The notes under the pieces were generated by a model. The model was not told where the DNA came from, ran no database searches, and saw only the letters and a list, made by a program, of their open reading frames with translations. The position numbers and the translations under genes are program-made. This document shows, one piece after another, positions 1 through 51,972 of a stretch of 51,972 bases of DNA. The stretch is from Candidatus Pacearchaeota archaeon (lineage in GTDB: Archaea; Nanobdellota; Nanobdellia; Pacearchaeales; GW2011-AR1). The stretch is from positions 1 through 51,972 of the forward strand of contig JAGLQB010000001.1 in NCBI GenBank assembly GCA_023137045.1. Direction: 5' to 3'. Positions within the stretch are counted from its first letter, which is position 1, and every line of letters starts with the position of its first letter.

Positions 1-289
1 TTTTTACAACATATCCTTTTTCTCTTAAATCCTTAAAAACTAAATATTTTATTTGTACTTTTTTATCTATTTTTTGTAATTTGTTTATTAATTCTTTCTT
101 AGGAATTTTTTTATCTCTTGAGAATATTTCCATTTTATTTTTTTCAACTAAATAAAGAGCTTCTGATAAAGAATATTGGATCTTTTCCCCTACTGGTTTT
201 CCAAAACAACTTTTTTTGTAAAGTGAATGGGCTTCAGAGTTATTGCTTGAAATTATTTCTCCTAGGATTTGAGATTTTATTTTTTCCAT
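1..289 (-). CDS. endA: tRNA-splicing endonuclease, N-terminal part (3' end runs off the window)
   Basis: Absent from the ORF track because it has no stop in the window. Reverse-strand translation from the ATG at 289-287 gives MEKIKSQILGEIISSNNSEAHSLYKKSCFGKPVGEKIQYSLSEALYLVEKNKMEIF...IKYLVFKDLREKGYVVK. The SEALYL and Y-x-V-F-x-DLR-x-KGY segments are typical of archaeal EndA. Intron-containing tRNAs are present in the window. Confidence 0.7.
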   Translation of the reverse strand, partial: MEKIKSQILGEIISSNNSEAHSLYKKSCFGKPVGEKIQYSLSEALYLVEKNKMEIFSRDKKIPKKELINKLQKIDKKVQIKYLVFKDLREKGYVVK

Positions 290-424
290 TTTTTATTAAG
301 TAAATGAGAATATTTAAAAATATGCTTTTTGTTAAAATTAATATGAGATTAACACAAAGTTTACTTTTTTATTAGTGTTAGTCGTGGCTCTCTTATAAGG
401 GCTATTAAATTTTAAATCTATAAA

Positions 425-706
425 ATGGCTCTTGAATTTATTTGCTCTAATGAAATTATTCTTTCTAAGGAAATTGAAATCCCTAGAAGTGCTAATCATT
501 ATAAATTAAAATCAGGGAAAATTAAGTTTTTTTATGTAAATTCTTTTTTTAAAGAAATGAGGGAGATTCCAATAAGAGCGAGAACTATGGTTTTTGATGA
601 TTTTTTAAAGACATCTTATTTGATAGATTATGGAGAACCTGCTTTTTATGATGAAGAGCGAAATATTTTAAAGTATTGTAAAGGTATAAGATTATGGACA
701 AAATAA
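425..706 (+). CDS. hypothetical small protein
   Basis: 93-aa ORF with an ATG start that ends 13 nt inside the leuS start. No recognisable motif. Confidence 0.35.
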   Translation: MALEFICSNEIILSKEIEIPRSANHYKLKSGKIKFFYVNSFFKEMREIPIRARTMVFDDFLKTSYLIDYGEPAFYDEERNILKYCKGIRLWTK

Positions 707-3204
707 ATTTCAATAAGATAGAAAAGAAATGGCAGAAGAAGTGGAAAGATTCTAAAATTTTTGAGGTCAAGGAAGATCGGAAGAAAGAAAAATTTTATGT
801 TCTTGAGATGTTTCCTTATCCTTCTGCTTCAGGTTTGCATATGGGCCATGCTTTGAATTATACTCTTGGGGATATTCTTGCCAGGTTTAAGAGGATGCAG
901 GGTTTTAATGTTCTTTATCCTATGGGATATGATGCTCTGGGATTGCCTGCAGAAAATGCAGCAATTAAAGAAGGAACTCATCCAGAAAAATACACTAAAA
1001 ATTCTATGAAGAATTTTATGAATCAACAAAGTTTGTTGGGATTGAGTTATGATTGGAGTAGGTTGATTAATACTTCGGATTCAGGTTATTATCAGTGGGA
1101 TCAATGGATTTTTTTAAAGATGCTTGAGAAAGGAATTGCTTATAGAAAAAAATCTTCTGTTAATTGGTGCCCTGAATGTAAAACTGTTTTGGCAAATGAG
1201 CAAGTTCAAAATGGAAAATGCTGGAGACATCCTGATACTGAAATTGAAGTTAAACCTCTTGAACAATGGTTTTTGAAAATTACTGATTATGCAGAAGAAC
1301 TTTTGGATAAACTTGAGGGGTTGGATTGGCCTCAAAGAACAAAAGCAATGCAGAAAAATTGGATTGGGAAAAGTTATGGAACTGAAATTTTATTTGAGAT
1401 AAATGAGGAGAAATGGCCGATTTTTACAACTCGCCCTGATACAATTTATGGTGTTACTTTTATGGTTGTTTCTGCTCAACATCAGAGATTAATGGAGTTG
1501 GTTACAAAAGAGCAAAAAAAAGAGGTTGAAAAGTTTTTGCAAAAATTGAAAAGTGTTTCGGCAAAAAATGCTGTTGATTTGGAGAAGGAAGGGGTTTTTA
1601 CTGGAAGTTATGCAATTAATCCTCTGACAAATGAAAAAGTTCCTGTTTATGCTGGGAATTTTGTTGTTGCTGATTATGGTTCTGGGATGGTTATGGCTGT
1701 TCCTGCACATGATCAAAGAGATTTTGATTTTGCTAAAAAATATAAAATTGAAATAAAAAAGGTTATTGTCCCTAAAGGGATGACCTCTGCAGAGGCCTCA
1801 GGAAAAATTACTAATGATGGGGCTTACACTGGTCTTGGAAAGTTGATTAATTCTGAAAAGTTTAATGGACTTGAAAATGAAAAAGCTAAAGAAGAAATTA
1901 CAAAATATTTGGAACACCGCTCGGTGTACCCCAAAGTACGGAATACTGGGGCAAAAAAATTGGGTAGGAAAGTTGTTCAATTTAAGTTAAGAGATTGGTT
2001 GATTTCTCGTCAAAGATATTGGGGGACTCCAATTCCGATTGTTTATTGTGAGAAGTGTGGGATTGTTCCTATTCCTGAAAAAGATTTGCCTATAAAATTA
2101 CCTAAAAATGTTGAGTTTGGAAAAGGTAATCCTCTTGAAACAAATGAAAAATGGATTAAAATAAAATGCCCTAAGTGTGATGGAGATGCAAGAAGAGAAA
2201 CAGATACAATGGACACTTTTGTTAATTCTTCATGGTATTTTCTAAGGTATTGTGATCCAAATAATAAAAAGAAAATTTTTGATATGCAAAAAGTAAAGGA
2301 TTGGATGCCAATAGACCAATATATTGGAGGGGCAGAACATGCTTGTATGCATTTGATTTATTGCAGGTTTTATACTAAATTTTTAAGAGATTTAGGTTTA
2401 TTGAATTTTGATGAGCCTATTAAAAAATTATTTCATCAAGGAATGTTGCATGGAGATGATGGTGAAAAGATGAGTAAGTCAAAAGGAAATATTCTCAATC
2501 CTTTGGATACAATTGCAAATTATTCTACTGATTCTTTAAGGTTGGCTTTGATGAGTTTTGCTTCTCCTGATTCAGATTCTAATTGGGATGAAAAAGTTTT
2601 AATTGGGAGTCATAAGTTTTTGAAAAAAATTGCAGATTATTTTGAGAATGTAAAAATAAAGAATATTAATAATATTAAATTTGAGAGTAAATTAAATAAG
2701 ATTATTAAGGAGGTAACTTCTCAAATTGGTAATTTCAAATATAATCTTGCTATTATTAAACTTAGGGATTTGTTTAATTCTTTACCTAATGAGGTTTCTC
2801 AAAAGGTTTTAGAAAAATCTTTGAAATTATTGCATGTTTTTTGCCCACATATTACTGAAGAACTTTGGGAAAAGATTGATAATAAAAATTTTATTAGTTT
2901 AAGTAAATGGCCAGAAGTAGATGAATCTAAAATTGATGAAAGATTTGAAAAACAAGAACAATTTGTTGAGAAACTTGTAGGGGATATACAACATGTTATA
3001 AAACTTCTTGATAAAAAAATTAAAAATGTTTTTGTTTATGTTCTTCCAAATGAAAAAAATATCTATGTTGAAAATTTAGATTTAATAAGTAAAAGAATTG
3101 GGACAAAATTAAAGATTTATGCTGTGAATGATAAAGAAAAATATGATCCTGAGAATAAATCTAAAAAAGTTAAGCCTGGAAGACCTGGAATTTATTTGAA
3201 ATAG
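694..3204 (+). CDS. leuS: leucyl-tRNA synthetase, bacterial-type
   Basis: 836 aa. Carries FPYPSASGLHMGH (HIGH region), PMGYDALGLPAEN (bacterial-type signature), RDWLISRQRYWG and KMSKSKGN. Confidence 0.95.
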   Translation: MDKINFNKIEKKWQKKWKDSKIFEVKEDRKKEKFYVLEMFPYPSASGLHMGHALNYTLGDILARFKRMQGFNVLYPMGYDALGLPAENAAIKEGTHPEKYTKNSMKNFMNQQSLLGLSYDWSRLINTSDSGYYQWDQWIFLKMLEKGIAYRKKSSVNWCPECKTVLANEQVQNGKCWRHPDTEIEVKPLEQWFLKITDYAEELLDKLEGLDWPQRTKAMQKNWIGKSYGTEILFEINEEKWPIFTTRPDTIYGVTFMVVSAQHQRLMELVTKEQKKEVEKFLQKLKSVSAKNAVDLEKEGVFTGSYAINPLTNEKVPVYAGNFVVADYGSGMVMAVPAHDQRDFDFAKKYKIEIKKVIVPKGMTSAEASGKITNDGAYTGLGKLINSEKFNGLENEKAKEEITKYLEHRSVYPKVRNTGAKKLGRKVVQFKLRDWLISRQRYWGTPIPIVYCEKCGIVPIPEKDLPIKLPKNVEFGKGNPLETNEKWIKIKCPKCDGDARRETDTMDTFVNSSWYFLRYCDPNNKKKIFDMQKVKDWMPIDQYIGGAEHACMHLIYCRFYTKFLRDLGLLNFDEPIKKLFHQGMLHGDDGEKMSKSKGNILNPLDTIANYSTDSLRLALMSFASPDSDSNWDEKVLIGSHKFLKKIADYFENVKIKNINNIKFESKLNKIIKEVTSQIGNFKYNLAIIKLRDLFNSLPNEVSQKVLEKSLKLLHVFCPHITEELWEKIDNKNFISLSKWPEVDESKIDERFEKQEQFVEKLVGDIQHVIKLLDKKIKNVFVYVLPNEKNIYVENLDLISKRIGTKLKIYAVNDKEKYDPENKSKKVKPGRPGIYLK

Positions 3205-3245
3205 TTTTGGTAAAGATTATAAACTTAATTTTATTTTTATTTAAA

Positions 3246-4112
3246 ATGAGGTGGCCAATTGGAAAATTAGAAAAGTATAAGGAAAACCCTATTTTGAATC
3301 CTTCTAGAAAAAATAAATGGGAAAGTGCAGCGGTTTATAATGGAACTGCTATTGAAAAAGATGGCAAGGTTTATCTTTTTTATAGGGCTGAACAGCATTA
3401 TTACAATGAATATATTTCTCGGATTGGTTTAGCTATAAGTGACGATGGTTTGAAATTTAAAAAAATGAAGAATCCTGTGATTTCTCCTGAAAGAAGATAT
3501 GAAAGAAGAGGTTGTGAAGATCCAAGGATTTGTGAAATTGATGGAAAATATTACATGACTTATGTTGCGTATTCTGGAAGAAAAATAAGTATTGCATTGG
3601 CAGAATCTCATGATTTACTGCATTGGAAGAAAAAAGGAATTCTCATGAAAAATGTTAAATCTGGAGCACTACTTCCTGGAAAAATTAATGGAAAATATAT
3701 TTTGTATTTTGGGGATACAAATATTTATGTGGCTAGTTCTAGGGATTTGAAAAAATGGCATGTTAGTGAAAAGCCTGTTTTAACTCCGAGGATTGATAAT
3801 TTTGATTTACAATTAGTTGAGATTGGTCCTTGTCCAATTATAACTAAAAAAGGAATTTTTGTAATTTACAATAGTGCTAACTGGGATGAATACAACGTAG
3901 GTTATGCGATGTTTAGTAAAAATAATCCTGAAAAATTAATTGCAAGGACAGACAAACCAATTCTTTCCCCCACACAATCCTGGGAAAATTATGGGAAAGT
4001 TAATTATGTTGTTTTTGCAGAAGGTTTAATTGAGAAAAACGGAAAATATTTTTTATATTATGGGGGAGCAGATAAGAGTATTGGAGTTGCTATTGGGAAT
4101 AAATTGTATTGA
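3246..4112 (+). CDS. GH130-family glycosidase/phosphorylase-like protein (DUF377-like beta-propeller)
   Basis: NPILNP, WESAAVYNGTA, LFYRA, GCEDPRI, YYGGAD. The ATG at 3246 is preferred over the TTG at 3207. Confidence 0.75.
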   Translation: MRWPIGKLEKYKENPILNPSRKNKWESAAVYNGTAIEKDGKVYLFYRAEQHYYNEYISRIGLAISDDGLKFKKMKNPVISPERRYERRGCEDPRICEIDGKYYMTYVAYSGRKISIALAESHDLLHWKKKGILMKNVKSGALLPGKINGKYILYFGDTNIYVASSRDLKKWHVSEKPVLTPRIDNFDLQLVEIGPCPIITKKGIFVIYNSANWDEYNVGYAMFSKNNPEKLIARTDKPILSPTQSWENYGKVNYVVFAEGLIEKNGKYFLYYGGADKSIGVAIGNKLY

Positions 4113-4162
4113 TTGATTTTTTAATTAGATAGCTTTTTATAATTTCTTTTACATCAATTTTA

Positions 4163-5230
4163 ATGATTGAACGAAAAGGTGCAAAAAGTGGTTCTGATAA
4201 GAAAAAGTCTTTTTTTATTCTTAAGTGTTTTTTTATTCTTTTATTTGTTTTTTTAATTGGACTTGTTTGTGTTTTTTTTGTTATGGATATTTTTTCTCAA
4301 AAGAGTTTTATTTGCGGAGATAATACTACTAATGGAAATTGTTCTATAAATAAACCTTATTTTTGTGTAAATGGAACTTTATTGGAAGATGCTTTTGTTT
4401 GTGGTTGTCCAGAGATTCTTAATGAAGAAAAAGGTTTATGTGTTTCAGATTATCATAAGGATCCTAAAAATATTCAATTGAAATATATTTTAAGAGGAGA
4501 AAACAAATCTTTAGATTTTGTTGTTTATGGGGGGATGGTGGAATATTTTTCTACGCTTTCAAAAGTGATTTATTATCAAGAAGGAGAAAGTCCTTCTAGG
4601 AGGGATTTTAAAATTAAAAATATAAACGAAGAGTTACAAAGAGAATTTCTTTTGCCTCTGGTTGTGAAAATACAAAATTTGGCGAAGAATAAAGAAGACC
4701 AAGTAAGGATTGCTGTTAGTTTGGTTCAAAATATTCCTTATGGAAAATCTAATGGTTTTTTTAATTTTGGTTCTAACAAATTGAATTCTTCTAGATACCC
4801 TTATGAAGTTCTTTGGGATTTAAAAGGGGTTTGTGAAGAGAAATCTGAATTAATGGCTTTTTTATTAAAGGAATTTGGGTACGGAGTTGTTTTGTTTTAT
4901 TATCCTGTGGAGAATCATGAGGCAGTTGGAATTAAATGTCCTCTTGAGCATAGTTTAAATGGAACTGGTTATTGTTTTATTGAATCAACAGGACTTTCAA
5001 TTATTTCTGATAATGAAAGACATTATTGGGATTTAGGCAGGCTTTCTCCTGATCCAGAGATGTTTGTAATTTCTGAGGGAGATACTTTGAGTAAGAATAT
5101 GGAAGAGTATGGAGATGCAGATACTTTGACTAAATTTATTAAGATAATCGAAGAGTCTGGAGGACTTAATGTTTTTCAACATGAGAAGTTTGTAGATTTA
5201 AAAGAAAAGTATGGTCTTAAAAATCTTTAA
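4163..5230 (+). CDS. membrane-anchored Cys-rich protein with a transglutaminase-like Cys-His-acid core
   Basis: N-terminal hydrophobic anchor (FFILKCFFILLFVFLIGLVCVFFV) and a Cys-rich module. The core is GVCEEKSELMAFLLKEFGY ... NHEAVGI ... FIESTG. Paralogous in layout to 28766-30043. Confidence 0.6.
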   Translation: MIERKGAKSGSDKKKSFFILKCFFILLFVFLIGLVCVFFVMDIFSQKSFICGDNTTNGNCSINKPYFCVNGTLLEDAFVCGCPEILNEEKGLCVSDYHKDPKNIQLKYILRGENKSLDFVVYGGMVEYFSTLSKVIYYQEGESPSRRDFKIKNINEELQREFLLPLVVKIQNLAKNKEDQVRIAVSLVQNIPYGKSNGFFNFGSNKLNSSRYPYEVLWDLKGVCEEKSELMAFLLKEFGYGVVLFYYPVENHEAVGIKCPLEHSLNGTGYCFIESTGLSIISDNERHYWDLGRLSPDPEMFVISEGDTLSKNMEEYGDADTLTKFIKIIEESGGLNVFQHEKFVDLKEKYGLKNL

Positions 5231-5299
5231 TTATTCTAAAATCGCTTTGATTCTTCTTACTCTAGAACTATTTAAAAAGGTTTAATAAATTATTTTATT

Positions 5300-5884
5300 A
5301 TGGTATTCAAGCATCCACATAGATATGGTTTAATGGCAATGGTTTCAAAAAAAGATTACCTTTTTCTTAAGATGTATGAAGATAAATTAAATCCAAATGT
5401 AAAATTTTATATGAAAGAAGATTTTTTTGAGGATATAGCTCCGCAACATATCTCAGTTTGTTATTTTAGTTATCCAGAAAAATATTCTGAAGAATATGTT
5501 AAGAAATTAGTTCCAAAGATTAACGAAATTATAAAAAAATATTTACCTTTAAAAGTAAAAGTTAAAGGATTGCTTGGAGGTTGGGAAGTAGGAATTGGTG
5601 TTCCCGCAATTTTATGGAACATAATTGAATTTGATGAAATTGAAAAAATGTACAAAGAGATAATGGAAGCATTAAAAGGAGATATTGAACATTTTAATGA
5701 TCCTGAAATGGATTTTACACCCCACATCGGAATTGCATTAGGAAATGATGAAAAAATAGAAGAATTAAAGGAAATTATTGCTAATTCAAAAGATGACCTA
5801 GAATTTGAACTTACACTAGATAAGTTTTATATTTTCTATCCAAATGGACCTAAAAAGATTTTTGATTTAAATTCTTTAGAATAA
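5300..5884 (+). CDS. hypothetical protein, possibly 2H-phosphoesterase (LigT-like) fold
   Basis: Two H-x-[ST/G]-x motifs in the expected order (QHISVCY and TPHIGIAL). The second motif is degenerate, so the function call is weak. Confidence 0.45.
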   Translation: MVFKHPHRYGLMAMVSKKDYLFLKMYEDKLNPNVKFYMKEDFFEDIAPQHISVCYFSYPEKYSEEYVKKLVPKINEIIKKYLPLKVKVKGLLGGWEVGIGVPAILWNIIEFDEIEKMYKEIMEALKGDIEHFNDPEMDFTPHIGIALGNDEKIEELKEIIANSKDDLEFELTLDKFYIFYPNGPKKIFDLNSLE

Positions 5885-5956
5885 AATTAACCCTTTTTTT
5901 CCGGAGATATTATTAGAAATTTCAGAAGATGCTCAATCCAGGCTCGTAGGAGTCCC

Positions 5957-7645
5957 CTATTCTAAAATTGCTTTTATTCTTCTTACTCCTGAACTTGAAG
6001 ATTCTTCTTTTTTTATTTTAAATTTCCCTAATTCGCAAAGATTTTTTATATGAGGTCCAGAGCAAATTTCTTTTGAAAAATTTCCTATTGTATAGACAGA
6101 AACAATTTCTCCGTACTTTTTATCAAATACTCCAATTGCTCCTTGTTTTTTTGCTTTTTCAGGGGACATTTCCTCTCTTTTAACTTCACATGAATTTTGT
6201 ATTTGTGCATTAACTAAATCTTCTATTTTTTTTATTTCTTCTTTAGTTAATTTTCTTGAAAAAGAAAAATCTAATCTTAATCTTTCTGGAGTTATGTTGC
6301 TTCCTTTTTGAATTATGTTTTTATCTTTTAAAACAGTCCTTAGAGCTGCTAAAAGTAAATGTGTTGTTGTGTGGAGTTTTGTTGTTGCTTCTGAATTATC
6401 TGCTAAACCAGATTTGAATTTTCCTGCTGATGCAGTTCTTGAAAGTTTTTGGTGTTTTTCAAATTCTTTTTCAAATTCTTTTTTTGAAAATTTTATTTTA
6501 TTTTTTTTACACTCTTCTTCAATCATTTCAAGGGGAAAACCATAGCTTTGGTAGAGTAAGAAAGAATTTTTGCAATTTAGTTCTTTTTTATCTTTTGTAA
6601 CCTTTTTGAAGGTTTTTAGTCCTTTTTCTAAAGTTTGATTAAATTTTTCTTCTTCTTTTTCTAATTCTGCTAAGATTTTCTTTTTATTTTTCAGGATTTC
6701 ATAATCATTATATGTCTCAAATATAGGTTCTGCAACTTTAGAGGTAAAATTTCTAATTTCCATTTCTCTTCCATATCTTACCGCCCTTCTAATTAATCTT
6801 CTTAAGACATATCCTTGTTCTGTGTTGCTTGGTGTAATCCCATCAGCTATGATAAAAACAGAAGCTTTGATATGGTCTGCAATTATTCTCATCTCTTTTT
6901 CGTTTCCTTTGTATTTTTTCCTAGATAATTTTTCTATTTTTTTTATTATTGGTTGCCAAATTTCTGTTAAATAATTATCCTTAAATTTATTTAGTATTGC
7001 TAAAATTCTTTCTACCCCTCCTCCAAAATCTATATTTTTTTGTTTTGCAAGATTATATTTTCCTTTTTCATCTTTGTTGTATTGCATTAAAACATCATTT
7101 CCTATTTCAATATTATTTACAAACATCTCTGTACTTGGACCGCATGGACCTATTTTTCCTATAGGCCCCCACCAATTATCCCTCCCAAGAAATTTTATTT
7201 TTTGTTTAGGAATTCCTAATGATTCCCAAATTTTCTCAGATTCTGTATCTTTAGGAGCATTTTTATCTCCTTTAAAGCAAGTCACTGATATTTTTTCTTT
7301 GGGTATTTTTAGGGTATTGGTGAGGAATTCTAAAGTCATTTCAATCGCCTCTTGTTTCCAATAATCTCCTAAACTCCAATTTCCCAACATCTCAAGAAAT
7401 GTATGATGGCAATTATCTCCTACTTCTTCAATGTCTATTGTCCTTATGCACTTCTGCACATTAACTAATCTTTTTCCTTGAGGATGTTTTTGCCCAAGAA
7501 GATAGGGAACTAGAGGTTGCATCCCTGCTGAATTAAATAAAGTTGTAGGATCATTTTCAAGAATAAGGGAATCATTTGGAATTACTTTGTGATTTTTTGA
7601 TTTAAAAAATTCTAAATATTTTTTTATTAATTGTTTTCTGTCCAT
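5957..7645 (-). CDS. alaS: alanyl-tRNA synthetase, short bacterial-type form
   Basis: DPTTLFNSAGMQP, HHTFLEMLGNWS and GGGVERILAIL, with editing-site HTTTHLL and CSGPH. At 562 aa it apparently lacks the C-terminal C-Ala domain. Confidence 0.9.
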   Translation of the reverse strand: MDRKQLIKKYLEFFKSKNHKVIPNDSLILENDPTTLFNSAGMQPLVPYLLGQKHPQGKRLVNVQKCIRTIDIEEVGDNCHHTFLEMLGNWSLGDYWKQEAIEMTLEFLTNTLKIPKEKISVTCFKGDKNAPKDTESEKIWESLGIPKQKIKFLGRDNWWGPIGKIGPCGPSTEMFVNNIEIGNDVLMQYNKDEKGKYNLAKQKNIDFGGGVERILAILNKFKDNYLTEIWQPIIKKIEKLSRKKYKGNEKEMRIIADHIKASVFIIADGITPSNTEQGYVLRRLIRRAVRYGREMEIRNFTSKVAEPIFETYNDYEILKNKKKILAELEKEEEKFNQTLEKGLKTFKKVTKDKKELNCKNSFLLYQSYGFPLEMIEEECKKNKIKFSKKEFEKEFEKHQKLSRTASAGKFKSGLADNSEATTKLHTTTHLLLAALRTVLKDKNIIQKGSNITPERLRLDFSFSRKLTKEEIKKIEDLVNAQIQNSCEVKREEMSPEKAKKQGAIGVFDKKYGEIVSVYTIGNFSKEICSGPHIKNLCELGKFKIKKEESSSSGVRRIKAILE

Positions 7646-7686
7646 TGATTTAATTAAGAAAAAAGATTTTAAAAATTATTGGTTTG

Positions 7687-8046
7687 TTATTCTTGCAGGG
7701 AATTAAGTTTTTCTTGGATATCTTTAAGTTGGGATTCAAGGTTTTCGTCATATTCTTCTACTTCTATTTTTGATTTAATTTTTTCAAAGTTTTTTTCATC
7801 TTTTAATATCTCTGGAATTTCTAATTTTGGGAGAGTTATTTGAAGTTTTTTAATTCCCATTAAAAAATCTTTTATCTTTTTTAATAAGCTAATTTTTAAT
7901 TTTAATTCTTCTGATCTTAGAAGTTTATATCTTTTTGTGGATTTGGTAATTCTTAAAAGATTCATTTCTGAAGATAGCACGTTTCTTTTGGATTGAAGTG
8001 CTTCCCCATATTCTAGTTTGACATGGATTAAATTTTCGTTTTTCAT
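7687..8046 (-). CDS. hypothetical coiled-coil protein
   Basis: 119-aa ORF with heptad-like K/E/L-rich sequence. It overlaps the upstream gene by 4 nt (translational coupling). Confidence 0.5.
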   Translation of the reverse strand: MKNENLIHVKLEYGEALQSKRNVLSSEMNLLRITKSTKRYKLLRSEELKLKISLLKKIKDFLMGIKKLQITLPKLEIPEILKDEKNFEKIKSKIEVEEYDENLESQLKDIQEKLNSLQE

Positions 8047-8633
8047 TCTATTTTAGAAAAAAGGTCTTCATCTACTTTTTCAATTTGTTCTTTTGCAGTT
8101 TTTATTTCACCTTCCCAAAATTCTAATTCCTCTTCTTCTTTTTCCTTCACCTTTTTTATATTTGAAAGCATTTTTTCTATTTCAGAAATTTGTTTTTTTG
8201 TTTGTTCAAAAATTTGTAAACTTTCTTCAAATTTGTCTATTCTTATAAAGATAGGTTCAGCTTCTTTAACTTTTCTTGCAGCTGCTTTAAATTCTTGAGG
8301 AATTTTTGAAGAAGAAAACTCTTTTGTTCTTGGAGTTTTTACAGGTTTCGGCATCATTCTTTCCTCGTAATCTTCGTCGGATTCGAAATCATCTGCCTCA
8401 AAAACCCTTTCACCTTCTTTTTTCCCAGTTATAGCTTCTTTGATTGTATTTTGAGAAAACTTTTCTCCGAGAGAATCATTTGGAAAACTGGGTAATTGAT
8501 GGATTGATTTTGAACTTTTGTTTTTTTCAAAAGGTTCTGGAAGTTCAGGCAGTTCCGGGAGCTTTGGTAATTCATGCAATTGAGAAATTTCTTTTCTTCC
8601 CCCTGTTTTTTCTTTTTTCTTAAACCACCCCAT
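8043..8633 (-). CDS. hypothetical protein (basic amphipathic N-terminus, Pro/acidic linker, C-terminal coiled coil)
   Basis: Start placed at MGWFKKKEK (ATG 8633-8631). It has an ELPKLPELPELPEP repeat and a C-terminal EPIFIRIDKFEESL segment followed by a K/E-rich helix. Confidence 0.55.
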   Translation of the reverse strand: MGWFKKKEKTGGRKEISQLHELPKLPELPELPEPFEKNKSSKSIHQLPSFPNDSLGEKFSQNTIKEAITGKKEGERVFEADDFESDEDYEERMMPKPVKTPRTKEFSSSKIPQEFKAAARKVKEAEPIFIRIDKFEESLQIFEQTKKQISEIEKMLSNIKKVKEKEEEELEFWEGEIKTAKEQIEKVDEDLFSKIE

Positions 8634-8764
8634 TTTTATTTTTAATATATTGTTTCGAATATATATAAAATAGAATATAGGTTTAAAAACTTTTATTTTT
8701 TTGCTAAAAACCATTTAAAATCCCAGACCGAAAGGTATTTATGTGGATTTTTTTTATTATTTTG

Positions 8765-9511
8765 ATGTTAAAAGATTTTCTTAAGGAAGTTGTAGTTATT
8801 GTCGCTGGAAAACAAGCAGAAGAAATAGCAGGTTTACTTGATAATAAGAAGCATGTAAATGAATTTTTAATCGCCAAAAAAATGGAGATAACAATAAATC
8901 AAACTAGAAATATTCTCTATAAAATTTCTGATCATGGTCTTGTATCTTTTATCAGAAAAAAAGACAAGAAAAAGGGATGGTATACTTATTTTTGGAAAAT
9001 TGAAGTTCTTAAATCTTTAGAATTTTTAAAGGAAATTTTGGTGAAGAATATAAACCAAATAGAACACCAGATAAAAAGTAGAGAAGCAAAGAGGTTTTAT
9101 ATTTGTGAGAGGTGTAATATTGAATTTAACGAGGAGAATGCTTTGCTTCACAATTTTACTTGTGATGATTGTGGGGATCTTTTTGTTATTAAAGATAATT
9201 CTAAAGTTCTTAGAGATTTTGATAGAAATTTAAATAAGCTGAAAAAAGAATTAGAACTTGTTGAAAAAGATATCCAAGAAGAACAAGAAAAAATAGACAA
9301 GAAAAAGGAAAGGGAATTTAAGAAAGAACAGAAGGAGAAAGCAGAAGCTAAGAAAAAAGCAAAAGAGAAATTAGTTAAGAAAACTCCAAAAAAATCTGTG
9401 GTGAAAAAAGAAAAAACTAAAAAAACTCTTCGAAAGAAAGCAACTAAAAAAAAGCTAGTTAAGAAAACTTCTAATAAAAAGAAAACTAAATCTGTGAAGA
9501 AAAAGAAATAA
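8765..9511 (+). CDS. tfe: transcription factor E (TFE/TFIIE-alpha-like) with a lysine-rich C-terminal tail
   Basis: Winged-helix segment (INQTRNILYKISDHGLVSF...KGWYTYFW) and zinc ribbon CERCN...CDDCG, followed by a tail of about 70 aa rich in K/E. The alternative start is at 8741. Confidence 0.8.
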   Translation: MLKDFLKEVVVIVAGKQAEEIAGLLDNKKHVNEFLIAKKMEITINQTRNILYKISDHGLVSFIRKKDKKKGWYTYFWKIEVLKSLEFLKEILVKNINQIEHQIKSREAKRFYICERCNIEFNEENALLHNFTCDDCGDLFVIKDNSKVLRDFDRNLNKLKKELELVEKDIQEEQEKIDKKKEREFKKEQKEKAEAKKKAKEKLVKKTPKKSVVKKEKTKKTLRKKATKKKLVKKTSNKKKTKSVKKKK

Positions 9512-9519
9512 CTTTTCAA

Positions 9520-10224
9520 ATGATTCAAGTTTATAAAATTCCTCCTAAGAGAAAAAAAAATTTTCTTGGAAATTTAAGCGCCACTAAATTACTTGTTTTA
9601 ATGAATGTAGTTTTTTTTGTTCTTGTAAGTTTGGGGTTGTCTTTTTATTCTGGTTTTTTTGAATATATTGCTTTAAAGCCCGCTAATATTTTTCAGTTAA
9701 AATATCTCGGGACATTTTTAACAAGCATGTTTATGCATGGAGGGATTTTTCATTTACTTGTTAATATGTTTGTTCTTTTTAGTTTGGGCGGGATGATGGA
9801 GAAAATTATCGGCAAGAAAAGATTTTTAGGGTTTTATTTAATTTCAGGATTAATTGCAGGGTTGTTATTTGTTTTTCTTTCTTATTTTTTTGGGGGAACT
9901 GCTTTAGGTGAAAGAATTTTTGGGAGTCCTTTAATTTCTGCAGTTGGAGCTTCTGGGGCTATTTTTGCAATTGCAGGTTTGTTTATGGTTTTGACTCCTA
10001 AACTTAAATTTATGATAATTTTCTTACCTTTTTTCTCTTTGCCTGCTTATATTATGATCCCTCTTGTTTTGTTTGGAACATGGTTGATATCTTCATCAAC
10101 TTCTCTTCCTATTGGTAATACTGCACATTTTGGGGGATTTTTATGCGGTGTTTTTTATGGGTTATACTTAAGAAAAAAATATCCTAGAAAAACCAAAATG
10201 TTAAGTGAGCATTTTTCAAAATAA
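9520..10224 (+). CDS. rhomboid-family intramembrane serine protease
   Basis: Multi-TM protein with MHGGIFHLLVNM, GASGAIFAIAG (catalytic Ser) and HFGGFLCG (catalytic His). Confidence 0.9.
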   Translation: MIQVYKIPPKRKKNFLGNLSATKLLVLMNVVFFVLVSLGLSFYSGFFEYIALKPANIFQLKYLGTFLTSMFMHGGIFHLLVNMFVLFSLGGMMEKIIGKKRFLGFYLISGLIAGLLFVFLSYFFGGTALGERIFGSPLISAVGASGAIFAIAGLFMVLTPKLKFMIIFLPFFSLPAYIMIPLVLFGTWLISSSTSLPIGNTAHFGGFLCGVFYGLYLRKKYPRKTKMLSEHFSK

Positions 10225-10225
10225 A

Positions 10226-11107
10226 ATGGAAAAGAATATAAAAATAATTGATAAACTTGTTAATTCTTATTCTAAGCCTTTTTTTAGAGCAAGTGGAATA
10301 CTCAGATTAATTTGTTCTATTTTAATTTTAATAGGGTGTATTTTTGCTCTTTTTTTAATTAGGGATGTTGAAACTATTAGTTTAAAAAACTTTTTTCTTT
10401 TGATGGGGTTGGTAGCTTGGATATTGTTTTTTGGTTACATTCTCTGGAGAGGGTCGCAAAAAGCTAAGAAAGATGGAAAAAAGAAAAATTTAGCGGGGCA
10501 ATGCAAAGAAGTTTTGGAAGAGAAGAAAGAAGAATTTAGTTTGAAGGAACAATACAAAAAAAGTTTTGATTATCTTAAGAAGTCAAAAAATTTCATTTAT
10601 TCTATAATTGGAATATTTTTTCTTTTTGCTTTAATTGGTTTTTTTGTCCCTGTTCCGGATTCTATTTCAGAGCAAATTTTAGAATTTATTCAAGAATTGA
10701 TTAAGCAAATTGAAGGAATGTCTCAAGGAGAATTAATTAGTTTTATTTTTTTAAATAATTTGCAAAGTAGTTTTTATTCAATGATTTTTGGGGTTGTTCT
10801 AGGAATATTGCCAATAATTGCAGTAGTTGCTAATGGTTATCTCTTGGGATTTGTTGCTTCTTTAAGTGTTCAAAGTGAAGGATTTTTGGTTTTGTGGAGA
10901 TTATTTCCTCATGGAATTTTTGAATTACCTGCTATTTTTATTTCCCTTGGTTTGGGTTTGAAATTAGGGACATTTATTTTTCAGAAAGAGAAATTAAAAT
11001 CATTAAAGAATTATGTTTTAAACTCATTAAGGGTTTTTATTTTAATAGTCGTCCCTCTTTTGATTATTGCAGGAATTATAGAAGGCAGTCTTATAGCCCT
11101 TTTTTAA
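10226..11107 (+). CDS. SpoIIM/DUF95-family membrane protein
   Basis: FLNNLQSSF, ANGYLLGF and LFPHGIFELPAIFISLGLG. The ATG at 10226 is preferred over the GTG at 10205. Confidence 0.8.
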   Translation: MEKNIKIIDKLVNSYSKPFFRASGILRLICSILILIGCIFALFLIRDVETISLKNFFLLMGLVAWILFFGYILWRGSQKAKKDGKKKNLAGQCKEVLEEKKEEFSLKEQYKKSFDYLKKSKNFIYSIIGIFFLFALIGFFVPVPDSISEQILEFIQELIKQIEGMSQGELISFIFLNNLQSSFYSMIFGVVLGILPIIAVVANGYLLGFVASLSVQSEGFLVLWRLFPHGIFELPAIFISLGLGLKLGTFIFQKEKLKSLKNYVLNSLRVFILIVVPLLIIAGIIEGSLIALF

Positions 11108-11311
11108 TTATTCTTTTAAGTCACTTATTCCTAAAACAATAAGAAGTAAACCAATCATAACCATAAACCACACAAGTCCTCCTTTAAGAAATTCCCATGC
11201 TGCGTGTTTGAAATTCCAGAAATTTCCCCAGAGGTCTCCAGAAAAATATGCAGTTAAGATTATTCCATTTAGGAAAATTAGTCCTAATAAAATCTTAAAC
11301 CATTTATTCAT
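11108..11311 (-). CDS. small two-TM membrane protein
   Basis: 67-aa ORF with two hydrophobic helices and no recognisable motif. Confidence 0.45.
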   Translation of the reverse strand: MNKWFKILLGLIFLNGIILTAYFSGDLWGNFWNFKHAAWEFLKGGLVWFMVMIGLLLIVLGISDLKE

Positions 11312-11472
11312 TGTATTATTTTCTATGTAGTTTTATTTAAAAAGATTTATATGGTTGAGTCAAATCAATAATTTTTTAAACTCTTTTTGTTCCTGGGTTT
11401 TATGGAAAAGGTAGAATTTATTGTTAAGGCAATTCCTATTTCTAATTAATTTTAGTTGTAACTCTTTTTAAA

Positions 11473-12447
11473 ATGAAAAAAGTTAAAGATTTTTTATGGA
11501 AGCAGGCTATGTCTGTTGAAGAGATTGTAGATAGTTTTGGTTCTTTAGGTTATCAGGCGATTGAATTGGGGGAAGCAGCAAAGGTTGTTTTGAAAATGAA
11601 GCGTTCTGGAGCTAAAATTTTCTTGACTTTTACTTCAAATATGGTTACTTCTGGATTAAGAGGTTTTTTTGCTCAATTGTGTGAATTAAAGATACCAGAT
11701 ATTTTAGTTACAACTTCTGGTTCAATTGAAGAAGATATTATGAAATCTGTTGGAGAGGATTTTGAAATTATTAATTTTAATGCAGATGATACTGCTTTAC
11801 ATGAAAGAGGAGAGAATCGTGTTGGGAATTTGATGATTCATACTGAAAGTTATATGAAATTTGAAGATAAAATAGGAAAGTTCTTATCTGAAATTTATCA
11901 AAAAAAGAAGTCCCATGGGGATGACCCTAACGGGCCTCGAATTTGTGCTTCTGAATTGTTAAATGAAATTGGTTTGATGTTGGAAGATAAGAATTCAGTT
12001 TTATATCAGGCAGCTAAAAATAATATTCCTATTTATTGTCCTGGAATTGCAGATTCTGCTTTTGGTTTTCAGCTTTATATGTTCCAGCAAAAGCATCCTG
12101 ATTTTATTGTTGATACAATTAAAGATATGGAAAGAGTAACTGTTGATTTAAGTTTTGATGAAAAAAAAGGTTTGATTTCTTTGGGAGGAAGTATTTCAAA
12201 ACATTATGCAATTTTTTCTGCAATGTTGAGTGGGGGTTTTGATTATGCTGTTTATATGACAACAAGTCATGCATCATCTGGATCAATGAGCGGTGCTACA
12301 ACTCAGGAAGCTAAATCTTGGGGAAAATTAAAAGATGATGCACAAGCAGCGACTGTGAATGGGGACGTTACAATTACTTTTCCATTAATGATGTGTAGTG
12401 TTTTGGATAAAATGAAAAGGGAGGGATTGTTGGAAAATCGAAGCTAA
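11473..12447 (+). CDS. dys: deoxyhypusine synthase
   Basis: GYQAIELGEA, TSNMVTSGLRG, VTTSGSIEEDI and GGSISKH, at a length typical of archaeal DHS. Confidence 0.9.
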   Translation: MKKVKDFLWKQAMSVEEIVDSFGSLGYQAIELGEAAKVVLKMKRSGAKIFLTFTSNMVTSGLRGFFAQLCELKIPDILVTTSGSIEEDIMKSVGEDFEIINFNADDTALHERGENRVGNLMIHTESYMKFEDKIGKFLSEIYQKKKSHGDDPNGPRICASELLNEIGLMLEDKNSVLYQAAKNNIPIYCPGIADSAFGFQLYMFQQKHPDFIVDTIKDMERVTVDLSFDEKKGLISLGGSISKHYAIFSAMLSGGFDYAVYMTTSHASSGSMSGATTQEAKSWGKLKDDAQAATVNGDVTITFPLMMCSVLDKMKREGLLENRS

Positions 12448-12472
12448 ATTCATTCTCTCAAAAGAAAAACTT

Positions 12473-13477
12473 TTGAATCAGATTAAAATTCTTGAAGATT
12501 TGGGGTTAAAAATTTCTTATAGTTATAAAACAAACAGAGAAGTTGGAAATGTTTTGCAAGAAATTTGTGATTGCGATATTTCAATTCATGCTAAAGAAGA
12601 AATTGATATGATTAAAGATAAATCAAAAATTTGGTTTTTTATTCAGGCAGAATCTGAACAAGAACTGAAAGAGATTCTGAAAAAAGGTGTAAGGAATTTG
12701 GTTATTGATAATGAAATAGATTTAGAGAGAATTTTAAATGCAATAAAAAAAGATGGGGTTCGCATTAATCTTTCATTAAGAATGAAATTCCAGGAACATA
12801 GAATTGGTTCTGGGAAATATTTTGTTTATGGGATGAGTTCTAAAAAAGTAAATGAAATAATTAAAGATATTGAGGATAATCCTCTTATTGGCAAATTAGG
12901 AATTCATATTCATAGAAAATCTCAGAATACAAGTGAGTGGGAAATTAAAGATGAAATTGAAGACTCTTTAACAAAGGAGAGTTTGGAAAGAATTAATTTT
13001 TTTAATTTTGGGGGGGGCCTCCCAACTGAATATAGAAGCTACATCTCAAAAATTCTGCCGTATATTTTTGAAAAGATAATCAATGCAAAAGAATTTCTTA
13101 AACAGCACGAAATTGAATCTTATATTGAGCCAGGAAGATTTTTAGCAGGACCTTGTATAAAGCTTCAAACAGAAATCATCCAAATTTATGATGGAAATCT
13201 TATTCTTAATACCACAGTATATAATTGTGCATTGGATGCGGTATTATTGGATATGAGAATGTTAGTGGAAAAAGAGTTGAACGAGTCTGAAGGTGGAAAA
13301 TATTATTTGCTTAAGGGAAATAGCCCAACAAGAGATGATATTTTTAGATACAAAGTTAAATTGCAAAATCCCCAAGTTGGAGATAGAATTATTTTCTTAA
13401 ATGCTGGTGCGTATAATTATACAACAGATTTTTTTGGGTACAAGAAGTTGAAAACTGAAATTAAAGAAAATTTTTGA
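12473..13477 (+). CDS. PLP-dependent Orn/DAP/Arg decarboxylase-fold enzyme (group IV), short form
   Basis: YSYKTN (PLP lysine), FNFGGGLP, YIEPGRFLAGP and a C-x-x-D segment. It has a TTG start in the ORF track and lies immediately downstream of dys. Confidence 0.75.
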   Translation: MNQIKILEDLGLKISYSYKTNREVGNVLQEICDCDISIHAKEEIDMIKDKSKIWFFIQAESEQELKEILKKGVRNLVIDNEIDLERILNAIKKDGVRINLSLRMKFQEHRIGSGKYFVYGMSSKKVNEIIKDIEDNPLIGKLGIHIHRKSQNTSEWEIKDEIEDSLTKESLERINFFNFGGGLPTEYRSYISKILPYIFEKIINAKEFLKQHEIESYIEPGRFLAGPCIKLQTEIIQIYDGNLILNTTVYNCALDAVLLDMRMLVEKELNESEGGKYYLLKGNSPTRDDIFRYKVKLQNPQVGDRIIFLNAGAYNYTTDFFGYKKLKTEIKENF

Positions 13478-13522
13478 TTAATTTAGGTAAAAATTTATAT
13501 ATCTGAAGCAATTTTTACTTTT

Positions 13523-14596
13523 ATGCAAGAAATATTGAATGGAATTTCCAAAAAAATTGCAAGTAAGGATAAAGATGATTTTATTAATGTTCTAAAAATG
13601 TTTTCTCCCGGAACTTCTATTCGTTCTGCTCTTGATGATATTTTAAGAGCTAGGATGGGCGCGTTAATTGCAATTGATGCCCCAGAACTTTCTAAAATTC
13701 TTGAAGGAGGTTTTAAAGTTAATTGCAAATTTAGTTCCCAAAAACTTGTAGAACTTGCTAAGATGGATGGTGCGATTATTCTTTCAAAGGACTTAAAAAA
13801 AATTCTATATGCAAATACCCTTCTTTTTCCAAGTATTAGTATATCAACAAAGGAAACAGGGACAAGACATAAAGCGGCAGAAAGAACTGCGAACCAAATA
13901 AAGACGATTGTTATTGCTGTGTCTGAAAGAAAAAATAAAATTACTATTTATTACAAACATGTAAAGTATGAATTAGAAATAAGTTCAGAAGTTTTAAGAA
14001 GGGCTGCGGAAACCTTACAAATTTTAGAAAAGCAAAAGGATATCCTTAACGATATAATGATTAATATTAATATCTTGGAAATAAATAATCTAGTAACAAT
14101 AAGTGATGTTTGCGAAGTTTTACAAAGGATGGAGATGATAAGGAGGATTTCAGATGTGGTTAAAAGATATTTAGTTGAGTTAGGTAAAGAAGGAAATATT
14201 ATGAGTATGAGACTAAAGGAATTGACAAAGAATCTTAATAAAGAAAGACAAATGGTATTAATGGATTATTTTCAATCAAAATATTCCCATCCAGATAATA
14301 TCCTTAAAAATATTGATTTTGATACATTGCTCGAGGTTTCCAATCTTTCAAAAATTCTTTTTGAGGAAGTTCATGATAAATCAATTTTTCCAAGAGGTAT
14401 AAGGATTTTAAGTAAAACAAATCTGTCTAGTAAGGATATTAAATCTTTAATAAACAATTTTAAAGTTTTTAATCAAATTTTTAATGCAGAGGTGGATTCT
14501 TTGATGAATGTCCTTAAAAATAAAGATGTAGTTAATTCCTTGGTTCAAGATTTGGATGTTTTAAAAGAAAAAATTTTGATAGGAAAAAAATTTTGA
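13523..14596 (+). CDS. disA: DisA-type diadenylate cyclase (DAC domain + helical linker + HhH-like C-terminus)
   Basis: FSPGTSIRSALDDILRARMGALIAI, AKMDGAIILSKDLKKILYANTLL, TGTRHKAAERTA and VIAVSERKNKITIYY. The 357-aa length and domain order match bacterial DisA. Confidence 0.85.
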   Translation: MQEILNGISKKIASKDKDDFINVLKMFSPGTSIRSALDDILRARMGALIAIDAPELSKILEGGFKVNCKFSSQKLVELAKMDGAIILSKDLKKILYANTLLFPSISISTKETGTRHKAAERTANQIKTIVIAVSERKNKITIYYKHVKYELEISSEVLRRAAETLQILEKQKDILNDIMININILEINNLVTISDVCEVLQRMEMIRRISDVVKRYLVELGKEGNIMSMRLKELTKNLNKERQMVLMDYFQSKYSHPDNILKNIDFDTLLEVSNLSKILFEEVHDKSIFPRGIRILSKTNLSSKDIKSLINNFKVFNQIFNAEVDSLMNVLKNKDVVNSLVQDLDVLKEKILIGKKF

Positions 14597-14641
14597 TAGA
14601 ATTTGCATAAGACTTATATATTAATAATTTTCACTTTAATC

Positions 14642-15685
14642 ATGTTAACTAAAAAACAAATAGATGAAATTAGGCAGCATCTTGATAAAGCTCAAAATCC
14701 AGTATTCTTTTTTGATAATGATCCTGATGGTCTTTGTTCATTTCTTTTATTACAAAGATACATTGAAAGAGGAAAAGGAGTACCAATTAAATCATTCCCA
14801 GAATTAACAGAAGATTATTTTAGGAAGGTTAATGAATTAAATGCAGACTATATTTTTATTTTAGATAAGCCAGTGGTTTCCCAAGAATTTTTTAAAAGAG
14901 TTGAGGAAATTAATATGCCAATAGTTTGGATAGACCATCACACTATAGACAAAAAACAGATTCCAGATTTTGTGCATTATTATAATCCTTTATTTAACAA
15001 AGACAAACATAATGAACCTGTGACTGTTCTTTGTCAACAGATAAATAATAACAAAAAAGATTTATGGCTCGCAGTAGTTGGAGGTATTTCAGACAAATTT
15101 GTGCCAGATTTTTATTCTGATTTTGAAAAAAGTTATCCTGAATTGTCAATTAAGTCAGAAAGTGCTTTTGAGATTTTTTATAATTCTCAAATTGGAAAGA
15201 TTGTAAAATTATTTAGTTTTGCGTTGAAAGACAAAACAACCAATGTGATAAATATGTTGAAATTTTTAATGAAAGTTAAAACTCCTTACGAAGTTTTGGA
15301 AAAAACCAGCAAGAATTATACAATGCATGAACGATTTGACCAGATTGATAGAAGATACCAGAAATTATTAATTAAAGCAGAAGAAATTTCAGTAGATTCA
15401 GAAAAAGTTTTGTTTTTTCAATATGGAGGTGATATGAGTATAAGCAGTGATTTAGCAAATGAATTGAATTATAGATTTCCAGAGAAAATTATCGTAGTTC
15501 TTTATTTCAAAGGGATAAAAGCAAATATTTCTGTTAGAGGCAAAAAGATAAAAGACAAAATTTTGGAAGCCATTAAAAATTTGGAAGGGGCTACAGGTGG
15601 TGGGCATGAAGATGCAGTTGGAGCACAAATTAATGTAGAAGATATAGAAAAATTCCGAGAGAAGCTTCTTGAGTTGGTGGAATAA
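14642..15685 (+). CDS. DHH/DHHA1-family phosphoesterase
   Basis: FFFDNDPDGLCS (motif I), FILDKP, WIDHHT (DHH) and GGGHEDAVGA (DHHA1). The ATG at 14642 is preferred over the TTG at 14603. Confidence 0.8.
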   Translation: MLTKKQIDEIRQHLDKAQNPVFFFDNDPDGLCSFLLLQRYIERGKGVPIKSFPELTEDYFRKVNELNADYIFILDKPVVSQEFFKRVEEINMPIVWIDHHTIDKKQIPDFVHYYNPLFNKDKHNEPVTVLCQQINNNKKDLWLAVVGGISDKFVPDFYSDFEKSYPELSIKSESAFEIFYNSQIGKIVKLFSFALKDKTTNVINMLKFLMKVKTPYEVLEKTSKNYTMHERFDQIDRRYQKLLIKAEEISVDSEKVLFFQYGGDMSISSDLANELNYRFPEKIIVVLYFKGIKANISVRGKKIKDKILEAIKNLEGATGGGHEDAVGAQINVEDIEKFREKLLELVE

Positions 15686-15721
15686 AATTATATTTTTTTC
15701 AAAAGAAAAATATTCTATCAG

Positions 15722-17167
15722 TTAATAGCTTTTCCCGACATAGACATGGTAATCTGCTTGTTTCTTGCACCAAATACATTTTTTATTATCTATGCTAGTT
15801 TGTTTTAAAGGAATATTAAGAGTTTTTGCTCCACCTGTTGCGTCTTTAATTTCATTTTCACAACCAATTTTTTTACATAATGGAATTAGTGCAATTTTTT
15901 TATTTTTTATTGCTTTCTGTAATTCACTTAAATTATCTGCTTTTGTTATTTTTGATTTGGATAACTTTTCCGCATTTGTACGAAGTTGATTTTGTATTTC
16001 GTCTAAAATTTTTGGAATTATTTTTTTCAAATTTGAAATTTTAGCAATTTGTTTTTTCCCATCATTTCTTTTTACAATAATGGCTTGTTTTTTTACAATA
16101 TCTTTTGGACCAATCTCAATCCTTATAGGTATACCCTTCAATTCCCACTCACTAAATTTCCATCCTGGAGAATATCCTTCCCTAACATCTAGTATTGGGT
16201 TAAAATGTTGAAGTTCTTTTTCCAACTTTTTTGCCTGCCCTATTATTTTTTTCTTATTGTCTTTTGCAAAGATTGGAACAATGACTATTTTATTTTCTGC
16301 TAATTTTGGTGGGATAACTAATCCTTTATCATCTGAATGTATTGCGAACATAATTCCCAGCATTCTTGTTGTTATCGCATATGTGGCTTGATAAGCATAC
16401 TGCTCTTTTCCATTTTCGTCTTTGAATTTAATGTTATATGCTTTGGCGAAATTTTGTCCGTCATCGTGAAAATCTGGACCCTGAATCGCTTTTCCGTTGG
16501 GCAATATTAATTCTATGGTGTATGTTTTTTCTGCTCCAGCAAATTTTTCTTTACTTGTTTTTTCTCCAATTAATCCTGGAAGTGCCATGTAATTTTTGAG
16601 AAAATTTGAATAAATTTTTAAGATAGCTTTTTTATCTTTTTCTAAATCTTTTGCATTTGAATAAGCATGATGCCCCTCATTCCATAAAAATTCTCTTGTT
16701 CGTAAAAATGGAACTGCGTGTTTAAATTCCCATCTTACTACATTATTCCATTGGTTCAATTTTAAAGGTAGGTCTTTCCAACTCCTAATCCATTTTGAAT
16801 AAGAATCATACATAATCGCTTCGCTGGTTGGTCTTACTGCAAGTTTTTCTTTTAGTTCTGTATTTCCAGTTTGAGTTACCCATGCAACTTCTGGAGCAAA
16901 ACCTTTAACATGGGTTTGTTCTTTTGATAATAAAGATTCTGGGATAAACAACGGGAAATAACAATTTTGAACCCCAATTTTTTTAAATTCACTATCAATT
17001 GTTTTCTGAATTTTTTCCCATATTTGATAAGATCTTGGTCTAAAAACAATAGAGCCAGAAACAGGACTATAATCTGCTAATTCTGATTTTAAAATTAGTT
17101 GTTGATACCATTCACTAAAATTTTCTTCTTTTTTTATTGTCAATCCTTCTTTATTTTTTTTTGCCAT
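15722..17167 (-). CDS. proS: prolyl-tRNA synthetase, archaeal/eukaryotic type
   Basis: AVRPTSEA, class II motifs, a C-terminal Cys-rich domain and a terminal Tyr (VGKSY). Confidence 0.95.
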   Translation of the reverse strand: MAKKNKEGLTIKKEENFSEWYQQLILKSELADYSPVSGSIVFRPRSYQIWEKIQKTIDSEFKKIGVQNCYFPLFIPESLLSKEQTHVKGFAPEVAWVTQTGNTELKEKLAVRPTSEAIMYDSYSKWIRSWKDLPLKLNQWNNVVRWEFKHAVPFLRTREFLWNEGHHAYSNAKDLEKDKKAILKIYSNFLKNYMALPGLIGEKTSKEKFAGAEKTYTIELILPNGKAIQGPDFHDDGQNFAKAYNIKFKDENGKEQYAYQATYAITTRMLGIMFAIHSDDKGLVIPPKLAENKIVIVPIFAKDNKKKIIGQAKKLEKELQHFNPILDVREGYSPGWKFSEWELKGIPIRIEIGPKDIVKKQAIIVKRNDGKKQIAKISNLKKIIPKILDEIQNQLRTNAEKLSKSKITKADNLSELQKAIKNKKIALIPLCKKIGCENEIKDATGGAKTLNIPLKQTSIDNKKCIWCKKQADYHVYVGKSY

Positions 17168-17168
17168 T

Positions 17169-18008
17169 TTAAGATATTAAAGTCTGTCCTGAAATTTCAT
17201 TAATAATGTTTTTTAAATAATTTGATTCTAATGCAAATCCAAGACTTTCTCCTTCTGCCACCTTAAAATTATTTATTCCTATAACTTTGCCTTTTGTGTT
17301 AATTAATGGACCTCCTGAATTCCCAGGATTTAATGGTGCATCTATCTGTACATATGCTTCTGCACTATTTATCCCTTTTCTATGAACACCTGAGACTATC
17401 CCACTTGTGACAGAAAAAAACAACCCACGAGGATGTCCTATTGTAATGACTTTTTCTGCAATTTGAGTATCATCTGAATCACCAAATCTTAGTCTATTAT
17501 AACTTCCTGAAATTTTTAATAAAGCAACATCAAAATGTTCGTTATAACCTATAATGTCTGCATTCATTGTATCTTGTCCATAAGTTATTGCTTGAATAGG
17601 TATCTCACCTTCTATAACATGGTAGTTTGTTACAACATAACCGTCGTCGGATATTATGAATCCTGTCCCTAACCCTGAAGTCTTTATTATCACAACAGAT
17701 TTTACTGCATCTTCAATTATCCCTGAGAAATCTTCTCCTGCAGATGCTTTTAGTAAATTCATTTCTAACTGAAGTGCTTCCTGACTCTCTTCTGCAAGTT
17801 CTTGTGTTTGTATTAAACTTTCTGCAATGACATTTATCTTGTTTTGAGTATCTTCGTCTAATTTAGAAATTTTGTTATTTAATGAATTGTATTCTAAGTT
17901 TTGTTTTATAAAAAGGGAATACAAAAAAATACTGCTGACTATCATAAAAATAACTATGACTGAAGTGAATCCACTGAGAATTATTTTGTGATGTCTTTTT
18001 AATGTCAT
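17169..18008 (-). CDS. membrane-anchored trypsin-like (HtrA/S1C) serine protease without a PDZ domain
   Basis: N-terminal TM helix. The triad is TNYHVI, DVALLKI and GNSGGPLIN. It lies 1 nt upstream of proS on the same strand. Confidence 0.85.
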   Translation of the reverse strand: MTLKRHHKIILSGFTSVIVIFMIVSSIFLYSLFIKQNLEYNSLNNKISKLDEDTQNKINVIAESLIQTQELAEESQEALQLEMNLLKASAGEDFSGIIEDAVKSVVIIKTSGLGTGFIISDDGYVVTNYHVIEGEIPIQAITYGQDTMNADIIGYNEHFDVALLKISGSYNRLRFGDSDDTQIAEKVITIGHPRGLFFSVTSGIVSGVHRKGINSAEAYVQIDAPLNPGNSGGPLINTKGKVIGINNFKVAEGESLGFALESNYLKNIINEISGQTLIS

Positions 18009-18051
18009 TTATTTACTAAAATATTAACATATAAAAACCTAACTTTATTCA

Positions 18052-18059
18052 TTTTATTA
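18052..18059 (+). promoter_or_regulatory. candidate TATA box for tRNA-Arg
   Basis: TTTTATTA ends 26 nt upstream of the tRNA 5' end. Confidence 0.3.
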
Positions 18060-18084
18060 GCTCAGAATAAATTTTTGAGACTTT

Positions 18085-18156
18085 GGGCTTATAGTCTAAT
18101 GGACAGGACGCCCGGCTTCGGACCGAGTAATGGGGGTTCGACTCCCTCTAAGCCCA
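18085..18156 (+). tRNA. tRNA-Arg (anticodon TCG)
   Basis: Hand-folded cloverleaf. The acceptor is GGGCTTA/TAAGCCC, the D stem GTCT/GGAC, the anticodon loop CTTCGGA and the T arm GGGGG-TTCGACT-CCCTC, with discriminator A. No CCA is encoded. Confidence 0.9.
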
Positions 18157-18206
18157 TGATTTTTATATTTGCAAATATTTTTATATCTGTTTCATTTCTT
18201 TTTTTC

Positions 18207-19481
18207 ATGGTAAATAAACCAAGTTTTGGAGATTATGTGGAAGTTCATTTAACAAAGGAAATCTATGAAGGAACGCTTTTACAAAATCCTGAAAAAGGAA
18301 TTATTTTGCTTAAACTTAATTCTGGTTATAATATTGGATTTAAGAAAAAGGACGTATTGGATGTAAAAGTTTTGAAAAAAGCTCTGGCTAAAAAAGAAGA
18401 AATTGAATTAAAAAAAGATTCTAAGAAACCGAGCATAGCAATGATTATTACTGGGGGGACAATTGCTTCTCGTTTGAATCCTAAAACAGGGGGAGTTGAT
18501 CCTTTGGATACACCAGAAAACTTTTTTAAATTTTATCCCAAATTGTTTGAGAAAGTAAATATAATGAAACTTGAAATGCCATTTATGAAAGCTTCTGAAG
18601 ACATGGATTTTAAGGATTGGCAAAAAATTGCGAGAGCTGCGACAAAGCTTTTGAATGATAATAATATTCGTGGACTAATAATAACTCATGGAACTGATTT
18701 TTTACATTATACCTCTGCTGCTTTGAGTTTTTTTCTGAAAGATTTGAATAAGCCAGTTGTTTTAACTTATAGCCAGAGAAGTATTGACAGAGCAAGTAGT
18801 GACGCCAATTTAAATTTACAATGCTCTGCTTTAGCAGCAATTTCAGATATGGCAGAAGTTATGATTGTTGGGCATGCTTCTTCTAATGATGATTATTGTT
18901 ATGCAATGCCTGGAACCAAAGTTAGAAAAATGCACGCTTCAAAAAGAGACGCATTTAAAGTTATTAATGATAAACCTTTTGCGAAAATTTTTCCAAACCA
19001 AATTGAAAAAATTTCAAGTTATAAAATTAGAAATAAAAATAAAGTTAAATTAGATTTAAAGTTTGAAGAGAAGGTAGCTTTGGTAAAAATTTATCCTGGA
19101 CAAGACCCTTCTATTTTGGATTATTATTTGAAACAAAAGTATAAAGGAATTGTGTTGGAAATGTCTGGATTAGGACATGTCCCGACGAAAAAAGCAAGAA
19201 AGAATTGGATACAAAAACTCAAAGATGTGCAGGCGAAGGGTTTGATTGTATGTGCTACTGCTCAAACAATTTACGGAAGACTTAATCCTTGGGTTTATTC
19301 TAGTGGAAGAGGAATAGTGAAAATTGGGGTTATTTATTTAGAAGATATGCTTTCAGAAACTGCTTTTGTTAAACTTGGTTGGGTTTTGGGACATAAGCAA
19401 TGGGCAAAAGATAAAGAGATGGTAAAGAAAAAAATGTTAGAAAATTTTAGCCACGAGTTGAATGACAAGTTAGAGGCATAA
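18207..19481 (+). CDS. gatD: Glu-tRNA(Gln) amidotransferase subunit D
   Basis: Asparaginase-like motifs ITGGTIASR and ITHGTDFL. The start is moved to MVNKP (ATG 18207) because the track ORF N-terminus overlaps tRNA-Arg. Confidence 0.9.
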   Translation: MVNKPSFGDYVEVHLTKEIYEGTLLQNPEKGIILLKLNSGYNIGFKKKDVLDVKVLKKALAKKEEIELKKDSKKPSIAMIITGGTIASRLNPKTGGVDPLDTPENFFKFYPKLFEKVNIMKLEMPFMKASEDMDFKDWQKIARAATKLLNDNNIRGLIITHGTDFLHYTSAALSFFLKDLNKPVVLTYSQRSIDRASSDANLNLQCSALAAISDMAEVMIVGHASSNDDYCYAMPGTKVRKMHASKRDAFKVINDKPFAKIFPNQIEKISSYKIRNKNKVKLDLKFEEKVALVKIYPGQDPSILDYYLKQKYKGIVLEMSGLGHVPTKKARKNWIQKLKDVQAKGLIVCATAQTIYGRLNPWVYSSGRGIVKIGVIYLEDMLSETAFVKLGWVLGHKQWAKDKEMVKKKMLENFSHELNDKLEA

Positions 19482-19519
19482 TACTCAATGCTTATAAGCA
19501 TTAATTTTAAAAAACTAAT

Positions 19520-20434
19520 ATGGAGAAAGCATTAGTTACTGGTGGGGCGGGATTTATTGGTTCTTGGGTGGTTGATTCTTTAATTACTAATGGATTGGAA
19601 GTAATAGTTGTAGATAATTTAACAACAGGGAATAAAAAAAATTTAAATAAAAAAACAAAATTTTATGAGATTGATATAAGGGACAAAAAAATTTCTAAGA
19701 TTTTTAAAAAGGAAAATCCAGATTATGTCTTTCATTTGGCAGCACAAATAAATTTAAGGGAGTCTATGAAAAATCCTATTGAAGACGCTAATGTGAATAT
19801 TTTTGGAAGCTTAAATCTTTTAGATAACTGTGTAAAAAATAAGGTTAGGAAAATAATTTTTTCTTCAACTGGTGGTGCAATTTACGGAGATGGTTGCAAA
19901 ATTCCAACTTCTGAAGCAGAGAAAGAGGAGCCAAGCTCTCCTTACGGGATAGCAAAATTATCTATTGAAAATTATCTTAAATTTTATAAAAAGATTTATG
20001 GTTTGGATTATACTTGTTTAAGATATAGTAATGTTTATGGGCCACGGCAGAATAATAAAGGAGAGGCAGGAGTTGTTGCGATATTTATGGATAAAATTCT
20101 TTCTAAAGAAGAACTAATGATAATTGGTTCAGGAAATCAGACAAGAGATTATGTTTATGTTAAAGATGTTGCTAATGCGAATATGTTTGCTACAGATTTT
20201 TCCGGAATTTATAATGTTGGGACAGGTAAAGAAACAAGTGTTAATAATCTCTACGAAAAAATTAAAAAAGTTATGGATGCAAATGTTTCTATGATTCATA
20301 CTCCAGGAATTAAAGGAGAGCAGATGAGAAGTTGTTTGGATGCGAGTAATCTATTAAAAGAAGGGTGGAAACCAAAATACAATTTAGATGAAGGATTAAA
20401 AGAAACAATTGAATATTTTAAAAGAGAGAATTAA
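19520..20434 (+). CDS. NAD-dependent sugar epimerase/dehydratase (UDP-glucose 4-epimerase-like SDR)
   Basis: VTGGAGFIGS Rossmann motif and the SPYGIAK (YxxxK) catalytic motif. Confidence 0.9.
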   Translation: MEKALVTGGAGFIGSWVVDSLITNGLEVIVVDNLTTGNKKNLNKKTKFYEIDIRDKKISKIFKKENPDYVFHLAAQINLRESMKNPIEDANVNIFGSLNLLDNCVKNKVRKIIFSSTGGAIYGDGCKIPTSEAEKEEPSSPYGIAKLSIENYLKFYKKIYGLDYTCLRYSNVYGPRQNNKGEAGVVAIFMDKILSKEELMIIGSGNQTRDYVYVKDVANANMFATDFSGIYNVGTGKETSVNNLYEKIKKVMDANVSMIHTPGIKGEQMRSCLDASNLLKEGWKPKYNLDEGLKETIEYFKREN

Positions 20435-20866
20435 TTATTTCTTCTTTTTTCCGTTTATTAGCATATTTTTTATTTCTCTAATCTCTTTTTCTGCTTTCCT
20501 ATTTATAGCATAATCATATTCTAATTTTAATCTGTCTTTTTGGGATTGTCTGTTCTGGCTCATCAAAATAATTGGGGCTTGGATTGCAGCAAGGCAAGAT
20601 AAAATTAAATTAAGAAGAATAAATGGTTTTGGATCCCACTTTTTTCCTAGGATAATCCAAGAGGTGTTTAGAATAATCCAGAGCACTAGAAAAATTGAAA
20701 ATCCTAATATAAAATACCAACTTCCAGCCCATTTTGTTAGAAAATCTGATGCTTTTTGTCCAACAGTTCTATAGGCTTTAAAATTTGGACGTCCAAGCTT
20801 GATAAAATGATTTTTTTCATTAGAATGTGAATTTTTAATCTTTTTTTTCTTTCCCTCTTTTTTCAT
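20435..20866 (-). CDS. DUF1003-family membrane protein
   Basis: GSWYFILGF, WDPKPFILLNLILSCLAAIQAPIILMSQNRQ and KDRLKLEYDY. Confidence 0.75.
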   Translation of the reverse strand: MKKEGKKKKIKNSHSNEKNHFIKLGRPNFKAYRTVGQKASDFLTKWAGSWYFILGFSIFLVLWIILNTSWIILGKKWDPKPFILLNLILSCLAAIQAPIILMSQNRQSQKDRLKLEYDYAINRKAEKEIREIKNMLINGKKKK

Positions 20867-20900
20867 AACCTAATTTAGGAAATAACAATTATAAATGTTT

Positions 20901-21221
20901 TTATTTATTTGCCCACAAAGGGTTTTCAGCGTAGCTTATTGTTTTGTAATGGTCTCTTGTAGCGTACAAAATAAAATTATCCATATCTATGATTATCCTT
21001 CTGCTATCTTTTGAATCATTAACTTCTAATTCTTGATAATTTCCTGATGGCAATTTTTGTTCAAAATTTTTGTAAATTTTTCCTGTCCCGCCTCTTAATT
21101 TTTGGCTTATTAGAAAAAAAAGTTCTTGTTCTGATAAAGTATTTTGTAAATTTTCTATATCTGTTGCAAGTAAATCTTTCAATTTTTTTCTTTTAAATTT
21201 TTGTAATTCCATGATATTCAT
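20901..21221 (-). CDS. hypothetical protein
   Basis: 106-aa ORF with no secure motif. Confidence 0.45.
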   Translation of the reverse strand: MNIMELQKFKRKKLKDLLATDIENLQNTLSEQELFFLISQKLRGGTGKIYKNFEQKLPSGNYQELEVNDSKDSRRIIIDMDNFILYATRDHYKTISYAENPLWANK

Positions 21222-21327
21222 AAACCTCTATTCTTTTTAAAGCTTCTCTTTTTTACCACTATTAAGTTACTTTTCTATTGATTTAATATTCAAATATTTT
21301 ATATAATATGTTTCTTTATTTTAGTCT

Positions 21328-22776
21328 ATGCTTGAAAAATTAGATTATAAAAAGTTAGGATTAAAATGTGGTCTTGAGGTTCATCAGCAATTGGATACTA
21401 AAAAATTATTTTGTAATTGCCCTTCTATTTTGAGGAGAGATGAACCAGAGTTTGAAATTAAGAGAAAACTCCATGTTGTGGCAGGAGAATCTGGGAATGT
21501 TGATGTGGCAGCAGAATATCAAGCATCATTGAATAAGGATTTTGTTTATCAGGGTTATGACACTAATTGTCTAGTGGAGTTAGATGAAGAGCCACCTCAT
21601 GAGATAAATATGGAAGCTTTGAAGATTGCTTTACAGATTTCTGTTTTACTTCATGCTAAAATTTTTCCTTTAACCCAGATTATGAGAAAGACTGTGATTA
21701 ATGGTTCAAATACTAGCGGTTTTCAAAGAACTGTTATGATTGCAAGAGATGGTTATATTGAGACAGATAAAGGGAGGGTTGGAATTGAAGGAATTTTTCT
21801 TGAAGAAGATGCTGCAAGGATTATTGATAAAAGCGAAAATACTGAAATTTATAGACTTGATAGGTTGGGGATTCCTTTGGTGGAGATCGCAACTGCTCCA
21901 GATATTAAAACTCCTGAGCAAGCAAAAGAAGTTGCATTGTGTTTGGGAGATATTTTGAGAAGTTGTAAAGTCAGACGTGGGTTGGGAACAATACGGCAAG
22001 ATATTAATATCTCTATAAGTGGTGGAGAGAGGGTTGAGATTAAAGGATTTCAAAATCCAAAAGTTATGGTGAAGACAATAAATAATGAAATTAAAAGACA
22101 ATCTGATTTAATTAAGCAAGGAAAAAAATGGGAGCCAGAAGTCAGAAATTCTTTGCCTGATGGGGGAAGTAAATTTTTGCGTCCAATGCCTGGAGCAGCG
22201 AGGATGTATCCTGAAACAGACCTGCCTTTATTGAAAATTTCAAGAAATTTGATTAATGAAGCAAAAAGAGATTTACCTAAATTAAGAAGCGAGATTGAAA
22301 AAGAATTAATGCATAAAGGATTAAATCAGGAAATGATTAGATTGTTGCTTAAAAGAAATAAAATAAACGAGTTTAGAGAGTTGCTAGATATTTTTGATAA
22401 TTCTTTGTTGATTGGAAAAATTCTTCTGATGTTCCCAAAAGAAATAGCGCGTCGTGCAAATCTTTCTTTAGATAAAGTTGAAGAAATTCTTGGGAAGGAT
22501 GTTTTAATATTTGTAATGGAGTCTTTAAAGAATAAAAAAATTTCTAAAGAGCAAGTTAAGCAAGTTTTAATACGAATTGTTGAGGGCAAGAAATTAGAAG
22601 ATGCGATTATGTTTGAAAAGGAAGATAGTAATATTATTGAAGAAAAAATTAGAAAAATTATGAAAGAAAAACCAGGACTTTCAGAGAAAGCTTATATGGG
22701 ATTGGTTATGAAAGAGTACGCAAGCCGAATTAATGGAAGGACAGCAATGGAAATTATTAAAAAGTATATTGCATAA
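21328..22776 (+). CDS. gatE: Glu-tRNA(Gln) amidotransferase subunit E (short form)
   Basis: GLKCGLEVHQQLDTKKLFCNC, VINGSNTSGFQRT and PGAARMYPETD, with a C-terminal helical (YqeY-like) tail. At 482 aa it is shorter than the roughly 620-aa GatE I recall. Confidence 0.85.
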   Translation: MLEKLDYKKLGLKCGLEVHQQLDTKKLFCNCPSILRRDEPEFEIKRKLHVVAGESGNVDVAAEYQASLNKDFVYQGYDTNCLVELDEEPPHEINMEALKIALQISVLLHAKIFPLTQIMRKTVINGSNTSGFQRTVMIARDGYIETDKGRVGIEGIFLEEDAARIIDKSENTEIYRLDRLGIPLVEIATAPDIKTPEQAKEVALCLGDILRSCKVRRGLGTIRQDINISISGGERVEIKGFQNPKVMVKTINNEIKRQSDLIKQGKKWEPEVRNSLPDGGSKFLRPMPGAARMYPETDLPLLKISRNLINEAKRDLPKLRSEIEKELMHKGLNQEMIRLLLKRNKINEFRELLDIFDNSLLIGKILLMFPKEIARRANLSLDKVEEILGKDVLIFVMESLKNKKISKEQVKQVLIRIVEGKKLEDAIMFEKEDSNIIEEKIRKIMKEKPGLSEKAYMGLVMKEYASRINGRTAMEIIKKYIA

Positions 22777-22784
22777 ATTTTAAA

Positions 22785-24056
22785 ATGGAAAGAAAATATA
22801 TCAGAGAAGTAAAAGCAGGAGAATCTGTTTTTTTGCAGGGCTGGATTTATGAATTGAGGATTCTTTCTAAAATGGCTTTTATTTTGTTAAGGGATTCTTC
22901 TGGAATGATTCAATGTATTATTAAAGATAAGGAACTCATGAAAAAAATTTCTGAATTAACATTGGAATCAGTAGTTGAAATTTATGGGAAAGTTAAAAAA
23001 GCAAATGTGAAAGCAGAATTTGCTAGAGATGATTTGGAGATAGAAGTAACTGACTGGACTTTGATAAGTAAGGCAGATAAACTTCCTATCCACTTGAATG
23101 AAAAAACAACCACAACTTCATTTTCTAAAAGATTAGATTATAGATTTTTGGATGTAAGAAAACCAAAAGTTTATGCTATTTTCAAAATTGAGTCAACAAT
23201 AATGCAGGCATATCGGGAGTTCATGATAAATGAAGGTGCTATGGAAGCAGTTTTCCCTTCGATAATTAGTGCAAGTTCTGAGGGAGGCACAGAATTATAC
23301 GCATTGAAATATTTTGAAAAAAAGGCATTTTTGAGTCAAAGTTGTCAGTTATATAAACAAATGCTTGTTTGTTCGGCTGAAAAAGTTTTTACAATTTTTA
23401 CTGTTTGGAGAGCTGAGAAACATAATACATCTCGGCATTTAAATGAGGCAAGACAATTAGATTTTGAAATGGCTTTTGCCGACGAATTTACAGTGATGGA
23501 TATAATGGCAAAGGCAGTGCAATACATAATCAAAAAAGTTATGGAAAAAAATAAAGAAGAGTTAGAATTATTGGGTGTAAAATTAAAAGTTCCCAAAGTG
23601 AAATATTTAACTTTTGAAGAAGCTAATAAGATTTTAAAAAAGAATAACATTAAAACAGAAACTAAAGATATAACTTTGGAGGGTGAAAAAAAGTTTGGAG
23701 AACTTTTTTTGGATACAATTGTTTTTGTCCATGACTGGCCGATAAAGGGAAAGCCATTTTATATTATGCCAAAAGGAGATGGGTTATCGCATGGGTTTGA
23801 TGCAATTTACAAAGGAATGGAAATAACTTCTGGCGGTCAAAGAGTTCATATTCCAGAAATTTTAGAAAAACAATTAAGAGAAAGAGACCTTGACCCTAAA
23901 AATTTTAAATCATATATTGACAGTTTTAGATTTGGTGCACCTCCTCATGCAGGTTGGGGACTTGGTCTTGAAAGGCTGACTATGTTAATTCTTGGAATCT
24001 CAAATATTCGTGAGGTTACATTGTTTCCAAGAGATAGGGAGAGATTAACCCCATGA
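22785..24056 (+). CDS. aspS: aspartyl-tRNA synthetase, archaeal type
   Basis: N-terminal OB domain and class IIb motifs, with GAPPHAGWGLGLERL and the C-terminal FPRDRERLTP. Confidence 0.9.
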   Translation: MERKYIREVKAGESVFLQGWIYELRILSKMAFILLRDSSGMIQCIIKDKELMKKISELTLESVVEIYGKVKKANVKAEFARDDLEIEVTDWTLISKADKLPIHLNEKTTTTSFSKRLDYRFLDVRKPKVYAIFKIESTIMQAYREFMINEGAMEAVFPSIISASSEGGTELYALKYFEKKAFLSQSCQLYKQMLVCSAEKVFTIFTVWRAEKHNTSRHLNEARQLDFEMAFADEFTVMDIMAKAVQYIIKKVMEKNKEELELLGVKLKVPKVKYLTFEEANKILKKNNIKTETKDITLEGEKKFGELFLDTIVFVHDWPIKGKPFYIMPKGDGLSHGFDAIYKGMEITSGGQRVHIPEILEKQLRERDLDPKNFKSYIDSFRFGAPPHAGWGLGLERLTMLILGISNIREVTLFPRDRERLTP

Positions 24057-25345
24057 AATTTATATCAATCAATGAAGCTATGAAAAAAGGAAGAGGCCAA
24101 GTGGCTGTGCGTGGTTGGGTGTTTAGAGAAAGAGGTTCAAATAAATTTAAGTTTCTTATTTTAAGAGATGTTACAAACACGATTCAATGTATTTTGCCCC
24201 ATGAGAAGTTTGAAAAACAATGGGGAGAGATTGATAAAATTCAAGTGGAAACTTCTGTAGAAATTTTTGGGACAATAAAAAAAGATAGTCGTGCTCCTAC
24301 AGGTTATGAAATTCAAGTTAGTAAAATAAATATAATTGGTCTTTCTGATAAGTTTCCCATTAATAAAAGTTTAAATGAAGAATTGCTTGGAGATAGAAGA
24401 CATCTTTGGTTAAGGAGTCGGAAGATGATTTCAATTATGAAAATTAGGAGCACTGTTACAGGTGCTTTACATGAGTATTTTAGGAGCAAGGGATTTTATG
24501 AATTTCAAAGTCCAGTTATTATTCCCGGTGGTGCTGAAGAAGGACCAACTATGTTTGAAATTAATTATTTTAAGAAAAAAATGTATCTGGCACAGACATG
24601 GCAACTTTATGCAGAATCTGCGATTTATTCTTTAGAAAAAATTTATTGTATTGCACCAAGTTTTAGGGCGGAAAAATCAAAAACTTCTCGTCATTTGACT
24701 GAGTATTGGCATACAGAAATGGAGATTGCGTGGGCTAATTTGGATGAGATTATGGATTATGCAGAGGAAATGACTAAGTATGTTTTAAAAAAAGTTTTAG
24801 AGAAAAATAAAGAAGAATTAGAATTTTTGGGAAGAGATATTAAAAAGTTGGGACCGGCATTGAAAAAGAAATTCCCCCGTGTTACATATGATGAAGTGTT
24901 GAAAATTTTAAAGGATAAGAAAAAGATGAAGGTTTCTTGGGGGAAGGATTTAAGGACAATTGAAGAAGAGAAGTTTATGGAATTGTATGACACGCCTGTA
25001 TTTGTAACTAATTATCCAAAAGAGGTAATGGCTTTTTACAAACCAAGAGACCCTAAAAATCCTAAAACTGCAAGATGTTTTGATATGTTGGGACCTGAAG
25101 CAAATGGAGAATTAATTGGTGGAAGTGAAAGAGATATTAATATAGAAGAACTAAAAAAATCTTTGAAATCTAAAGGAGAAAAATTAGAAGATTATTCGCA
25201 TTATTTTGATATTCATTCATACGGAGCTGTGCCTCATGGTGGCTATGGCTTAGGAACAGAAAGATTGATAAAATGGATTTGTGGATTAGATACTATTAAG
25301 GACGCAATTGCATTCCCAAGAACAATGACGAGAACAAGTCCTTAA
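24053..25345 (+). CDS. asnS: asparaginyl-tRNA synthetase
   Basis: SFRAEKSKTSRHLTEYWH, GGSERD, GAVPHGGYGLGTERL and FPRTMTRTSP. It overlaps aspS by 4 nt (ATGA). Confidence 0.9.
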   Translation: MKFISINEAMKKGRGQVAVRGWVFRERGSNKFKFLILRDVTNTIQCILPHEKFEKQWGEIDKIQVETSVEIFGTIKKDSRAPTGYEIQVSKINIIGLSDKFPINKSLNEELLGDRRHLWLRSRKMISIMKIRSTVTGALHEYFRSKGFYEFQSPVIIPGGAEEGPTMFEINYFKKKMYLAQTWQLYAESAIYSLEKIYCIAPSFRAEKSKTSRHLTEYWHTEMEIAWANLDEIMDYAEEMTKYVLKKVLEKNKEELEFLGRDIKKLGPALKKKFPRVTYDEVLKILKDKKKMKVSWGKDLRTIEEEKFMELYDTPVFVTNYPKEVMAFYKPRDPKNPKTARCFDMLGPEANGELIGGSERDINIEELKKSLKSKGEKLEDYSHYFDIHSYGAVPHGGYGLGTERLIKWICGLDTIKDAIAFPRTMTRTSP

Positions 25346-25367
25346 TTTTAAATATTTGGAGATTTTT

Positions 25368-26033
25368 ATGAAAATAGATACAGTTGAAATTAGTTGGTTG
25401 GGGCATTCAGGTTTTTTGATTAAGAATTCCAAAGTGATTTATGTTGACCCATATAATATAAAAGCTGATTCTGAGAAAGCTGATTTAATTTTGATAACTC
25501 ATAGTCATTATGACCATTGCAGTGTGGCAGATATGAACAAAATTATTAAGGATGGAACGAAAATCGTTATACCTGCAGATTGTCAGAGCAAGATAACAAG
25601 ATTTGATTTGCCTATTAGAATAGAAATTATTGAACCAGGGCGGCAATTGACTTATGGTGATATTAAGATTTCTACTTTGGCGGCGTATAATGTTGATAAG
25701 CCTTTTCATTCTAAGGATGAATGTTGGGTGGGATATTTAATTGAAATAGATGGCGTTCTTATTTATCATGCAGGGGATACTGATGTTATCCCAGAAATGC
25801 AAAGACTTACTGGTTACAAACAATCAGATAAAAAATTCATAGCTTTGCTTCCTGTTGGAGGAAGGTTTACAATGACGGCAGAGGAGGCTGTAGAGGCTGC
25901 CAAAATAATTAAACCATTTTTGGCGATTCCAATGCATTATGGAAGTATTGTTGGAAGTGAAGAAGATGCCCAAGAATTTTGTAATTTGTGTGAAGAAGAA
26001 GGCATTGAAGCTAAAATTTTGGTGAAAGAATAA
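25368..26033 (+). CDS. metallo-beta-lactamase-fold hydrolase (UPF0173-like)
   Basis: ITHSHYDHC and HAGDT. The ATG at 25368 is preferred over the TTG at 25356. Confidence 0.85.
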   Translation: MKIDTVEISWLGHSGFLIKNSKVIYVDPYNIKADSEKADLILITHSHYDHCSVADMNKIIKDGTKIVIPADCQSKITRFDLPIRIEIIEPGRQLTYGDIKISTLAAYNVDKPFHSKDECWVGYLIEIDGVLIYHAGDTDVIPEMQRLTGYKQSDKKFIALLPVGGRFTMTAEEAVEAAKIIKPFLAIPMHYGSIVGSEEDAQEFCNLCEEEGIEAKILVKE

Positions 26034-26034
26034 A

Positions 26035-26652
26035 ATGCCTAGAGATATTTTTCTTCAAAGAAAAGAAGATGTGCTGTCTAAAAAAGATAAATCTTCAAAG
26101 GCAAGACAAAGTCTTTTATTGAATCGTCCAAGCGTGGTCAATCCAAAGCAAAGTTGGGATAAAAAAATTAGTGATTTATGTATGAAGATAAATTCTTTGG
26201 ATAATTATTATACAACTTCTTCATGTTCTGGAAGAATTGTTTTGATGGTGAATCAAGATAAAAAAGAAAGTGATTTGTTTTTCAATGTTTATCATGATTT
26301 GATTTCCTTTAATCAGATTAAGAAAGATTTAGAAGTTATATCTAAAAAAAATAAAAAATCAGTTAAGTTCAAATTAGAACCTTGTGCTTTGCATGTTGCT
26401 TGTAGAACATTGGAGGATGCCCAGAATTTTTATAATAATGTTAAATTGGCTGGGTGGAAAAAGTTCGGGTTAATTTCTTTTAAGCATAGATTTATTGTAG
26501 AATTGAATAGTACTGAAAGATTAGAGTTCCCGATTATTAATTCTGGAAAGATTCTTGTGGACGACGAATTTTTGAAAATAATTGTTGATGAAAGTAATAA
26601 GAAACTGAAAAAAAGTTGGATGAAAATTGAGAAATTGAGCAAATTAATTTAA
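26035..26652 (+). CDS. taw3: tRNA wybutosine/wyosine-synthesising protein 3 (TYW3/Taw3-like methyltransferase)
   Basis: YYTTSSCSGRIVLM signature and a size typical of the family. Confidence 0.75.
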   Translation: MPRDIFLQRKEDVLSKKDKSSKARQSLLLNRPSVVNPKQSWDKKISDLCMKINSLDNYYTTSSCSGRIVLMVNQDKKESDLFFNVYHDLISFNQIKKDLEVISKKNKKSVKFKLEPCALHVACRTLEDAQNFYNNVKLAGWKKFGLISFKHRFIVELNSTERLEFPIINSGKILVDDEFLKIIVDESNKKLKKSWMKIEKLSKLI

Positions 26653-26810
26653 GATTTCTTCTTACTCTTGATAATCCCTAATCTTAATCTAATTGCCTCA
26701 GAAATAAATTCTGCTCTAGAACGATAACCTTGTTTTGTCTTTTTAACATATTCATCTATCTTTTTTGCTAAATCTTCTGTTATTGAAATATTAACATATC
26801 TAACTCTCAT
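26649..26810 (-). CDS. ribbon-helix-helix (CopG/MetJ-like) DNA-binding protein, 53 aa
   Basis: Below the ORF-track size cut-off. Reverse translation gives MRVRYVNISITEDLAKKIDEYVKKTKQGYRSRAEFISEAIRLRLGIIKSKKKS. This shows the beta-strand/helix/helix pattern with the typical RSEFI-like segment. It is divergent from the 26868 operon. Confidence 0.6.
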   Translation of the reverse strand: MRVRYVNISITEDLAKKIDEYVKKTKQGYRSRAEFISEAIRLRLGIIKSKKKS

Positions 26811-26814
26811 TTTG

Positions 26815-26836
26815 TTTCATTTACAGGTAAACGAAA
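26815..26836. promoter_or_regulatory. imperfect palindrome (operator candidate) in a divergent promoter region
   Basis: TTTCATTTAC-AG-GTAAACGAAA, with 9 of 10 positions complementary. It lies between the RHH gene start (26810) and the operon start (26868). Confidence 0.35.
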
Positions 26837-26867
26837 GCTTTATTAATTATTTTTCACGCATAGGTAA

Positions 26868-27095
26868 ATGATAGAAAGTAAACAAGCAAAAGGTGGAGCT
26901 GCCGTCTTTATCATAATTTTATTAATCTTATTGGGAATAGGAGCATATATTATTGTTCAAAGTGGAGCATTAGAAAAAGCAATAGACCCTTGTGAGAGGG
27001 AATTTCAAGAATGTAATCATGCTTGTGGAACTGGAATACTAAGCAGTATTTGTAAGGAAAAATGTTCTTATGATTATCGGAGGTGTAAGGAGTAA
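26868..27095 (+). CDS. small membrane-anchored Cys-rich protein
   Basis: 75 aa. One TM helix (AAVFIIILLILLGIGAYIIV) is followed by a segment with 7 Cys (CEREFQECNHACGTGILSSICKEKCSYDYRRC). First gene of a tight operon. Confidence 0.6.
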   Translation: MIESKQAKGGAAVFIIILLILLGIGAYIIVQSGALEKAIDPCEREFQECNHACGTGILSSICKEKCSYDYRRCKE

Positions 27096-27097
27096 AA

Positions 27098-27337
27098 ATG
27101 ACAAAGAAGAAAAAAGACCCTTTAAAAATAATAGGAATGGCCATAATTGTTATAAGTGCTATTATTTTATTTAGTGCTTTCCCCTTAATTCAACAAACAG
27201 TCTTTAATTTTGGTCCTCTAAAAACAGATATTTCTCCAATAAGTGCCACAAGACTTACTATAGGTATCGTTGGAATTTTTATGGGTCTTGTAGTATATTT
27301 TGGAAAAGAGGGACTTAAAATTTTTATGAAAAAATAA
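27098..27337 (+). CDS. small two-TM membrane protein
   Basis: 79 aa with an MTKKKK basic start and two hydrophobic helices. It begins 2 nt after the preceding stop. Confidence 0.55.
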   Translation: MTKKKKDPLKIIGMAIIVISAIILFSAFPLIQQTVFNFGPLKTDISPISATRLTIGIVGIFMGLVVYFGKEGLKIFMKK

Positions 27338-27338
27338 G

Positions 27339-28274
27339 ATGGCAAAGAAGAAAAATAATAATTTATGGTTTGTTCTTGGAGGAATAATTATTGCTGTTTT
27401 GATTATTTGGATTATTGCTGCCAATGTTAATAATGATGTTATTTGCAATGCTCCTCATATTAAAGTTGGTAATTCTTGTTGTTTAGATGAAAATTCTAAC
27501 GGAATTTGTGATGGTGATGAAGAACCAAAAAAGCTACAAACATATTGTGGAGATGGGATTTGTCAGTCTGATGAAGATTATAATTCTTGTTCGGATGATT
27601 GTGAACCCTCTCCTTCCAAAATGGTGGGAATAAGAGCCTTTGATTATGATAAAGATGAAAAAAGAATCACAATACTTCAAATAGAAGATCCTAATCATTA
27701 TCCTGATTGGACACTTAATGCAAAAGGTTATGGAAGTGATGGGAACTTGAAATTTGAAAAAGATGTACAGATGGATTGTTATGGATTCTATTCAGATTAT
27801 TATTGTTCTGGAGTATGTACTGATTGCAGGGTTTCCGATATACCTTATCTTGAGGGAGGGACTTTAAGCATCAAGGCTTTATCTGGAGATGCAACTGTCC
27901 AAGCTATTGGGGATTATTCTTATTCAACATTTGATTCAGAAATCTCTTTTGATGTAGAATTTAATTCTTATGACGGAGATGAGGATGAATTTATTTATGA
28001 GATTACAAATACGGGGAAGAGAATAATTATTGTTGATAGCATAGTTGGAATTTTGTTCATAGATGAATGTGGGGATGATAATTGGCAAGGAGGAGATTGG
28101 GTTGCAAGAGGATATTTAGATGTTTATGGTTCAGAAGATGAGATTATAAGCCCTAGTGAAACCGTAAAAGCTAGAGGGCTAGCTTTGGGTTCTGTATATG
28201 ATATCAGAACATTCTGTACTAAATTTGAATATAAAGATAATATAATTAAAAAATTCGTCTTTGAAGTTATTTAA
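27339..28274 (+). CDS. membrane-anchored Cys-rich extracellular protein
   Basis: MAKKKNNN start plus a TM anchor. It contains CCLDENSNGICDGDEEP and YCGDGICQSDEDYNSCSDDCEP modules, then an acidic beta-rich domain. Confidence 0.65.
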   Translation: MAKKKNNNLWFVLGGIIIAVLIIWIIAANVNNDVICNAPHIKVGNSCCLDENSNGICDGDEEPKKLQTYCGDGICQSDEDYNSCSDDCEPSPSKMVGIRAFDYDKDEKRITILQIEDPNHYPDWTLNAKGYGSDGNLKFEKDVQMDCYGFYSDYYCSGVCTDCRVSDIPYLEGGTLSIKALSGDATVQAIGDYSYSTFDSEISFDVEFNSYDGDEDEFIYEITNTGKRIIIVDSIVGILFIDECGDDNWQGGDWVARGYLDVYGSEDEIISPSETVKARGLALGSVYDIRTFCTKFEYKDNIIKKFVFEVI

Positions 28275-28275
28275 A

Positions 28276-28764
28276 ATGACTAAAAAGAAAAATTTAGGAT
28301 ATATTGTGGGAGGGGTTGTTATTGGTATCTTGCTCATTGTGGTAGTTGTAATTCAAGTTCAAAATAAACAAAAACAGGCAGAACTTGAAAAAGAATTACA
28401 AAGAATACAAGAAGAAAAAGAGTTTTGCGATAGTTTAGAAATTAGTATAAAACCATTTGATATAACTTCTTATGGATATGGAATAGCAACTGCTGGAGTA
28501 AATTATTGTATTGTATCAAATAAAAATACTGCTGTCAAATCTATAATAATTTTAAAGAACGGATTAATGGATGAAAAAGATATAGTATTGCAAAAAGGAA
28601 GTTGTATGATACAGGGAATAAATTATTGGGCAGGATATTCTGGAAGCGGTTATCATGGCGGGGTGAGTTGTGACGATGTTGCAAGTATCGAAATTATTTC
28701 AGATATTTGTCCACAAGTAAAAGACATAGTTACGGATATGAGTGAAATAACTTGTGGAATTTAA
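28276..28764 (+). CDS. membrane-anchored extracellular protein
   Basis: MTKKKN start plus a TM anchor, a short coiled coil and a Cys-containing globular part. The ATG at 28276 lies 1 nt after the preceding stop. Confidence 0.6.
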   Translation: MTKKKNLGYIVGGVVIGILLIVVVVIQVQNKQKQAELEKELQRIQEEKEFCDSLEISIKPFDITSYGYGIATAGVNYCIVSNKNTAVKSIIILKNGLMDEKDIVLQKGSCMIQGINYWAGYSGSGYHGGVSCDDVASIEIISDICPQVKDIVTDMSEITCGI

Positions 28765-28765
28765 A

Positions 28766-30043
28766 ATGGCAAAAAAATCCAAAAATAAGGATTTCAAAAA
28801 ATATCTTAATTTTATTATTCCTGCTATGATTGTTATTCTTTCGGTTATTTTATTTTCTAGTTATCAAAATAATTCTTCTTCTATAACAAGAGGAGAAGAA
28901 GGAGAAAAATCTTCTTTGAGTTTATTTGAAGAAGATAATTCTTGTAAATATAATAAAGGAGAAAATTGTTTAAATGCTCCTTCTAAATGTGTTTGTAAAA
29001 ATAATCAAATTTGTTCCCCTGAAAGAATAAAGTCGGACAATTTAGGATGTTATACAATTGTTTGTGGAGATAGTTATAAAGATGAAGGTGAAACTAGTGA
29101 AACTTGTTGCATAGATGCAGGCTGTTCTAATGGTTTAGTATGTGATGCAAATTTAAATAAATGTGTTAAACCAGAATGCCCTTTTGATTGTTGTATTAAT
29201 GATTTAAAATATCAAAATAAATTTTGTTCACAATATTATACTTGTGACGGCCATCAACATTCTTGCGAACCTGATGACAGCGATAATGATGCTTTTCCCG
29301 ATTATTTAGAAATAGAAATGGGAACAGATAGGTTTGATTCTGATACAGATGGAGATAGTGTTTTAGATGGATATGATAATCATCCTCTTCATGAATATTT
29401 ACCACGAATTTATAGTTATGATTGGCGTTATGGAAAAGAATGGTTAATTTTTACAAAGAAATTTGAATTTGATATAAGCGTTAGTGAAGATGTCGTTTCT
29501 TCTTATGAAAAGATGCCAAAAGATAAACTAATTAGTAGAGAAGATATTCAATTAAAAGAGGTTGCCCAAATAATGGAACAATTAGCAAATGCAGAAGGGT
29601 ATAATGATGCAGATAAATTAATGATGGTTATCTCATTCTCAAGATCATTTAGTTATGATTATGCCAAAAGAGATTTTGATAAACCTCTTCCTGATTGGGC
29701 AAATTTTCCTATGGAAACCATTGTTAAGGAAGAAGGGCTTTGTGCAGATAGTGCAGTTATGGCAACAGCATTATTAAGGGAAATGGGCTATGATACTTAT
29801 TATTTATCTGGTCCTTGTTATGATTATTCTTCTTATCATGCAATTGTGGGTATTGCTCTTGTAAATGGAATTACTTTAGATGGCTCTGAGCGTTATGCAA
29901 CTCACAACGGAAAAAAGTATTATTATGTAGATGCGACTTCATCAGATTATGGGGGTAATTTATTTTATTCAACAACTTCCAAAGATGATTTTGGAACTAC
30001 TTTTTGTCCAATGAATGAATTTATAGTTAGAGATAATTACTAA
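28766..30043 (+). CDS. membrane-anchored Cys-rich protein with Asp-rich (thrombospondin type 3-like) repeats and a transglutaminase-like core
   Basis: MAKKSKNK start plus a TM anchor, and many Cys. It contains DSDNDAFPDYLEIEMGTDRFDSDTDGDSVLDGYD. The core is GLCADSAVMATALLREMGY ... YHAIVGI ... YYYVDAT (Cys-His-Asp). Confidence 0.65.
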   Translation: MAKKSKNKDFKKYLNFIIPAMIVILSVILFSSYQNNSSSITRGEEGEKSSLSLFEEDNSCKYNKGENCLNAPSKCVCKNNQICSPERIKSDNLGCYTIVCGDSYKDEGETSETCCIDAGCSNGLVCDANLNKCVKPECPFDCCINDLKYQNKFCSQYYTCDGHQHSCEPDDSDNDAFPDYLEIEMGTDRFDSDTDGDSVLDGYDNHPLHEYLPRIYSYDWRYGKEWLIFTKKFEFDISVSEDVVSSYEKMPKDKLISREDIQLKEVAQIMEQLANAEGYNDADKLMMVISFSRSFSYDYAKRDFDKPLPDWANFPMETIVKEEGLCADSAVMATALLREMGYDTYYLSGPCYDYSSYHAIVGIALVNGITLDGSERYATHNGKKYYYVDATSSDYGGNLFYSTTSKDDFGTTFCPMNEFIVRDNY

Positions 30044-30243
30044 TTCTCTTATTAATTTAAGACAGAAAGTTATTCATGTTAGTTCTTTATCATTTTTTAA
30101 ATAGAGTCTCTAAGATAAAAACTTTTAAAAATAAAAGACACCTCACTTTTTAATATTAATTCAAACATCACATAGATCAAATTAATTTTAACTAATGGGG
30201 CATCTCTTTCTTTACAATAGCTAGAAATGTATGAAATATATAA

Positions 30244-30321
30244 ACTTTTCGTAGAAAAGTGCTAAACAATTTAGAAGAAGTAATCATAGATTACTTCATT
30301 CAACCATTTCAATTGGTTGAA
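30244..30321 (+). promoter_or_regulatory. three consecutive perfect stem-loops in the ftsZ upstream region
   Basis: ACTTTTC-GTA-GAAAAGT (30244-30260), GAAGTAATC-ATA-GATTACTTC (30277-30297) and TTCAACCA-TTTCAAT-TGGTTGAA (30299-30321). A GGAGG ribosome-binding site follows at about 30340. Confidence 0.3.
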
Positions 30322-30354
30322 GTTTTGAAATAACTGAAAGGAGGTTAAAAAAAA

Positions 30355-31434
30355 ATGGTGTTAGATTTTGCAAAAGAGGCAATAGAAAATGTAGATACGC
30401 ATAGTATTAACTTTGATGAACTAAGAGCTGGCAAAGCAAGTATAAAAGTTATTGGTGTTGGTGGAATGGGTTGTAACGCAGTGACATGGCTTTTTAATAA
30501 AGGAATCAATGGAGCTACAATTTATGCTGCAAATACTGATGCACTTCATTTAAGTGTGACCAAAGCTGATGAAAAAATTTTGATTGGTAAAGAACTTACT
30601 AGAGGTTTAGGTTGTGGGGGAAATCCTGATAGAGGACGAGAAGCTGCAAAGGAAACTTTAGTAGATGTTAAGAAATCTATAGTAGGTTCAGATATGGTAT
30701 TTGTGATAGCTGGAATGGGTGGTGGAACTGGTTCTGGTGCAGCCCCAGTAATAGCTCAACTTGCTAAAGAAACTGGTGCAGTTGTTATCGGTGTTGTTAC
30801 AATGCCCTTTGAAGCAGAGAAGGCAAGAATAGACAAGGCAGAGTTTGCTTTACAGGAGTTGAGAAGTGTGGCAGATACATGCATAGTTTTGGACAATAAT
30901 AGACTTGTAGATATTGCTGGACAATTACCAATTGAACAAGCTTTCGCAGTTGCTAATGAATTAGTAAGTACAATGTGCAAAGGAATCGTTGAGACAATCA
31001 CTCTTCCGAGTTTAATTAATTTAGATTATGCAGATGTTTCAGCAATCATGAAGAATGGAGGCGTAGCAGTTATTGGTATTGGAGAAGCAGATACACAAGA
31101 CCGTGTTACAGAAGCTGTCAAACAGGCCCTTACACATCCTCTACTTGACGTGGATTATCAAGGTGCTACTGGAGCTTTAATACACATTACTTGTGGTCCA
31201 GATTTGAAATTAGAAGAGTTTGACCTTATAGGAAGAACTGTTTCTGAAAACTTAAGCCCAGATGCACAGGTTATCATAGGAGCGAGAATTGACAAAGAAT
31301 TTGCAGGAAAAGTCAGAGTAATAACAATTATGACTGGCGTTAAGTCTCCGTATGTGTTAGGTAAGGATGTTGAAGAACAAATTCTTCCTGTGTCCAGAGA
31401 AATGTCTGATTTGGGAATTGAAGTTTTGAGATAA
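30355..31434 (+). CDS. ftsZ: cell division GTPase FtsZ
   Basis: GVGGMGCNAV, tubulin signature GMGGGTGSGAAPVIA and VVTMPFEAEK. Confidence 0.95.
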   Translation: MVLDFAKEAIENVDTHSINFDELRAGKASIKVIGVGGMGCNAVTWLFNKGINGATIYAANTDALHLSVTKADEKILIGKELTRGLGCGGNPDRGREAAKETLVDVKKSIVGSDMVFVIAGMGGGTGSGAAPVIAQLAKETGAVVIGVVTMPFEAEKARIDKAEFALQELRSVADTCIVLDNNRLVDIAGQLPIEQAFAVANELVSTMCKGIVETITLPSLINLDYADVSAIMKNGGVAVIGIGEADTQDRVTEAVKQALTHPLLDVDYQGATGALIHITCGPDLKLEEFDLIGRTVSENLSPDAQVIIGARIDKEFAGKVRVITIMTGVKSPYVLGKDVEEQILPVSREMSDLGIEVLR

Positions 31435-31441
31435 ATTTTAT

Positions 31442-31497
31442 GGGGAATTTTCCCTTTTATTTTTTATTTGGGGGTAAAACCCCTTTTTGTTTTTTTA
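31442..31497 (+). terminator. tandem hairpin plus oligo-T terminator candidates after ftsZ
   Basis: GGGAA-TT-TTCCC is followed by TTTTATTTTTTATTT. GGGG-TAAAA-CCCC is followed by TTTTTGTTTTTTT. Confidence 0.5.
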
Positions 31498-31575
31498 GAA
31501 TTAATTTTTAATTATTGGAGAGAAGAATTTTAAAATTATAATAAAATTTATAAATGAATTATCATCTTAGTTAGT

Positions 31576-31956
31576 ATGGAAAAAGATGTAGGATTATTAA
31601 TTAAACGATTATCTGAAGAGAAATTTGATGGAAAAAAATTGGAGTGGCAAAAGGGATTTAGTCTGGGAAATTATCAAGGTGCTTCTTTTGTTGAAGATGC
31701 AGAAAATAAATATTTTTTGTATAATGATATAATCATAGTTCATAATAAAGATTCTGAGAAATATAATTGTTATGATTGTGATTCTCCGATCAAATTTATT
31801 ATGACTATTAATCCTGCAATTTTACCTAAATTTTATTGTCCTAATTGTCAAGAAGAACCTGCAGGACAGAATGTTCTTAATAAAGATTTTATAGAAAAAG
31901 CTTTATTTGAAGATAAAGATATTAAAAGCAATGGTTTTTTTAGATATCGCAAATAG
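31576..31956 (+). CDS. hypothetical protein with a CxxC...CxxC zinc-ribbon-like motif
   Basis: 126-aa ORF containing CYDCDS ... CPNC. Confidence 0.5.
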   Translation: MEKDVGLLIKRLSEEKFDGKKLEWQKGFSLGNYQGASFVEDAENKYFLYNDIIIVHNKDSEKYNCYDCDSPIKFIMTINPAILPKFYCPNCQEEPAGQNVLNKDFIEKALFEDKDIKSNGFFRYRK

Positions 31957-31974
31957 TTTTATTGAGAGAACTTT

Positions 31975-32532
31975 TTAAGCATCAATCCTCTTCGGACTTT
32001 TCATTTTTTTATTTCCATATCTGTTAAAATATAATATTCTATCCATGTCTATTTTCATTTTTCTTGTTCCTGGTTTTTTAAATTCATAGCCAATTGGAAA
32101 TAATGCTTCAATATTTATGTCTTTTGGAATTTCTAATATTTCTTTTACTTTATTATTTACAAAAGCTCCGACCCAACAAGTTGAAAGACCTTTTTCTTCT
32201 ATTTTTAATAAAAAGTTTTGGATTGCTGCACCAGCTTGTTGTCTGCAATAAATTTCCCCTCTTTTTTCATAGGAATTTACTGTTCTTGAAGGGTTAGTGC
32301 AAACCACAACAACATATTTTGCTTTTGCGATAAATGATTGTTGTGCTGCGTTAGCAAGTTGCGCTATTTTTTCAGAATCATCAACTAGAATAAATTTAAG
32401 ACTAAAATTATTTCCTGCCATAGGAGCATATCTTGCGACGTCTATGCATTCAAGAATATCTCTCCAGTTTGGTTTTTTATTTTTGAATTTTCTTACACTT
32501 CTTCGTAATCGGATTATGTTGTTTAGTTTCAT
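31975..32532 (-). CDS. nitroreductase-family protein
   Basis: RRSVRKFKNKKP N-terminal motif, with the size and pattern of the NADH oxidase/flavin reductase family. Confidence 0.85.
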   Translation of the reverse strand: MKLNNIIRLRRSVRKFKNKKPNWRDILECIDVARYAPMAGNNFSLKFILVDDSEKIAQLANAAQQSFIAKAKYVVVVCTNPSRTVNSYEKRGEIYCRQQAGAAIQNFLLKIEEKGLSTCWVGAFVNNKVKEILEIPKDINIEALFPIGYEFKKPGTRKMKIDMDRILYFNRYGNKKMKSPKRIDA

Positions 32533-32588
32533 AATTAAAAAGAGAGAGTAATCTTTAAAAAATTAATGGAATGTACTAGAAAAATAAA

Positions 32589-32680
32589 ACGTCCCCGGGA
32601 GGACTGTTCGCAAGCTCACTCATATCAAGGGCGATAAAAGATTCGTGAACATTGCTCATCGAACCTTAGGTTCTCGTCAG
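32589..32680 (-). other. GC-rich structured segment of about 90 nt ending in a 17-nt copy of the tRNA-Asn 3' end (ncRNA candidate or integration scar)
   Basis: Roughly half G+C by hand count in an AT-rich genome. On the minus strand it follows the tRNA-Asn terminator hairpin and is itself followed by TTTTATTTT. Its last 17 nt (AGTCCTCCCGGGGACGT) equal the tRNA-Asn 3' end. It contains a GAACC-TAA-GGTTC hairpin. Confidence 0.3.
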
Positions 32681-32707
32681 AAATAAAATAATATCTAAAG
32701 ATATTAT
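32681..32707 (-). terminator. hairpin plus oligo-T after tRNA-Asn
   Basis: Minus strand reads ATAATATC-TTTA-GATATTAT followed by TTTTATTT. Confidence 0.4.
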
Positions 32708-32710
32708 GAA

Positions 32711-32828
32711 CGTCCCCGGGAGGACTCGAACCTCCGACCTATCGGTTTCTGTGATTTCAAGATATAGGATGAGTAAATCTTGATTTACACTTAACAGCCG
32801 ATCGCTCTACCAACTGAGCCACAGGGAC
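32711..32828 (-). tRNA. tRNA-Asn (anticodon GTT) with a 45-nt intron at the canonical 37/38 position
   Basis: The minus strand reads GTCCCTG TG GCTC AGTTGGTA GAGC G ATCGG CTGTTA[45-nt intron]A CCGAT AGGTC GGAGG TTCGAGT CCTCC CGGGGAC G. The intron contains a TCAAGAT/ATCTTGA hairpin and an ACAG that can pair with the CTGT of the anticodon loop. Confidence 0.9.
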
Positions 32829-32851
32829 TTAATCAAGTCAAAATTTTCCAA

Positions 32852-32859
32852 TATTTAAA
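32852..32859 (-). promoter_or_regulatory. candidate TATA box for tRNA-Asn
   Basis: The minus strand reads TTTAAATA, ending 24 nt upstream of the tRNA 5' end. The same octamer and spacing occur at 44016-44023. Confidence 0.4.
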
Positions 32860-32860
32860 T

Positions 32861-33361
32861 TTATTCTTTCAGTCCAAGATCAACAATTGGTTTGACTTGG
32901 TGTTTTTCTAAAAAACTATACACGTTTGATTGTTTGGCTCCATGTATGATGGATATAGTTGCTTCTTGCCCACTTTCTAGAAATTCTGGAGAGCAAATAA
33001 TTCCTACAAGATTATCTTTTAGTTCAAAATAACATTTTGTTAATTGATGCAAAGTTTGCAATGTTTTTCCTTTTTTCCCGATGATTCTTGCCCGAATTCT
33101 TTTTAAGTCACGCCTTTTCGTGTAATCTTTTATGTTTAATACTTCAAAAATAAAATCTTCTTCCTTAATTAACATAACAGTTGAAAATGGAAATCCAAAG
33201 TTCAGCGCATCAATAATTTCACCTGCAGTATATTCATCAGTTGGTTTGCCCTGAATAAAAACTTCTTTGCCTCTATGTGTTATTTTAACATTTAATTTGG
33301 ATTCTAATCTTTTTTTGTTTTTTAATATTCTTGGCAGTTTTTCAGATAGTATTGTTTTCAT
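32861..33361 (-). CDS. KH-domain RNA-binding protein (archaeal Dim2/Pno1-like)
   Basis: Two KH-like modules and a GxxG motif (IIGKKGKT). It is adjacent to aIF-1A, as in many archaea. Confidence 0.8.
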   Translation of the reverse strand: MKTILSEKLPRILKNKKRLESKLNVKITHRGKEVFIQGKPTDEYTAGEIIDALNFGFPFSTVMLIKEEDFIFEVLNIKDYTKRRDLKRIRARIIGKKGKTLQTLHQLTKCYFELKDNLVGIICSPEFLESGQEATISIIHGAKQSNVYSFLEKHQVKPIVDLGLKE

Positions 33362-33382
33362 TTTATTAAAAATCTAGATAAT

Positions 33383-33712
33383 TTAAAATTCAGTTTTTTC
33401 TTTTTGCAAGTAACCGTTTTTTCTTAACCATGCAACTTGGTTTGGCCGATATTTAAACAGAACATCTCCTTTAGTATTGTCTAATTCCCAAGGTTCAATA
33501 ATAACAATGTCATTTGGTCTAAGCCATAATTTTCTTTTTAATCTTCCTGGAACTCTGCAGTTTCTGGATTTGCTGTCAAGACAATCAACCATCATTTTAT
33601 TTCCTCCAAGTCTTTGTTCAATAATTCCTAATACTTCCTTTCCTCGCGGGAGTTTTACTCTTGTAATTTTTTGCGGAATTGCTTGTTCTTCTCGTTTTTT
33701 ATTTGATTTCAT
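33383..33712 (-). CDS. eif1a: translation initiation factor aIF-1A
   Basis: VKLPRGKEVLGIIEQRLGGNKMMVDCLDSKSRNCRVPGRLKRKLWLRPNDIVIIEPW, an S1-like OB fold. Confidence 0.9.
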   Translation of the reverse strand: MKSNKKREEQAIPQKITRVKLPRGKEVLGIIEQRLGGNKMMVDCLDSKSRNCRVPGRLKRKLWLRPNDIVIIEPWELDNTKGDVLFKYRPNQVAWLRKNGYLQKEKTEF

Positions 33713-33788
33713 TTTAAAGTGTATTTAATTTACTTAACAAATGTTTAAATATCTTTTTAAATAAGTATTATTGTCTTGATTATTAAAA

Positions 33789-34070
33789 ATGACAGAGATT
33801 CCATTTTATTTAGCAGATGAAGGAAAAACTTATTATGTTTCAAGAATAGCTGAAACTGATCGGGAGTATGGACATGGACTTAGGCAAAGATTAATAGATT
33901 TTCAGATTATTCCTGGGAATGAAATCAGTATTTTAAAAAAAGGAAATTTAAAGAATCCTTATGTCGTGAAAGTTGGCGCATCAAAAATAATTCTTTGTGC
34001 ACGATTTTGTAACAAATTATTGTTATGTGAAAATAAGGAAGATCTGGAAAAGATTAGAAAAAAATATTGA
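33789..34070 (+). CDS. FeoA/DtxR-SH3-like domain protein
   Basis: RQRLIDFQIIPGNEISILKKG...PYVVKVGASKIIL resembles the FeoA domain pattern. Confidence 0.45.
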   Translation: MTEIPFYLADEGKTYYVSRIAETDREYGHGLRQRLIDFQIIPGNEISILKKGNLKNPYVVKVGASKIILCARFCNKLLLCENKEDLEKIRKKY

Positions 34071-34072
34071 AT

Positions 34073-34369
34073 TTATAAAAAAATCATTGCAAAGGGAATT
34101 CCCTTAATTTTTTTAATGCCTTCTTTAGAAATTATTCCTGCTTTTAATGCACAATTTACAGATTTTTTTCCAACAATATTAAATGTGGCGTCTTCTTTTG
34201 ACATATTTTGCATGATGTCTATGACTTTTTCTTCTGGAACTTCTTCCCCCTTATAGAAATTTTCTTTGACATCTAATTGAAATTTTCCCTCTCCAAATTT
34301 TTTCCCAATTAAATTAAAATCACAGATAGCAACAATCTCTCTACAAGAGCTAGTAATTTTTACAAACAT
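34073..34369 (-). CDS. DUF424-family archaeal protein
   Basis: MFVKI...EIVAICDFNLIGKKFGEGKFQLDVKENFYKGEEV matches the pattern I recall for DUF424. Confidence 0.65.
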   Translation of the reverse strand: MFVKITSSCREIVAICDFNLIGKKFGEGKFQLDVKENFYKGEEVPEEKVIDIMQNMSKEDATFNIVGKKSVNCALKAGIISKEGIKKIKGIPFAMIFL

Positions 34370-34384
34370 TTTGCAAAAGTAGAA

Positions 34385-34579
34385 CTAAAAAGATTTTTTT
34401 GCTCCATCTTTGATTGCTTTTTCTGCATTGTCTTTTGACATCATGGCACACATCTTTGTTTTGTTACATTTAGAACAAATACCTTTTGCCATGTATCCAC
34501 CTCTTGCAGTCTGCACAATCTCTGGGTCTTTCATTTCTACACCTTTTTCTTTGCAAACGACACAATATCCTTTTACCAT
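34385..34579 (-). CDS. small zinc-ribbon protein (DUF5679-like)
   Basis: 64 aa with CVVCKEK...CSKCNKTKM. Confidence 0.5.
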   Translation of the reverse strand: MVKGYCVVCKEKGVEMKDPEIVQTARGGYMAKGICSKCNKTKMCAMMSKDNAEKAIKDGAKKSF

Positions 34580-34687
34580 AATTTAGTATGCACATTTTGT
34601 TTTTTAAATGTTCTGATGTTCTGGGCTTGTTAATTTACATATATCAATCACAATTTTATTTATATATGGTAAGCAAGAATAAATATA

Positions 34688-35635
34688 ATGGTAAAAAAAG
34701 AAAATTCACCAAAAATTATTAATCCTAAAATATTTGAATTATTAAAAGATAGTTTTAAAGAATTAACTAAGATAAGAAAAAAACCCCTTTTAGTGATGTT
34801 TTATAATGATAGTGCAGGACAAATTTTGCCTTATGATATAGAAGCTTTAGAGGGTGTTTTTGATGATTTTTTAAAAAGTAAGAAAAAAGAAGGTTTTTTA
34901 GAATTGGATTTATTGATTCATACTCATGGTGGAGAAGCACATACTGCTTATAGATTAATACAAATGATTAGAAGTTATTGTAAACAATTAAATGTCTTAG
35001 TTGCAACATATGCTCATAGTGGGGGAACTTTAATTGCTTTTGGAGCAACTAAAGTAGAAATGGGGAGAACTGCTACACTATCTCCTGTTGATGTTCAAAT
35101 ATGGAAAGAAAATGAAGATAATGCTTTCTCCCTACTTTCAATAGAGAAATATACGGAATTTCTAGAGAATACTGTAAGAGAGCATAATTTTCTAAATGAA
35201 AAAAATAAAGCATATTTTCTAACCGAATTAACTAAAAAACTTATTGAGGAAGTTGAACCATCAAAATTAGGGGAATTATTTAGGCTAAGAAGTTTAACTG
35301 AGCTTCATTCAAAAGCGTTGTTACATAATTATATGTTAAAAAATTTATCTGAAAAAGAAGCATTAGCTGATAAGATTATTTCTAAATTTACTAAAGAAAG
35401 TCCAACACATCAATTTTTAATGGATTATGAAATTGTGAAGGAAAGTGGTTTGAATGTTAAGAAAATGGAGGAAAAAGTTTATAAATTATCTTGTAGTTTA
35501 ATTGATAAGTTAAAACTTTTGGAAAGAGTAGGATTAATTTGTGATTTTTATCCTTCGTCGATAAAAAAGAGACAACCCTTTTTTAAAATATATGATGCAG
35601 AAGAAAAATCAAATGAAAAAAAACAAAAAAAGTGA
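34688..35635 (+). CDS. ClpP/SppA-fold serine protease of the SDH (serine dehydrogenase proteinase) family
   Basis: LLIHTHGGEAHTAYRLIQMIR and ATYAHSGGTLIAFGATKVEMGRTATLSPVDVQ. Confidence 0.65.
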   Translation: MVKKENSPKIINPKIFELLKDSFKELTKIRKKPLLVMFYNDSAGQILPYDIEALEGVFDDFLKSKKKEGFLELDLLIHTHGGEAHTAYRLIQMIRSYCKQLNVLVATYAHSGGTLIAFGATKVEMGRTATLSPVDVQIWKENEDNAFSLLSIEKYTEFLENTVREHNFLNEKNKAYFLTELTKKLIEEVEPSKLGELFRLRSLTELHSKALLHNYMLKNLSEKEALADKIISKFTKESPTHQFLMDYEIVKESGLNVKKMEEKVYKLSCSLIDKLKLLERVGLICDFYPSSIKKRQPFFKIYDAEEKSNEKKQKK

Positions 35636-35753
35636 GTTTCAAAAAGAAATAGAATCTGATGAAAGAAGACTGAAAGAAATCTATGATAGAATATTAGGCG
35701 TCTATAAGTCTATTAATTATACAGAATTGACTGAAGAATATCTTATAGCTTAA
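35613..35753 (+). CDS. possible 46-aa ORF overlapping the end of the protease gene
   Basis: The ATG at 35613 is in the +1 frame relative to the protease stop. It translates to MKKNKKSEFQKEIESDERRLKEIYDRILGVYKSINYTELTEEYLIA. There is no motif, and short ORFs are easy to get by chance in AT-rich DNA. Confidence 0.2.
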   Translation: MKKNKKSEFQKEIESDERRLKEIYDRILGVYKSINYTELTEEYLIA

Positions 35754-35821
35754 ATTCTTTATTGTTGTCTATAAGACCAATCAATCAAATTAACATCAAT
35801 AAAAAGAAATCTCAAATTTGA

Positions 35822-36232
35822 CTAAATCTTGCTTCTTACACTGTGTTTTGCTCCGCATGCAAGACAATGGATAAAACTTAATCTGCCTTCTTTAATTAAT
35901 TCAGTATCTGGTTTTTGGCATTCTTTACATAGAACAAATTCTTTTGCATATTGCTCTATTTTTTGATTTATTTTTGTGCTCGGAACTTTAATATTTAAAA
36001 CAAGTCTGTCTCCTTCTCTTTGCCCTGAAGCAGCAAGTTCTTTTAACATAAATTTTTGAAAGTGTTCAGGAGTTCTTCTTATGTGTGTGGCGATTTGAAA
36101 GAAGTTCGTGAGAATTGTTTTTCTTCCTTCAAAATGTCCTTCTACTTTTGGAATTTCAAATCTTTTACTAGACGTATCTATTTGTTTTACTTTCCCATAA
36201 GCTTCATTTAACATGTCTTCATAGTTTGCCAT
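35822..36232 (-). CDS. eif2b: translation initiation factor aIF-2 beta subunit
   Basis: FEIPKVEGHFEGRKTILTNF and a C-terminal zinc ribbon CKECQKPDT...CLACGA. Start placed at MANYED. Confidence 0.9.
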   Translation of the reverse strand: MANYEDMLNEAYGKVKQIDTSSKRFEIPKVEGHFEGRKTILTNFFQIATHIRRTPEHFQKFMLKELAASGQREGDRLVLNIKVPSTKINQKIEQYAKEFVLCKECQKPDTELIKEGRLSFIHCLACGAKHSVRSKI

Positions 36233-36282
36233 AATGATTTGTGAAAACAACAATTTATAAATCTTTTATTATTTTTATAAGC

Positions 36283-36831
36283 ATGAATATAAAAAATGTG
36301 GTTATAGGAATTGCAATAATTATTTTAACTATTTTTGTCGCAGTTTATGGAATTAGTGTTTTTTATAGTTCACCAGAATATGAAGATTTTTGTGACGAAT
36401 TTAAAACAGCAGAAGTTATTAATGACTCTGAAAGATGTGAAGAACTAGGAGGGAAATGGCATGTTTATGAAGGTTTTAGACCTGCAGAATTAAAAGCAGA
36501 AGGATATTGTGATAAGGATTTTACTTGCAGAGAAGAATATGAAACAGCAAGAGAAATTTACTCAAGAAATTTATTTTTGATAACTCTTTCATTAGGAATA
36601 ATCATAATTATTTTAGGAACATTAATATTTAAATTAGAAGCGGTTGGAGCAGGTTTAATGGGTGGAGGAGTTGGAATAATTCTCTGGGGTGTTGTTGGTT
36701 TTTGGAAATTTGCAGATAATTGGCTTAAATTTTTATTGTCTCTTGTTGGATTATTAATATTAATATGGCTTGCTTATTACTCTAATAAGAAATCGATATT
36801 TGCTCTTTTCAAGAAGAAAAAAAAGAAATAA
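36283..36831 (+). CDS. membrane protein with a Cys-containing extracytoplasmic loop
   Basis: N-terminal TM helix, a CDEF...CEELGG...CDKDFTC segment, then several TM helices. Start placed at MNIKNV. Confidence 0.55.
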   Translation: MNIKNVVIGIAIIILTIFVAVYGISVFYSSPEYEDFCDEFKTAEVINDSERCEELGGKWHVYEGFRPAELKAEGYCDKDFTCREEYETAREIYSRNLFLITLSLGIIIIILGTLIFKLEAVGAGLMGGGVGIILWGVVGFWKFADNWLKFLLSLVGLLILIWLAYYSNKKSIFALFKKKKKK

Positions 36832-36832
36832 T

Positions 36833-37480
36833 TTATCCAAGCCACCTAATTTTTCCTGGTCTTGGTTCAAAAATAATTCCGTCTTCCATTAATTTTTTTA
36901 TTTCCTGATTAATTATTTCTGGAGAAGTTTCTCTAAGATTCATGATTATTTTGTCTACTTCAATTCCTCCAGCTTCCTCTGAATTTTTAATTAATTCTAA
37001 AATTTTATCTTTAGCTGCTATTATTTGCCCTTTTGACGCAGGCTCAGAATTTGCAATTCTGTTTTTTTCAATTTCCATTTTTCTTATGAGTAAATATTGT
37101 GGGTCTTGTTCTTTTATAATTTCTGGGGAAATATATGTTTCATTATTGAAATTTCTTAAAACTCCTATGACAAGAACTGTTTGTCCTTGATTTAAATTTT
37201 TGAATTTATTAACATCTTCTCCGAAAGTTTTGAGTTTTATTTGTCCAGAACCATCGTCTAATGTGAAGAAAATATATTGTTTTTCCCCTTCACGTTCATA
37301 TTTGTCGACAATATTTCCAATTACATTAACTCTAACAATTTTTTTATCTCCAAGCTCTAAAAATGAGAATCTTTCTTGATTCATTATAGGTTTTCCCATT
37401 AAAAGGTCCCCTATTCTAAACTTAAACGCGATGTGTCTTTTGAATTGTTCGTCTGCCATTTTAATTATATTGTCCCTCAA
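36833..37480 (-). CDS. OB-fold plus winged-helix protein (RPA32/RPA2-like single-stranded DNA-binding candidate)
   Basis: OB-like core (VRVNVIGNIVDKY...IFFTLDDGSGQIKLKTFGED...GQTVLVIGVLRNFNNETYISPEII) and a C-terminal WH-like end (MEDGIIFEPRPGKIRWLG). It lies downstream of mcm. Confidence 0.6.
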   Translation of the reverse strand: MRDNIIKMADEQFKRHIAFKFRIGDLLMGKPIMNQERFSFLELGDKKIVRVNVIGNIVDKYEREGEKQYIFFTLDDGSGQIKLKTFGEDVNKFKNLNQGQTVLVIGVLRNFNNETYISPEIIKEQDPQYLLIRKMEIEKNRIANSEPASKGQIIAAKDKILELIKNSEEAGGIEVDKIIMNLRETSPEIINQEIKKLMEDGIIFEPRPGKIRWLG

Positions 37481-37673
37481 ATTTTTTAAGAGCCATGTTC
37501 ATATCTTCTTCTACTTGTTTCCAGTCATCACCTAAAGCTTTTAAATTTTGTGCGTTTAGAGAATATTTGTTTGAATAGTTGGGATTAATGTTTTCTAAAC
37601 TAATTATTTGTGGCCAAATTTGAATAGAATTTATCCCTTCATAAAAATTTTTGATTATTTCTTTTAGTCTCAT
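37461..37673 (-). CDS. small hypothetical protein between mcm and the OB-fold gene
   Basis: 70 aa from the ATG at 37673, which lies 1 nt after the mcm stop. It overlaps the next gene by 20 nt. No motif. Confidence 0.35.
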   Translation of the reverse strand: MRLKEIIKNFYEGINSIQIWPQIISLENINPNYSNKYSLNAQNLKALGDDWKQVEEDMNMALKKFEGQYN

Positions 37674-37674
37674 T

Positions 37675-39693
37675 TTACATCCTTCCAACATAACCTCTTC
37701 TTGGTTTAAAAATCTCACCATGTGAATTTAATTTGTTTATTGCTTCATCAATTTCATCTTTAGTCAATTTTCCCTCAAGTTCTTTTTCAATTTCTTCAAT
37801 AGGAATCATTTTACCTAAACTACTTTCCAATTTGATAATTGTATCTCTAACTGCAAATATTTTATTTCTTTGTGATGTCATCATTCCAGTTGTGGCTTTG
37901 TCGATGTCAAATGTTTTTGATTCATAATCATAACCTACTTGCATTAAATAATATTTCATTAATTCTATTGAGATTTTCGCATCCTCTACTGTGACTTCGT
38001 TACTGAGTCTTAATTTTGCTGAAGCTTCAGACATTCTGATAAGGGCTTGCAATTGCCTTGCAGAAATTGGAATTGGTCTTAATGCACTTTCAGATGATAC
38101 TGGTTTGTTTCTCAAATTTACATAAAAATCTTTTATTTCTGTTACTGCTCCTTGGCTTAATGTTGGTTTGATTCTTTGTTTTGCATAGGCAACATATTTC
38201 CTAAAAATTTCTCTTGGGATTAGCATTGTTTCTCCTTTTTTTATGTGTTCATGAAGGACATGCATGGCAATTTTTTCATCTTTCTCTTTATCTGGAATAT
38301 CTCTTAATGTAAATATAACATCAAATCTGTTGATAAGTGTCGGTGGAAGGTCGATTTGTTGTGCTATTGATTGATAGGGGTCAAATCTCCCGAATTTAGG
38401 ATTGGCTGCTGCCAGAACAGAAGTTTCGGCTCTTAGTGTGGCTTGAACATTTGCTTTGCTTATGGTTATTGTTTGTTGCTCCATTGCTTCATGCATGGCA
38501 CTTCTGTCGCTGGAGTCCATTTTTTCTAATTCATCTATACAAACAAGTCCTTTGTTTGCCAGAACCATTGCTCCTGCTTCTAAGCTCCAACCTCTTAGAT
38601 ATTCATCCCTTACAACAGTTGCAGTTAATCCTGCCCCTGATGCAGATTTTCCCACCACATATCTTCCCTTAGGAGAAATTTCTGCCATAAAACCTAAGGT
38701 AACACTTTTAGCAACTCCTGGATCTCCCATCAATAAAATATGAATGTCCCCCCTACTTTTTTGACCATCTGCGTGAACTTTTTGCACACCTCCGAACAAT
38801 TGTAAAACAAGGGATTTTTTTATTTCCTCATAACCCCAGATACTGGGAGTAATGCTTCTTGCTAAATTATTGAATATGTTTGGGTCTTGTGAAAGTTCAA
38901 GAATTTGTTTTTCATCTTCTTCGCTTATGTCTAATTCTTCAAAGGTTTCTTCCATGGGAATCACATTATTGGCCTCAATTGCTAACTCAAACCTTGTTGA
39001 AAGCCCCCCTGAATGCAATGGTACTGGAACTTCTTTTAATATGCCTATTATTTTTATCCTGCTTCCGGGAGTTGTTTTCTCTTCCATTTTTGGTTCAACT
39101 AAATCTTCTTTCACAAATACATTAATCCTTTTTGGTTGTTCTCCTCCAGATAATGATTCTGGTGATTCTTCTACAACAAGTCTTTGGGTGTCAACCATCT
39201 CTTTGCTTATTAATTTAAATCCCCCCCTCCTACCACAAGAACATCTTGAAGGTTCTCTAAACTTTTTCTCTATTTGCAACACTGCAATAATTGTACCACA
39301 ACTTGGGCATTCAAATTTTGCATTTACCACCTGTGGTCTTACATCTGATGCCTGTCTTATAATTCCTTCAATGACAATCATTTCATCTAAATGTTTTGAA
39401 CGAATATTCCTAACTTTGATTTCTTGGCTTTTTGAAAGATTCTGAAGTCTTATTCTCGCATTATTTATTAATCCAGATTCTTCAACTGCTAATTCCATAA
39501 GTCTTAATGTATCTTCTGGATGTGAAAGTATTTCTTCAGCAAGTATATGAGAAAATTCTGTCAATTGCATGAAATCAATGTAAATTACATTTGTTCCCTT
39601 TCTAATTGCTTCTCCTATCTGTTTTTTGTTGAAGTCAAAGAAATTTTTTGCTTCATTTACCAGGTCCTCGTTTTTTGGTTTCCCCTCTGTCAT
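37675..39693 (-). CDS. mcm: MCM replicative helicase
   Basis: Zinc motif CPSCG...CSCG, Walker A LLMGDPGVAKS, Walker B CIDELEKM, arginine finger NRFDVIF and a C-terminal WH domain. Confidence 0.95.
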   Translation of the reverse strand: MTEGKPKNEDLVNEAKNFFDFNKKQIGEAIRKGTNVIYIDFMQLTEFSHILAEEILSHPEDTLRLMELAVEESGLINNARIRLQNLSKSQEIKVRNIRSKHLDEMIVIEGIIRQASDVRPQVVNAKFECPSCGTIIAVLQIEKKFREPSRCSCGRRGGFKLISKEMVDTQRLVVEESPESLSGGEQPKRINVFVKEDLVEPKMEEKTTPGSRIKIIGILKEVPVPLHSGGLSTRFELAIEANNVIPMEETFEELDISEEDEKQILELSQDPNIFNNLARSITPSIWGYEEIKKSLVLQLFGGVQKVHADGQKSRGDIHILLMGDPGVAKSVTLGFMAEISPKGRYVVGKSASGAGLTATVVRDEYLRGWSLEAGAMVLANKGLVCIDELEKMDSSDRSAMHEAMEQQTITISKANVQATLRAETSVLAAANPKFGRFDPYQSIAQQIDLPPTLINRFDVIFTLRDIPDKEKDEKIAMHVLHEHIKKGETMLIPREIFRKYVAYAKQRIKPTLSQGAVTEIKDFYVNLRNKPVSSESALRPIPISARQLQALIRMSEASAKLRLSNEVTVEDAKISIELMKYYLMQVGYDYESKTFDIDKATTGMMTSQRNKIFAVRDTIIKLESSLGKMIPIEEIEKELEGKLTKDEIDEAINKLNSHGEIFKPRRGYVGRM

Positions 39694-39781
39694 GGTAGAA
39701 AATAGTGGACTTTACTTTTATACTTTTATATAAAAGAATATGGTTTTTGAGAAAAAAGGATTATTGTCTAGGAGTAAATTT

Positions 39782-39811
39782 TTATTTCTTGTAGTCATTC
39801 AAAGCAACTTT
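39782..39811 (-). repeat. copy A of the TBP gene 3' end (30 nt)
   Basis: ttatttcttgtagtcattcaaagcaacttt matches 40721-40750 at 26 of 30 positions (hand count). The minus strand reads KVALNDYKK-stop, against KVALKNYKK-stop in TBP. It overlaps the stop codon of the 39810-40631 gene. Confidence 0.6.
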
Positions 39812-40631
39812 AATTTTCTAAAACTTTAATTTTTTCTTTAAGCTCTTCTATTTGTTTTTGTTGTTCTTTTATTGCTTCAACTAACAAAGGAGTTAATGCT
39901 CCATAATCAATACTACTTGCAAATATGCCATCTGGTTCATAAACAACTATCTCAGGAACTATTTTGCCAACTTCTTCGGCAATCATTCCCATATCATATT
40001 TACCACCGTGTTCTTCATCCCAATTAAAATATACACCTTCTAGAGAAAGAATTTTGTCTAGTGCTCCATCAATTTGCATTATATTTTTTTTCCATCTTAT
40101 TGATGAACTCGCACAATAATTTGTTCCCGGACCAACTGCATCAAAATCACAACTTTCAGAACCACCATAACCTTTAACTCCTATGTTTTTAGTAGAATGA
40201 CCATAAACACCTACGGCATATCCAGAACTACCTCGAATCCCTCCAAAACTACTATAACCGTAAATTGCATAAGTAGAATCCCCAACATTACCAACACTTA
40301 ATTTTGATTCTGGACTATCTGTCCCAATTCCTATCTTTCCATCATTATAATAAATATCTGAACCACTTTGAGTCCATAAACCTGAACCTCCGCCAAAATC
40401 TCCCCCATCTATAGCTTCTTGTAATGTTTTTTCAGTACCTCCAACATTAACACTCACTTGGGTTGATTCATGATACCCTTTGCTTGTATCAATTCCTCCA
40501 GCCAAAGCATAAACTCCAACACTAATTATCATTAAAATCCCTATTGTTATAAAAGTGTAAAGCCACCTATTAGAAAAATTAATTTGAACTAGACCTACTT
40601 TAATGCCTCTTTTACATCTCTCTCTCTTCAT
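39810..40631 (-). CDS. membrane-anchored tail-fibre-like protein with a C-terminal intramolecular chaperone (peptidase S74-like) domain
   Basis: N-terminal TM helix and LWTQSGSDIYYNDGKIGIGTDSPESKLSV (a tail-fibre-like motif). Gly/Tyr/Ser-rich repeats follow. The C-terminus is SSSIRWKKNI...LSLEGVYFNW...MGMIAEEVGKIVPEIV...IDYGALTPLLVEAIKEQQKQIEELKEKI. Confidence 0.7.
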   Translation of the reverse strand: MKRERCKRGIKVGLVQINFSNRWLYTFITIGILMIISVGVYALAGGIDTSKGYHESTQVSVNVGGTEKTLQEAIDGGDFGGGSGLWTQSGSDIYYNDGKIGIGTDSPESKLSVGNVGDSTYAIYGYSSFGGIRGSSGYAVGVYGHSTKNIGVKGYGGSESCDFDAVGPGTNYCASSSIRWKKNIMQIDGALDKILSLEGVYFNWDEEHGGKYDMGMIAEEVGKIVPEIVVYEPDGIFASSIDYGALTPLLVEAIKEQQKQIEELKEKIKVLEN

Positions 40632-40670
40632 TTTATTTTAAAGAAAAAGGGGTTTTTAAATTTCACTAAA

Positions 40671-40700
40671 TTATTTCTTGTAATTCTTCAAAGTAAAATC
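40671..40700 (-). repeat. copy B of the TBP gene 3' end (30 nt)
   Basis: ttatttcttgtaattcttcaaagtaaaatc matches copy A and the true TBP end at 23 of 30 positions each. The minus strand reads DFTLKNYKK-stop. It lies 20 nt downstream of the real TBP stop. Confidence 0.55.
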
Positions 40701-40720
40701 AGAGATTTTTTATTAAACAA

Positions 40721-41287
<567 letters not shown>

Positions 41288-41359
41288 GTTTATTTAAAAA
41301 TAAATAAAAATTCATTTATAAAGGCTTCGACGATGTTCTAAAACCCTAAAATTTTTATT

Positions 41360-43069
41360 TTAACCATATCTATAATTTCTTTTTTGTTTTATGAAATCTT
41401 TTTCTATTTCTTTGAGGGTTGTTATTTCTGAAAGAGGTTTATCTGGTCTTAATGCAGTAAATCTCGGAAATCTTAATGCCCACCCAGAATTATAATTGGG
41501 AGATTTTTGAATTTCTTGATAAGTTACTGAAACTACAATCTTTGGTTTTATCTTTACTTTTTTTCCGTGCTCTTCTGTAATCAATGGTTTTATCTGTTCT
41601 GTTAATTCTCCAAAAGACATACCTTGTTCTTTTTTTTCTTTTATGCCTGTGCCAACTTTTCCAATTTCTAAAAACTTTTTTGATTTTTCATCTTTGCATG
41701 AAAGAATAAAACTAGAAAGCCATCCAGATCTTTTGCCTTTTCCGTATTCTGCTCCAGTGATTACCAAATCTAAATCTCTTTCTTCTGGTTTTATTTTTAA
41801 CATATGTCCAACTCTTCTTCCAGGTTGATAAGTGGCTTTTAGATTTTTCATCATAACGCCTTCTTGATTATCTCTAAGTGCTTTTTTGTAGAATTCTTTT
41901 GCTCTTTTTTCGTTACTTGTTATTATCTGCTTTGCATGGATTATTTTGTAAGGATGATTTTTAATAATGCTTTTTATTATTGCTGTTCTTTTTTCAAAAG
42001 TTTCATCTACTAAAGATTTTCCATCATGATAGAGAATGTCAAAAATATTTATCTCAACTGGAAGTTCTTTTTGTAGTTTGTCAATATGATATTTTCTTCT
42101 AATTCTTTGGCTTATACTTTGGAATGGTTTATACTCTTTTGTTTTTTTATCAAAGCCAACTGCTTCTGAATCAAGAATAACTGACTTTGCATTTACATAT
42201 TTATTTATGTAATCAATAACTTCTGGAAATTGTTTTGTAACATTTTCTAAGCTTCGAGTGAAAAGTGAGATATCTTCCCCATTTTTGTGAATCAATAATC
42301 TGAAGCCGTCATATTTGTATTCTATTGCACAAGGTTGTCCGAGTGCTTTGAAACCATCTTTGATTGTTGTTACTTTTTGTGCAAGCATGGCTTTTATTGG
42401 TTTTCCGATTTGCAGAGATATTTTTTCTAAATCTTTTAGCTTTCCTTTTTTTGCAACATCAAAAACTACTGCAATGTCATTTGATTTGTCAATTGCGTTC
42501 TGAATTTTTGCTGATTCTTTTTTGCCTCCTTTAAAGAACGCTTTTGTTAATGCTTCTCTTATTGTGCTTTCTTGTACCCCAATCCTCAAATCTCCAATAA
42601 TGGTTCTTACCAAATACAAAGCTTCTAATGGTGACGCAGAAGTTAGGAGTTCGGTTATTAATAATATTTTTTTGTTTACTGTTCCTTTGCCTTCAAGTTC
42701 TGGAAGTTTTCTTAAATTTTCTAAAATTTTTTCTGTAGTTAAGATATGACTATGCAATGTTGATTGTTTTTTGTGCAGTATAACTTTTTCTGCAACTTTG
42801 CCTAAATCTCCAATAACTTTCCATTCGTGCACTATTTTTTTTATGTCTATTCCAGTCGCTTTTGAAATGGATTTTATTGCCAATTGATCACTTATCCCAA
42901 TTCTTCTTTCATCATATTCTGGATAAATATCTCCTAAAAGTAAATACATTATTTCTCTGTCTGATGATCCTAAATTTCTCAAAAATTTAGAAGTAATTTC
43001 TATTTTTTCCAGACGTTTTGGGGTCGCAGAAAGTTCTTTATATAGTTCAGCAAGTTTTAGATAGCGCAT
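41360..43069 (-). CDS. lig: ATP-dependent DNA ligase
   Basis: Adenylation motif EYKYDGFR, plus LDSEAV, MMKNL and LKIKPE, with a C-terminal OB domain. Confidence 0.95.
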   Translation of the reverse strand: MRYLKLAELYKELSATPKRLEKIEITSKFLRNLGSSDREIMYLLLGDIYPEYDERRIGISDQLAIKSISKATGIDIKKIVHEWKVIGDLGKVAEKVILHKKQSTLHSHILTTEKILENLRKLPELEGKGTVNKKILLITELLTSASPLEALYLVRTIIGDLRIGVQESTIREALTKAFFKGGKKESAKIQNAIDKSNDIAVVFDVAKKGKLKDLEKISLQIGKPIKAMLAQKVTTIKDGFKALGQPCAIEYKYDGFRLLIHKNGEDISLFTRSLENVTKQFPEVIDYINKYVNAKSVILDSEAVGFDKKTKEYKPFQSISQRIRRKYHIDKLQKELPVEINIFDILYHDGKSLVDETFEKRTAIIKSIIKNHPYKIIHAKQIITSNEKRAKEFYKKALRDNQEGVMMKNLKATYQPGRRVGHMLKIKPEERDLDLVITGAEYGKGKRSGWLSSFILSCKDEKSKKFLEIGKVGTGIKEKKEQGMSFGELTEQIKPLITEEHGKKVKIKPKIVVSVTYQEIQKSPNYNSGWALRFPRFTALRPDKPLSEITTLKEIEKDFIKQKRNYRYG

Positions 43070-43109
43070 GATGTCACCTTAAATTATTAAGAAATAAATG
43101 TTTTTAAGC

Positions 43110-43385
43110 TTACTCTTTGTTTTTCCAAAACTCTTCTGCTATTGTTTCCATTTTTTCAAGCCTAGTATAATAATCTGAAAATTCATTTAAGTGGGCTAAG
43201 GCAATTTTTCCTGTCATTAGTGGGTCATCATTTGTTACGTTTGTATTGGCGTCAATAGTTCCATGTTCTAATTCCACATCCATTCCCATTCGGAATTGTT
43301 CAGTATCAAACTTGTCCCATTTTATTCCAAGCTTTTCACCAATTTCTTTTGCTTGTTCTTCGGTAAAATGTTTTTTATCACCCAT
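43110..43385 (-). CDS. conserved hypothetical protein (DUF5661-like)
   Basis: GMDVELEHGT...TNVTNDDPLMTGKIALAHLNEFSDYYTRLEKME matches a pattern I recall for that family. Confidence 0.55.
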   Translation of the reverse strand: MGDKKHFTEEQAKEIGEKLGIKWDKFDTEQFRMGMDVELEHGTIDANTNVTNDDPLMTGKIALAHLNEFSDYYTRLEKMETIAEEFWKNKE

Positions 43386-43394
43386 TTTATTTTA

Positions 43395-43967
43395 TTATCT
43401 TCCTTTTCTTCCTCTTGCTCTTATTGAGGGTCTTACTTTAAGTTCATGAGATTTTTTTCTCAGTCCACGAGATTTTTTACCAGCGGAAGTCAACCCGTGC
43501 ATAGGTCTTTTTTTATTTTGAGGATTACAAATCCAATTTATTTTTTTATCGTTTTTTATTTCAGGTTTATCTGTATCAACACAAATAACTTCATAAAAAT
43601 AATGTATACCGTCCTTACCAATTTGATAAGAATTTAAAACTTCAAGATTCTGGTATTTGTTTGCAACTCTTTGTTCTGCAATCCATTTGTAATTCATTTT
43701 CAAAGTTTTTCTTGTATGCAATCTTTTACTTCTTCTACCTTTGTTTGGTCTTGGTCGTTTATGTCCTCCACGTTTAATTCTAATTCTTATTATAACAAAT
43801 CCTTTTTTATTTTTGTATCCAAGTGCTCGTGCTCTGTCTAATCTAAGTGGGTTGTCTACTTTTGTGAATACTCCTGACTTTCTCCAACCAATCATTCTTT
43901 CCCGCATTATTTTTTTGTCAGGTTTCTTCCAAGCTTCCCTTAAATAGTAATTTAATCCTTTAGCCAT
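43395..43967 (-). CDS. rpl15e: 50S ribosomal protein L15e
   Basis: YYLREAWKKP, RLDRARALGYK, GFVIIRIRIKRGG and KGRRSKR. Confidence 0.95.
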   Translation of the reverse strand: MAKGLNYYLREAWKKPDKKIMRERMIGWRKSGVFTKVDNPLRLDRARALGYKNKKGFVIIRIRIKRGGHKRPRPNKGRRSKRLHTRKTLKMNYKWIAEQRVANKYQNLEVLNSYQIGKDGIHYFYEVICVDTDKPEIKNDKKINWICNPQNKKRPMHGLTSAGKKSRGLRKKSHELKVRPSIRARGRKGR

Positions 43968-44015
43968 ATTTTATGTAAAAAATGATTGTTTTTAAAGATT
44001 GGGTTTGCAAAAAAC

Positions 44016-44023
44016 TTTAAATA
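44016..44023 (+). promoter_or_regulatory. candidate TATA box driving the tRNA-like element plus tRNA-Ile
   Basis: TTTAAATA ends 24 nt upstream of 44047. There is no comparable box in the 7-nt spacer before tRNA-Ile. Confidence 0.4.
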
Positions 44024-44046
44024 ACCTGTATCTTACCAAATATTGT

Positions 44047-44123
44047 GAGCCTGTAGCTCATGAGGGGCACATCCCCTTACAGTAACCCCTATCGTTAAAA
44101 CCGATTAGAACGCTACAGACTCA
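44047..44123 (+). ncRNA. 77-nt tRNA-like structured element (not a canonical tRNA)
   Basis: Its first 14 nt (GAGCCTGTAGCTCA) are identical to the tRNA-Ile 5' end. 44047-44056 pairs with 44113-44122 at 9 of 10 bp. Internal hairpins are GGGG/CCCC (44064-44076) and ATCG/CGAT (44091-44105). I found no D arm or T arm. Confidence 0.35.
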
Positions 44124-44130
44124 GAACAAC

Positions 44131-44205
44131 GAGCCTGTAGCTCAGTCTGGTTAGAGTACTGCTCTGATAAGGCAGGGGTCCACGGTTCAAATCCGTGCAG
44201 GCTCA
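44131..44205 (+). tRNA. tRNA-Ile (anticodon GAT)
   Basis: GAGCCTG TA GCTC AGTCTGGTTA GAGT A CTGCT CTGATAA GGCAG GGGTC CACGG TTCAAAT CCGTG CAGGCTC A. Confidence 0.9.
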
Positions 44206-44221
44206 TTTAAAATTATAAAAA

Positions 44222-44413
44222 ATGACTAAAACAAAAAAACTTTATAGAAGTAAGAAGAACAGAATAATTGGAGGAGTCTGTGGAGGCATAGGAGAATATT
44301 TGAAAATAGACCCAACAATAATAAGAATTATCTGGGCGATTTCAATATTTGGTTTTGGAGCAGGAATTTTAGTATATCTTCTTGCATGGATTATAATTCC
44401 AGAAAAAAAATAG
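44222..44413 (+). CDS. PspC-domain membrane protein
   Basis: LYRSKKNRIIGGVCGGIGEYLKIDPTIIRIIWAI followed by a TM helix. Confidence 0.8.
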   Translation: MTKTKKLYRSKKNRIIGGVCGGIGEYLKIDPTIIRIIWAISIFGFGAGILVYLLAWIIIPEKK

Positions 44414-44425
44414 TCTTTAGTTATC

Positions 44426-44433
44426 TTTAAAAA
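44426..44433 (+). promoter_or_regulatory. candidate TATA box for tRNA-Glu
   Basis: TTTAAAAA ends 30 nt upstream of the tRNA 5' end. Confidence 0.3.
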
Positions 44434-44462
44434 CTAATTCTCTCTCAGATAATTAATATTCA

Positions 44463-44587
44463 GCCCCTGTAGTCTAGAGGCCAAGGATACAGCCCTTTCA
44501 AAGTAAAGTGCTTGCACTTTTCATTACTCCAGTTTCTTTGGAGATTGAAGTAAGGCTGTGACCCGAGTTCGAATCTCGGCGGGGGCG
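44463..44587 (+). tRNA. tRNA-Glu (anticodon TTC) with an intron of about 52 nt at position 37/38
   Basis: GCCCCTG TA GTCT AGAGGCCAA GGAT A CAGCC CTTTCA[intron]A GGCTG TGAC CCGAG TTCGAAT CTCGG CGGGGGC G. The intron contains AAGTG-CTTG-CACTT and CTCCA-GTTTCTT-TGGAG hairpins. Confidence 0.9.
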
Positions 44588-44702
44588 TATATTATAAATG
44601 TGTTCGTTAGATAGTCATGAAACAAGAACACATTTATCCGATACTTCGGACAAAAAAGTTTAAGCGGAAAGGGAAAATCGAAAAAAACCGCAAGGTTGTT
44701 TT

Positions 44703-44731
44703 CAAGTTCGAGTTTCGGTTGGGGGCGTATA
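44703..44731 (+). repeat. degenerate copy of the tRNA-Glu T-arm and acceptor 3' end plus flank
   Basis: CAAGTTCGAGTTTCGGTTGGGGGCGTATA compares with CGAGTTCGAATCTCGGCGGGGGCGTATA in the tRNA. The downstream TTATAAAT flank is also repeated. There is no 5' half, so it is not a functional tRNA. Confidence 0.5.
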
Positions 44732-44738
44732 AATTATA

Positions 44739-45503
44739 TTATAAATTTCCAACAGCAAAAAGTGTTTCTTCTTTATTGCAATTTTTTGTGTCTTTTAATA
44801 CTCCTAAAATAATGCCCGAAGAATCTGCCTTTATCTGGTTCTTATTCATCAAACCAAGAACATCTCCTTTATTTACAATTTTTCCCAGACATACTTTAGA
44901 AATAAATTTTCCAGCAGAAGGGGCTTTGATTTTTTTATAATCAATAAAATTCACTTTTGCATTCTTTTTATTTTGAATAAAATTTATAACTGCTTTTTTT
45001 ACGATTTCAATATATTTTCTTTCAACTTTTTCAGAAGACCCAAATTCAATTATCATAGAAGGTATATTTTTTTTAGAAAGTTCAATAAAAAGTTGTCCTT
45101 TGTTTCCTAAGCATCGAACTGCATAGCTTAATCCAACTTTATTGGCAAAATCTTTATTGAACTGTTTTTTTAAATCTGTCAAAATAAATGGCAAGCATGT
45201 TCTACCATTAGCATAATTGTGCAAATCAATTACATAATCAAAGTTCTTAGCGAAATTAAAAATTTTAAACGCAAGCCTTTCAGAAAAAGTTCCATCTTTT
45301 TTTCCTGGAAAAGTTCTGTTTAAATTTTTTTTGTCTTCAGGATTTTCTTTTAAACCTAAACAATAAGCGATTTTATTTGCTCTTGGAATTATAGTAATAT
45401 TTTTTAGAGAATTTTTTTCCACCCATTCTTTTATTTCATATGCGGTTAATACTGCTGAAACTTCATCACCATGTATCCCTGCAATAATTAAAATTTTTTT
45501 CAT
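44739..45503 (-). CDS. succinylglutamate desuccinylase/aspartoacylase (AstE/AspA)-family zinc deacylase
   Basis: IIAGIHGDE, NLNRTFPG and VIDLHN. The ATG at 45503 lies 2 nt after the upstream stop, and the track start at 45509 is a TTG. Confidence 0.8.
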   Translation of the reverse strand: MKKILIIAGIHGDEVSAVLTAYEIKEWVEKNSLKNITIIPRANKIAYCLGLKENPEDKKNLNRTFPGKKDGTFSERLAFKIFNFAKNFDYVIDLHNYANGRTCLPFILTDLKKQFNKDFANKVGLSYAVRCLGNKGQLFIELSKKNIPSMIIEFGSSEKVERKYIEIVKKAVINFIQNKKNAKVNFIDYKKIKAPSAGKFISKVCLGKIVNKGDVLGLMNKNQIKADSSGIILGVLKDTKNCNKEETLFAVGNL

Positions 45504-45505
45504 AT

Positions 45506-46705
45506 TCAAACCTTATCAAATTTTGCTTGTTTAAGAGCTTGATTTATTTTTTTTGGGTCAATTTCAATTTCTGCACCTGACTGACAACAATTATCATAAC
45601 TTAGTAAAACTTTATTATCTGTCAAGTTCGCCACCATATTCCAGAAAGTTCTTTTATATGTAGAAAAGTTGTCCTTTTTTGTAACTGGGTGCGTGCAGAT
45701 GGAATAAAAAGAAGCGAATTGAGTTGGAGAAGATAAACCTACTTCCATTAATTCTCCTTTGTTCATCATGTTAACTATCTCATTTAAAATTTCGTCATCA
45801 AATAAATCTTGATAAACTGTGTGGGAGGAAAAAATATTTGGCCCACTCTCTTTGTGGGAAACCAAAAATCTATTTATAGACCTGATAAAATGTTCCTTTT
45901 CATCAAACTTTGAATTTTGTAAGTTCCATCCTTTCCTTTCAAAAAATTTAGATTCCAAACCAAAATTAGACCTAAAGTCTTTAGATTCTCCCTCGGAAAA
46001 AATTAAATTATACTTTTCTGAACCCAACACATCTGCAGGAAGATATTCTATAATCACTTGCCGTTTATCATCTGCAATCAAAAAGTTTGCTCCTCCAGGA
46101 GACTTATTTTTCCCGCTCTTAATGGTTTTTTCTAAATATTTTACTGCTTGATTAACATTTTCACAATTCAACAATATGTCATTAGTAATAACTGAATATG
46201 ATGGTCTATCTATTAGCCTGTTTTCATGTCTTATAGAAGAAGATTGCATAAACACTCCACCTTCATTTACTCCTCCCCATGACCTTTCCAAATTATAATG
46301 AGAATAGTTGCCAATTGTTGTAGGTCCATCAAAAGGAATCACAAATATTGCCTTTGTTGGCGAAGCTGCTGGCATTCCTATATTTTTGTTCAAATATATT
46401 CCTCCCCAAATATTTTCGCTCAATGTTTTCTTTAACTCTGTTGGTAACTTTTCTTTTGGAGCTAATTTATACAATTTTATAGCCAAGTCATCTGCTAAAT
46501 CAAAGTATCTTTTATCTTCTGCTACTCTCAGAATTTCATTTGCAAGATTTACTGTGTTTTCTGGGTCAATACCTAAATAAAATAATTTTGGTCTTGTTAT
46601 GTGTCTTGTTCTGATGACAAGGGTGTCCAAACTATTTTTACCGGGTTCTCGGTTTTTACCAGCATATTTTTTTCCATTATGTTCAAAATAACCTATAGTA
46701 CACAT
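45506..46705 (-). CDS. N-terminal-nucleophile (Cys2) amidohydrolase, choloylglycine hydrolase/peptidase C45-like
   Basis: Begins MCTIGY, contains GGVNEGGVF and GGANFLIADD. No closer assignment is possible by eye. Confidence 0.55.
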   Translation of the reverse strand: MCTIGYFEHNGKKYAGKNREPGKNSLDTLVIRTRHITRPKLFYLGIDPENTVNLANEILRVAEDKRYFDLADDLAIKLYKLAPKEKLPTELKKTLSENIWGGIYLNKNIGMPAASPTKAIFVIPFDGPTTIGNYSHYNLERSWGGVNEGGVFMQSSSIRHENRLIDRPSYSVITNDILLNCENVNQAVKYLEKTIKSGKNKSPGGANFLIADDKRQVIIEYLPADVLGSEKYNLIFSEGESKDFRSNFGLESKFFERKGWNLQNSKFDEKEHFIRSINRFLVSHKESGPNIFSSHTVYQDLFDDEILNEIVNMMNKGELMEVGLSSPTQFASFYSICTHPVTKKDNFSTYKRTFWNMVANLTDNKVLLSYDNCCQSGAEIEIDPKKINQALKQAKFDKV

Positions 46706-46706
46706 T

Positions 46707-48182
46707 TTAAATTTCTTTTATTGAACTTGACATTTTTTTAATTTGTTTTAATCTCTGACTTAAATTCGTGCTTACAATACGACAAATATCTGCGGCGTTT
46801 ACTTTTCTTGTATGCCCATCACTTTTTGAAGAAGCATAACTTTTTGGCAGAATTATCTCTTCTTCATTAAAGTTTGGCAAACTTGCGAAATAAGGGGTCT
46901 TTAAATTCCAATCATGGTCTCTAACATTTTCTCCTTCGGGGAATTTAATAAATTTCATCCACCCTTCTTTTTTTAATAGATACATATCAAAACAAATATC
47001 TTGTTTTTCAAAATTATTTACCCATTCTGTAAAATCATAACTTTTCTTTTCTTTAGATAACTGTAATTCAGCTTCAAGATAAGAAAGAGGAGGCATATTT
47101 TTAGGCCTAAATTTTTCTAACACTGAAGTATTTACAACAGCAGAATGATTTTTTCTTGGATTAATTTCCACAAAGTAGAATTCATCTTCTGCAACAATTC
47201 CATCTATGCCACCAATACCCCGATAACCTTGTTTTCTCATAATTTCTCCGACTTTAAGTGCTTCTTCTTTTACTTTTTTTAACATTTGTTTATTAAATTT
47301 CAAAGGATAAGAATTCCCATAATACTTTGTACCTTGTTCAATTATTTGGTTTGTGGCTATTAGTACATGTGGCGCACAATCATCAATAAAAAGCATTATG
47401 TTGGGAGCAGAATCTATGTTTCTGAGCCATTTTGTAATTATTAATTGGCCAGAATCACCATAACCAAATTTTTCTTTGATTTCAAAAGGAGAATAAGCAT
47501 GCAAACAACCAACTCCCCCAGCACCACTTACAGCAGATACAAAAGCTTCTCCTCCCCATTTTTCACGATTTTGCAAAAATACTTCTGAAGCTTCTTCTGG
47601 AGAATTCACGACTTTTCCTTCCACAGTTTTAATTCCTTTATTTTGCATTATCTTATACATCTCTGCTTTATTTGCCAAAAGTTCTTTTGTTTTCAAGGAA
47701 GGAGATATTATTTTCAATTTATTACCAGCCATGCTCTCAAGATTATCAAGTCCTGCTGAAATCATATATGGGAAAAAAAGTGCTCCATTATTTTTTTCTG
47801 AAACATCTTGCATATAGCTCAAAACTTCTTTACTAAATTTTTCATTTAATGGATTATACAAAGAAGAATAAATATTTTCTTTGTTTTCTGGTCTTGGAAT
47901 GTTAGTTAGTTTTCTACACAAAGAATCTTCTGACATTGAAATAAAATATTTTTTATGTGTAAATTTATCATAAAAATCAGAATAAGCAAAAATTTTTGTA
48001 TCTGTTTCTCTCTCAATTTTATCAAGATTGGATGTTCTATTCGGAACTATGGCTCCTGCAATTTTAAAACCATGTCCTACAATTTCAATCATATGCTCTG
48101 GATCAGTAGAGATAGTAAAAGCAGGCAAATCTGATAATTCCCCTTTATATCCTGAAAAATTTCCATAGTATTTTTTATCCAT
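46707..48182 (-). CDS. ATP-grasp-fold ligase, unknown specificity
   Basis: LANKAEMYKIMQNKGI, GGVGCLHAY and GYRGIGGIDGIV...EFYFVEINPRKNHS. The extended N- and C-terminal regions are unassigned. Confidence 0.7.
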   Translation of the reverse strand: MDKKYYGNFSGYKGELSDLPAFTISTDPEHMIEIVGHGFKIAGAIVPNRTSNLDKIERETDTKIFAYSDFYDKFTHKKYFISMSEDSLCRKLTNIPRPENKENIYSSLYNPLNEKFSKEVLSYMQDVSEKNNGALFFPYMISAGLDNLESMAGNKLKIISPSLKTKELLANKAEMYKIMQNKGIKTVEGKVVNSPEEASEVFLQNREKWGGEAFVSAVSGAGGVGCLHAYSPFEIKEKFGYGDSGQLIITKWLRNIDSAPNIMLFIDDCAPHVLIATNQIIEQGTKYYGNSYPLKFNKQMLKKVKEEALKVGEIMRKQGYRGIGGIDGIVAEDEFYFVEINPRKNHSAVVNTSVLEKFRPKNMPPLSYLEAELQLSKEKKSYDFTEWVNNFEKQDICFDMYLLKKEGWMKFIKFPEGENVRDHDWNLKTPYFASLPNFNEEEIILPKSYASSKSDGHTRKVNAADICRIVSTNLSQRLKQIKKMSSSIKEI

Positions 48183-48269
48183 TTTTAGTGTATTTTTATG
48201 TTTAACATAGAATTGAATACTCCAGATAATTTCTGTTTATAAAAATTTCGTAATTTTTTACTTAATTTA

Positions 48270-49628
48270 TCAGAATTTTTTAACCATATAAGTTTTATCT
48301 AACTTATACCCTAATTTTTTGTAATACTCCCGAACTCCAACACCACTTATCACTGACAATTTTTTGACTTTATTTTTTTTAACAATTTTTTCTGCCTCTT
48401 CCATCAACCATTTTCCAAGACCTCTGTGTTGAGAAGTTTTTCCTTTTTCACCTAATTTCAAAGCTTGACCATAAACATGAATCTCACGAATTATCGCAAA
48501 ATTGTCAAACAATCTCAATCTTAATAACCCAAACAAAATATCGTTTTTGTTCACAATTTCCAAAAAATATTCTTTTCCTCCAGAAGATTTGTATTTTGTA
48601 ATTTTTAAGTCTAAATCTAAATTTACTTCTTTTCTTCTTAAAGCAAAACCAATTTCTCGGTATCTTATTTCTTTTAATTTACTATTCTTTTTTCTAAATT
48701 CAGCTTCAATATCTTTTCTTAAATCAATATTAATTATTCCTGCCACAATATATTCTGGAGGGATTTCCCTCATAACTCTCATAACTCTGCAATATCTTGG
48801 AACAACTTTTAACATTTCAATAAGAATGTGCTCTGTTTCTTTTTTAGTATATGGCTTGTATCCTCCTTTCCAATAAACTTCCTCAAGTCCAGAACTAGGA
48901 ATTACCTGACACGGATAAAGTTTTAATTGGTCTGGTTTAAATCTTTCATCTGAAAAAAGTTTTTTGAAAAGTCTTAAATCTTTTTTGAAATTACTTCCAG
49001 GTAATCCAGGCATTATGTGATACCCAATTTTAAAACCAGCATTTTTCAAATTTTTAGTTGCATTAATCACGTCTTTTACAGTGTGCCCCCTTTGAATTTT
49101 CTTGTAGATTTTATCATCAATAATTTGCACCCCAAGTTCTACTCTTGTGACGCCAAATTCTCGCATTTTATCTATATGCTTTGAGCAAACATCTGGTCTT
49201 GTTTCAACGCAAAGTGCAACACAACGATGTTCAGCTTTTTCATTTAATTTTTGAGCTTGTTTCAAATTCTTTGATGTTTTTTGATTCATCGCATCATAGC
49301 ATCCTTTGATAAATTCACTTTGAAATTTCTCTGGATATTCTAGAAAAGTTCCCCCCATAATTATTAATTCAATCTTTTCAGTTGGATGGTGCATAGCTTT
49401 AAACGCATTTATCCTCGCCTTGACTTGCTTGTAAGCGTCGTAATTCAATTCTTTTGCTCTCATTACAACTGGGCTTTTGGGAGTATAACTTTGCGGAACA
49501 TTTAATGAAGGGCAATACAAACAATCCCCGTGCTCACATTTTCTTGGAGGCAACATCACAGCTACAGGAGTAATACCTGAGAGAGTTTTTGTCGGCTTTC
49601 TAACTTCATTCTTCTTTGGTTTTAACAT
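48270..49628 (-). CDS. elp3: Elp3-like radical SAM/GNAT tRNA modification enzyme
   Basis: SGITPVAVMLPPRKCEHGDCLYCP, ELIIMGGTF and a C-terminal GNAT segment (QHRGLGKWLMEEAEKI). Confidence 0.85.
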   Translation of the reverse strand: MLKPKKNEVRKPTKTLSGITPVAVMLPPRKCEHGDCLYCPSLNVPQSYTPKSPVVMRAKELNYDAYKQVKARINAFKAMHHPTEKIELIIMGGTFLEYPEKFQSEFIKGCYDAMNQKTSKNLKQAQKLNEKAEHRCVALCVETRPDVCSKHIDKMREFGVTRVELGVQIIDDKIYKKIQRGHTVKDVINATKNLKNAGFKIGYHIMPGLPGSNFKKDLRLFKKLFSDERFKPDQLKLYPCQVIPSSGLEEVYWKGGYKPYTKKETEHILIEMLKVVPRYCRVMRVMREIPPEYIVAGIINIDLRKDIEAEFRKKNSKLKEIRYREIGFALRRKEVNLDLDLKITKYKSSGGKEYFLEIVNKNDILFGLLRLRLFDNFAIIREIHVYGQALKLGEKGKTSQHRGLGKWLMEEAEKIVKKNKVKKLSVISGVGVREYYKKLGYKLDKTYMVKKF

Positions 49629-49678
49629 GTATCTTAGAGTTAAGTAATCTTTTTAAATTATTTTTAATTTTTAGAAAA

Positions 49679-50446
49679 ATGAGAATAGGAATCATTGGAG
49701 GTTCTGGATTAGAAAAAGGAGATGTTCTACAAAATACAGAAGAGATTGAAGTTCAAACACCGTATGGAAGTTCTAAAATAAAAAAAGGTTCATTGTATAA
49801 AGAAGATATTTATATCATTTCTCGCCATGGGGAAAAACATGAAATAACCCCTACAAATGTAAATAATCTAGCAAATATTTATGCCCTTGGAAAATTAGGT
49901 TGCAGTTATATTTTAGCGACAACTGCTGTGGGAAGTTTGAAAGAAGAAATACATCCAGGAGATTTTGTTATAGCTGACCAGTTCATAGATTTTACAAAAC
50001 ACAGAAAAACTACATTCTTTGAAGATTTCAAACAAGGTGTTCAACATATAAGTTTGGCAGACCCATTTTCCAAAACTCTAAGAAAATACCTAAATGATTC
50101 TTGCGAAGAATTAAAATTAAATCACCATAAAATTGGAACAATCGTAACTATTGAAGGTCCAAGATTTTCAACAAGAGCAGAAAGTTATATGTTTCAACAA
50201 TTTGCAGATGTGATAAATATGTCAACTGCTCCAGAAGCTATTTTGTCAAAAGAAGCTGGACTTGAATATGCAGTCATAGCAATGTCAACAGATTATGATT
50301 GTTGGAGAAAAACAGAAGTCCCAGTAACATGGGAAGAAATTAAGAAAGTAATGAATCAAAATTCTGAGAATGTAAAGCAAGTTTTAATCAAAACAATTGA
50401 AAAAATTTCCTTAAAAGAAGGTTGCTTAGCTTTAGAAAAAATTTAA
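49679..50446 (+). CDS. mtnP: 5'-methylthioadenosine/purine nucleoside phosphorylase (MTAP family)
   Basis: MRIGIIGGSGL, TPYG, ISRHGEKH, TTAVGSL, EGPRFSTRAES, NMSTAPEA and STDYDCW. Confidence 0.85.
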   Translation: MRIGIIGGSGLEKGDVLQNTEEIEVQTPYGSSKIKKGSLYKEDIYIISRHGEKHEITPTNVNNLANIYALGKLGCSYILATTAVGSLKEEIHPGDFVIADQFIDFTKHRKTTFFEDFKQGVQHISLADPFSKTLRKYLNDSCEELKLNHHKIGTIVTIEGPRFSTRAESYMFQQFADVINMSTAPEAILSKEAGLEYAVIAMSTDYDCWRKTEVPVTWEEIKKVMNQNSENVKQVLIKTIEKISLKEGCLALEKI

Positions 50447-51027
50447 GTTAACAAAATTTTACTATAGTTATCCATAAAACATTCAAAAATCTGATTTGCT
50501 TCACATCTTTTTATAAAATCATTTTCTTTTACTTCTTTGTTATAAGGTCTATTTACACAAATACAACAGATTCCATTTTTACTTAACTCGTATATTTCTT
50601 CAGGCCTATCTTCTGCCATGGCTACAATCCCTTTTTTCTGAATTAAATCTAATTTAGGGTATGCTAAAAACAATTTTTCAAATTTAGCTTTATTTTTTTC
50701 CAAAGAATCAAGACTATCTTGATAAATTCCCTTGTAAGAATTTCTCGCAGTAATATAATAGACTTTCCCCCCAATATCATAAAACTTATTTACTGATTCT
50801 ATGGCTCCTGGAAGAGGTTTCATATTAAGAAAGTCCTTTGTATGCTCAAAAGATTTCAGCATCTCGTAAAAATCTTTCATCGGAAATCCTAACTTTTCAG
50901 GGTCATAATAAATTAAATCATCAATAGAATTCACATTTGGATTAAATTTTTTATAATAAGGCAAAAATGCTCCCATCTGTTCAAAAGTAGTCCCATCCAT
51001 ATCACAACCAAATTTGAGTTTGATCAT
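50443..51027 (-). CDS. HAD-superfamily 5'(3')-deoxyribonucleotidase-like hydrolase
   Basis: FGCDMDGT (DxDxT motif), and YITAR. The ATG at 51027 is preferred over the TTG at 51045. Confidence 0.65.
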   Translation of the reverse strand: MIKLKFGCDMDGTTFEQMGAFLPYYKKFNPNVNSIDDLIYYDPEKLGFPMKDFYEMLKSFEHTKDFLNMKPLPGAIESVNKFYDIGGKVYYITARNSYKGIYQDSLDSLEKNKAKFEKLFLAYPKLDLIQKKGIVAMAEDRPEEIYELSKNGICCICVNRPYNKEVKENDFIKRCEANQIFECFMDNYSKILLT

Positions 51028-51077
51028 GCATATCTTAATCTCCAAACATTTTTAATGATTTATATACTCCAAAATTC

Positions 51078-51671
51078 ATGCTACAAGAAGAGATTTGGAA
51101 CAAAATTGCGCCAGAATGGTATAAGTTTAGAACAAGACCCTCTGAATACACATTAGAATTTTTGAAAAACAAATCAGGTAATGTTCTTGATTTGGGAAGT
51201 GGTTCTGGAAGACACCTTGTAAAAATCAATAAAGGAAAAATGTGGCTCGTTGATTTTTCTGAAAAAATGATAAAATTCGCTAAAGAAAAAGCAAAGAAAA
51301 ACAAAATCCAAGCAGAATTTTTTGTTTCAGATTTAACAAAACTTCCATTCAAAGATAATTTTTTTGATTCTGCCATAGCTATCGCATCTCTCCATTGTAT
51401 TGAAGGAAAAGAAAATCGCGAAAAAGCAATCAAAGAATTTTTTCGTGTATTAAAAAAAGGAGCAGAAGCAGACATTGCGGTATGGAATAAAGATTCCAAA
51501 AAATTCAAAAATTCCCCAAAAGAAAAATATGTAAGATGGAGAGACAAGGGAAAAAGATATTATTATTTATTTGATGAAAAAGAAATTCATGATTTGTTCA
51601 AAAAAGCGGGATTCAAAATTAAGCAAAAATTTGAGCCTAAAAAAAATATCAGGTTTATCGCTGAGAAATAA
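51078..51671 (+). CDS. class I SAM-dependent methyltransferase
   Basis: VLDLGSGSGRH motif I, DLTKLPF and LKKGAEADIAVW. Confidence 0.85.
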   Translation: MLQEEIWNKIAPEWYKFRTRPSEYTLEFLKNKSGNVLDLGSGSGRHLVKINKGKMWLVDFSEKMIKFAKEKAKKNKIQAEFFVSDLTKLPFKDNFFDSAIAIASLHCIEGKENREKAIKEFFRVLKKGAEADIAVWNKDSKKFKNSPKEKYVRWRDKGKRYYYLFDEKEIHDLFKKAGFKIKQKFEPKKNIRFIAEK

Positions 51672-51920
51672 TTATTTTTTCTCTTTTATCTTTTTCCCAT
51701 ACGGAATTCCTGCCTGCCTATAAGCATCTTTCAAAAGTTCTTCATCACTTAGAGATTCTATTTTTTCATCTTGGTTTATAAGTGAATAGCCTTTTCCTCT
51801 AAGTTCCCAGTTAATACAAGCCCTACTTCCATCTGGTTGTATAATGCCCATATCTTCAGGGAGTTCTTCTTCAGGAATATCCCTCTCATCTGCCAAAATT
51901 TTATCTATGTCTTCAATCAT
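51672..51920 (-). CDS. hypothetical acidic protein
   Basis: 82-aa ORF with no motif. Confidence 0.4.
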   Translation of the reverse strand: MIEDIDKILADERDIPEEELPEDMGIIQPDGSRACINWELRGKGYSLINQDEKIESLSDEELLKDAYRQAGIPYGKKIKEKK

Positions 51921-51972
51921 TTTTGTTTTTATTCTTCTTAGTAATCTTTATCATATCAAAAAAAGATTTCTT

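Follow-up and report, generated by a model that had tools for sequence, protein, structure and literature searches.

The window analysed here, a stretch of 51,972 nucleotides from a Candidatus Pacearchaeota archaeon (assembly GCA_023137045.1, contig JAGLQB010000001.1), contains a disA gene directly followed by a gene for a DHH/DHHA1 phosphoesterase (Table 1). Both open reading frames reported in the preliminary description were found in their places on the plus strand, and the strings quoted there for DisA (GALIAI, DGAIILS, TGTRHKAAER and VSERKNKITIYY) all occur in the frame 13523-14596. The archaeal setting has support from two sides: the neighbours encode deoxyhypusine synthase (DHS), GatD, an archaeal-type ProRS and L15e, and the close homologs carry the source names Pacearchaeota/Nanoarchaeota.

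Table 1. Features of the disA-DHH locus (positions in the window, or residues of the protein)
Feature	Position	Strand	Basis or remark
TATA-like box TTTATATA, candidate archaeal promoter	13494..13501	+	22 nt upstream of disA ATG
disA, DisA-family diadenylate cyclase, 357 aa	13523..14596	+	HMM, fold and sequence matches
disA, DAC domain	residues ~35-145		DGA at 82-84, RHK at 115-117
disA, helical DisA-linker	residues ~152-279		
disA, C-terminal degenerate HhH-like helical bundle	residues ~290-357		
Possible 13-codon N-terminal extension of the DHH gene from TTG 14603	14603..14641	+	probably untranslated intergenic DNA
TATA-like box TTATATAT, possible promoter of the DHH gene itself	14614..14621	+	20 nt upstream of ATG 14642
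Minimal RecJ-core-like DHH/DHHA1 phosphoesterase, 347 aa	14642..15685	+	ortholog alignment, motifs, HMM, fold
DHH protein, DHH domain	residues 1-220		
DHH protein, long linker helix	residues 223-250		
DHH protein, DHHA1 domain	residues 255-347		

The first frame carries the Pfam DAC domain (PF02457, 90 bits) followed by the DisA-linker (PF10635, 110 bits). Its whole-length identity as DisA, proposed earlier, agrees with the NCBIfam equivalog NF010009 (PRK13482), which it matches with 339 bits at a cut-off of 201; the T. maritima DisA (3C1Y) is matched with E 2e-60. An AF2 model (pLDDT 85) aligns over 348 columns with solved DisA structures (E 1e-27), and the fold alignment to 3C1Y, 9Y4S and 7Y0D is full-length. 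Absence of the catalytic residues of the DAC domain had been named in advance as a point against this identification; the DGA motif is intact and invariant across the orthologs. The segment ETGTRHKAAER is kept across the archaeal DisA orthologs, and the RHR motif reads RHK in the studied protein and in most of them, RHR being retained in loci L002 and L003 and RHQ found in L005 and L020. The cyclase activity could be altered by RHK in place of RHR. The “HhH-like end” stands as a fold but not as a motif: the C-terminal helical bundle is predicted confidently (pLDDT ~90) and aligns with DisA structures, whereas the canonical G-I-G hairpins are lost; among archaeal DisA only the L012/L020 lineage keeps a hairpin, GIGEKKA. 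Sequence and modelled fold together identify the first gene as that of a genuine DisA-family diadenylate cyclase, which would convert two ATP to c-di-AMP. It shares with the bacterial proteins (T. maritima TM0200, PDB 3C1Y; M. tuberculosis; M. smegmatis) the order of DAC domain, helical linker and C-terminal helical domain, the DGA motif, 36% identity, a structural alignment over the full length and a score above the equivalog cut-off; it differs from them in the RHK motif, the degenerate HhH hairpins, the archaeal host and the partner gene, which encodes a RecJ-like DHH protein rather than radA/sms.

The distance between the two genes has to be corrected. The preliminary description gave six nucleotides, counting from TTG 14603; the gap is probably 45 nt, from ATG 14642. 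The orthologs align from the residue equivalent to M14 of the longer frame 14603-15685, and a TATA-like box occupies 14614-14621, so the true start of the DHH gene is probably ATG 14642 (347 aa) rather than TTG 14603. A TATA-like box at the same distance is found in 16 of 20 DHH orthologs that have no disA upstream and in 10 of 20 that have one, at a background of 12.5%. The box at 13494..13501 can only be called a candidate, since such strings are frequent in DNA of 30% GC, and scans of the locus for sigma-70 promoters and terminators were uninformative, the host being an archaeon. The pair would be read in one direction, and the DHH gene may have an extra promoter.

The motifs reported for the DHH protein (DNDPDG, DHH and GGGH) are all present, and D25, D27, D29, D75, D98-H99-H100, D151 and G319-G321-H322 are invariant among 30 homologs; every metal-binding motif is intact. 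Pfam DHHA1 (PF02272) is matched above its cut-off with 39.6 bits; DHH (PF01368) gives 26.7 bits, just below its cut-off of 28.1; the genome-level search put it at 28.6 bits. The only NCBIfam matches of the family, in 30 of 30 members and at E up to 10, are to RecJ-type models, although NCBIfam may hold no NrnA-type models. The best Foldseek matches are the RecJ-Cdc45 protein 7BJQ (E 1e-17, TMq 0.73) and bacterial RecJ, against E of about 1e-9 and TMq of 0.42-0.52 for NrnA/Pde2. Neither sequence nor fold puts the closest relatives of the protein among the NrnA/DhhP/GdpP phosphodiesterases. It had been asked whether the protein falls with the archaeal RecJ/GAN replication nucleases: it does insofar as only RecJ-like models and folds match it, and it does not as an ortholog of the replication enzyme. 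With the bacterial RecJ model (TIGR00644) it reaches 49 bits where the cut-off is 397, which leaves the protein outside that family, and the archaeal RecJ/GAN models NF053576 and NF053575, whose cut-offs are 360 and 850, give about 40 bits. The chain stops after DHHA1 at residue 347, with no additional RecJ OB-fold or C-terminal domains. The source genome encodes only two DHH proteins, the other being a canonical RecJ/GAN-type protein on contig 21 (445 aa; 326 and 192 bits). The identification of our protein as the GAN/RecJ replication nuclease was rejected on these scores and on the presence of the canonical enzyme. By sequence and model, the second gene encodes a DHH/DHHA1 phosphoesterase of the Mn/Mg type that has a RecJ-core fold and is distinct from canonical RecJ/GAN.

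Comparison with characterised proteins narrows this placement. With the archaeal RecJ/Cdc45 nucleases (M. thermautotrophicus 7BJQ, P. furiosus RecJ 5X4H, T. kodakarensis GAN 5GHT, M. jannaschii RecJ2) the DHH protein shares the DHH domain, the long linker helix, DHHA1 and a motif I of the DxDxDG type; in fold they match it best (TMq up to 0.73), and RecJ-type models are its sole HMM matches. Unlike them, it is shorter by some 100 residues, scores 40-50 bits against cut-offs of 360-850 and shows no sign of GINS or a replication context at its gene. NrnA/DhhP/Pde2/CnpB (Rv2837c) and GdpP, the known precedent for DHH action on c-di-AMP, belong to the same superfamily with DHH and GGGH motifs and share the stand-alone build of two domains in about 320-350 aa; our protein differs from them in a motif I of RecJ order, the lack of an HMM match and a much weaker structural match. 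The archaeal RecJ-derived pAp phosphatases (M. thermolithotrophicus MtPAPP, 8A8K; P. yayanosii pApase) are of similar size and likewise have a helical linker between DHH and DHHA1. MtPAPP resembles the DHH protein with TMt 0.68 at 17-18% identity, but HMM searches show no sequence similarity to these phosphatases, and they adjoin sulfate-assimilation genes whereas the DHH gene adjoins the housekeeping genes for L15e, ProRS and DHS, with no sulfate-assimilation genes among the neighbours. Since MtPAPP, with a similar RecJ-like core, acts on the small nucleotide pAp (PMC10322725), the fold does not fix the substrate.

The preliminary description took the pair for a “self-contained” module of c-di-AMP synthesis and degradation, an attractive reading but an over-simple one. 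The DHH gene, nearly always single-copy, is found in 190 of 201 genomes of a phylum-wide sample, only 6 of which also have DisA. Among 41 relatives of the order, 39 have it; it persists in 16 genomes where no DAC domain scores above the cut-off. Two of these 16 are 91-92% complete, and many gene absences in the relatives rest on MAGs of 61-92% completeness. Its distribution does not track diadenylate cyclases, as that of an enzyme of the NrnA/DhhP/GdpP type would. The copies adjacent to disA form no subclade of their own and show no specialisation beside DisA. A dedicated module was rejected on this distribution and on the missing DisA-specific subclade: since nearly all related archaea carry this RecJ-like housekeeping gene irrespective of DisA, the two genes do not amount to a unit dedicated to making and breaking the signal. 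In DisA-less genomes it lies near L15e, DHS, ODC-like and ProRS genes, which give no functional clue. We consider it probable that the DHH protein is a housekeeping RecJ-core phosphoesterase in front of which disA was inserted, and not part of a co-evolved module. Its main task would be to hydrolyse nucleotides or short single-stranded nucleic acids in the manner of a RecJ-like exonuclease or a nanoRNase. Kept by nearly every genome sampled, this class-wide housekeeping gene is worth characterising for that reason.

The full DisA is present in 22 of the 41 relatives, across several families. The arrangement, described earlier as unusual for an archaeon, is unusual in that the literature searched treats DisA as bacterial; within the order, it is a trait of the lineage. 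In the DisA tree, which like the DHH tree was obtained by a quick search, with SH-aLRT support only, and is unrooted, all archaeal loci are separated from 89 other representatives, T. maritima included, by one branch with an SH-aLRT of 100, and they form one side of the deepest branch. The nearest relative outside the archaeal set is a bacterial DisA with radA/sms directly upstream. DisA of the Pacearchaeota-type DPANN is thus placed by the tree in a monophyletic clade, apart from the radA-linked DisA of bacteria, and has passed down the order largely by vertical descent, with frequent loss. The suggested horizontal acquisition survives in one form only. A recent transfer specific to this genome was rejected, given the 22 relatives that carry DisA and a clade that tracks taxonomic families; a single ancient acquisition is plausible, as all DisA of the Pacearchaeota type lie beyond the one SH-aLRT 100 branch.

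Conservation of the synteny, proposed as a check on the pairing, is evident in 20 of the 22 DisA-bearing relatives. An ortholog of the DHH gene stands immediately 3' of disA in 19 of 20 loci, and also in genome G016; in the basal members of the archaeal DisA clade it adjoins disA or lies 1.1 kb away. On the DisA tree the adjacency is ancestral to the archaeal clade, with about three later losses. Distances within DisA and within the DHH protein are correlated (r = 0.72; Mantel 0 of 2000). It is possible to suppose that disA came by chance to lie ahead of a stable core gene and that the adjacency is due to descent, with no coupling between the two. This agrees with the TATA-like box that the DHH gene often keeps for itself, in the studied locus as well, with the three or so losses of adjacency and the additional ORF that separates the genes in two lineages, and with the clean deletion of disA many times over that left the DHH gene behind (genome G007 has the identical gene order minus disA). 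Against it, the pair is intact across several families while the upstream neighbours vary, and it is still seen where DisA identity has fallen to about 36%. The junctions range from -41 to +156 nt across the loci, and several overlap or are shorter than 10 nt. Overlapping or very short junctions are typical of co-transcribed genes. We regard a purely neutral neighbourhood as rather unlikely.

A more specific proposal is that, in the cells that have DisA, the principal function of the DHH enzyme is the degradation of c-di-AMP or pApA. In the four DisA-bearing genomes that are at least 98% complete neither PgpH nor a second AtaC-type enzyme was found, and GdpP was not found in the near-complete DisA genomes; the searches for 7TMR-HD and Phosphodiest were negative except for one Phosphodiest-family ORF in the source genome. 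Since no other known type of phosphodiesterase was found, turnover of c-di-AMP or pApA by the DHH enzyme is possible. The ancestral and mostly retained adjacency with its tight junctions and the intact catalytic motifs speak for the proposal, and bacterial stand-alone DHH/DHHA1 enzymes of similar size degrade c-di-AMP (PMC11229311, PMC8268124); the archaeal c-di-AMP phosphodiesterase is still to be identified (PMC10249747). It is opposed by the counts given above (190 against 6 of 201 genomes, and the 16 relatives that keep the DHH gene with no DAC domain above the cut-off), by the absence of a DisA-specific DHH subclade and by a sequence and fold that are RecJ-like rather than NrnA/GdpP-like. 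Moreover, the true RecJ of D. radiodurans does not cleave c-di-AMP (PMC11229311), and the long-helix archaeal pApase of P. yayanosii cleaves neither c-di-AMP nor pApA (PMC8268124). On balance degradation as the principal function seems somewhat unlikely.

The RecJ-like character suggests another role: DisA would monitor DNA and act together with a RecJ-like nuclease at single-stranded ends or stalled forks, c-di-AMP being the read-out, which would make the locus the archaeal equivalent of radA-disA in bacteria. The DHH protein matches RecJ-type models only, and its top structure is a RecJ-Cdc45 protein bound to ssDNA. In bacteria a genetic link joins DisA to radA, a DNA-repair gene, and radA/sms was not found in the source genome. 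In both arrangements disA is held over long evolutionary distances beside a gene for a nucleic-acid-processing enzyme; in the archaeal one the partner is downstream, belongs to the DHH superfamily rather than to the RecA-like/Lon-like Sms, and is far commoner than DisA in the lineage. Searches of the DisA-bearing genomes for the canonical c-di-AMP targets RCK_C (TrkA_C), PstA/DarA (CdAMP_rec) and the ydaO riboswitch found none, a further difference from the bacterial systems; for this reason an osmotic role of DisA would have to do without its usual parts. On the other side, the canonical DNA-binding HhH hairpins are lost in most of the clade, the studied DisA included, the DHH gene belongs to the core set whether DisA is there or not, and a canonical RecJ/GAN is already encoded in the genome. 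We consider joint action on DNA integrity unlikely.

Returning to the housekeeping phosphoesterase with disA inserted upstream, one bacterial transfer may have been followed by insertion of disA ahead of the DHH gene, the linkage then being kept through a secondary, DisA-connected role of the enzyme. As to why the genes stay linked, we tentatively favour, by analogy with NrnA/CnpB-type enzymes and well short of conviction, that the DHH enzyme clears c-di-AMP and/or its linear product pApA. That it joins DisA at DNA ends in place of the bacterial partner RadA is doubtful; that there is no functional coupling at all is doubtful to the same degree; some other reason seems improbable. A bolder proposal, which we hold to be speculative and rather less than likely, is that the enzyme still missing in archaea for the degradation of c-di-AMP and/or pApA is this minimal RecJ-core DHH protein, encoded by a core gene in DPANN archaea of the Nanoarchaeota type and of a class outside the NrnA/GdpP branch, or else that DisA and the RecJ-like protein form an archaeal DNA-integrity checkpoint replacing radA-disA. 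If the DHH enzyme does degrade c-di-AMP and/or pApA, the DisA-bearing Pacearchaeota would run a c-di-AMP circuit without any canonical receptor.

By the comparisons above, an order of ultra-small DPANN archaea has long carried a DisA clade, whose ancestral place in the order is ahead of a RecJ-like DHH gene and not beside radA, in genomes where the usual c-di-AMP phosphodiesterases and targets were not detected. Two genes in genomes of about 0.6 Mb make a concrete test system for the role of c-di-AMP in archaea and for its removal. DisA is a bacterial class of cyclases in the literature searched (PMC6741144), which gave no link of DisA or c-di-AMP with DPANN, Pacearchaeota or Woesearchaeota. 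One survey table counts a DisA in one gut species of Halobacteriota.

The ORF that the preliminary description assigned to a DisA diadenylate cyclase is DisA by every test we applied. Its 357-aa product matches the Pfam DAC (90 bits) and DisA-linker (110 bits) domains and scores 339 bits against the NCBIfam DisA equivalog (cut-off 201), with just 20-49 bits for the CdaA, CdaS, CdaM and DacZ models. T. maritima DisA matches it at E 2e-60, and solved DisA structures align with its AlphaFold model (pLDDT 85.4) over 348 columns at 36% identity (E 1e-27). The DisA architecture is present as described, with two corrections: in place of RHR most archaeal orthologs have RHK, and the G-I-G hairpins that a canonical HhH domain would have are lost outside one lineage (L012/L020). 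The gene is the only one with a DAC domain in its genome (625 kb, 82% complete). An antisense ORF of 77 aa overlapping its start is without support and was taken as spurious.

DisA is a lineage trait of the window's relatives. Of 41 genomes from the same family or order as the window's genome, 22 carry a full DisA over the curated cut-off; in the phylum-wide sample, made up of the window's genome and 200 others of 93% completeness or more, all of one class, it occurs in 6/201, five of the six in the window's family and one in another. The host context is archaeal (the window neighbours include deoxyhypusine synthase, GatD, ProRS with an archaeal C-terminal domain, and L15e), and close homologs of both proteins come from sources named Pacearchaeota or Nanoarchaeota archaeon. 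An exhaustive search of 1.84 billion representatives returned 215 for DisA at E<=1e-30. A tree of 130 DisA sequences has one branch (SH-aLRT 100) with all 19 archaeal loci and 22 representatives on one side and 89 others, T. maritima among them, on the other. The basal members on the archaeal side sit among archaeal genes (L15e, Nre, archaeal ProRS); the nearest member across the branch has RadA/Sms immediately upstream, and radA-disA is the classic bacterial arrangement. Subclades of the archaeal side track taxonomic families. All this fits a single old acquisition, after which the gene descended vertically and was often lost. The proposed horizontal origin is thereby supported as an old event; since the tree is unrooted, only the distribution speaks to the direction of transfer and to the donor. 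Our trees come from quick searches, with SH-aLRT as the sole support measure, and many of the genomes are incomplete MAGs.

The suggestion that both host and partner are unusual for DisA also holds. DisA figures as a bacterial class in PMC6741144, where DacV-DacZ are the archaeal ones; in the literature searched we found no paper tying DisA to DPANN, and one survey table has an entry for a DisA in a gut Halobacteriota species. There is a second archaeal DisA lineage, unrelated, long-branched and without a DHH neighbour, that lies apart from the Pacearchaeota-type clade (GCA_015657875.1); one cluster member is named 'Candidatus ainarchaeum sp.'. Within the phylum-wide sample, genome G193 has the sole DisA from beyond the window's family; it has LAGLIDADG and reverse-transcriptase ORFs as flanking genes and groups inside the DisA lineage of another family, pointing to lateral movement within the class. 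In one relative an in-frame TAA splits disA into ORFs of 169 and 191 aa with the downstream DHH gene intact, possibly a snapshot of DisA decay.

The adjacency of disA and the DHH/DHHA1 gene (hereafter DHH) is real. In 19/20 fetched loci of relatives the gene immediately after disA, in the same orientation, is a DHH ortholog of 43-67% identity, and likewise in G016, a further relative. The junctions range from -41 to +156 nt, several overlapping, and the upstream neighbour of disA varies (ODC-like, DHS-like, L15e, unrelated ORFs). Pairwise distances of the two proteins correlate (r = 0.72; Mantel 0 of 2000). The genes are apart at three places on the DisA tree: a subclade of four genomes (SH-aLRT 100), G125 and G193. 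On this evidence the adjacency is old, ancestral to the archaeal DisA clade, with about three losses. In two lineages an extra ORF of 246-247 aa stands between the genes (TrmB-family in one, no Pfam hit in the other). Upstream of disA, the pair of DHS and ODC-like decarboxylase genes is kept by relatives only variably; the ODC-like gene is present at the G007 and G002 loci and missing from many others.

Two co-directional ORFs are found as first described; the 6-nt gap is probably too short. Considering that orthologs begin at the equivalent of M14, and that a TATA-like box lies downstream of the TTG at 14603, the start is most likely ATG 14642 (347 aa), 45 nt past the disA stop. Such a box stands 16-36 nt upstream of the DHH start in 16/20 DisA-less orthologs and in 10/20 disA-linked ones, the window among them, against a background of 12.5%; these are pattern matches in AT-rich DNA. 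The DHH gene thus usually has a candidate promoter of its own.

Coordinates of the features discussed (window positions unless a locus or contig is named)
Feature	Position	Strand	Remark
disA	13523-14596	+	ORF, 357 aa
DHH/DHHA1 protein ORF	14603-15685	+	co-directional with disA
TATA-like box	14614-14621	+	pattern match, downstream of TTG at 14603
Antisense ORF	13495-13728	-	77 aa
DHS and ODC-like pair	11473-13477		
Canonical RecJ/GAN-type protein	L045:1049-2386		G000:C21 (own genome, contig 21)
PF01663 ORF	G000:C48:428-1243		own genome, contig 48
Third RecJ-like paralog	L057:792-1826; L058:597-1652; L059:651-1685		DHH/DHHA1
ORF between disA and DHH	L046:7523-8263; L050:2039-2782		TrmB-family at L046
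DisA of the second archaeal lineage	L049:6001-7131		
DisA outside the window's family	L051:2601-5802		G193:C1
Split disA	L013:1417-2544		G001:C8
Small DAC protein	L052:1390-1977		G016:C1; similar ORFs in G001, G014, G015, G019, G021, G026, G032, G034, G037, G039

As to the kind of DHH protein, its metal-binding and GGGH residues are all invariant among 30 homologs, and in an NCBIfam scan of 30 members solely RecJ-type models match (recJ and RecJ_archaeal 30/30 each, RecJ_Meth 21, HAN 7, GAN 2), all far under the cut-offs; no match of NrnA or GdpP type comes up at E up to 10. In the PDB, only M. thermautotrophicus RecJ-Cdc45 and P. furiosus RecJ match it by sequence. In the AlphaFold model (pLDDT 94.3, pTM 0.90) a linker helix of 28 residues joins the DHH and DHHA1 domains. 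In Foldseek archaeal RecJ-Cdc45 7BJQ ranks first (E 1e-17, TMq 0.73), followed by PfuRecJ, GAN, bacterial RecJ cores (TMq 0.64-0.69), MjRecJ2 and 8A8K, a methanogen PAP phosphatase (TMt 0.68); enzymes of NrnA/Pde2 type get no further than E ~1e-9 and TMq 0.42-0.52. The own genome encodes a separate canonical RecJ/GAN-type protein (445 aa, RecJ_archaeal 326 bits, cut-off 360). Hence the DHH protein is a member of an uncharacterised minimal RecJ-core subfamily. Of the groupings considered beforehand, the RecJ-like one stands; a replication nuclease is rejected given the protein on contig 21 and the scores far under cut-offs, and a NrnA/GdpP-type phosphodiesterase given the RecJ-only models and the weaker fold match. 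A third minimal RecJ-like paralog with DHH/DHHA1 domains (344-351 aa, ~27% identical to the DHH family) is present in some relatives.

The DHH protein is not a partner specific to DisA. An ortholog (E<1e-90) is found in 39/41 relatives. Of the 41, only 24 have any DAC domain over cut-off, and 16 keep DHH without such a cyclase, two of them 91-92% complete. In G007 the gene order is that of the window (DHS, ODC-like, DHH, ProRS opposite) minus disA, so that DHH abuts the ODC-like gene; G010, G015 and G020 are similar. Phylum-wide, a full-length ortholog, nearly always single copy, occurs in 190/201 genomes. On the DHH tree, DisA presence requires at least 11 changes, at least four forced by well-supported branches; it clusters no more than shuffled labels, and copies adjoining disA form no subclade of their own. 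The preliminary idea of a self-contained module of c-di-AMP synthesis and degradation is not sustained by these data. Our best reading is that a RecJ-core phosphoesterase with a housekeeping function was already present class-wide when disA was inserted upstream of it, and the arrangement would then have been kept in most descendants. That the linkage involves no functional coupling at all is rather unlikely in our view.

A secondary role of DHH in c-di-AMP or pApA turnover would account for the linkage, and we regard it as the likeliest of the reasons considered, though short of even chances. The main remaining argument for it is elimination: in these genomes, only DHH-family proteins belong to a superfamily with known c-di-AMP phosphodiesterases. 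Neither a PgpH-type domain nor a c-di-AMP riboswitch was found in five DisA-bearing genomes (the own and four at least 98% complete). A Phosphodiest-family ORF (PF01663, the AtaC family; ~396 aa) could be an alternative candidate phosphodiesterase; it occurs only in the own genome and in 0/4 near-complete DisA-bearing relatives. In D. radiodurans true RecJ is inactive on c-di-AMP and its NrnA-like paralog is active (PMC11229311). The long-helix archaeal pApase is pAp-specific and cuts neither c-di-AMP nor pApA (PMC8268124), and MtPAPP, a pAp phosphatase, is described as 'exonuclease-derived' (PMC10322725). The own genome yielded no RCK_C/TrkA_C, PstA/DarA or Sms-type RadA, and five more DisA-bearing genomes, each 91% complete or better, yielded no RCK_C. 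Joint action of DisA and DHH on DNA, replacing RadA, seems to us as doubtful as a linkage without coupling, and some other reason is more improbable still.

A second, small DAC protein (~195-240 aa), whose DAC domain (DGA, TRHS) is accompanied by a hydrophobic tail at the C-terminus, is found in 11 relatives, of which 9 also have DisA, and is absent from the window's genome.

What the first reader, a model, noticed from the sequence alone, without database searches (positions are those of the whole stretch)
26649..30043. Five-gene operon of membrane-anchored Cys-rich surface proteins ending in a transglutaminase-like protein, with a divergent RHH regulator and palindromic operator
The genes at 26868, 27098, 27339, 28276 and 28766 are separated by 1-2 nt. 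Four of them begin with a basic M[TA]KK... segment followed by one hydrophobic helix, which reads as a signal anchor. The ectodomains are Cys-rich (CEREFQECNHAC..., YCGDGICQSDEDYNSCSDDCEP, and many Cys in the last protein). The last protein combines Asp-rich calcium-binding-type repeats (DSDNDAFPDY...DSDTDGDSVLDGYD) with a Cys-His-Asp transglutaminase-like core. A 53-aa ribbon-helix-helix gene not in the ORF track (26649-26810) is transcribed divergently. The 57-bp gap contains the imperfect palindrome TTTCATTTAC-AG-GTAAACGAAA. Together this looks like a regulated, multi-subunit cell-surface module. In an episymbiotic DPANN-type archaeon, an attachment, host-interaction or envelope-remodelling role is a plausible but unproven guess. 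None of the four upstream proteins carries a domain I can name.
Basis: partly seen in the sequence, partly recalled or inferred. Interest (0 to 1): 0.75.

Follow-up and report, generated by a model that had tools for sequence, protein, structure and literature searches.

The report
Regulated surface-protein operon with transglutaminase-fold enzyme
A tiny symbiotic-type archaeon (Pacearchaeota) carries a tightly packed, repressor-controlled operon for five membrane-anchored outer-surface proteins ending in a calcium-binding, protease-like enzyme; relatives keep the enzyme but swap its partner proteins, so it looks like a changeable cell-surface module whose function is still unknown.

Summary
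All six ORFs, the 1-2 nt gene spacing, the N-terminal anchors, the Cys-rich ectodomains, the Asp-rich repeats with a Cys-His-Asp core, the RHH gene and the palindrome are at the stated coordinates.

The window is a Ca. Pacearchaeota (DPANN) contig. g5 passes Pfam's cut-off for DUF553, an archaeal transglutaminase-like family. Its nearest solved relative is LapG, the Ca-dependent adhesin-releasing protease.

The five-gene order is not conserved. What recurs is g5 abutted by one to four small anchored Cys-rich genes. Most partners share a near-identical anchor, MAKKKNNNLWYI(L/I)GG, on non-homologous ectodomains. Five or six of about 13 informative loci lie next to tyrosine integrases or Prim-Pol genes; the window copy sits among housekeeping genes.

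g3 carries a widespread, undescribed EF-hand-like Cys module (582 clusters) and two predicted Ig-like domains.

The RHH has at least 90 homologue clusters. In 4 of 5 independent contexts it faces surface-protein genes across a conserved ~60-bp region holding a shared TATA box and two TTACCTRT boxes.

Best reading: an RHH-repressed, modular, sometimes mobile surface module whose enzyme processes or cross-links its partners or the envelope. The biochemistry is inferred, not shown.

The parts
26649..26810 (-). Ribbon-helix-helix (CopG/Arc/MetJ type) DNA-binding protein, 53 aa. Its stop overlaps the TYW3 stop by 4 nt (convergent genes).
   Evidence: Pfam RHH_1 E 8.7e-6, above cut-off. PHROG 38461 E 4e-12. 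90 homologue clusters at 63-91% identity, the full-length ones 63-88%; those that carry a source name are called Pacearchaeota, Nanoarchaeota or 'archaeon'.
26815..26836 (.). It lies between the shared TATA and the RHH start, over the inferred RHH transcription start, and directly upstream of the TATA as seen from g1.
   Evidence: 9/10 complementary. The pattern T(T/C)TC-N3-TAC-CY-RTA-N3-GARR is kept upstream of RHH homologues in L086, L087 and L091. L087 has TCTC...GAGA in place of TTTC...GAAA.
26839..26849 (.). TTTATTAATTA: inferred shared TATA box of a bidirectional archaeal promoter. Purine-rich BRE-like runs flank it on both sides (CGAAAG at 26832-26837; rc GTGAAAA at 26851-26857).
   Evidence: ATTAATAAA is nearly invariant in five independent RHH loci. 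Its centre is about 24 nt from the g1 ATG and about 34 nt from the RHH ATG, which fits leaderless or near-leaderless transcripts (inference from archaeal promoter geometry).
26851..26873 (.). Box A, TTTTCACGCATAGGTAAATGATA (rc TATCATTTACCTATGCGTGAAAA). A second TTACCTRT box plus the RHH-side BRE-like run. It overlaps the g1 start codon.
   Evidence: Direct repeat of the box B region at 72% identity, 37 nt apart. It is the best conserved block upstream of RHH homologues, including L091, where it does not overlap any start codon. Two of the three TTACCTRT matches in the window lie in this spacer.
26868..27095 (+). g1: 75-aa anchored mini-protein with a six-Cys ectodomain, DPCE..C.H.CGEG.L..CKEKC......C.
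   Evidence: TM helix at 12-30, 6 Cys. 40 homologue clusters; five Cys are invariant and the sixth (C53) nearly so; some homologues have a lipobox instead of the anchor. Homologues lie next to g5 in L007 and opposite the RHH in L086.
27098..27337 (+). g2: 79-aa two-helix membrane hairpin with no Cys. An AGGAG Shine-Dalgarno motif lies 9 nt upstream.
   Evidence: Hydrophobic helices at about 11-29 and 48-66. One homologue (46% identity) at the head of the L005/L006 cassette. SD motif seen.
27339..28274 (+). g3: anchor MAKKKNNNLWFVLGG, then the CC module (C36..C57, CNAPHIKVGNSCCLDENSNGICDGDE, with an EF-hand-like DxNxNGxxDxxE loop), then a CGDGIC..C..DC module, then two predicted Ig-like beta-sandwich domains (about 95-311).
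   Evidence: Exhaustive HMMER search: 582 clusters match, nearly all through residues 1-65 only, and about 5 over the full length. Motif conservation. AF2 pLDDT about 80-90 for residues 100-311. Foldseek hits to Fab, GH2 Ig domains and TG2 beta-barrels at probability 1.0 but low TM-score. No Pfam or PDB sequence hit.
28276..28764 (+). g4: anchor MTKKKNLGYIVGG, then a charged QKQAELEKELQ segment, then a 6-Cys ectodomain. This is a second recurrent class of g5 partner.
   Evidence: Its N-terminal part resembles the g5-adjacent genes of L009, L043/L060 and L047. No family hit.
28766..30043 (+). g5: N-terminal anchor, a Cys-rich stalk (21 Cys), thrombospondin-type-3-like Asp repeats (D171-D204) and a DUF553 transglutaminase-fold core with C326/H358/D389.
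   Evidence: Pfam. 22-sequence alignment. PDB profile search: LapG 4fgo E 1.6e-5 and 4u65. AF2 core pLDDT about 85-95. Foldseek: 3isr putative cysteine protease, LapG, transglutaminases, CPR-C4.
30090..30099 (+). TCATTTTTTA: a T-run about 50 nt after the g5 stop, a possible archaeal oligo-T terminator. 311 nt of non-coding DNA follow before ftsZ.
   Evidence: Read from the sequence only. Function inferred.

Best explanation
This is an RHH-repressed operon of a Pacearchaeota archaeon. It displays membrane-tethered, disulfide-rich, Ca-binding proteins on the outer face of the membrane, together with a tethered transglutaminase-fold (papain-like) cysteine enzyme, g5.

Shown:
- The gene structure and the anchors.
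- g5 belongs to Pfam DUF553 and has an intact Cys-His-Asp triad and thrombospondin-type-3-like Asp repeats.
- g5 is translationally abutted by small anchored Cys-rich partners in relatives.
- Most partners share one conserved anchor but have unrelated ectodomains.
- The RHH and a roughly 60-bp bidirectional promoter region are conserved opposite surface-protein genes.

Inferred:
1. RHH dimers bind two TTACCTRT boxes that flank a single shared TATA. Each box covers one gene's transcription start and the other gene's BRE, so one repressor shuts off both its own gene and the operon. Both transcripts are leaderless or nearly so.
2. g1-g5 are made from one mRNA and inserted N-in/C-out.
3. g5 acts in a Ca-dependent way as a protease of the LapG type. 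It most likely cuts or matures the co-encoded anchored partners (g3, g4) near the membrane, which would control which ectodomains stay on or leave the surface. The conserved anchor would serve as the docking or recognition element.
4. Because partners are exchanged between close relatives and the unit often rides on integrase/Prim-Pol islands, the module is a fast-changing surface determinant. It could serve contact with a host or partner cell, or evasion of viruses.
For: Gene anatomy.

Enzyme identity: DUF553 above the curated cut-off. Invariant G324, C326, D328, H358 and the Asp ladder. The DAT/DPT motif at D389. LapG is the best solved relative by sequence profile and among the best by predicted fold.

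Outside location: lipobox variants of g5 (P0014, P0024), g1 (P0307, P0309) and many CC-module proteins. The CC module precedes trypsin, SNase and DsbA domains.

Partner pattern: 13 of 16 loci have a gene abutting g5. 13 of the 18 loci examined have an anchored partner gene abutting g5 (gap -4 to 10 nt); in L003 the nearest anchored gene is 39 nt away, and in L010, L054 and L059 none was found (L054 and L059 show little or no upstream sequence). The anchor differs by synonymous changes at a rate similar to g5 (71-78% against 79-83% nucleotide identity), so it is kept at the protein level. Ectodomains are not mutually homologous.

Regulation: RHH_1. RHH homologues face a g1 homologue plus an anchored partner (L086), a TSP3+TGase g5-like protein (L088, E 5e-23), or a Cys-rich membrane protein plus a 1616-aa S8 subtilase (L091). 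The upstream region has 30 invariant columns across 5 loci, and L087 shows compensatory TCTC/GAGA.

Mobility: Pfam-confirmed integrases within 8 kb of g5 in L003, L007, L012, L040 and L047, and Prim-Pol in L007 and L040.
Against:
- g5 does not hit Pfam Peptidase_C93 (the LapG family). It has GLCAD where LapG and the Thermoplasmatota homologues have GDCED, so LapG-type Ca control of the active site may not apply.
- The transglutaminase fold equally allows transamidation. A review text states this for DUF553 (PMC10318531).
- There is no LapD-like partner and no type-1-secreted adhesin.
- The RHH is absent from every other g5 locus examined. Four of those loci instead carry a divergent 88-90-aa gene upstream, read as winged-helix by eye; Pfam has no hit for any of them.
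- One RHH locus (L087) faces a cytoplasmic-looking GIY-YIG-like gene.
- The palindrome alone is only about P 0.02-0.04.
- Promoter elements and transcription starts are inferred from spacing, not mapped.
Confidence: 0.55

Rival explanations
1. g5 is a true transglutaminase (a cross-linker) rather than a protease. It would stitch the co-encoded Cys-rich anchored proteins to each other or to the S-layer by isopeptide bonds and so build a stabilised surface coat.
For: Foldseek also matches the model to bona fide transglutaminases (4xz7, factor XIII, TG2, TglA). A review describes DUF553 proteins as catalysing transfer onto peptidyl glutamine (PMC10318531). Exported archaeal transglutaminase-like proteins are the current candidates for pseudomurein Glu-Lys cross-linking (PMC11915815). 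Having several co-encoded surface proteins fits a substrate set.
Against: The best sequence relative with a solved structure is a protease, LapG. Transglut_core scores below its curated cut-off. Most studied prokaryotic members of the transglutaminase-like superfamily are hydrolases (background knowledge; Makarova et al. 1999 as summarised in PMC10318531).
Confidence: 0.2
2. g5 acts on another cell's envelope. It would be a tethered lytic or remodelling peptidase, like the PeiW/PeiP pseudomurein endoisopeptidases, that opens the host S-layer or wall at the contact site, while g3 and g4 act as adhesins that hold the two cells together.
For: DPANN archaea are thought to live attached to hosts (background knowledge). 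g3 has tandem Ig-like domains, which are typical of adhesins. The partner ectodomains turn over quickly between relatives whose g5 is 73-83% identical, as expected for host-range determinants. RHH homologues also control a giant S8 subtilase surface protein.
Against: No host is known and no cell-wall-binding repeat was detected. g5 is strongly conserved while its supposed targets would differ between hosts. The strict abutment of g5 with partners that share one anchor argues for action in cis on those partners.
Confidence: 0.17
3. The cassette is cargo of an integrated plasmid or virus (for example envelope or exclusion proteins), and the window copy is a domesticated remnant.
For: Integrases and Prim-Pol genes lie next to g5 in 5-6 of about 13 informative loci. 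The best family hit for the RHH is a PHROG. RHH loci L086-L088 contain transposase, resolvase, D5 primase and Holliday-junction endonuclease genes. GC3 of g5 is 2 SD below the window mean.
Against: The window has no integrase or Prim-Pol and no adjacent tRNA. Its flanks are housekeeping genes. L010 and L038 are also chromosomal. g1-g5 have no PHROG hit. No relative of g5 or the RHH was found in IMG/VR. Being carried on islands does not define a function.
Confidence: 0.08

Closest known systems
LapG, the bacterial transglutaminase-like cysteine proteinase (BTLCP, peptidase C93) of the Lap adhesin-release system (PDB 4fgo/4fgp/4fgq, 4u65; PMC3032545, PMC4359373)
   Same: Extracytoplasmic transglutaminase-fold Cys-His-Asp enzyme. 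It is the best solved relative by profile (E 1.6e-5) and a top fold match. It is associated with Ca. It is encoded next to the surface proteins it could act on. Thermoplasmatota homologues of g5 even keep LapG's GDCED active-site motif.
   Different: No Pfam Peptidase_C93 hit. g5 has GLCAD at the active site. g5 is itself membrane-anchored and carries a Cys-rich stalk and TSP3-like repeats. There is no LapD/c-di-GMP receptor, no type-1 secretion system and no giant RTX adhesin. Control is transcriptional, through an RHH. The organism is an archaeon with a single membrane.
Pfam DUF553 (PF04473), which is family 3 of the archaeal transglutaminase-like superfamily of Makarova, Aravind and Koonin 1999 (as summarised in PMC10318531)
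   Same: g5 scores above the curated cut-off (31.5 against 20.5 bits). 24 of its 29 listed homologues carry the same precomputed Pfam hit. The triad is conserved.
   Different: The family has no characterised member. The N-terminal anchor, Cys stalk and TSP3-like repeats, and the operon with anchor-tagged partners, are not part of the family definition.
TSP3-repeat plus transglutaminase-like proteins of Thermoplasmatota (P0025-P0029, for example AYK25_04350 of Thermoplasmatales archaeon SM1-50)
   Same: The same order of anchor, Asp-rich TSP3 repeats and transglutaminase-like core. 27-31% identity over about half of g5.
   Different: They have many more TSP3 repeats (Pfam PF18884 hits), no Cys-rich stalk, and a GDCED motif. 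Their gene neighbourhoods were not examined.
CopG/Arc/MetJ-type RHH autorepressors, and the archaeal RHH cell-cycle regulator aCcr1
   Same: A small protein (53 aa) made of the RHH domain only, with repeated or inverted boxes overlapping its own core promoter. It works like a classic RHH autorepressor (inference).
   Different: The aCcr1 model scores 14 bits against a cut-off of 60, so it is not a member. The arrangement proposed here, two boxes clamping one shared TATA of a divergent gene pair, is not documented for those proteins as far as I know.
PeiW/PeiP pseudomurein endoisopeptidases (peptidase C71)
   Same: Archaeal or virus-encoded extracellular transglutaminase-fold cysteine peptidases that act on the cell envelope (PMC10318531).
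   Different: No sequence-family hit. No pseudomurein-binding repeats. Pacearchaeota are not known to have pseudomurein (background knowledge).

Membership tests
Pfam DUF553 (PF04473) transglutaminase-like domain | Whole-protein score at or above the curated gathering cut-off | tested here: met
   31.5 bits against 20.5, E 1.4e-7, residues 265-364.
Transglutaminase-like / papain-like superfamily | Conserved Cys-His-Asp triad in the order Cys (start of a helix), His, Asp (DPT-type motif) | tested here: met
   C326 and H358 are invariant. D389 lies in DAT/DPT and is Glu in distant homologues. The core is modelled at pLDDT about 85-95 and matches transglutaminase-fold and LapG structures.
Pfam Transglut_core (PF01841) | Score at or above the gathering cut-off | tested here: not met
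   20.6 bits against 23. Some close homologues do carry the precomputed hit.
LapG / BTLCP (Peptidase_C93) | Match to the family model | tested here: not met
   No Peptidase_C93 hit at E<=1. There is only a profile-to-PDB match at E 1.6e-5 over 77 residues.
LapG / BTLCP (Peptidase_C93) | Acidic Ca-binding residues around the catalytic Cys (GDCED) | tested here: not met
   g5 and its close relatives have G-L-C-A-D. Only D328 is kept. The Thermoplasmatota homologues have GDCED.
LapG / BTLCP (Peptidase_C93) | Partner LapD-type receptor and a type-1-secreted adhesin substrate with a di-Ala site | tested here: not met
   No such genes in the operon or its flanks.
Thrombospondin type 3 / bacterial TSP3 repeat (PF18884) | DxDxDGxxDxxD-type Ca-binding repeats recognised by the family model | tested here: inconclusive
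   g5 itself gives no Pfam hit. P0018, a 66%-identical homologue, and four of the five distant homologues (P0025-P0027, P0029) do. D171/173/175/179 and D193/195/197/201/204 are invariant. There are weak PDB hits to lanmodulin and EF-hand proteins over residues 165-204.
RHH_1 (CopG family, PF01402) | Score at or above the gathering cut-off | tested here: met
   25.9 bits against 20.5, residues 6-44.
aCcr1 cell-cycle regulator (NF053762) | Score at or above the curated cut-off | tested here: not met
   14 bits against 60.
RHH antitoxin of a toxin-antitoxin pair (HicB/RelB/ParD type) | A co-directional adjacent toxin gene | tested here: not met
   The only neighbours are the convergent TYW3 gene and the divergent g1. 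The HicB-like hit is below cut-off.
Archaeal type IV pilin-like proteins (class III signal peptide) | A [KR]-[GA] cleavage site directly before the hydrophobic stretch | tested here: not met
   The anchors of g2-g5 (MTKKKKDPLKII.., MAKKKNNNLWFV.., MTKKKNLGYIV.., MAKKSKNKDFKKYLNF..) lack it. Only g1 has ..AKGGAAVF.., which is ambiguous (inspection output).
Virus or provirus structural module | Hits to viral protein families, or presence on viral contigs | tested here: not met
   No PHROG hit for g1-g5. No relatives in IMG/VR.

The most novel reading that the evidence does not exclude
A DPANN-specific 'tag-and-process' surface display system. A conserved N-terminal anchor (MAKKKNNNLWYILGG...) would mark interchangeable ectodomain proteins as clients of a co-encoded, membrane-tethered, Ca-binding transglutaminase-fold enzyme. 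This would be an archaeal, single-membrane counterpart of the LapG/LapA adhesin-release switch. The unit would be controlled by a lineage-wide RHH that clamps a shared TATA box, and it would move between genomes on integrase/Prim-Pol islands to change what the cell exposes to hosts or viruses.
Probability: 0.2. Interest if true: 0.8.

Novelty: new variant of a known kind. Interest (0 to 1): 0.55.

Why it matters
DPANN archaea depend on contact with other cells, yet almost nothing is known about the proteins on their surface or how they are controlled. This locus yields four concrete, testable items.
1. An enzyme of a known fold (DUF553, LapG-like) whose likely clients are encoded immediately upstream.
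2. A conserved anchor 'tag' on otherwise unrelated ectodomains, which suggests specific recognition within the membrane.
3. An undescribed, widespread EF-hand-like Cys module (582 clusters at 50% identity) that marks many surface proteins, apparently of DPANN type (the library carries no taxonomy), and could be used to catalogue them.
4. A compact bidirectional archaeal promoter with a lineage-wide RHH and two conserved boxes, ready for EMSA or footprinting.

If the enzyme does process tagged partners, it would be the first archaeal analogue of regulated adhesin release. If not, the locus is still a useful marker of variable, partly mobile surface islands in Pacearchaeota.

Tried and rejected
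- Viral origin. PHROGs gave nothing for g1-g5. IMG/VR scans with g5 and with the RHH found no relatives. A scan of IMG/VR for the conserved promoter block TACCTATGCGTGAAAA gave four chance matches in unrelated, higher-GC contigs with no RHH.
- aCcr1 cell-cycle regulator, which was tempting because ftsZ lies 300 nt downstream. It scores far below cut-off, and the RHH is not linked to ftsZ in most other loci.
- Toxin-antitoxin reading of the RHH. There is no toxin gene.
- Type IV pilin reading of the anchors. There is no class III cleavage motif.
- Recent recombination as the reason for the shared anchor. The anchor's nucleotide identity is no higher than that of g5 and the differences are synonymous, so the cause is protein-level constraint.
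- Insertion next to a tRNA, or an integrase in the window. None found.
- ncRNA in the g5-ftsZ spacer. Only a sub-threshold snoRNA-like hit.
- PDB sequence searches for g3, g4 and the RHH were uninformative.
- The top Foldseek hits of g3 to the TG2 beta-barrel domains are not given weight. TM-scores are about 0.2, and the same scores are obtained with antibodies and GH2 Ig domains.
- A regulon search for TTACCTRT in the window found no further promoter sites.
- Literature searches (DPANN + transglutaminase; DUF553; DPANN surface proteins) found no description of this cassette.

Full report
**1. Source and observation**

The window is part of a Candidatus Pacearchaeota (DPANN) metagenome-assembled contig. 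The last gene is NCBI KAR52_00175, found on ENA ERZ23498471 scaffold_144.

- RHH 26649-26810(-)
- g1 26868-27095
- g2 27098-27337
- g3 27339-28274
- g4 28276-28764
- g5 28766-30043

The gaps between g1-g5 are 2, 1, 1 and 1 nt.

All five products start with a strongly hydrophobic helix. Four start M[TA]KK. g2 has two helices and no Cys. The others have 6, 14, 6 and 21 Cys.

The flanks are housekeeping genes. Two class II aaRS genes, a metallo-beta-lactamase-fold gene and TYW3 lie upstream. ftsZ lies 311 nt downstream. The window contains no integrase, no Prim-Pol and no nearby tRNA.

**2. The enzyme, g5**

Pfam places g5 in DUF553 (31.5 bits, cut-off 20.5). Transglut_core falls just below its cut-off.

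In an alignment of 22 homologues, G324, C326, D328 and H358 are invariant, as are two Asp ladders (D171/173/175/179 and D193/195/197/201/204). D389 sits in a DAT/DPT motif and is Glu in the distant homologues. The Asp ladders correspond to the bacterial TSP3 repeat, which Pfam detects in one closer homologue and in the Thermoplasmatota homologues.

A profile of this alignment finds LapG as the best solved relative (4fgo, E 1.6e-5; also 4u65). LapG is the Ca-dependent periplasmic protease that releases the LapA adhesin (PMC3032545, PMC4359373).

The AlphaFold model has mean pLDDT 71, with the core at about 85-95. It matches a putative cysteine protease (3isr), LapG, true transglutaminases and the CPR-C4 protease.

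g5 is therefore a member of a known but uncharacterised archaeal transglutaminase-like family, family 3 of Makarova et al. 1999 according to PMC10318531.

It is not a LapG-family member. It gives no Peptidase_C93 hit, it has GLCAD instead of GDCED at the active site, and there is no LapD or type-1 secretion system.

Some homologues replace the anchor with a lipobox signal peptide (P0014 LSGC, P0024 FGC). This places the catalytic part outside the membrane.

**3. The partners**

*g3.* An exhaustive HMMER search with g3 found 582 clusters, but only about five cover its full length. Nearly all hits match residues 1-65.

That segment is an anchor or lipobox followed by a highly conserved module, CNxPYIxVGxSCCLDxNxNxICDxDE. 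C36, P39, Y40, G44, C47, C48, L49, D50, N54, C57, D58 and E61 are at least 90% conserved.

The DxNxNGxxDxxE part has the spacing of an EF-hand Ca loop. This rests on the sequence plus general knowledge of EF-hands.

The module has no Pfam model. It occurs one to five times per protein. In other proteins it precedes trypsin-like, SNase, DsbA and LTD domains. It therefore behaves as a general membrane-proximal module of secreted proteins.

The rest of g3 is predicted, at pLDDT about 80-90, as two Ig-like beta-sandwiches.

*g1.* It belongs to a 40-cluster family with an invariant six-Cys mini-domain. Some members are lipoproteins.

*g2.* It is a two-helix hairpin with one homologue among the loci examined.

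*g4.* It has the anchor, a charged segment and a 6-Cys domain. It has no family hit.

**4. Synteny**

I examined 18 loci encoding g5 relatives of 53-83% identity.

The five-gene order occurs only in the window and in near-identical contigs. What recurs is g5 abutted by one to four small anchored Cys-rich genes: 13 of the 18 loci examined have an anchored partner gene abutting g5 (gap -4 to 10 nt); in L003 the nearest anchored gene is 39 nt away, and in L010, L054 and L059 none was found (L054 and L059 show little or no upstream sequence).

Eleven of the 14 loci that have a partner carry at least one that starts with nearly the same anchor, MAKKKNNNLWYI(L/I)GG(V/I)(V/I)I. Their ectodomains (112-311 aa) are not homologous to one another. 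g3 and g4 are two such partners.

Even relatives whose g5 is 83% identical (L047, L049) carry different partners.

The anchor's nucleotide identity is 71-78%, against 79-83% for g5, and the differences are synonymous. The anchor is therefore maintained by selection on the protein, not by recent gene conversion.

A g1 homologue occurs next to g5 only in L007. A g2 homologue occurs only in L005/L006.

**5. Mobility**

Pfam-confirmed tyrosine integrases lie within 8 kb of g5 in L003/L055, L007/L050, L012, L040/L041 and L047. Prim-Pol genes accompany them in L007 and L040. L058 has an integrase-like contig end.

L010, L038 and the window are chromosomal, among housekeeping genes.

In L009 the cassette lies 0.6 kb from the homologue of the window's 4163-5230 gene and LeuRS. 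The unit has therefore moved within genomes.

GC3 of g5 is 0.136, 2 SD below the window mean. This is a weak signal.

No viral signal was found.

**6. The regulator**

The RHH passes Pfam RHH_1. It has 90 homologue clusters at 63-91% identity. Those that carry a source name are called Pacearchaeota, Nanoarchaeota or 'archaeon'. That is more clusters than were listed for g5's own clade (24 at 53% identity or more).

None of the other g5 loci has it. Four of them (L006, L012, L040, L042) carry a divergent 88-90-aa gene instead. I read these as winged-helix proteins by eye; Pfam has no hit for any of them.

Five independent RHH contexts show a pattern:

| Locus | Gene(s) facing the RHH |
|---|---|
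| Window | g1-g5 |
| L086 | g1 homologue (78%) plus a 200-aa anchored protein related to g5 partners of L038 and L042 |
| L088 | 328-aa anchored TSP3 + transglutaminase-like protein, homologous to g5 (E 5e-23; Transglut_core 21 bits) |
| L091 | 164-aa Cys-rich membrane protein plus a 1616-aa S8 subtilase |
| L087 | GIY-YIG-like gene inside a mobile element |

Four of the five contexts therefore pair the RHH with surface-protein genes.

**7. The promoter region**

The DNA upstream of these RHH genes is conserved although the facing genes differ. An alignment of five loci has 30 invariant columns. In RHH orientation the order is:
- TATCATTTACCTATGCGTGAAAA (box A plus a BRE-like run)
- ATTAATAAA (TATA)
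- T(T/C)TC-N3-TAC-CY-RTA-N3-GARR (box B)
- the RHH ATG

L087 has TCTC...GAGA where the others have TTTC...GAAR. That is a compensatory change which keeps the symmetry.

Boxes A and B share TTACCTRT in direct orientation, 37 nt apart.

In L091, box A does not overlap any start codon. It is therefore conserved as DNA, not as coding sequence.

In the window the TATA centre is about 24 nt from the g1 ATG and about 34 nt from the RHH ATG. I infer a single bidirectional promoter with leaderless or near-leaderless transcripts.

In this layout each box covers one gene's start site and the other gene's BRE. Bound RHH would repress both directions. This is an inference from spacing and from how RHH repressors and archaeal promoters generally work. 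It has not been tested.

**8. Interpretation**

The evidence supports a regulated, extracytoplasmic, Ca-binding, disulfide-rich surface module built around a transglutaminase-fold enzyme.

The system is modular: a conserved enzyme, client-like partners that share one anchor, and optional small subunits (g1, g2).

I favour a LapG-like proteolytic role on the co-encoded partners. The reasons are that LapG is the nearest solved relative, that g5 is strictly abutted by its partners, and that the partners share one anchor. Cross-linking, or action on a host envelope, remain real alternatives. The partner turnover and the integrase-linked islands suggest a fast-changing surface determinant.

Overall this is a new variant of a known kind, a transglutaminase-like surface enzyme encoded with its probable clients. 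The conserved anchor tag, the CC module and the RHH bidirectional promoter make it a good experimental entry point into DPANN surface biology. None of the biochemistry has been demonstrated.

Noticed in passing
window 27339-27530 (g3 residues 1-65) and proteins P0036-P0179: A short module, CNxPYIxVGxSCCLDxNxNxICDxDE, follows a TM anchor or lipobox in 582 protein clusters (50% identity level), in one to five copies. It has no Pfam model. It precedes trypsin-like, SNase, DsbA and LTD domains. It looks like an undescribed EF-hand-like, disulfide-locked stalk module of surface proteins, apparently of DPANN type; the library searched carries no taxonomy.
   Followed up: partly
window 4163-5230: A 355-aa anchored protein shares only the transglutaminase-like core with g5 (21% identity). 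It has no Pfam hit and no partner genes, and it lies after LeuRS and a GH130 gene. In L009 the g5 cassette lies 0.6 kb from the homologue of this gene and LeuRS.
   Followed up: partly
window 30274-30322: Two adjacent hairpin-type inverted repeats (AAGAAGTAATCA/TGATTACTTCAT and TTCAACCATTT/AATTGGTTGAA) lie 30-80 nt upstream of the ftsZ start (30355). ftsZ has a GGAGG Shine-Dalgarno motif. This may be a regulatory element of ftsZ.
   Followed up: no
window 32711-32828 (-) and 44463-44587 (+): Rfam tRNA matches of 118 and 125 nt that ARAGORN did not call. They are probably intron-containing tRNA genes.
   Followed up: no
window 39810-40631 (-), next to MCM at 37675-39693: The precomputed Pfam hit for this gene is Peptidase_S74, the intramolecular chaperone of phage tailspike and endosialidase proteins. 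That is an unexpected domain in this setting.
   Followed up: no
window 22785-24056 and 24053-25345: Two tandem, overlapping class II aaRS genes of the Asp/Lys/Asn type (tRNA-synt_2 plus an OB anticodon domain) follow GatB. They are probably an AspRS/AsnRS pair or a duplicated AspRS.
   Followed up: no
L040 3741-20210; L007 1-13305: Apparent integrated elements of about 15 kb in relatives. They carry two tyrosine integrases, a 692-777-aa Prim-Pol protein, small winged-helix genes, Holliday-junction endonuclease genes and the g5 cassette as cargo. Their boundaries were not determined.
   Followed up: partly
L091 1-3892: The same RHH and promoter block face a 164-aa Cys-rich two-TM protein and a 1616-aa S8 subtilase with Big_9 domains. 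This arrangement was present on all 24 contigs that were read.
   Followed up: partly
window 26649-30043: Third-position GC of the cassette genes (0.14-0.20) is at the low end of the window distribution (mean 0.20, SD 0.03). g5 is 2 SD below the mean.
   Followed up: yes

Follow-up and report, generated by a model that had tools for sequence, protein, structure and literature searches.

How does a gene come to be bracketed by copies of the 3' end of its neighbour? The genomes of DPANN archaea are very small, and these organisms rely on hosts; to our knowledge, recognisable mobile elements are scarce in them, and the turnover of surface and defence/addiction genes that shapes host interaction is poorly understood. 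In the Pacearchaeota (DPANN) contig considered here, of approximately 30% GC, whose entire analysed stretch of 51,972 nt we call the window, one gene lies between tbp and mcm and is flanked on both sides by sequences resembling the end of tbp. The sequence-only reading of this locus had proposed a site-specific insertion into the 3' end of tbp accompanied by target duplication, with the integrase subsequently lost. The questions are hence whether the copies are real, at which site the recombination occurred, and whether tbp is special.

Organization of the tbp-mcm locus

The locus comprises the following features.

40721..41287, (-): tbp, TATA-box-binding protein, 188 aa, intact, C-terminus ...KVALKNYKK-stop
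40721..40750, (-): copy C, the functional end of tbp, 30 nt with the TAG stop, CTACTTCTTGTAGTTCTTCAAAGCAACTTT on the + strand
40701..40720, (-): spacer between C and B, 20 nt, TTGTTTAATAAAAAATCTCT, part of an older scar
40671..40700, (-): copy B, the left recombination site, TTATTTCTTGTAATTCTTCAAAGTAAAATC on the + strand
40632..40670, (-): 5' region of the cassette, 39 nt, with the TATA-like TTTAAAAA at 40653-40660
39810..40631, (-): cassette gene, 273 aa, the sole ORF of the bracketed 859-bp segment 39812-40670
39782..39811, with homology to 39818, (-): copy A, the right recombination site, TTATTTCTTGTAGTCATTCAAAGCAACTTT on the + strand
39694..39781, (-): ancestral tbp-mcm intergenic region, 88 nt, the native downstream region of tbp and the right flank of A
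39770-39777, 39752-39757 and approximately 39715-39722, within the intergenic region: conserved TTACTCCT, a T-run and an mcm TATA-like box, respectively
37675..39693, (-): mcm, replicative helicase, 672 aa, with Pfam MCM, MCM_OB and MCM_lid, the right-hand conserved neighbour

The TBP comprises two Pfam PF00352 repeats (E 1e-57) and is 87-94% identical at the amino acid level to most Pacearchaeota TBPs, with a few more distant loci at 76-84%. The positions of the tbp-end copies and the numbers of matches to C counted by hand in the sequence-only reading, 23/30 for B and 26/30 for A, were reproduced, as was the variant TTATTTCTTGTA common to A and B. The bracketed 859-bp segment indeed holds one gene and the TATA-like TTTAAAAA, situated 21-28 nt upstream of the cassette ATG.

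Copy B is composed of GATTTTAC and a 22-nt tbp-tail core, TTTGAAGAATTACAAGAAATAA. Copy A is a tbp-tail copy, AAAGTTGCTTTGAATGACTACAAGAAATAA, encoding KVALNDYKK-stop, and its first bases overlap the stop codon of the cassette gene. A repeat search extends the similarity of A and C to approximately 37 nt at 84%, and the longest perfectly identical stretch between A and B is 12 nt. Homology between the 3' ends of tbp and of the cassette gene beyond approximately 37 nt was rejected as low complexity of Lys and Glu codons, as S74 proteins natively end in a coiled coil. In the window and at five loci carrying spacer elements, an Rfam search at the gathering threshold yielded tRNAs only.

The tbp-end copies and chance similarity

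At such a GC content, the copies could be a chance similarity in AT-rich, lysine-codon-rich DNA, or an assembly artefact created by strain variants. The tbp tail does resemble A/T-rich promoter sequence: a match of the tbp-tail positional weight matrix (PSSM) in the gap of one relative (L051) proved to be a false positive, namely the mcm TATA box. Another match, in L074, overlaps the mcm start.

With the PSSM built from 66 tbp tails, B and A score 23.4 and 22.6, respectively, against a 99.99th percentile of 12.4. Four tests bear out the claim that the repeats exceed chance. A 23-nt degenerate consensus has exactly three sites in 52 kb, compared with 0.03 expected in shuffles, a test that is partly circular, since the consensus was built from the copies themselves. 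When the tbp 30-mer of each of 62 relatives was compared with its own tbp-mcm gap, the best match did not exceed 20/30. Across approximately 1 Mb of DNA from relatives, 796 ORF ends were compared with the 1500 nt downstream of them; the mode was 17-18 matches of 30, and at least 25 were observed in four ORFs only, the window tbp being one of them.

In the fourth test, a scan of 1.58 Mb with approximately 6 million positions tested per class, ORF-end copies with at least 24/30 matches were found downstream on the same strand for ten ORFs, of which eight are genuine. The controls gave no such copy upstream, and one and none on the opposite strand. Two ORF-end matches were discarded: the one in L116 comes from a spurious ORF that is antisense and lies within a tandem repeat, the one in L165 from low-complexity Lys/Glu codons. 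These empirical nulls and the strand and direction controls stand against chance, and an artefact is countered by the absence of Ns from the region and by a homologous scar in two independent assemblies approximately 10% divergent from each other. The tbp-end repeats are thus confirmed as real and non-random, and similarity by chance or by misassembly may be regarded as effectively refuted.

Empty sites and the site of recombination

The synteny of tbp and mcm is retained in 62 relatives, and in 38 of them the two genes are separated by a short empty gap (31-205 nt). In L091, the gap measures 79 nt. Copy A and its 88-nt right flank are colinear with the tbp end, the intergenic region and the mcm start of the relatives, with the TYACTCCT motif and the TATA box of mcm among the aligned elements. 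Such colinearity of the flanks with the empty sites would not be produced by chance.

The closest relative, L090 (approximately 89-91% nucleotide identity; MCM, 94% amino acid identity; nucleotide identity of tbp, ligase and mcm, 91%, 88% and 89%, respectively), lacks the cassette gene. Its tbp is followed by the same 20-nt spacer, one hybrid copy, here called R, and the region upstream of mcm, the order being tbp, TTGTTTAATGAAAAATCTCT, GATTTTGATTTGAAAAATTATAAGAAGTAA, AAAGATTTACTCCT..., mcm. The C-B spacer matches the L090 spacer after the tbp stop at 19 of 20 positions and is missing in the 38 simple empty sites. R consists of the left flank of B, one core and the right flank of A; B matches it at 25/30 positions and shares its left flank. 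Since R is the recombined single copy of B and A, the presence and absence of the gene are bounded exactly by these two copies. The empty sites anticipated in related genomes hence exist both as simple gaps and as one exactly recombined site.

The left part of A is tbp-like (AAAGTTGC; AAAGTTGCTTTGAA) and is missing from R, which means that the unit includes or adjoins a tbp-tail copy of its own. The site of recombination is an older pseudo-end (R; B/A) located 20 nt downstream of the tbp stop, and not the functional end of the gene. The idea of an insertion into the tbp 3' end therefore stands insofar as a discrete unit is bounded by tbp-end copies, although the site itself is the pseudo-end. 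A simple duplication of the target does not agree with these data, since the left flank of B is chromosomal and A possesses a tbp-like left part that R lacks. The junction expected for an empty site reads spacer-GATTTT..core..AAATTTACTCCT, and the predicted circle junction of an excised cassette is GAAAATTAAAGTTGCTTTGAATGACTACAAGAAATAATTTAGTGAAATTT.

The arrangement of C, spacer and R is common to the window and L090. An assembly artefact is excluded, as this arrangement is present in two independent assemblies differing by approximately 10% (source assemblies ERZ23498471 and ERZ23499054, from BioSamples SAMN18200496 and SAMN18200502). The scar either predates the cassette or was left by the loss of the cassette, and it would fit replacement of the gene end. 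Likewise, the window and L090 may differ because the cassette integrated in the lineage of the window or because it was excised in that of its sister. The identity of the two tbp genes is 81-98% per 60-nt window, with no clear break. We rejected the derivation of C, spacer and B from a tandemly duplicated 50-nt unit, since what follows C is unrelated to what follows B or R.

The slot between tbp and mcm is also occupied in other relatives. In L084 and L004, the tbp stop is followed after 36-39 nt by the ATG of a surface-protein gene, the same spacing as in the cassette. No tail scars were found at the L084 homologue in the same slot or in any of the 24 other occupied gaps; hence most turnover of cargo at this slot leaves no such footprint. 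Unlike the window, most relatives in which the gap holds genes have no such repeats.

The cassette protein

The 273-aa protein has a basic N-terminus, one hydrophobic anchor (residues ~23-45), a tail-fibre-like middle part and a C-terminal Peptidase_S74 domain (Pfam PF13884; residues 176-229 of 273, E 7e-13, 49 bits against a cut-off of 22). PHROG tail-fibre families match it with E-values down to 2e-28 and up to its last residues, and a sequence-only alignment with PDB 6F45 pairs ASSSIRWKKNI with VSSDRRIKKDI. The initial description of the product as a membrane-anchored, tail-fibre-like S74 protein is borne out by all three comparisons. Ser176 and Lys181 make up the predicted S-x-x-R-x-K autoproteolysis motif at the start of the domain. 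The protein is most likely a membrane-anchored trimeric fibre whose S74 chaperone domain would be cleaved off autocatalytically after folding, and, judging by domain content, it plausibly serves attachment to host cells.

Cellular homologues reach 58% identity, the nearest one being encoded at a different locus without tbp tails. The N-terminal anchor and the promoter belong to a cellular multigene family of Pacearchaeota surface proteins. IMG/VR viral contigs match the C-terminal S74 part only, at 35-53% identity; a recent viral origin of the gene was rejected, as these contigs never match the N-terminal anchor. There are no other virion genes near the gene, which is encoded as a lone chromosomal gene. 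An exact look-up of the window TBP and cassette proteins returned their own contig only.

Mobility genes and the structure of the unit

No integrase, transposase or recombinase was found among the ORFs of at least 120 aa in the 52-kb window, in agreement with the claim that no integrase is left. Neither the cassette unit nor any gene predicted in the 6 kb to its left and right encodes an integrase or transposase, and no integrase, even fragmentary, was seen in the scar intervals examined. Neither a circular form nor a second copy of the cassette with its tail was found. The longest inverted repeat with arms near both ends of the unit (I11; 17 nt, 82% complementary) is no stronger than many similar pairs across the 2.5-kb region. 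A transposon or IS with target-site duplication does not fit the unit: no transposase was found among these ORFs, and the repeats are 22-37 nt long, diverged and bounded by the stop codon.

An integrase could still have acted in the past: a virus or plasmid with a tbp-end attP might have integrated, perhaps repeatedly, and then decayed to a cargo gene and att copies. The three tandem att-like copies look as if successive integrations had pushed the older ones outward. Stacked att copies, degenerate elements and scattered partial tRNAs have been described for tycheposons (bioRxiv 10.1101/2020.12.28.424599). The precise relation in which B and A recombine to R, the cargo domain of a phage tail-fibre type and the recurrence of elements at the same gene end in distant lineages would also agree with an integrase. 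Against it, none was found among the window ORFs of at least 120 aa or in the scar intervals examined, the unit consists of a promoter and one complete ORF and nothing more, the anchor and promoter are those of the cellular family, with viral matches restricted to the C-terminal S74 domain and not exceeding 53%, and the different gene ends in use number at least five, so that as many integrase specificities would be required. We consider this origin improbable.

Similar scars at other genes

The window contains a second scar of the same kind.

5231..5995, (-): scar at alaS, with the alaS end at 5957-5995 and the displaced copy at 5231-5269
5300-5884, +: reverse-oriented gene inside the scar, 194 aa, 2'-5' RNA ligase superfamily
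5885-5956: segment of 72 nt, homologous to a spacer element in L144 and L157

The displaced alaS copy matches the functional end at 27/30 positions, all three differences being synonymous, with homology over approximately 39 nt. At 40 of 80 metagenome alaS loci a convergent gene comes next after alaS, usually starting 10-30 nt from the stop; the gene inserted in the window scar was found at none of the 80. The spacer element is common to the window, L144 and L157, whose AlaRS proteins are just 61-62% identical, and closer relatives do not have it. Such sharing across divergent AlaRS indicates horizontal movement to the same gene end.

Equivalent scars were observed in relatives at the genes for aIF2-beta, an OB-fold protein and a membrane protein, and further alaS or aIF2-beta tail remnants lie below the threshold of the scan (L112, L137 and L015; n = 3). 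All tail scars have a length of 22-45 nt and stop at the stop codon; in relatives, the cargo includes toxin-antitoxin-like pairs or amounts to almost nothing. The L015 remnant encodes KHSVRSKI with Ser and Arg codon families differing from those of the functional end; hence at least some remnants come from the functional gene of another lineage. As a general model, duplication by a staggered cut was rejected: the repeats invariably terminate with the stop codon, and in the L015 remnant the same peptide is encoded by different codon families. The alaS spacer motif has no match in viral contigs, and a GC-rich 17-mer of the aIF2-beta spacer element matched GC-rich viral contigs only, by chance.

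The notion of TBP as a special target is not upheld, since the same footprint is present at all four of these other genes. Thus, the process that leaves tail scars is a general rather than a TBP-specific way of gene flux in these genomes: the ends of alaS, aIF2-beta and the OB-fold gene are likewise displaced, with varied or nearly no cargo. Literature searches, whose coverage was incomplete, returned no description of the footprint in DPANN, which is weak evidence.

Variants of the mechanism

The set of scars allows one to consider homology-facilitated illegitimate recombination (HFIR), by which linear related DNA anchored in tbp would be joined at a microhomology, shifting the native end downstream. 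The incoming donor gene end and the cargo would be joined a few tens of nucleotides upstream of the recipient stop; the cassette would afterwards have disappeared from L090 through slippage or through recombination of B with A. Wherever a judgement is possible, the native downstream flank has stayed with the displaced copy, and the functional end and the cargo are situated upstream. The differences between copies are often synonymous only (alaS, 3/3; L026, 3/3; B vs C, 3/3 over 21 nt), as would be expected for two functional alleles. The cargo varies from 20 nt to 0.9 kb, targets and cargo are mutually unrelated, no recombinase was found nearby, and the junction of the cassette stop and A shows a microhomology of 2-3 nt (AA/A).

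On the other hand, the chromosomal left flank of B and the tbp-like left part of A form the topology of a circle integrated into R, which HFIR could yield only with an extra deletion in L090. The alaS spacer is common to lineages with AlaRS identity of 61-62%, too divergent for a long homology anchor, and all remnants are at most 45 nt long, unlike random illegitimate joints unless longer repeats are quickly lost. We regard HFIR as a possible, rather doubtful, explanation of the locus.

We favour, by a modest degree of confidence, conservative recombination between tbp 3'-end copies as the way in which the 273-aa accessory surface-protein gene is gained and lost in the variable tbp-mcm slot. 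In the compact unit, the ORF would be preceded by the 39-nt promoter region and followed by approximately 30 nt copied from the tbp coding end. It would move, or would have moved, as a small circle or fragment, its own tbp-tail copy serving as a portable attachment site; a Campbell-type integration into a chromosomal tail copy would insert it, and the reverse reaction would delete it, leaving one copy. Host recombination or repair on near-identical stretches of 12-40 nt may carry out the exchange, or else a recombinase whose gene lies at another place. The 12-nt identical stretch of A and B is short for RadA-type homologous recombination, and spacers of just 20-90 nt are too small for circles, so at least some scars need another route. 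The overall interpretation of the sequence-only reading is thus retained as gene capture by recombination at gene-end copies, but without specificity for TBP.

A broader, speculative and on balance unlikely extension is that Pacearchaeota, and perhaps DPANN in general, swap accessory genes as integrase-less 'tail cassettes' with gene-end attachment sites. Such a cassette would comprise a promoter, one or two ORFs and the 22-40-nt 3' coding end of an essential conserved gene, and could enter any genome sharing that gene end. Stacked displaced pseudo-ends would then be traces of repeated cassette cycles, and the whole would be an analogue of integrons based on housekeeping-gene ends and on recombination that is host-driven or acts in trans.

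The displaced ends of essential genes flanking a cargo of one or two genes are a concrete footprint of gene flux at the sequence level, with a matched pair of occupied and empty sister sites and recurrence at several genes. The scar pattern points to a route of gene gain and loss in reduced genomes. If a dedicated or semi-dedicated cassette mechanism is involved, it would explain hypervariable slots between core genes, and core-gene pseudo-ends would be a simple marker for recently moved genes in metagenome-assembled genomes. If, vice versa, the scars are a mere by-product of illegitimate recombination, this mechanism would be documented in archaea, with the tbp-mcm spacer as a hot spot.

Comparison with known systems

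Integrative elements that use the 3' ends of genes are known from tRNA-targeting archaeal elements and 'gene capture', and from e14 and phage 21 at icd of E. coli. In these elements, including the Prochlorococcus tycheposons, as in the present locus, the cargo lies between direct copies of the 3' end of the target gene, the gene remains intact, a replacement end being brought in by those elements and possibly also here, partial copies pile up where one site is used repeatedly, and both degenerate integrase-less remnants and single copies in the empty sites of relatives occur. Unlike them, the cassette is a single-gene unit of 0.89 kb without a mobility gene, the ends of several housekeeping protein-coding genes are involved, the limit of the repeat is always the stop codon, the site used is a pseudo-end located 20 nt past tbp, and some scars enclose just 20-90 nt.

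Integrons have been reported in Archaea as well. Their cassettes resemble the present unit in having one ORF and a short recombination site, in the circular intermediate that would be involved and in integration beside earlier sites; toxin-antitoxin-like cargo, present among the equivalent scars in relatives, is another similarity. Unlike in integrons, no intI or attI was found in the window, copies of host gene ends take the place of attC, and the gene has its own promoter. On neither strand do the regions of A and B fold more stably than shuffled sequence (z between +0.2 and +1.2), hence no attC-like hairpin is evident.

HFIR has been described for naturally transformable bacteria; we know of no case in archaea, nor of systematic displaced gene ends left by it. 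As in HFIR, putatively foreign DNA lies beside a conserved gene that could act as the anchor, with a short microhomology at one joint, no dedicated mobility genes and an insert of variable size, whereas the topology of B, A and R fits a conservative exchange better.

Finally, the cassette protein shares with phage tail-fibre and endosialidase proteins the C-terminal S74 domain with its Ser...Lys motif, the short coiled coil after this domain and the fibre-like Gly-rich repeats upstream of it. Unlike phage fibres, it is short, carries the N-terminal membrane anchor of a cellular family and is encoded by a lone chromosomal gene.

Three copies of the tbp end and the gene between them

The stretch belongs to a scaffold that was assembled from a metagenome and comes from a DPANN archaeon (Pacearchaeota/Nanoarchaeota). 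The genes for the DNA ligase, TBP, a 273-aa protein (the cassette gene) and MCM follow one another on the minus strand, and the functional end of tbp (copy C) recurs as copies B and A:

41360-43069, minus: ATP-dependent DNA ligase
40721-41287, minus: tbp
40721-40750: copy C, functional end of tbp
40671-40700: copy B, 23/30 identical to C
39810-40631, minus: cassette ORF, 273 aa
39782-39811: copy A, 26/30 identical to C
37675-39693, minus: mcm

Recomputation confirmed the positions and hand counts of the three 30-nt copies in the sequence-only reading, as well as the 859-bp segment that is bracketed by B and A and holds a single gene. In a repeat search, the match between A and C grows to 37 nt at 84% identity. 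The stop codon of the cassette gene shares the first bases of copy A, and a TTTAAAAA box lies 21-28 nt upstream of its ATG.

That such matches might arise by chance, which would have undermined the reading, was assessed in four tests, and the repeats exceed chance in all of them. A search of the window with a 23-nt consensus, a partly circular test, hit these three sites and no others, where shuffled sequence gave an expectation of 0.03. In none of 62 related genomes does the tbp end match any position of that genome's tbp-mcm gap at more than 20/30. When 796 ORF ends from about 1 Mb of related DNA were compared with 1.5 kb downstream, the mode was 17-18/30, and only four ends reached at least 25/30. 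Same-strand downstream copies at 24/30 or better were observed for 10 ORFs (8 genuine), while the controls yielded none upstream and 1 and 0 on the opposite strand. As the scar, i.e. the displaced copy of the gene end, is present in two independent assemblies differing by about 10%, chance or an assembly artefact is essentially excluded.

Profile searches agree with the initial description of the cassette product as a membrane-anchored, tail-fibre-like protein with an S74-type chaperone. A basic N-terminus is followed by one hydrophobic helix, a middle part matching phage tail-fibre PHROGs, and a C-terminal Peptidase_S74 domain (49 bits, cut-off 22), where Ser176 and Lys181 are predicted to fall on the autoproteolysis motif (alignment to PDB 6F45). 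Its full-length homologues, 41-58% identical, are encoded in Pacearchaeota chromosomes by single genes lying amid housekeeping genes at various loci; one of them (L084, 44% identity) occupies the same tbp-mcm slot, 36 nt past the tbp stop, without tail scars. Matches in viral contigs cover the S74 part only, and the N-terminal anchor also occurs in non-S74 surface proteins. We therefore assign the cassette protein to a cellular, variable surface-fibre family whose intramolecular chaperone is of the phage type; it may serve in attachment to the host.

The cassette promoter and anchor region (..INFSNRWLYTF..; window 40407-40631) are part of a multigene surface-protein family. Paralogues within one genome have 5' ends with 87% nucleotide identity over 117-132 nt (L032, 389-505 vs 5445-5561; L086, 3362-3492 vs 4252-4383) and differing C-terminal domains, which suggests recombination or gene conversion among the family members.

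The tbp-mcm interval in related genomes

Of 80 related loci gathered with MCM as the query, 62 have tbp and mcm in the same orientation, with tbp immediately before mcm. Empty sites, sought here as a check on the insertion, are common: in 38 of the 62 loci just 31-205 nt separate the two genes. In the remaining 24, gaps of 273-3281 nt hold unrelated small genes in either orientation, including toxin-antitoxin pairs and membrane-anchored surface proteins N-terminally related to the cassette protein. No copy of the tbp end was detectable in the gap in any of the 62 relatives with this synteny. From copy A onwards, the window aligns colinearly with the empty sites: copy A corresponds to their tbp end, its 88-nt right flank to their intergenic region, and the mcm start to theirs. 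The alignment takes in a conserved TYACTCCT motif just past the tbp stop as well as the TATA box of mcm. Hence, copy A occupies the usual place of the tbp end.

A closer relative, L090, which was retrieved by the protein search with MCM and derives from a sister sample in the same study, adds a further empty site. Its MCM is 94% identical to that of the window outside the intein, and nucleotide identity is 91% for tbp, 88% for the ligase gene and 89% for mcm. The cassette is absent. The tbp stop is followed first by TTGTTTAATGAAAAATCTCT, matching the spacer between C and B at 19/20 positions, then by GATTTTGATTTGAAAAATTATAAGAAGTAA, a single tbp-tail copy (R), then by AAAGATTTACTCCTGCATAATAATCC..., the sequence found 3' of copy A in the window, and by the mcm ATG. 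Thus, R has the left flank and left part of B (GATTTT..) and the right flank of A, and the limits of gene presence and absence are exactly the cores of B and A. This is the pattern left when two short direct repeats undergo conservative exchange. Recombination had been placed at the functional tbp end; the site is instead a pseudo-end 20 nt past it, and the C-spacer-R arrangement, which both genomes share, is likely an older scar.

The left part of copy A, AAAGTTGC, is tbp-like, adjoins the cassette stop and is missing from R; hence, the 889-bp unit has a tbp-tail copy of its own, either within it or directly adjoining. If a circle consisting of the tail copy, the 39-nt promoter and the ORF integrated into R, the observed topology would result, attL comprising R-left and unit-right, and attR, unit-left and R-right. 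The reverse, loss of the cassette from L090 by recombination between B and A, would be equally consistent with the sequences.

The two genomes differ in other respects. An intein with a LAGLIDADG endonuclease is present in mcm of L090 only (3681-7061, 1126 aa; window 37675-39693, 672 aa). Several other Pacearchaeota MCMs in the homologue list have about 1015-1140 aa, and those of about 1126-1141 aa contain the same intein domains; the intein is a presence/absence polymorphism. Between ligase and tbp, L090 has a patatin-family gene (2063-2908) overlapping the ligase stop, where the window has 72 nt only (41288-41359), so this spacer is another variable slot, as it is in many other loci.

Displaced ends of other genes

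TBP is not a special target, since the ORF-end scan revealed the same footprint at other genes:

Window, end 5957-5995, copy 5231-5269: alaS, 27/30, all three differences synonymous, about 39 nt of homology
L026, 8348-9483: OB-fold/RPA-like gene end duplicated around a DUF4258-like and DUF2283-like pair
L055, 2667-4165 (reverse-complement coordinates): membrane-protein gene end duplicated around a HEPN-MNT pair
L074, L039, L015: aIF2-beta ends duplicated around 22-110-nt spacers
L074, 9847-10312, the copy just listed: identical to the aIF2-beta end over 34 nt, 22 nt past the gene
L144, L157, L112: alaS ends duplicated around 56-91-nt spacers

In every scar the homology ends at the stop codon; the copies are 22-45 nt long, and the native downstream flank, where this can be judged, stays with the displaced copy. 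The L015 remnant encodes KHSVRSKI via TCT/CGT/TCT, the functional end via AGT/AGA/AGT, hence the remnant comes from the functional gene of another lineage and not from duplication in place. The stop-codon boundary and these foreign codons rule out a staggered-cut target duplication as a general model.

The alaS copy of the window lies 726 nt downstream of the alaS end (5231-5995). Just one gene separates the two; it runs in the opposite direction, encodes a 194-aa protein of the 2'-5' RNA ligase superfamily and is present in none of 80 metagenome alaS relatives. The convergent neighbour is present in 40 of the 80, being there the next gene after alaS and usually starting 10-30 nt from its stop. 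The alaS spacers of the window and of L144 and L157 have one 16-mer in common, identical in sequence and in offset, and over about 45 nt they are about 80% identical; the AlaRS proteins are just 61-62% identical, and closer relatives are without the element. Whatever carried this sequence thus seems to have arrived at one and the same gene end in lineages far apart.

The alaS spacer element (..CTGGA(G)TTGAG..CTGAAATTTCTAATAA..) is non-coding and each time accompanied by an alaS-tail remnant (window 5885-5956; L144 5780-5870; L157 2561-2650). The window copy has no Rfam match, and no viral contig matched the element, which is either mobile or functional. Some otherwise AT-rich Pacearchaeota genomes also contain a family of GC-rich 60-110-nt elements, whose two ends are similar to GAGCGACTTCGTGG ... 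CCGTGCGAGGTCGGGAG and make up an imperfect inverted repeat (no Rfam match in L015, L039, L071 and L069):

L015, about 7830-7935, and L039, 6528-6600: between the aIF2-beta end and its displaced copy
L071, 12564-12681: two identical tandem copies
L069, about 2820-2875, 3863-3929 and 4783-4846
L011, about 459 and about 11719

Gene content of the window

For the rest, the window contains housekeeping genes. A DisA-type diadenylate cyclase (DAC and DisA-linker) adjoins a DHH/DHHA1 phosphoesterase (13523-15685), which looks like a pair for the synthesis and degradation of c-di-AMP, here in a DPANN archaeon with a reduced genome. Two class II aminoacyl-tRNA synthetase genes, paralogous and side by side with a 4-nt overlap (22785-25345; tRNA-synt_2 and OB anticodon-binding domains, 423 and 430 aa), are presumably AspRS and AsnRS/LysRS-type. 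The GatD-like ORF as listed (18075-19481) overlaps tRNA-Arg (18084-18157), so its true start must be further downstream. Two tRNAs matched by Rfam and not by ARAGORN (32711-32828, minus, 118 nt; 44463-44587, plus, 125 nt) probably contain introns.

Mechanism and comparison with known systems

A search of the unit, of 6 kb on either side and of window ORFs of at least 120 aa revealed no integrase, transposase or other mobility gene, in line with the earlier statement that no integrase is left, and the flanking copies show no attC-like fold. We somewhat favour conservative recombination between short gene-tail copies, where the tail copy on a small unit would act as a portable attachment site. 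The main rival, in which linear DNA from related genomes enters by illegitimate recombination with homology as the anchor and L090 then loses the insert through a deletion between the repeats, seems distinctly less probable.

The literature searched contained no description of a displaced-gene-end footprint in DPANN. The footprint resembles that of integrative elements at tRNA genes and some protein genes; in tycheposons, partial target copies are stacked and integrase-less remnants occur (bioRxiv 10.1101/2020.12.28.424599), as they do here. We consider it improbable that a classical integrative element, now decayed, left the footprint. Unlike in such elements, no recombinase was found, the unit is tiny, several housekeeping protein genes lend their ends as sites, and the tbp-mcm site is a pseudo-end.

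Follow-up and report, generated by a model that had tools for sequence, protein, structure and literature searches.

The genes for a divergent ATP-grasp protein and a Cys-Ntn protein form an uncharacterised module that is rare and confined to DPANN archaea. This pair, and not the triad that it makes with an AstE/AspA-family zinc deacylase gene, is the conserved, co-evolving unit, and AstE is its facultative partner. The two genes were adjacent or overlapping in 9/9 informative contexts, at 25-90% identity and with changing flanks. These contexts came from Pace-, Woese-, Aenigmat- and Nanohaloarchaeota, which are four phylum-level groups, and from a distant clade. Pairwise identities of the two proteins correlated (r = 0.96), and the partner of the distant Ntn clade was an equally distant ATP-grasp protein (29% identity, E 3e-38). 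Only 13 representatives turned up among 1.84 billion, which makes the module family very rare.

We analysed a stretch of 51,972 nucleotides (the window) from a Candidatus Pacearchaeota genome, the source organism being a tiny symbiotic archaeon. Here the trio was read on the minus strand as ORFs at 46707-48182(-) (491 aa), 45506-46705(-) (399 aa) and 44739-45509(-). The third ORF has a TTG start at 45509 in the mechanical ORF list, but we take the ATG at 45503 (254 aa) as the real start of AstE because its homologues begin MKKILI or MKRILI. The features of the locus are as follows.

48183..48269 (-): AT-rich intergenic region of 87 nt, from the Elp3 stop to the ATP-grasp ATG (read from the sequence)
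46707..48182 (-): putative divergent ATP-grasp carboxylate-amine ligase, 491 aa (PF02655, AF2/Foldseek)
45506..46705 (-): Cys-Ntn amidohydrolase/acyltransferase-like protein of an unnamed family, 399 aa (N-terminal Cys, Foldseek, sub-threshold C45)
44739..45503 (-): AstE/AspA-family zinc deacylase, 254 aa, facultative third gene (PF24827)
44704..44731 (+): degenerate copy of the tRNA-Glu 3' end, lying in the operon's 3' untranslated region (repeat alignment)
44681..44687 (-): T7 run ~55 nt past the AstE stop, behind a weak hairpin (hairpin fold z -1.96)
44463..44587 (+): tRNA-Glu(UUC) with a 52-nt canonical intron, convergent neighbour (Rfam, ARAGORN -i)

The ATP-grasp/Ntn junction reads ATT TAA A ATG TGT ACT (stop 46709-46707, ATG 46705), with a spacer of 1 nt, and the Ntn/AstE junction reads GTT TGA AT ATG AAA (stop 45508-45506, ATG 45503), with a spacer of 2 nt. 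The three ORFs and both spacers are as the first-pass annotation of the window had described them, and all the motifs it quoted were found (GYRGIGGIDGIV and EFYFVEINPR; MCT, GGVNEGG and GANFLIADD; GIHGDE, NLNRTFPG and DLH). Outside the window, the pair showed either a gap of 0-13 nt or an overlap of 29-41 nt. The three genes are best explained as one transcription unit, for which the T7 run is the likely archaeal transcription stop. The 87-nt gap upstream of the ATP-grasp gene, with the TATA-like TTTTTATAAA at 48245-48236, could possibly hold the trio's own promoter; TATA-like strings are common at 31% G+C, and co-transcription with Elp3 is also allowed. No signal peptide or TM segment was found from sequence in any of the three window proteins, and the Ntn nucleophile is at residue 2; the system is therefore placed in the cytoplasm.

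The ATP-grasp assignment was borne out by both profile and fold. PF02655 (ATP-grasp_3) matched residues 216-343 of the window protein at 37.8 bits (cut-off 23.2) and is listed (precomputed) for 7/7 ATP-grasp homologues. The 491-aa protein comprises N-terminal pre-ATP-grasp, central, C-terminal and extra C-terminal subdomains. Its AF2 model (pLDDT 79, pTM 0.84) has a predicted three-domain fold in which ATP would lie between the central and C-terminal domains, and Foldseek matched the model over its full length to biotin carboxylase, PurD and PurT (E 1e-13 to 2e-15, TMq 0.5-0.55). D327, E339, N341 and R343, the Mg/phosphate ligand set, are invariant among 7 ATP-grasp sequences and align with the biotin carboxylase F-I-E-x-N-x-R motif. 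The usual central-domain strand Lys before the Gly-rich loop (biotin carboxylase 'IIKA') is replaced in the near clade by an invariant Ser216; in the distant clade the alignment places a Lys one position after the equivalent site. Given this Ser, nucleotide handling in the near clade may be atypical, which weighs against the synthetase/amidase reading set out below.

We scored the window protein against biotin carboxylase, CarB, PurK/PurT/PurD, Ddl, LysX/RimK, MfnD, BesA and LdmS. None of the NCBIfam equivalogs was reached (best 29.6 bits vs 684; others <=~30 bits vs cut-offs of 270-965), and the RimK and LysX models gave no match at all. The first-pass annotation had pointed to placement in a well-known pathway family as the result that would undo its proposal; no such family's cut-off was reached for the ATP-grasp protein, and for none of the three proteins could a pathway be named or a named pathway's family cut-off be reached. 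That the characterised families score 20-40 bits, far under their cut-offs of 270-750, also weighs against that reading. All 7/7 ATP-grasp members matched LdmS (Asp-Met ligase), MfnD (tyramine-Glu ligase) and PRK12767, an uncharacterised carbamoyl-phosphate-synthase-like model, and 6/7 matched BesA (Pra-Glu ligase), below cut-off, with a best E-value of 6.9e-11. Among characterised enzymes, BesA (gamma-Glu-propargylglycine), MfnD (gamma-Glu-tyramine) and LdmS (Asp-Met) are the sequence relatives that the catalytic half matches most consistently, and the acyl donor of all three is Asp or Glu. A Q-I-I...Y-x-G-N-x-x-P motif is common to the ATP-grasp protein, 3df7 and BesA, and the ATP-grasp_3-type amino-acid ligases BesA, MfnD and LdmS share Q-I-I...Y-x-G-x-x-x-P and E-I-N-x-R with it. 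Unlike BesA, MfnD and LdmS, whose cut-offs are 400-750 bits and which have no Ntn partner gene, the window protein is longer and carries biotin carboxylase/PurD-like N- and C-terminal subdomains. The gamma-glutamyl group serves as a temporary handle in the Bes pathway, where BesE takes gamma-Glu-Pra as its substrate (bioRxiv 10.1101/2025.10.10.681649).

No Pfam family was found for the 399-aa Ntn protein (AAT 12.8 bits vs a cut-off of 23.2; CBAH no match). NCBIfam C45_proenzyme reached 25.3 bits against 85 for the window protein, and was the sole family matched, sub-threshold, in 5/13 Ntn members (best E 6.5e-8). The top 50 Foldseek PDB matches were all penicillin V acylase (PVA), bile salt hydrolase (BSH) or IAT (E 2e-6 to 5e-4, probability 0.98-1.00), with PVA and BSH at the head, which points to an alpha-beta-beta-alpha Ntn fold on a model of low confidence (pLDDT 60, pTM 0.68; TM to the matches 0.25-0.37). 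An N-terminal Cys after Met or a 1-4-residue propeptide was present in 11/13 members, one of the others being N-truncated and one having lost the Cys; the N-termini read MCT in the window, MEEN-C, MDEE-C, MS-C, MVEN-C and MNE-C in near homologues and MCTI in the distant clade. The conserved Cys, the C45 signal and the structural matches together uphold the earlier choloylglycine hydrolase (CGH)/C45 call.

The CGH catalytic set is Cys2, Arg18, Asp21, Asn81, Asn175 and Arg228 (PMC8066178). C2, K17-x-x-E20 and N147 (WGG.NE.G) of the window protein parallel BSH Cys2, R18-x-x-D21 and N81 by motif, with hhalign covering the N81 region, and N247, R275 and R279 correspond to CGH catalytic residues by order only. 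The low confidence of the model and the fact that only part of this set can be aligned both weigh against the synthetase/amidase reading. As in CGH (BSH/PVA, MEROPS C59) and C45 (IAT) enzymes, a basic-x-x-acidic motif lies 15-18 residues after the nucleophile and is accompanied by a putative N-E-x-G oxyanion motif. The family differs from both in lacking Pfam CBAH/AAT membership, in its identity of 10-14%, in a ~65-residue insert in the near clade, in four extra invariant residues (H295, C337, H339 and C374) that have no counterpart in BSH/PVA, and in being partnered always by an ATP-grasp gene. The four extra residues weigh against the synthetase/amidase reading as well.

PF24827 matched the window AstE at 83 bits (cut-off 25), and H11, E14, H95, R63 and E153 are invariant among the triad AstE homologues, so that the Zn and catalytic residues are intact, in agreement with the initial zinc deacylase call. 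The best PDB relatives were Mlr6093 and N-acetyl-DABA deacetylase, and no equivalog was reached (DoeB 51.1 vs 402.7; MpaA 21.7 vs 157; aspartoacylase 21.3 vs 180). AstE shares the H-x-x-E...H Zn site, the Arg and the catalytic Glu with AstE/AspA deacylases such as succinylglutamate desuccinylase, aspartoacylase and DoeB, a family whose substrates are N-acyl-Asp, -Glu or -DABA. It is ~70 residues shorter than the solved relatives, and its surroundings do not point to catabolism of arginine or ectoine. AstE was present in 4 lineages, all with the triad order kept, and missing in 3; its presence or absence varies cleanly inside a syntenic pair-Gins51-L21e-Rpb4 context, and no ATP-grasp + Ntn pair lies upstream of the nearest AstE relative in metagenomes. 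The first-pass annotation had proposed a triad that might be co-conserved in other genomes. Its other refuting condition, that the three genes never adjoin in other genomes, did not come true, since they are neighbours elsewhere; the proposal stood for the pair in all contexts but not for AstE.

That annotation had also reported the absence of a LysW-like carrier and of RimK/S6 and Mur contexts, which held across contexts, none of these being seen near the pair loci. A short conserved substrate ORF, for which it had suggested a search, did not emerge: no small carrier or precursor ORF near the pair was shared between contexts, in contrast to LysW/LysX, RimK-S6 and graspetides, where such an ORF lies beside the ligase. 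The exception among small ORFs encodes a membrane protein and occurs in both L008 and L009, which are syntenic loci. A ligase-CGH/C45 amidase pairing was not found in the literature searched.

Our preferred reading, which we hold as possible and short of probable, is a DPANN-specific module in which a cytoplasmic synthetase/amidase couple acts on a small Asp/Glu-type amide. The ATP-grasp subunit would activate a carboxylate as an acyl-phosphate and then join it to an amine. The N-terminal Cys of the Ntn protein, exposed via Met removal or autoprocessing of the 1-4-residue propeptide, would attack a small linear amide and take up its acyl half as a thioester. Ligase and amidase would form a heteromeric pair and act on the same or successive small Asp/Glu-containing amides, a candidate being a gamma-glutamyl or dipeptide-like conjugate, with a logic as in glutathionylspermidine synthetase/amidase or gamma-glutamyl 'protect and release' pathways. 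AstE, where present, would take off a further N-acyl group or a C-terminal acidic residue. Complex formation, the acidic-amino-acid substrate and the reaction order are what we infer here, as is the 'make then trim' reading of the trio.

E. coli Gss (GspSA) is a single fused polypeptide with a CHAP (papain-like) amidase domain and the substrates glutathione and spermidine, and the antagonism between its synthetase and amidase can be regulated through Cys. By analogy, the module may resemble it in joining an ATP-grasp-like-fold ligase obligatorily with a Cys-nucleophile small-molecule amidase, both cytoplasmic. Unlike GspSA, it consists of separate genes, has an Ntn fold and shows no sequence relationship, and glutathione or spermidine is not indicated. 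A synthetase and an amidase on one bond would run a futile cycle unless regulated, and it is not obvious why an organism of reduced metabolism would need such a metabolite; both points weigh against the synthetase/amidase reading.

The same coupling might instead indicate a glutamine-dependent amidotransferase, analogous to CarA/CarB or GatD/MurT in having two subunits, in which the Ntn protein is a glutaminase (with Cys1 as in PurF, AsnB and GlmS) that channels ammonia to an ATP-grasp subunit amidating an acyl-phosphate. Glutaminase/synthetase subunits typically form such obligate, translationally coupled and co-evolving pairs; the N-terminal Cys is conserved; the ATP-grasp fold is nearest the biotin carboxylase/CPS/PurT group, whose members use small nucleophiles; and GatDE adjoins the module in L008 and L009. 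However, class II (Ntn) amidotransferase models in Pfam (GATase_2/4/6/7) and NCBIfam gave no match, none appeared among the Foldseek top 50, and the K-x-x-E and N-E-x-G motifs fit CGH/C45 and not class II glutaminases, whose motifs are H-x-R-[YW]-x-T and H-N-G. We consider an amidotransferase unlikely. Peptide or protein tagging and trimming, in which the ATP-grasp protein adds amino acids to a side chain or the C-terminus of a protein or peptide in the manner of RimK/TTLL and AstE (M14-like) and Ntn remove or process the tag, is rather improbable. According to Iyer et al. 2009, as cited in PMC4431377, ATP-grasp enzymes recur with M14-like or Ntn peptidases in predicted tagging systems, and AstE belongs to a carboxypeptidase-like clan, with a weak Peptidase_M14/MpaA signal. 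Against this, neither a conserved small ORF, carrier or target gene nor a RimK or LysX signal was found, AstE is dispensable, and CGH/C45 substrates are small non-peptide amides. An equally doubtful alternative is salvage, the hydrolases degrading imported host N-acyl amino acids or small peptides and the ATP-grasp protein re-ligating an amino acid (MpaA/Mpl-type). DPANN archaea rely on host metabolites, remoter AstE relatives adjoin Dpp/Opp-like ABC transporter genes (read by eye), and a divergent Lrp/AsnC regulator adjoins the pair in the Nanohaloarchaeal contig; yet no transporter adjoins any pair locus, and independent catabolic hydrolases would not predict strict ligase-Ntn coupling.

The neighbours of the pair would also accommodate tRNA nucleoside modification, with the pair amidating or aminoacylating an anticodon-loop carboxylate (for example cm5U34 to ncm5U34, or a t6A derivative). 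Directly upstream on the same strand in three lineages is an anticodon-loop modification gene: Elp3 in the window (536 bits), bacterial-type Tgt in L001-3 (347 bits) and MiaB-like-B/MtaB in L008 and L009. A ThiI-like THUMP gene lies two genes off in L014, and the tRNA-Glu(UUC) downstream in the window is a typical xm5U34 tRNA. This amounts to 3/7 contexts against a ~3% background (p ~1e-3, by a rough binomial from gene tables, before post-hoc correction). But the partner gene changes every time, neighbours elsewhere are unrelated (Lrp, a MoaA-like radical SAM gene, an integrase), information-processing genes abound in DPANN genomes, Elp3 and MtaB are each far commoner than the pair, Pfam detected no RNA-binding domain, and AstE would have no obvious role, which makes this reading very unlikely. 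Least credible is chance juxtaposition of three unrelated housekeeping genes: short spacers occur everywhere in compact DPANN genomes and AstE is sometimes absent, but the triad order is kept in 4 lineages, and for the pair chance is effectively refuted by its adjacency in every context, across four phylum-level groups, to ~25% identity and with changing flanks.

An integrated mobile element at the tRNA gene was considered and rejected: no repeats bracket the operon, no integrase lies within ±5 kb, and G+C is flat over the region (~0.31). Searches of viral contigs, PHROGs and PADLOC gave no matches. The acquisition that the first-pass annotation had seen hinted at by the tRNA repeat is not borne out, the tRNA and its 3'-end copy enclosing ~115 nt with no gene in a region of uniform composition. 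Both elements are themselves real. The Rfam tRNA model matched 44463-44587(+) at 46.6 bits; ARAGORN missed this gene by default and called tRNA-Glu(UUC) when introns were allowed (-i). The copy at 44704-44731 is identical to 44565-44591 at 23/27 positions, with one 1-nt indel, and its core, TCGGNNGGGGGCG, has a chance expectation of 0.01 occurrences.

The ATP-grasp, Cys-Ntn and AstE/AspA genes are three consecutive minus-strand ORFs, in agreement with the first-pass annotation, and form one compact same-strand block:

46707-48182, minus strand: ATP-grasp protein, 491 aa (ORF list)
45506-46705, minus strand: Cys-Ntn protein, 399 aa (ORF list)
44739-45509 as listed, true ATG at 45503, minus strand: AstE protein (ORF list and homologue starts)

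Direct reading of the junctions, ...ATT TAA A ATG TGT... between the ATP-grasp and Ntn genes and ...GTT TGA AT ATG AAA... between the Ntn and AstE genes, established the spacers as 1 nt and 2 nt, the lengths originally described. The TTG at 45509 was rejected as the AstE start, as it is an artefact of the mechanical ORF list and the ATG at 45503 gives MKKILI..., like the homologues. Every motif previously quoted for the three proteins was found in the sequence, and the catalytic motifs of all three are intact. A 107-aa plus-strand ORF (window 44617-44940) that lies across a tRNA-repeat region and antisense to the 3' end of the AstE gene is probably spurious.

Relatives of the first two proteins were rare. 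Only seven full-length ATP-grasp relatives were present in an index of 5.8 billion proteins, exhaustive profile searching returned 13 representatives of the Ntn family among 1.84 billion, and a search with a five-member alignment recovered two loci only among 185,579 species genomes. The source names of these proteins were Pacearchaeota, Woesearchaeota, Aenigmatarchaeota and Nanohaloarchaea. In all contexts the Ntn gene directly followed the ATP-grasp gene, with a gap of 0-13 nt or an overlap of 29-41 nt, and this adjacency extended to a distant clade whose ATP-grasp and Ntn proteins share only ~25-30% identity with those of the window. Over nine loci, the pairwise identities of one protein tracked those of the other (r = 0.96), a value that is descriptive only because locus pairs are not independent.

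The AstE gene was third in the window and in the homologous loci L004/5/11, L008 and L009, always with the same gene order, and was absent from L001-3, L007/L010 and L013/14. The same Gins51-L21e-Rpb4 synteny lies downstream in L004, which has AstE, and in L007/L010, which do not; AstE has therefore been cleanly gained or lost. Among metagenomic AstE relatives, the closest (48% identity, locus L015) has unrelated genes upstream, which rules out an AstE subfamily exclusive to the module. Since adjacency of the pair is constant, AstE is present or absent by lineage, and L015 carries an AstE relative without the pair upstream, the core is a two-gene ATP-grasp/Cys-Ntn module to which AstE is accessory. 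The genes are thus neighbours in other genomes, and of the trio originally proposed as an operon the pair holds in every context while the third gene is optional. The short conserved substrate ORF that had been suggested as a search target nearby was not found, as tblastn across contexts detected no conserved small ORF beside the module. Viral contigs, PHROGs and PADLOC gave no match, so that neither a viral nor a defence origin is supported. In the literature searched we found no published obligate pair of an ATP-grasp and a CGH/C45-type Ntn protein, in DPANN or otherwise. The module belongs with known combinations of an amidoligase and an amidohydrolase, and its two families are unnamed and DPANN-restricted. 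One locus, L011 (CAZXZL010000010.1), comes from a contig assigned to an uncultured Methanosarcinales MAG. Its ORFs are arranged as in the DPANN-type L004/5, gene for gene, and its tblastn identities to the window proteins equal those of L004/5; mis-binning is likely.

The 491-aa protein matched Pfam ATP-grasp_3 above the cut-off, and its AF2 model was good (pLDDT 79, pTM 0.84). Because biotin carboxylase, PurD and PurT superposed on this model along its whole length (E down to 2e-15, TMq 0.5-0.55, 10-14% identity), the N- and C-terminal regions first described as large and unassigned are instead ordinary pre-ATP-grasp and C-terminal subdomains. Residues D327, E339, N341 and R343 are invariant in the family. 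Where ATP-grasp enzymes carry the conserved strand Lys (IIKA in biotin carboxylase), the near clade has an invariant Ser216; in the distant clade (L013) a Lys lies one residue after this position. No named ATP-grasp enzyme family was reached, the best NCBIfam score of the window protein being 29.6 bits against a cut-off of 684, and the possibility first raised of a well-known pathway family was not borne out. A biotin carboxylase or PurK/PurT identity was rejected despite the best fold matches, as scores fell far below the cut-offs and the position of biotin carboxylase E296 is not conserved. All seven members matched models for LdmS (Asp-Met ligase), MfnD (tyramine-Glu ligase) and PRK12767, an uncharacterised carbamoyl-phosphate-synthase-like model. 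The best E-value (6.9e-11) was to BesA (propargylglycine-Glu ligase), matched by six of the seven, and a Q-I-I...Y-x-G-N-x-x-P motif is common to the ATP-grasp protein, BesA and 3df7.

For the 399-aa protein no Pfam family was found, and searches of the PDB with the sequence and with a profile returned only noise. The sole family touched was NCBIfam C45_proenzyme, below threshold and in five of the 13 members (best E 6.5e-8). Its AF2 model was mediocre (pLDDT 60, pTM 0.68), and the top 50 Foldseek matches were all penicillin V acylases, bile salt hydrolases or isopenicillin-N acyltransferase (E 2e-6 to 5e-4). In the family alignment a Cys follows Met directly, or follows a propeptide of 1-4 residues, in 11/13 members, and K17-x-x-E20 and WGG.N147-E.G motifs are present. 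K17-x-x-E20 and N147 parallel R18-x-x-D21 and N81, which belong to the choloylglycine-hydrolase catalytic set (PMC8066178). Alignment of the family by hhalign with an approximate C. perfringens BSH sequence covered the N81/helix region only, at low probability, and is taken as no more than consistent with this parallel. H160, E220 and N247 are also invariant, as are H295, C337, H339 and C374 in 13/13 members. This His/Cys quartet has no counterpart in BSH or PVA and might be a metal site, in a region where AF2 confidence is low. The third protein has a clear AstE/AspA catalytic domain (83 bits) with H11, E14, H95, R63 and E153 invariant among homologues, and reached no equivalog cut-off. Scanning metagenomes with an AstE alignment gave mostly generic relatives (<=33% identity), and no kindred ATP-grasp or Ntn gene was found near them. 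Taken together, Pfam, NCBIfam, fold and motif evidence upheld the original domain calls of ATP-grasp, Cys-Ntn (C45 / choloylglycine type) and AstE.

The module is cytoplasmic, since there is no signal peptide and the Ntn nucleophile is residue 2. We tentatively favour a synthetase/amidase couple acting on a small amide with an Asp/Glu-type acyl donor. The ATP-grasp and Ntn subunits would form a complex. The former would convert a carboxylate, which its closest characterised relatives suggest is most plausibly that of Asp or Glu, to an acyl-phosphate and join this to an amine. In the Ntn subunit, the Cys would capture the acyl moiety of a small amide as a thioester, for hydrolysis or transfer. 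AstE, where present, would cleave off an N-acyl group or an acidic residue at a terminus. The nearest functional analogy we take to be glutathionylspermidine synthetase/amidase; gamma-glutamyl protect-and-release in the Bes pathway is a second. The description as an uncharacterised amide system stands, recast from a trio to a pair with an optional AstE. As alternatives, a glutamine-dependent amidotransferase appears unlikely, tagging and trimming of proteins or peptides and salvage of host amides are each rather improbable, and coincidence of the three genes is scarcely credible.

Modification of tRNA by the pair, which we also consider very improbable, is raised by genomic context. In three independent lineages, the gene directly upstream of the pair, on its strand, codes for a tRNA-modification enzyme of the anticodon loop:

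Window 48270-49628, minus strand: Elp3 (TIGR01211, 536 bits)
L001 6771-7931, same strand as the pair: bacterial-type Tgt, upstream of the pair (L001-3)
L008 2980-4263 and L009 1-876, same strand as the pair: MiaB-like-B/MtaB, upstream of the pair

The L001 Tgt passed the bacterial queuosine-type equivalog TIGR00430 (346.6 bits vs 306.75) and failed the archaeal archaeosine TgtA model (164 bits vs 350). A ThiI-like THUMP gene is close by in L014, tRNA-Glu(UUC) lies downstream of the module in the window, and GatDE, LeuRS and ArgRS genes are nearby in other loci. Such upstream genes compare with a background of ~3% in the same gene tables (p ~1e-3), but this value is nominal as the category was picked after the fact; moreover, the partner differs each time and other contexts are unrelated (an Lrp regulator, a MoaA-like radical SAM gene, an integrase). 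The upstream genes could reflect a functional link or the gene-dense DPANN genomes, and this context is a lead, not a finding. In the two-subunit tRNA enzyme that it evokes, itself a long shot, the ATP-grasp protein would activate an anticodon-loop nucleoside carboxylate, for instance that of cm5U34, the product of the neighbouring Elp3, or of a derivative of t6A, and the Ntn protein would supply ammonia or an acyl or amino-acid group to give an amide such as ncm5U. We know of no enzyme for an ncm5U-type amide step. If this were true, the recurrence of Elp3, Tgt and MtaB would be functional.

In the two Aenigmatarchaeota-like contigs, L008 (8369-11553) and L009 (5268-9715), gatE and gatD, encoding the archaeal Glu-tRNA(Gln) amidotransferase, are convergent to the triad, with a conserved 113-116-aa membrane protein between. 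The pair on the Nanohaloarchaeal contig has a tandem Lrp/AsnC-type regulator (L006 35-1039) as its divergent neighbour; such regulators usually sense amino acids.

Since DPANN genomes are stripped-down yet keep this 2.7-3.4 kb module across four phyla, it probably has an important role in symbiotic life. The Ntn proteins make up a family lacking a Pfam model (~13 sequence clusters in 1.8 billion). The chemistry of the module could bring to light a novel small amide metabolite in DPANN archaea or a new coupling of acyl-phosphate formation to a Cys-thioester relay or, less likely, a missing tRNA-modification enzyme. Rare and conserved, the module is a well-defined target for heterologous expression.

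The first-pass annotation had also placed tRNA-Glu, and a degenerate copy of its 3' end, beside the operon as a hint of acquisition. Default ARAGORN reported tRNA-Ile only (44131-44205), and Rfam detected a tRNA at 44463-44587 (46.6 bits) that ARAGORN with introns identified as tRNA-Glu(UUC), interrupted at the canonical position by a 52-nt intron. The copy is present at 44704-44731 (23/27 positions plus one indel), with a G-rich core expected 0.01 times by chance. It is probably part of the 3' UTR, 8 nt past the AstE stop and ahead of a T7 run at 44687-44681. Copy and tRNA enclose only ~115 nt with no gene, G+C is flat across the region and no further copy was found in the window, and a mobile-element reading was rejected. 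An old integration event may have left the repeat behind, but it is no sign that the operon was acquired, and that suggestion was dropped.

Just upstream of tRNA-Ile(GAU) lies a 76-nt element (window 44047-44122, plus strand) that Rfam did not match at E<=1. It opens with the same 14 nt (GAGCCTGTAGCTCA) as tRNA-Ile (44131-44144), and it folds with an 11-bp closing stem and two hairpins (MFE -23.2 kcal/mol, z -3.9). This element could be the decayed remnant of a tRNA copy or else a structured leader.
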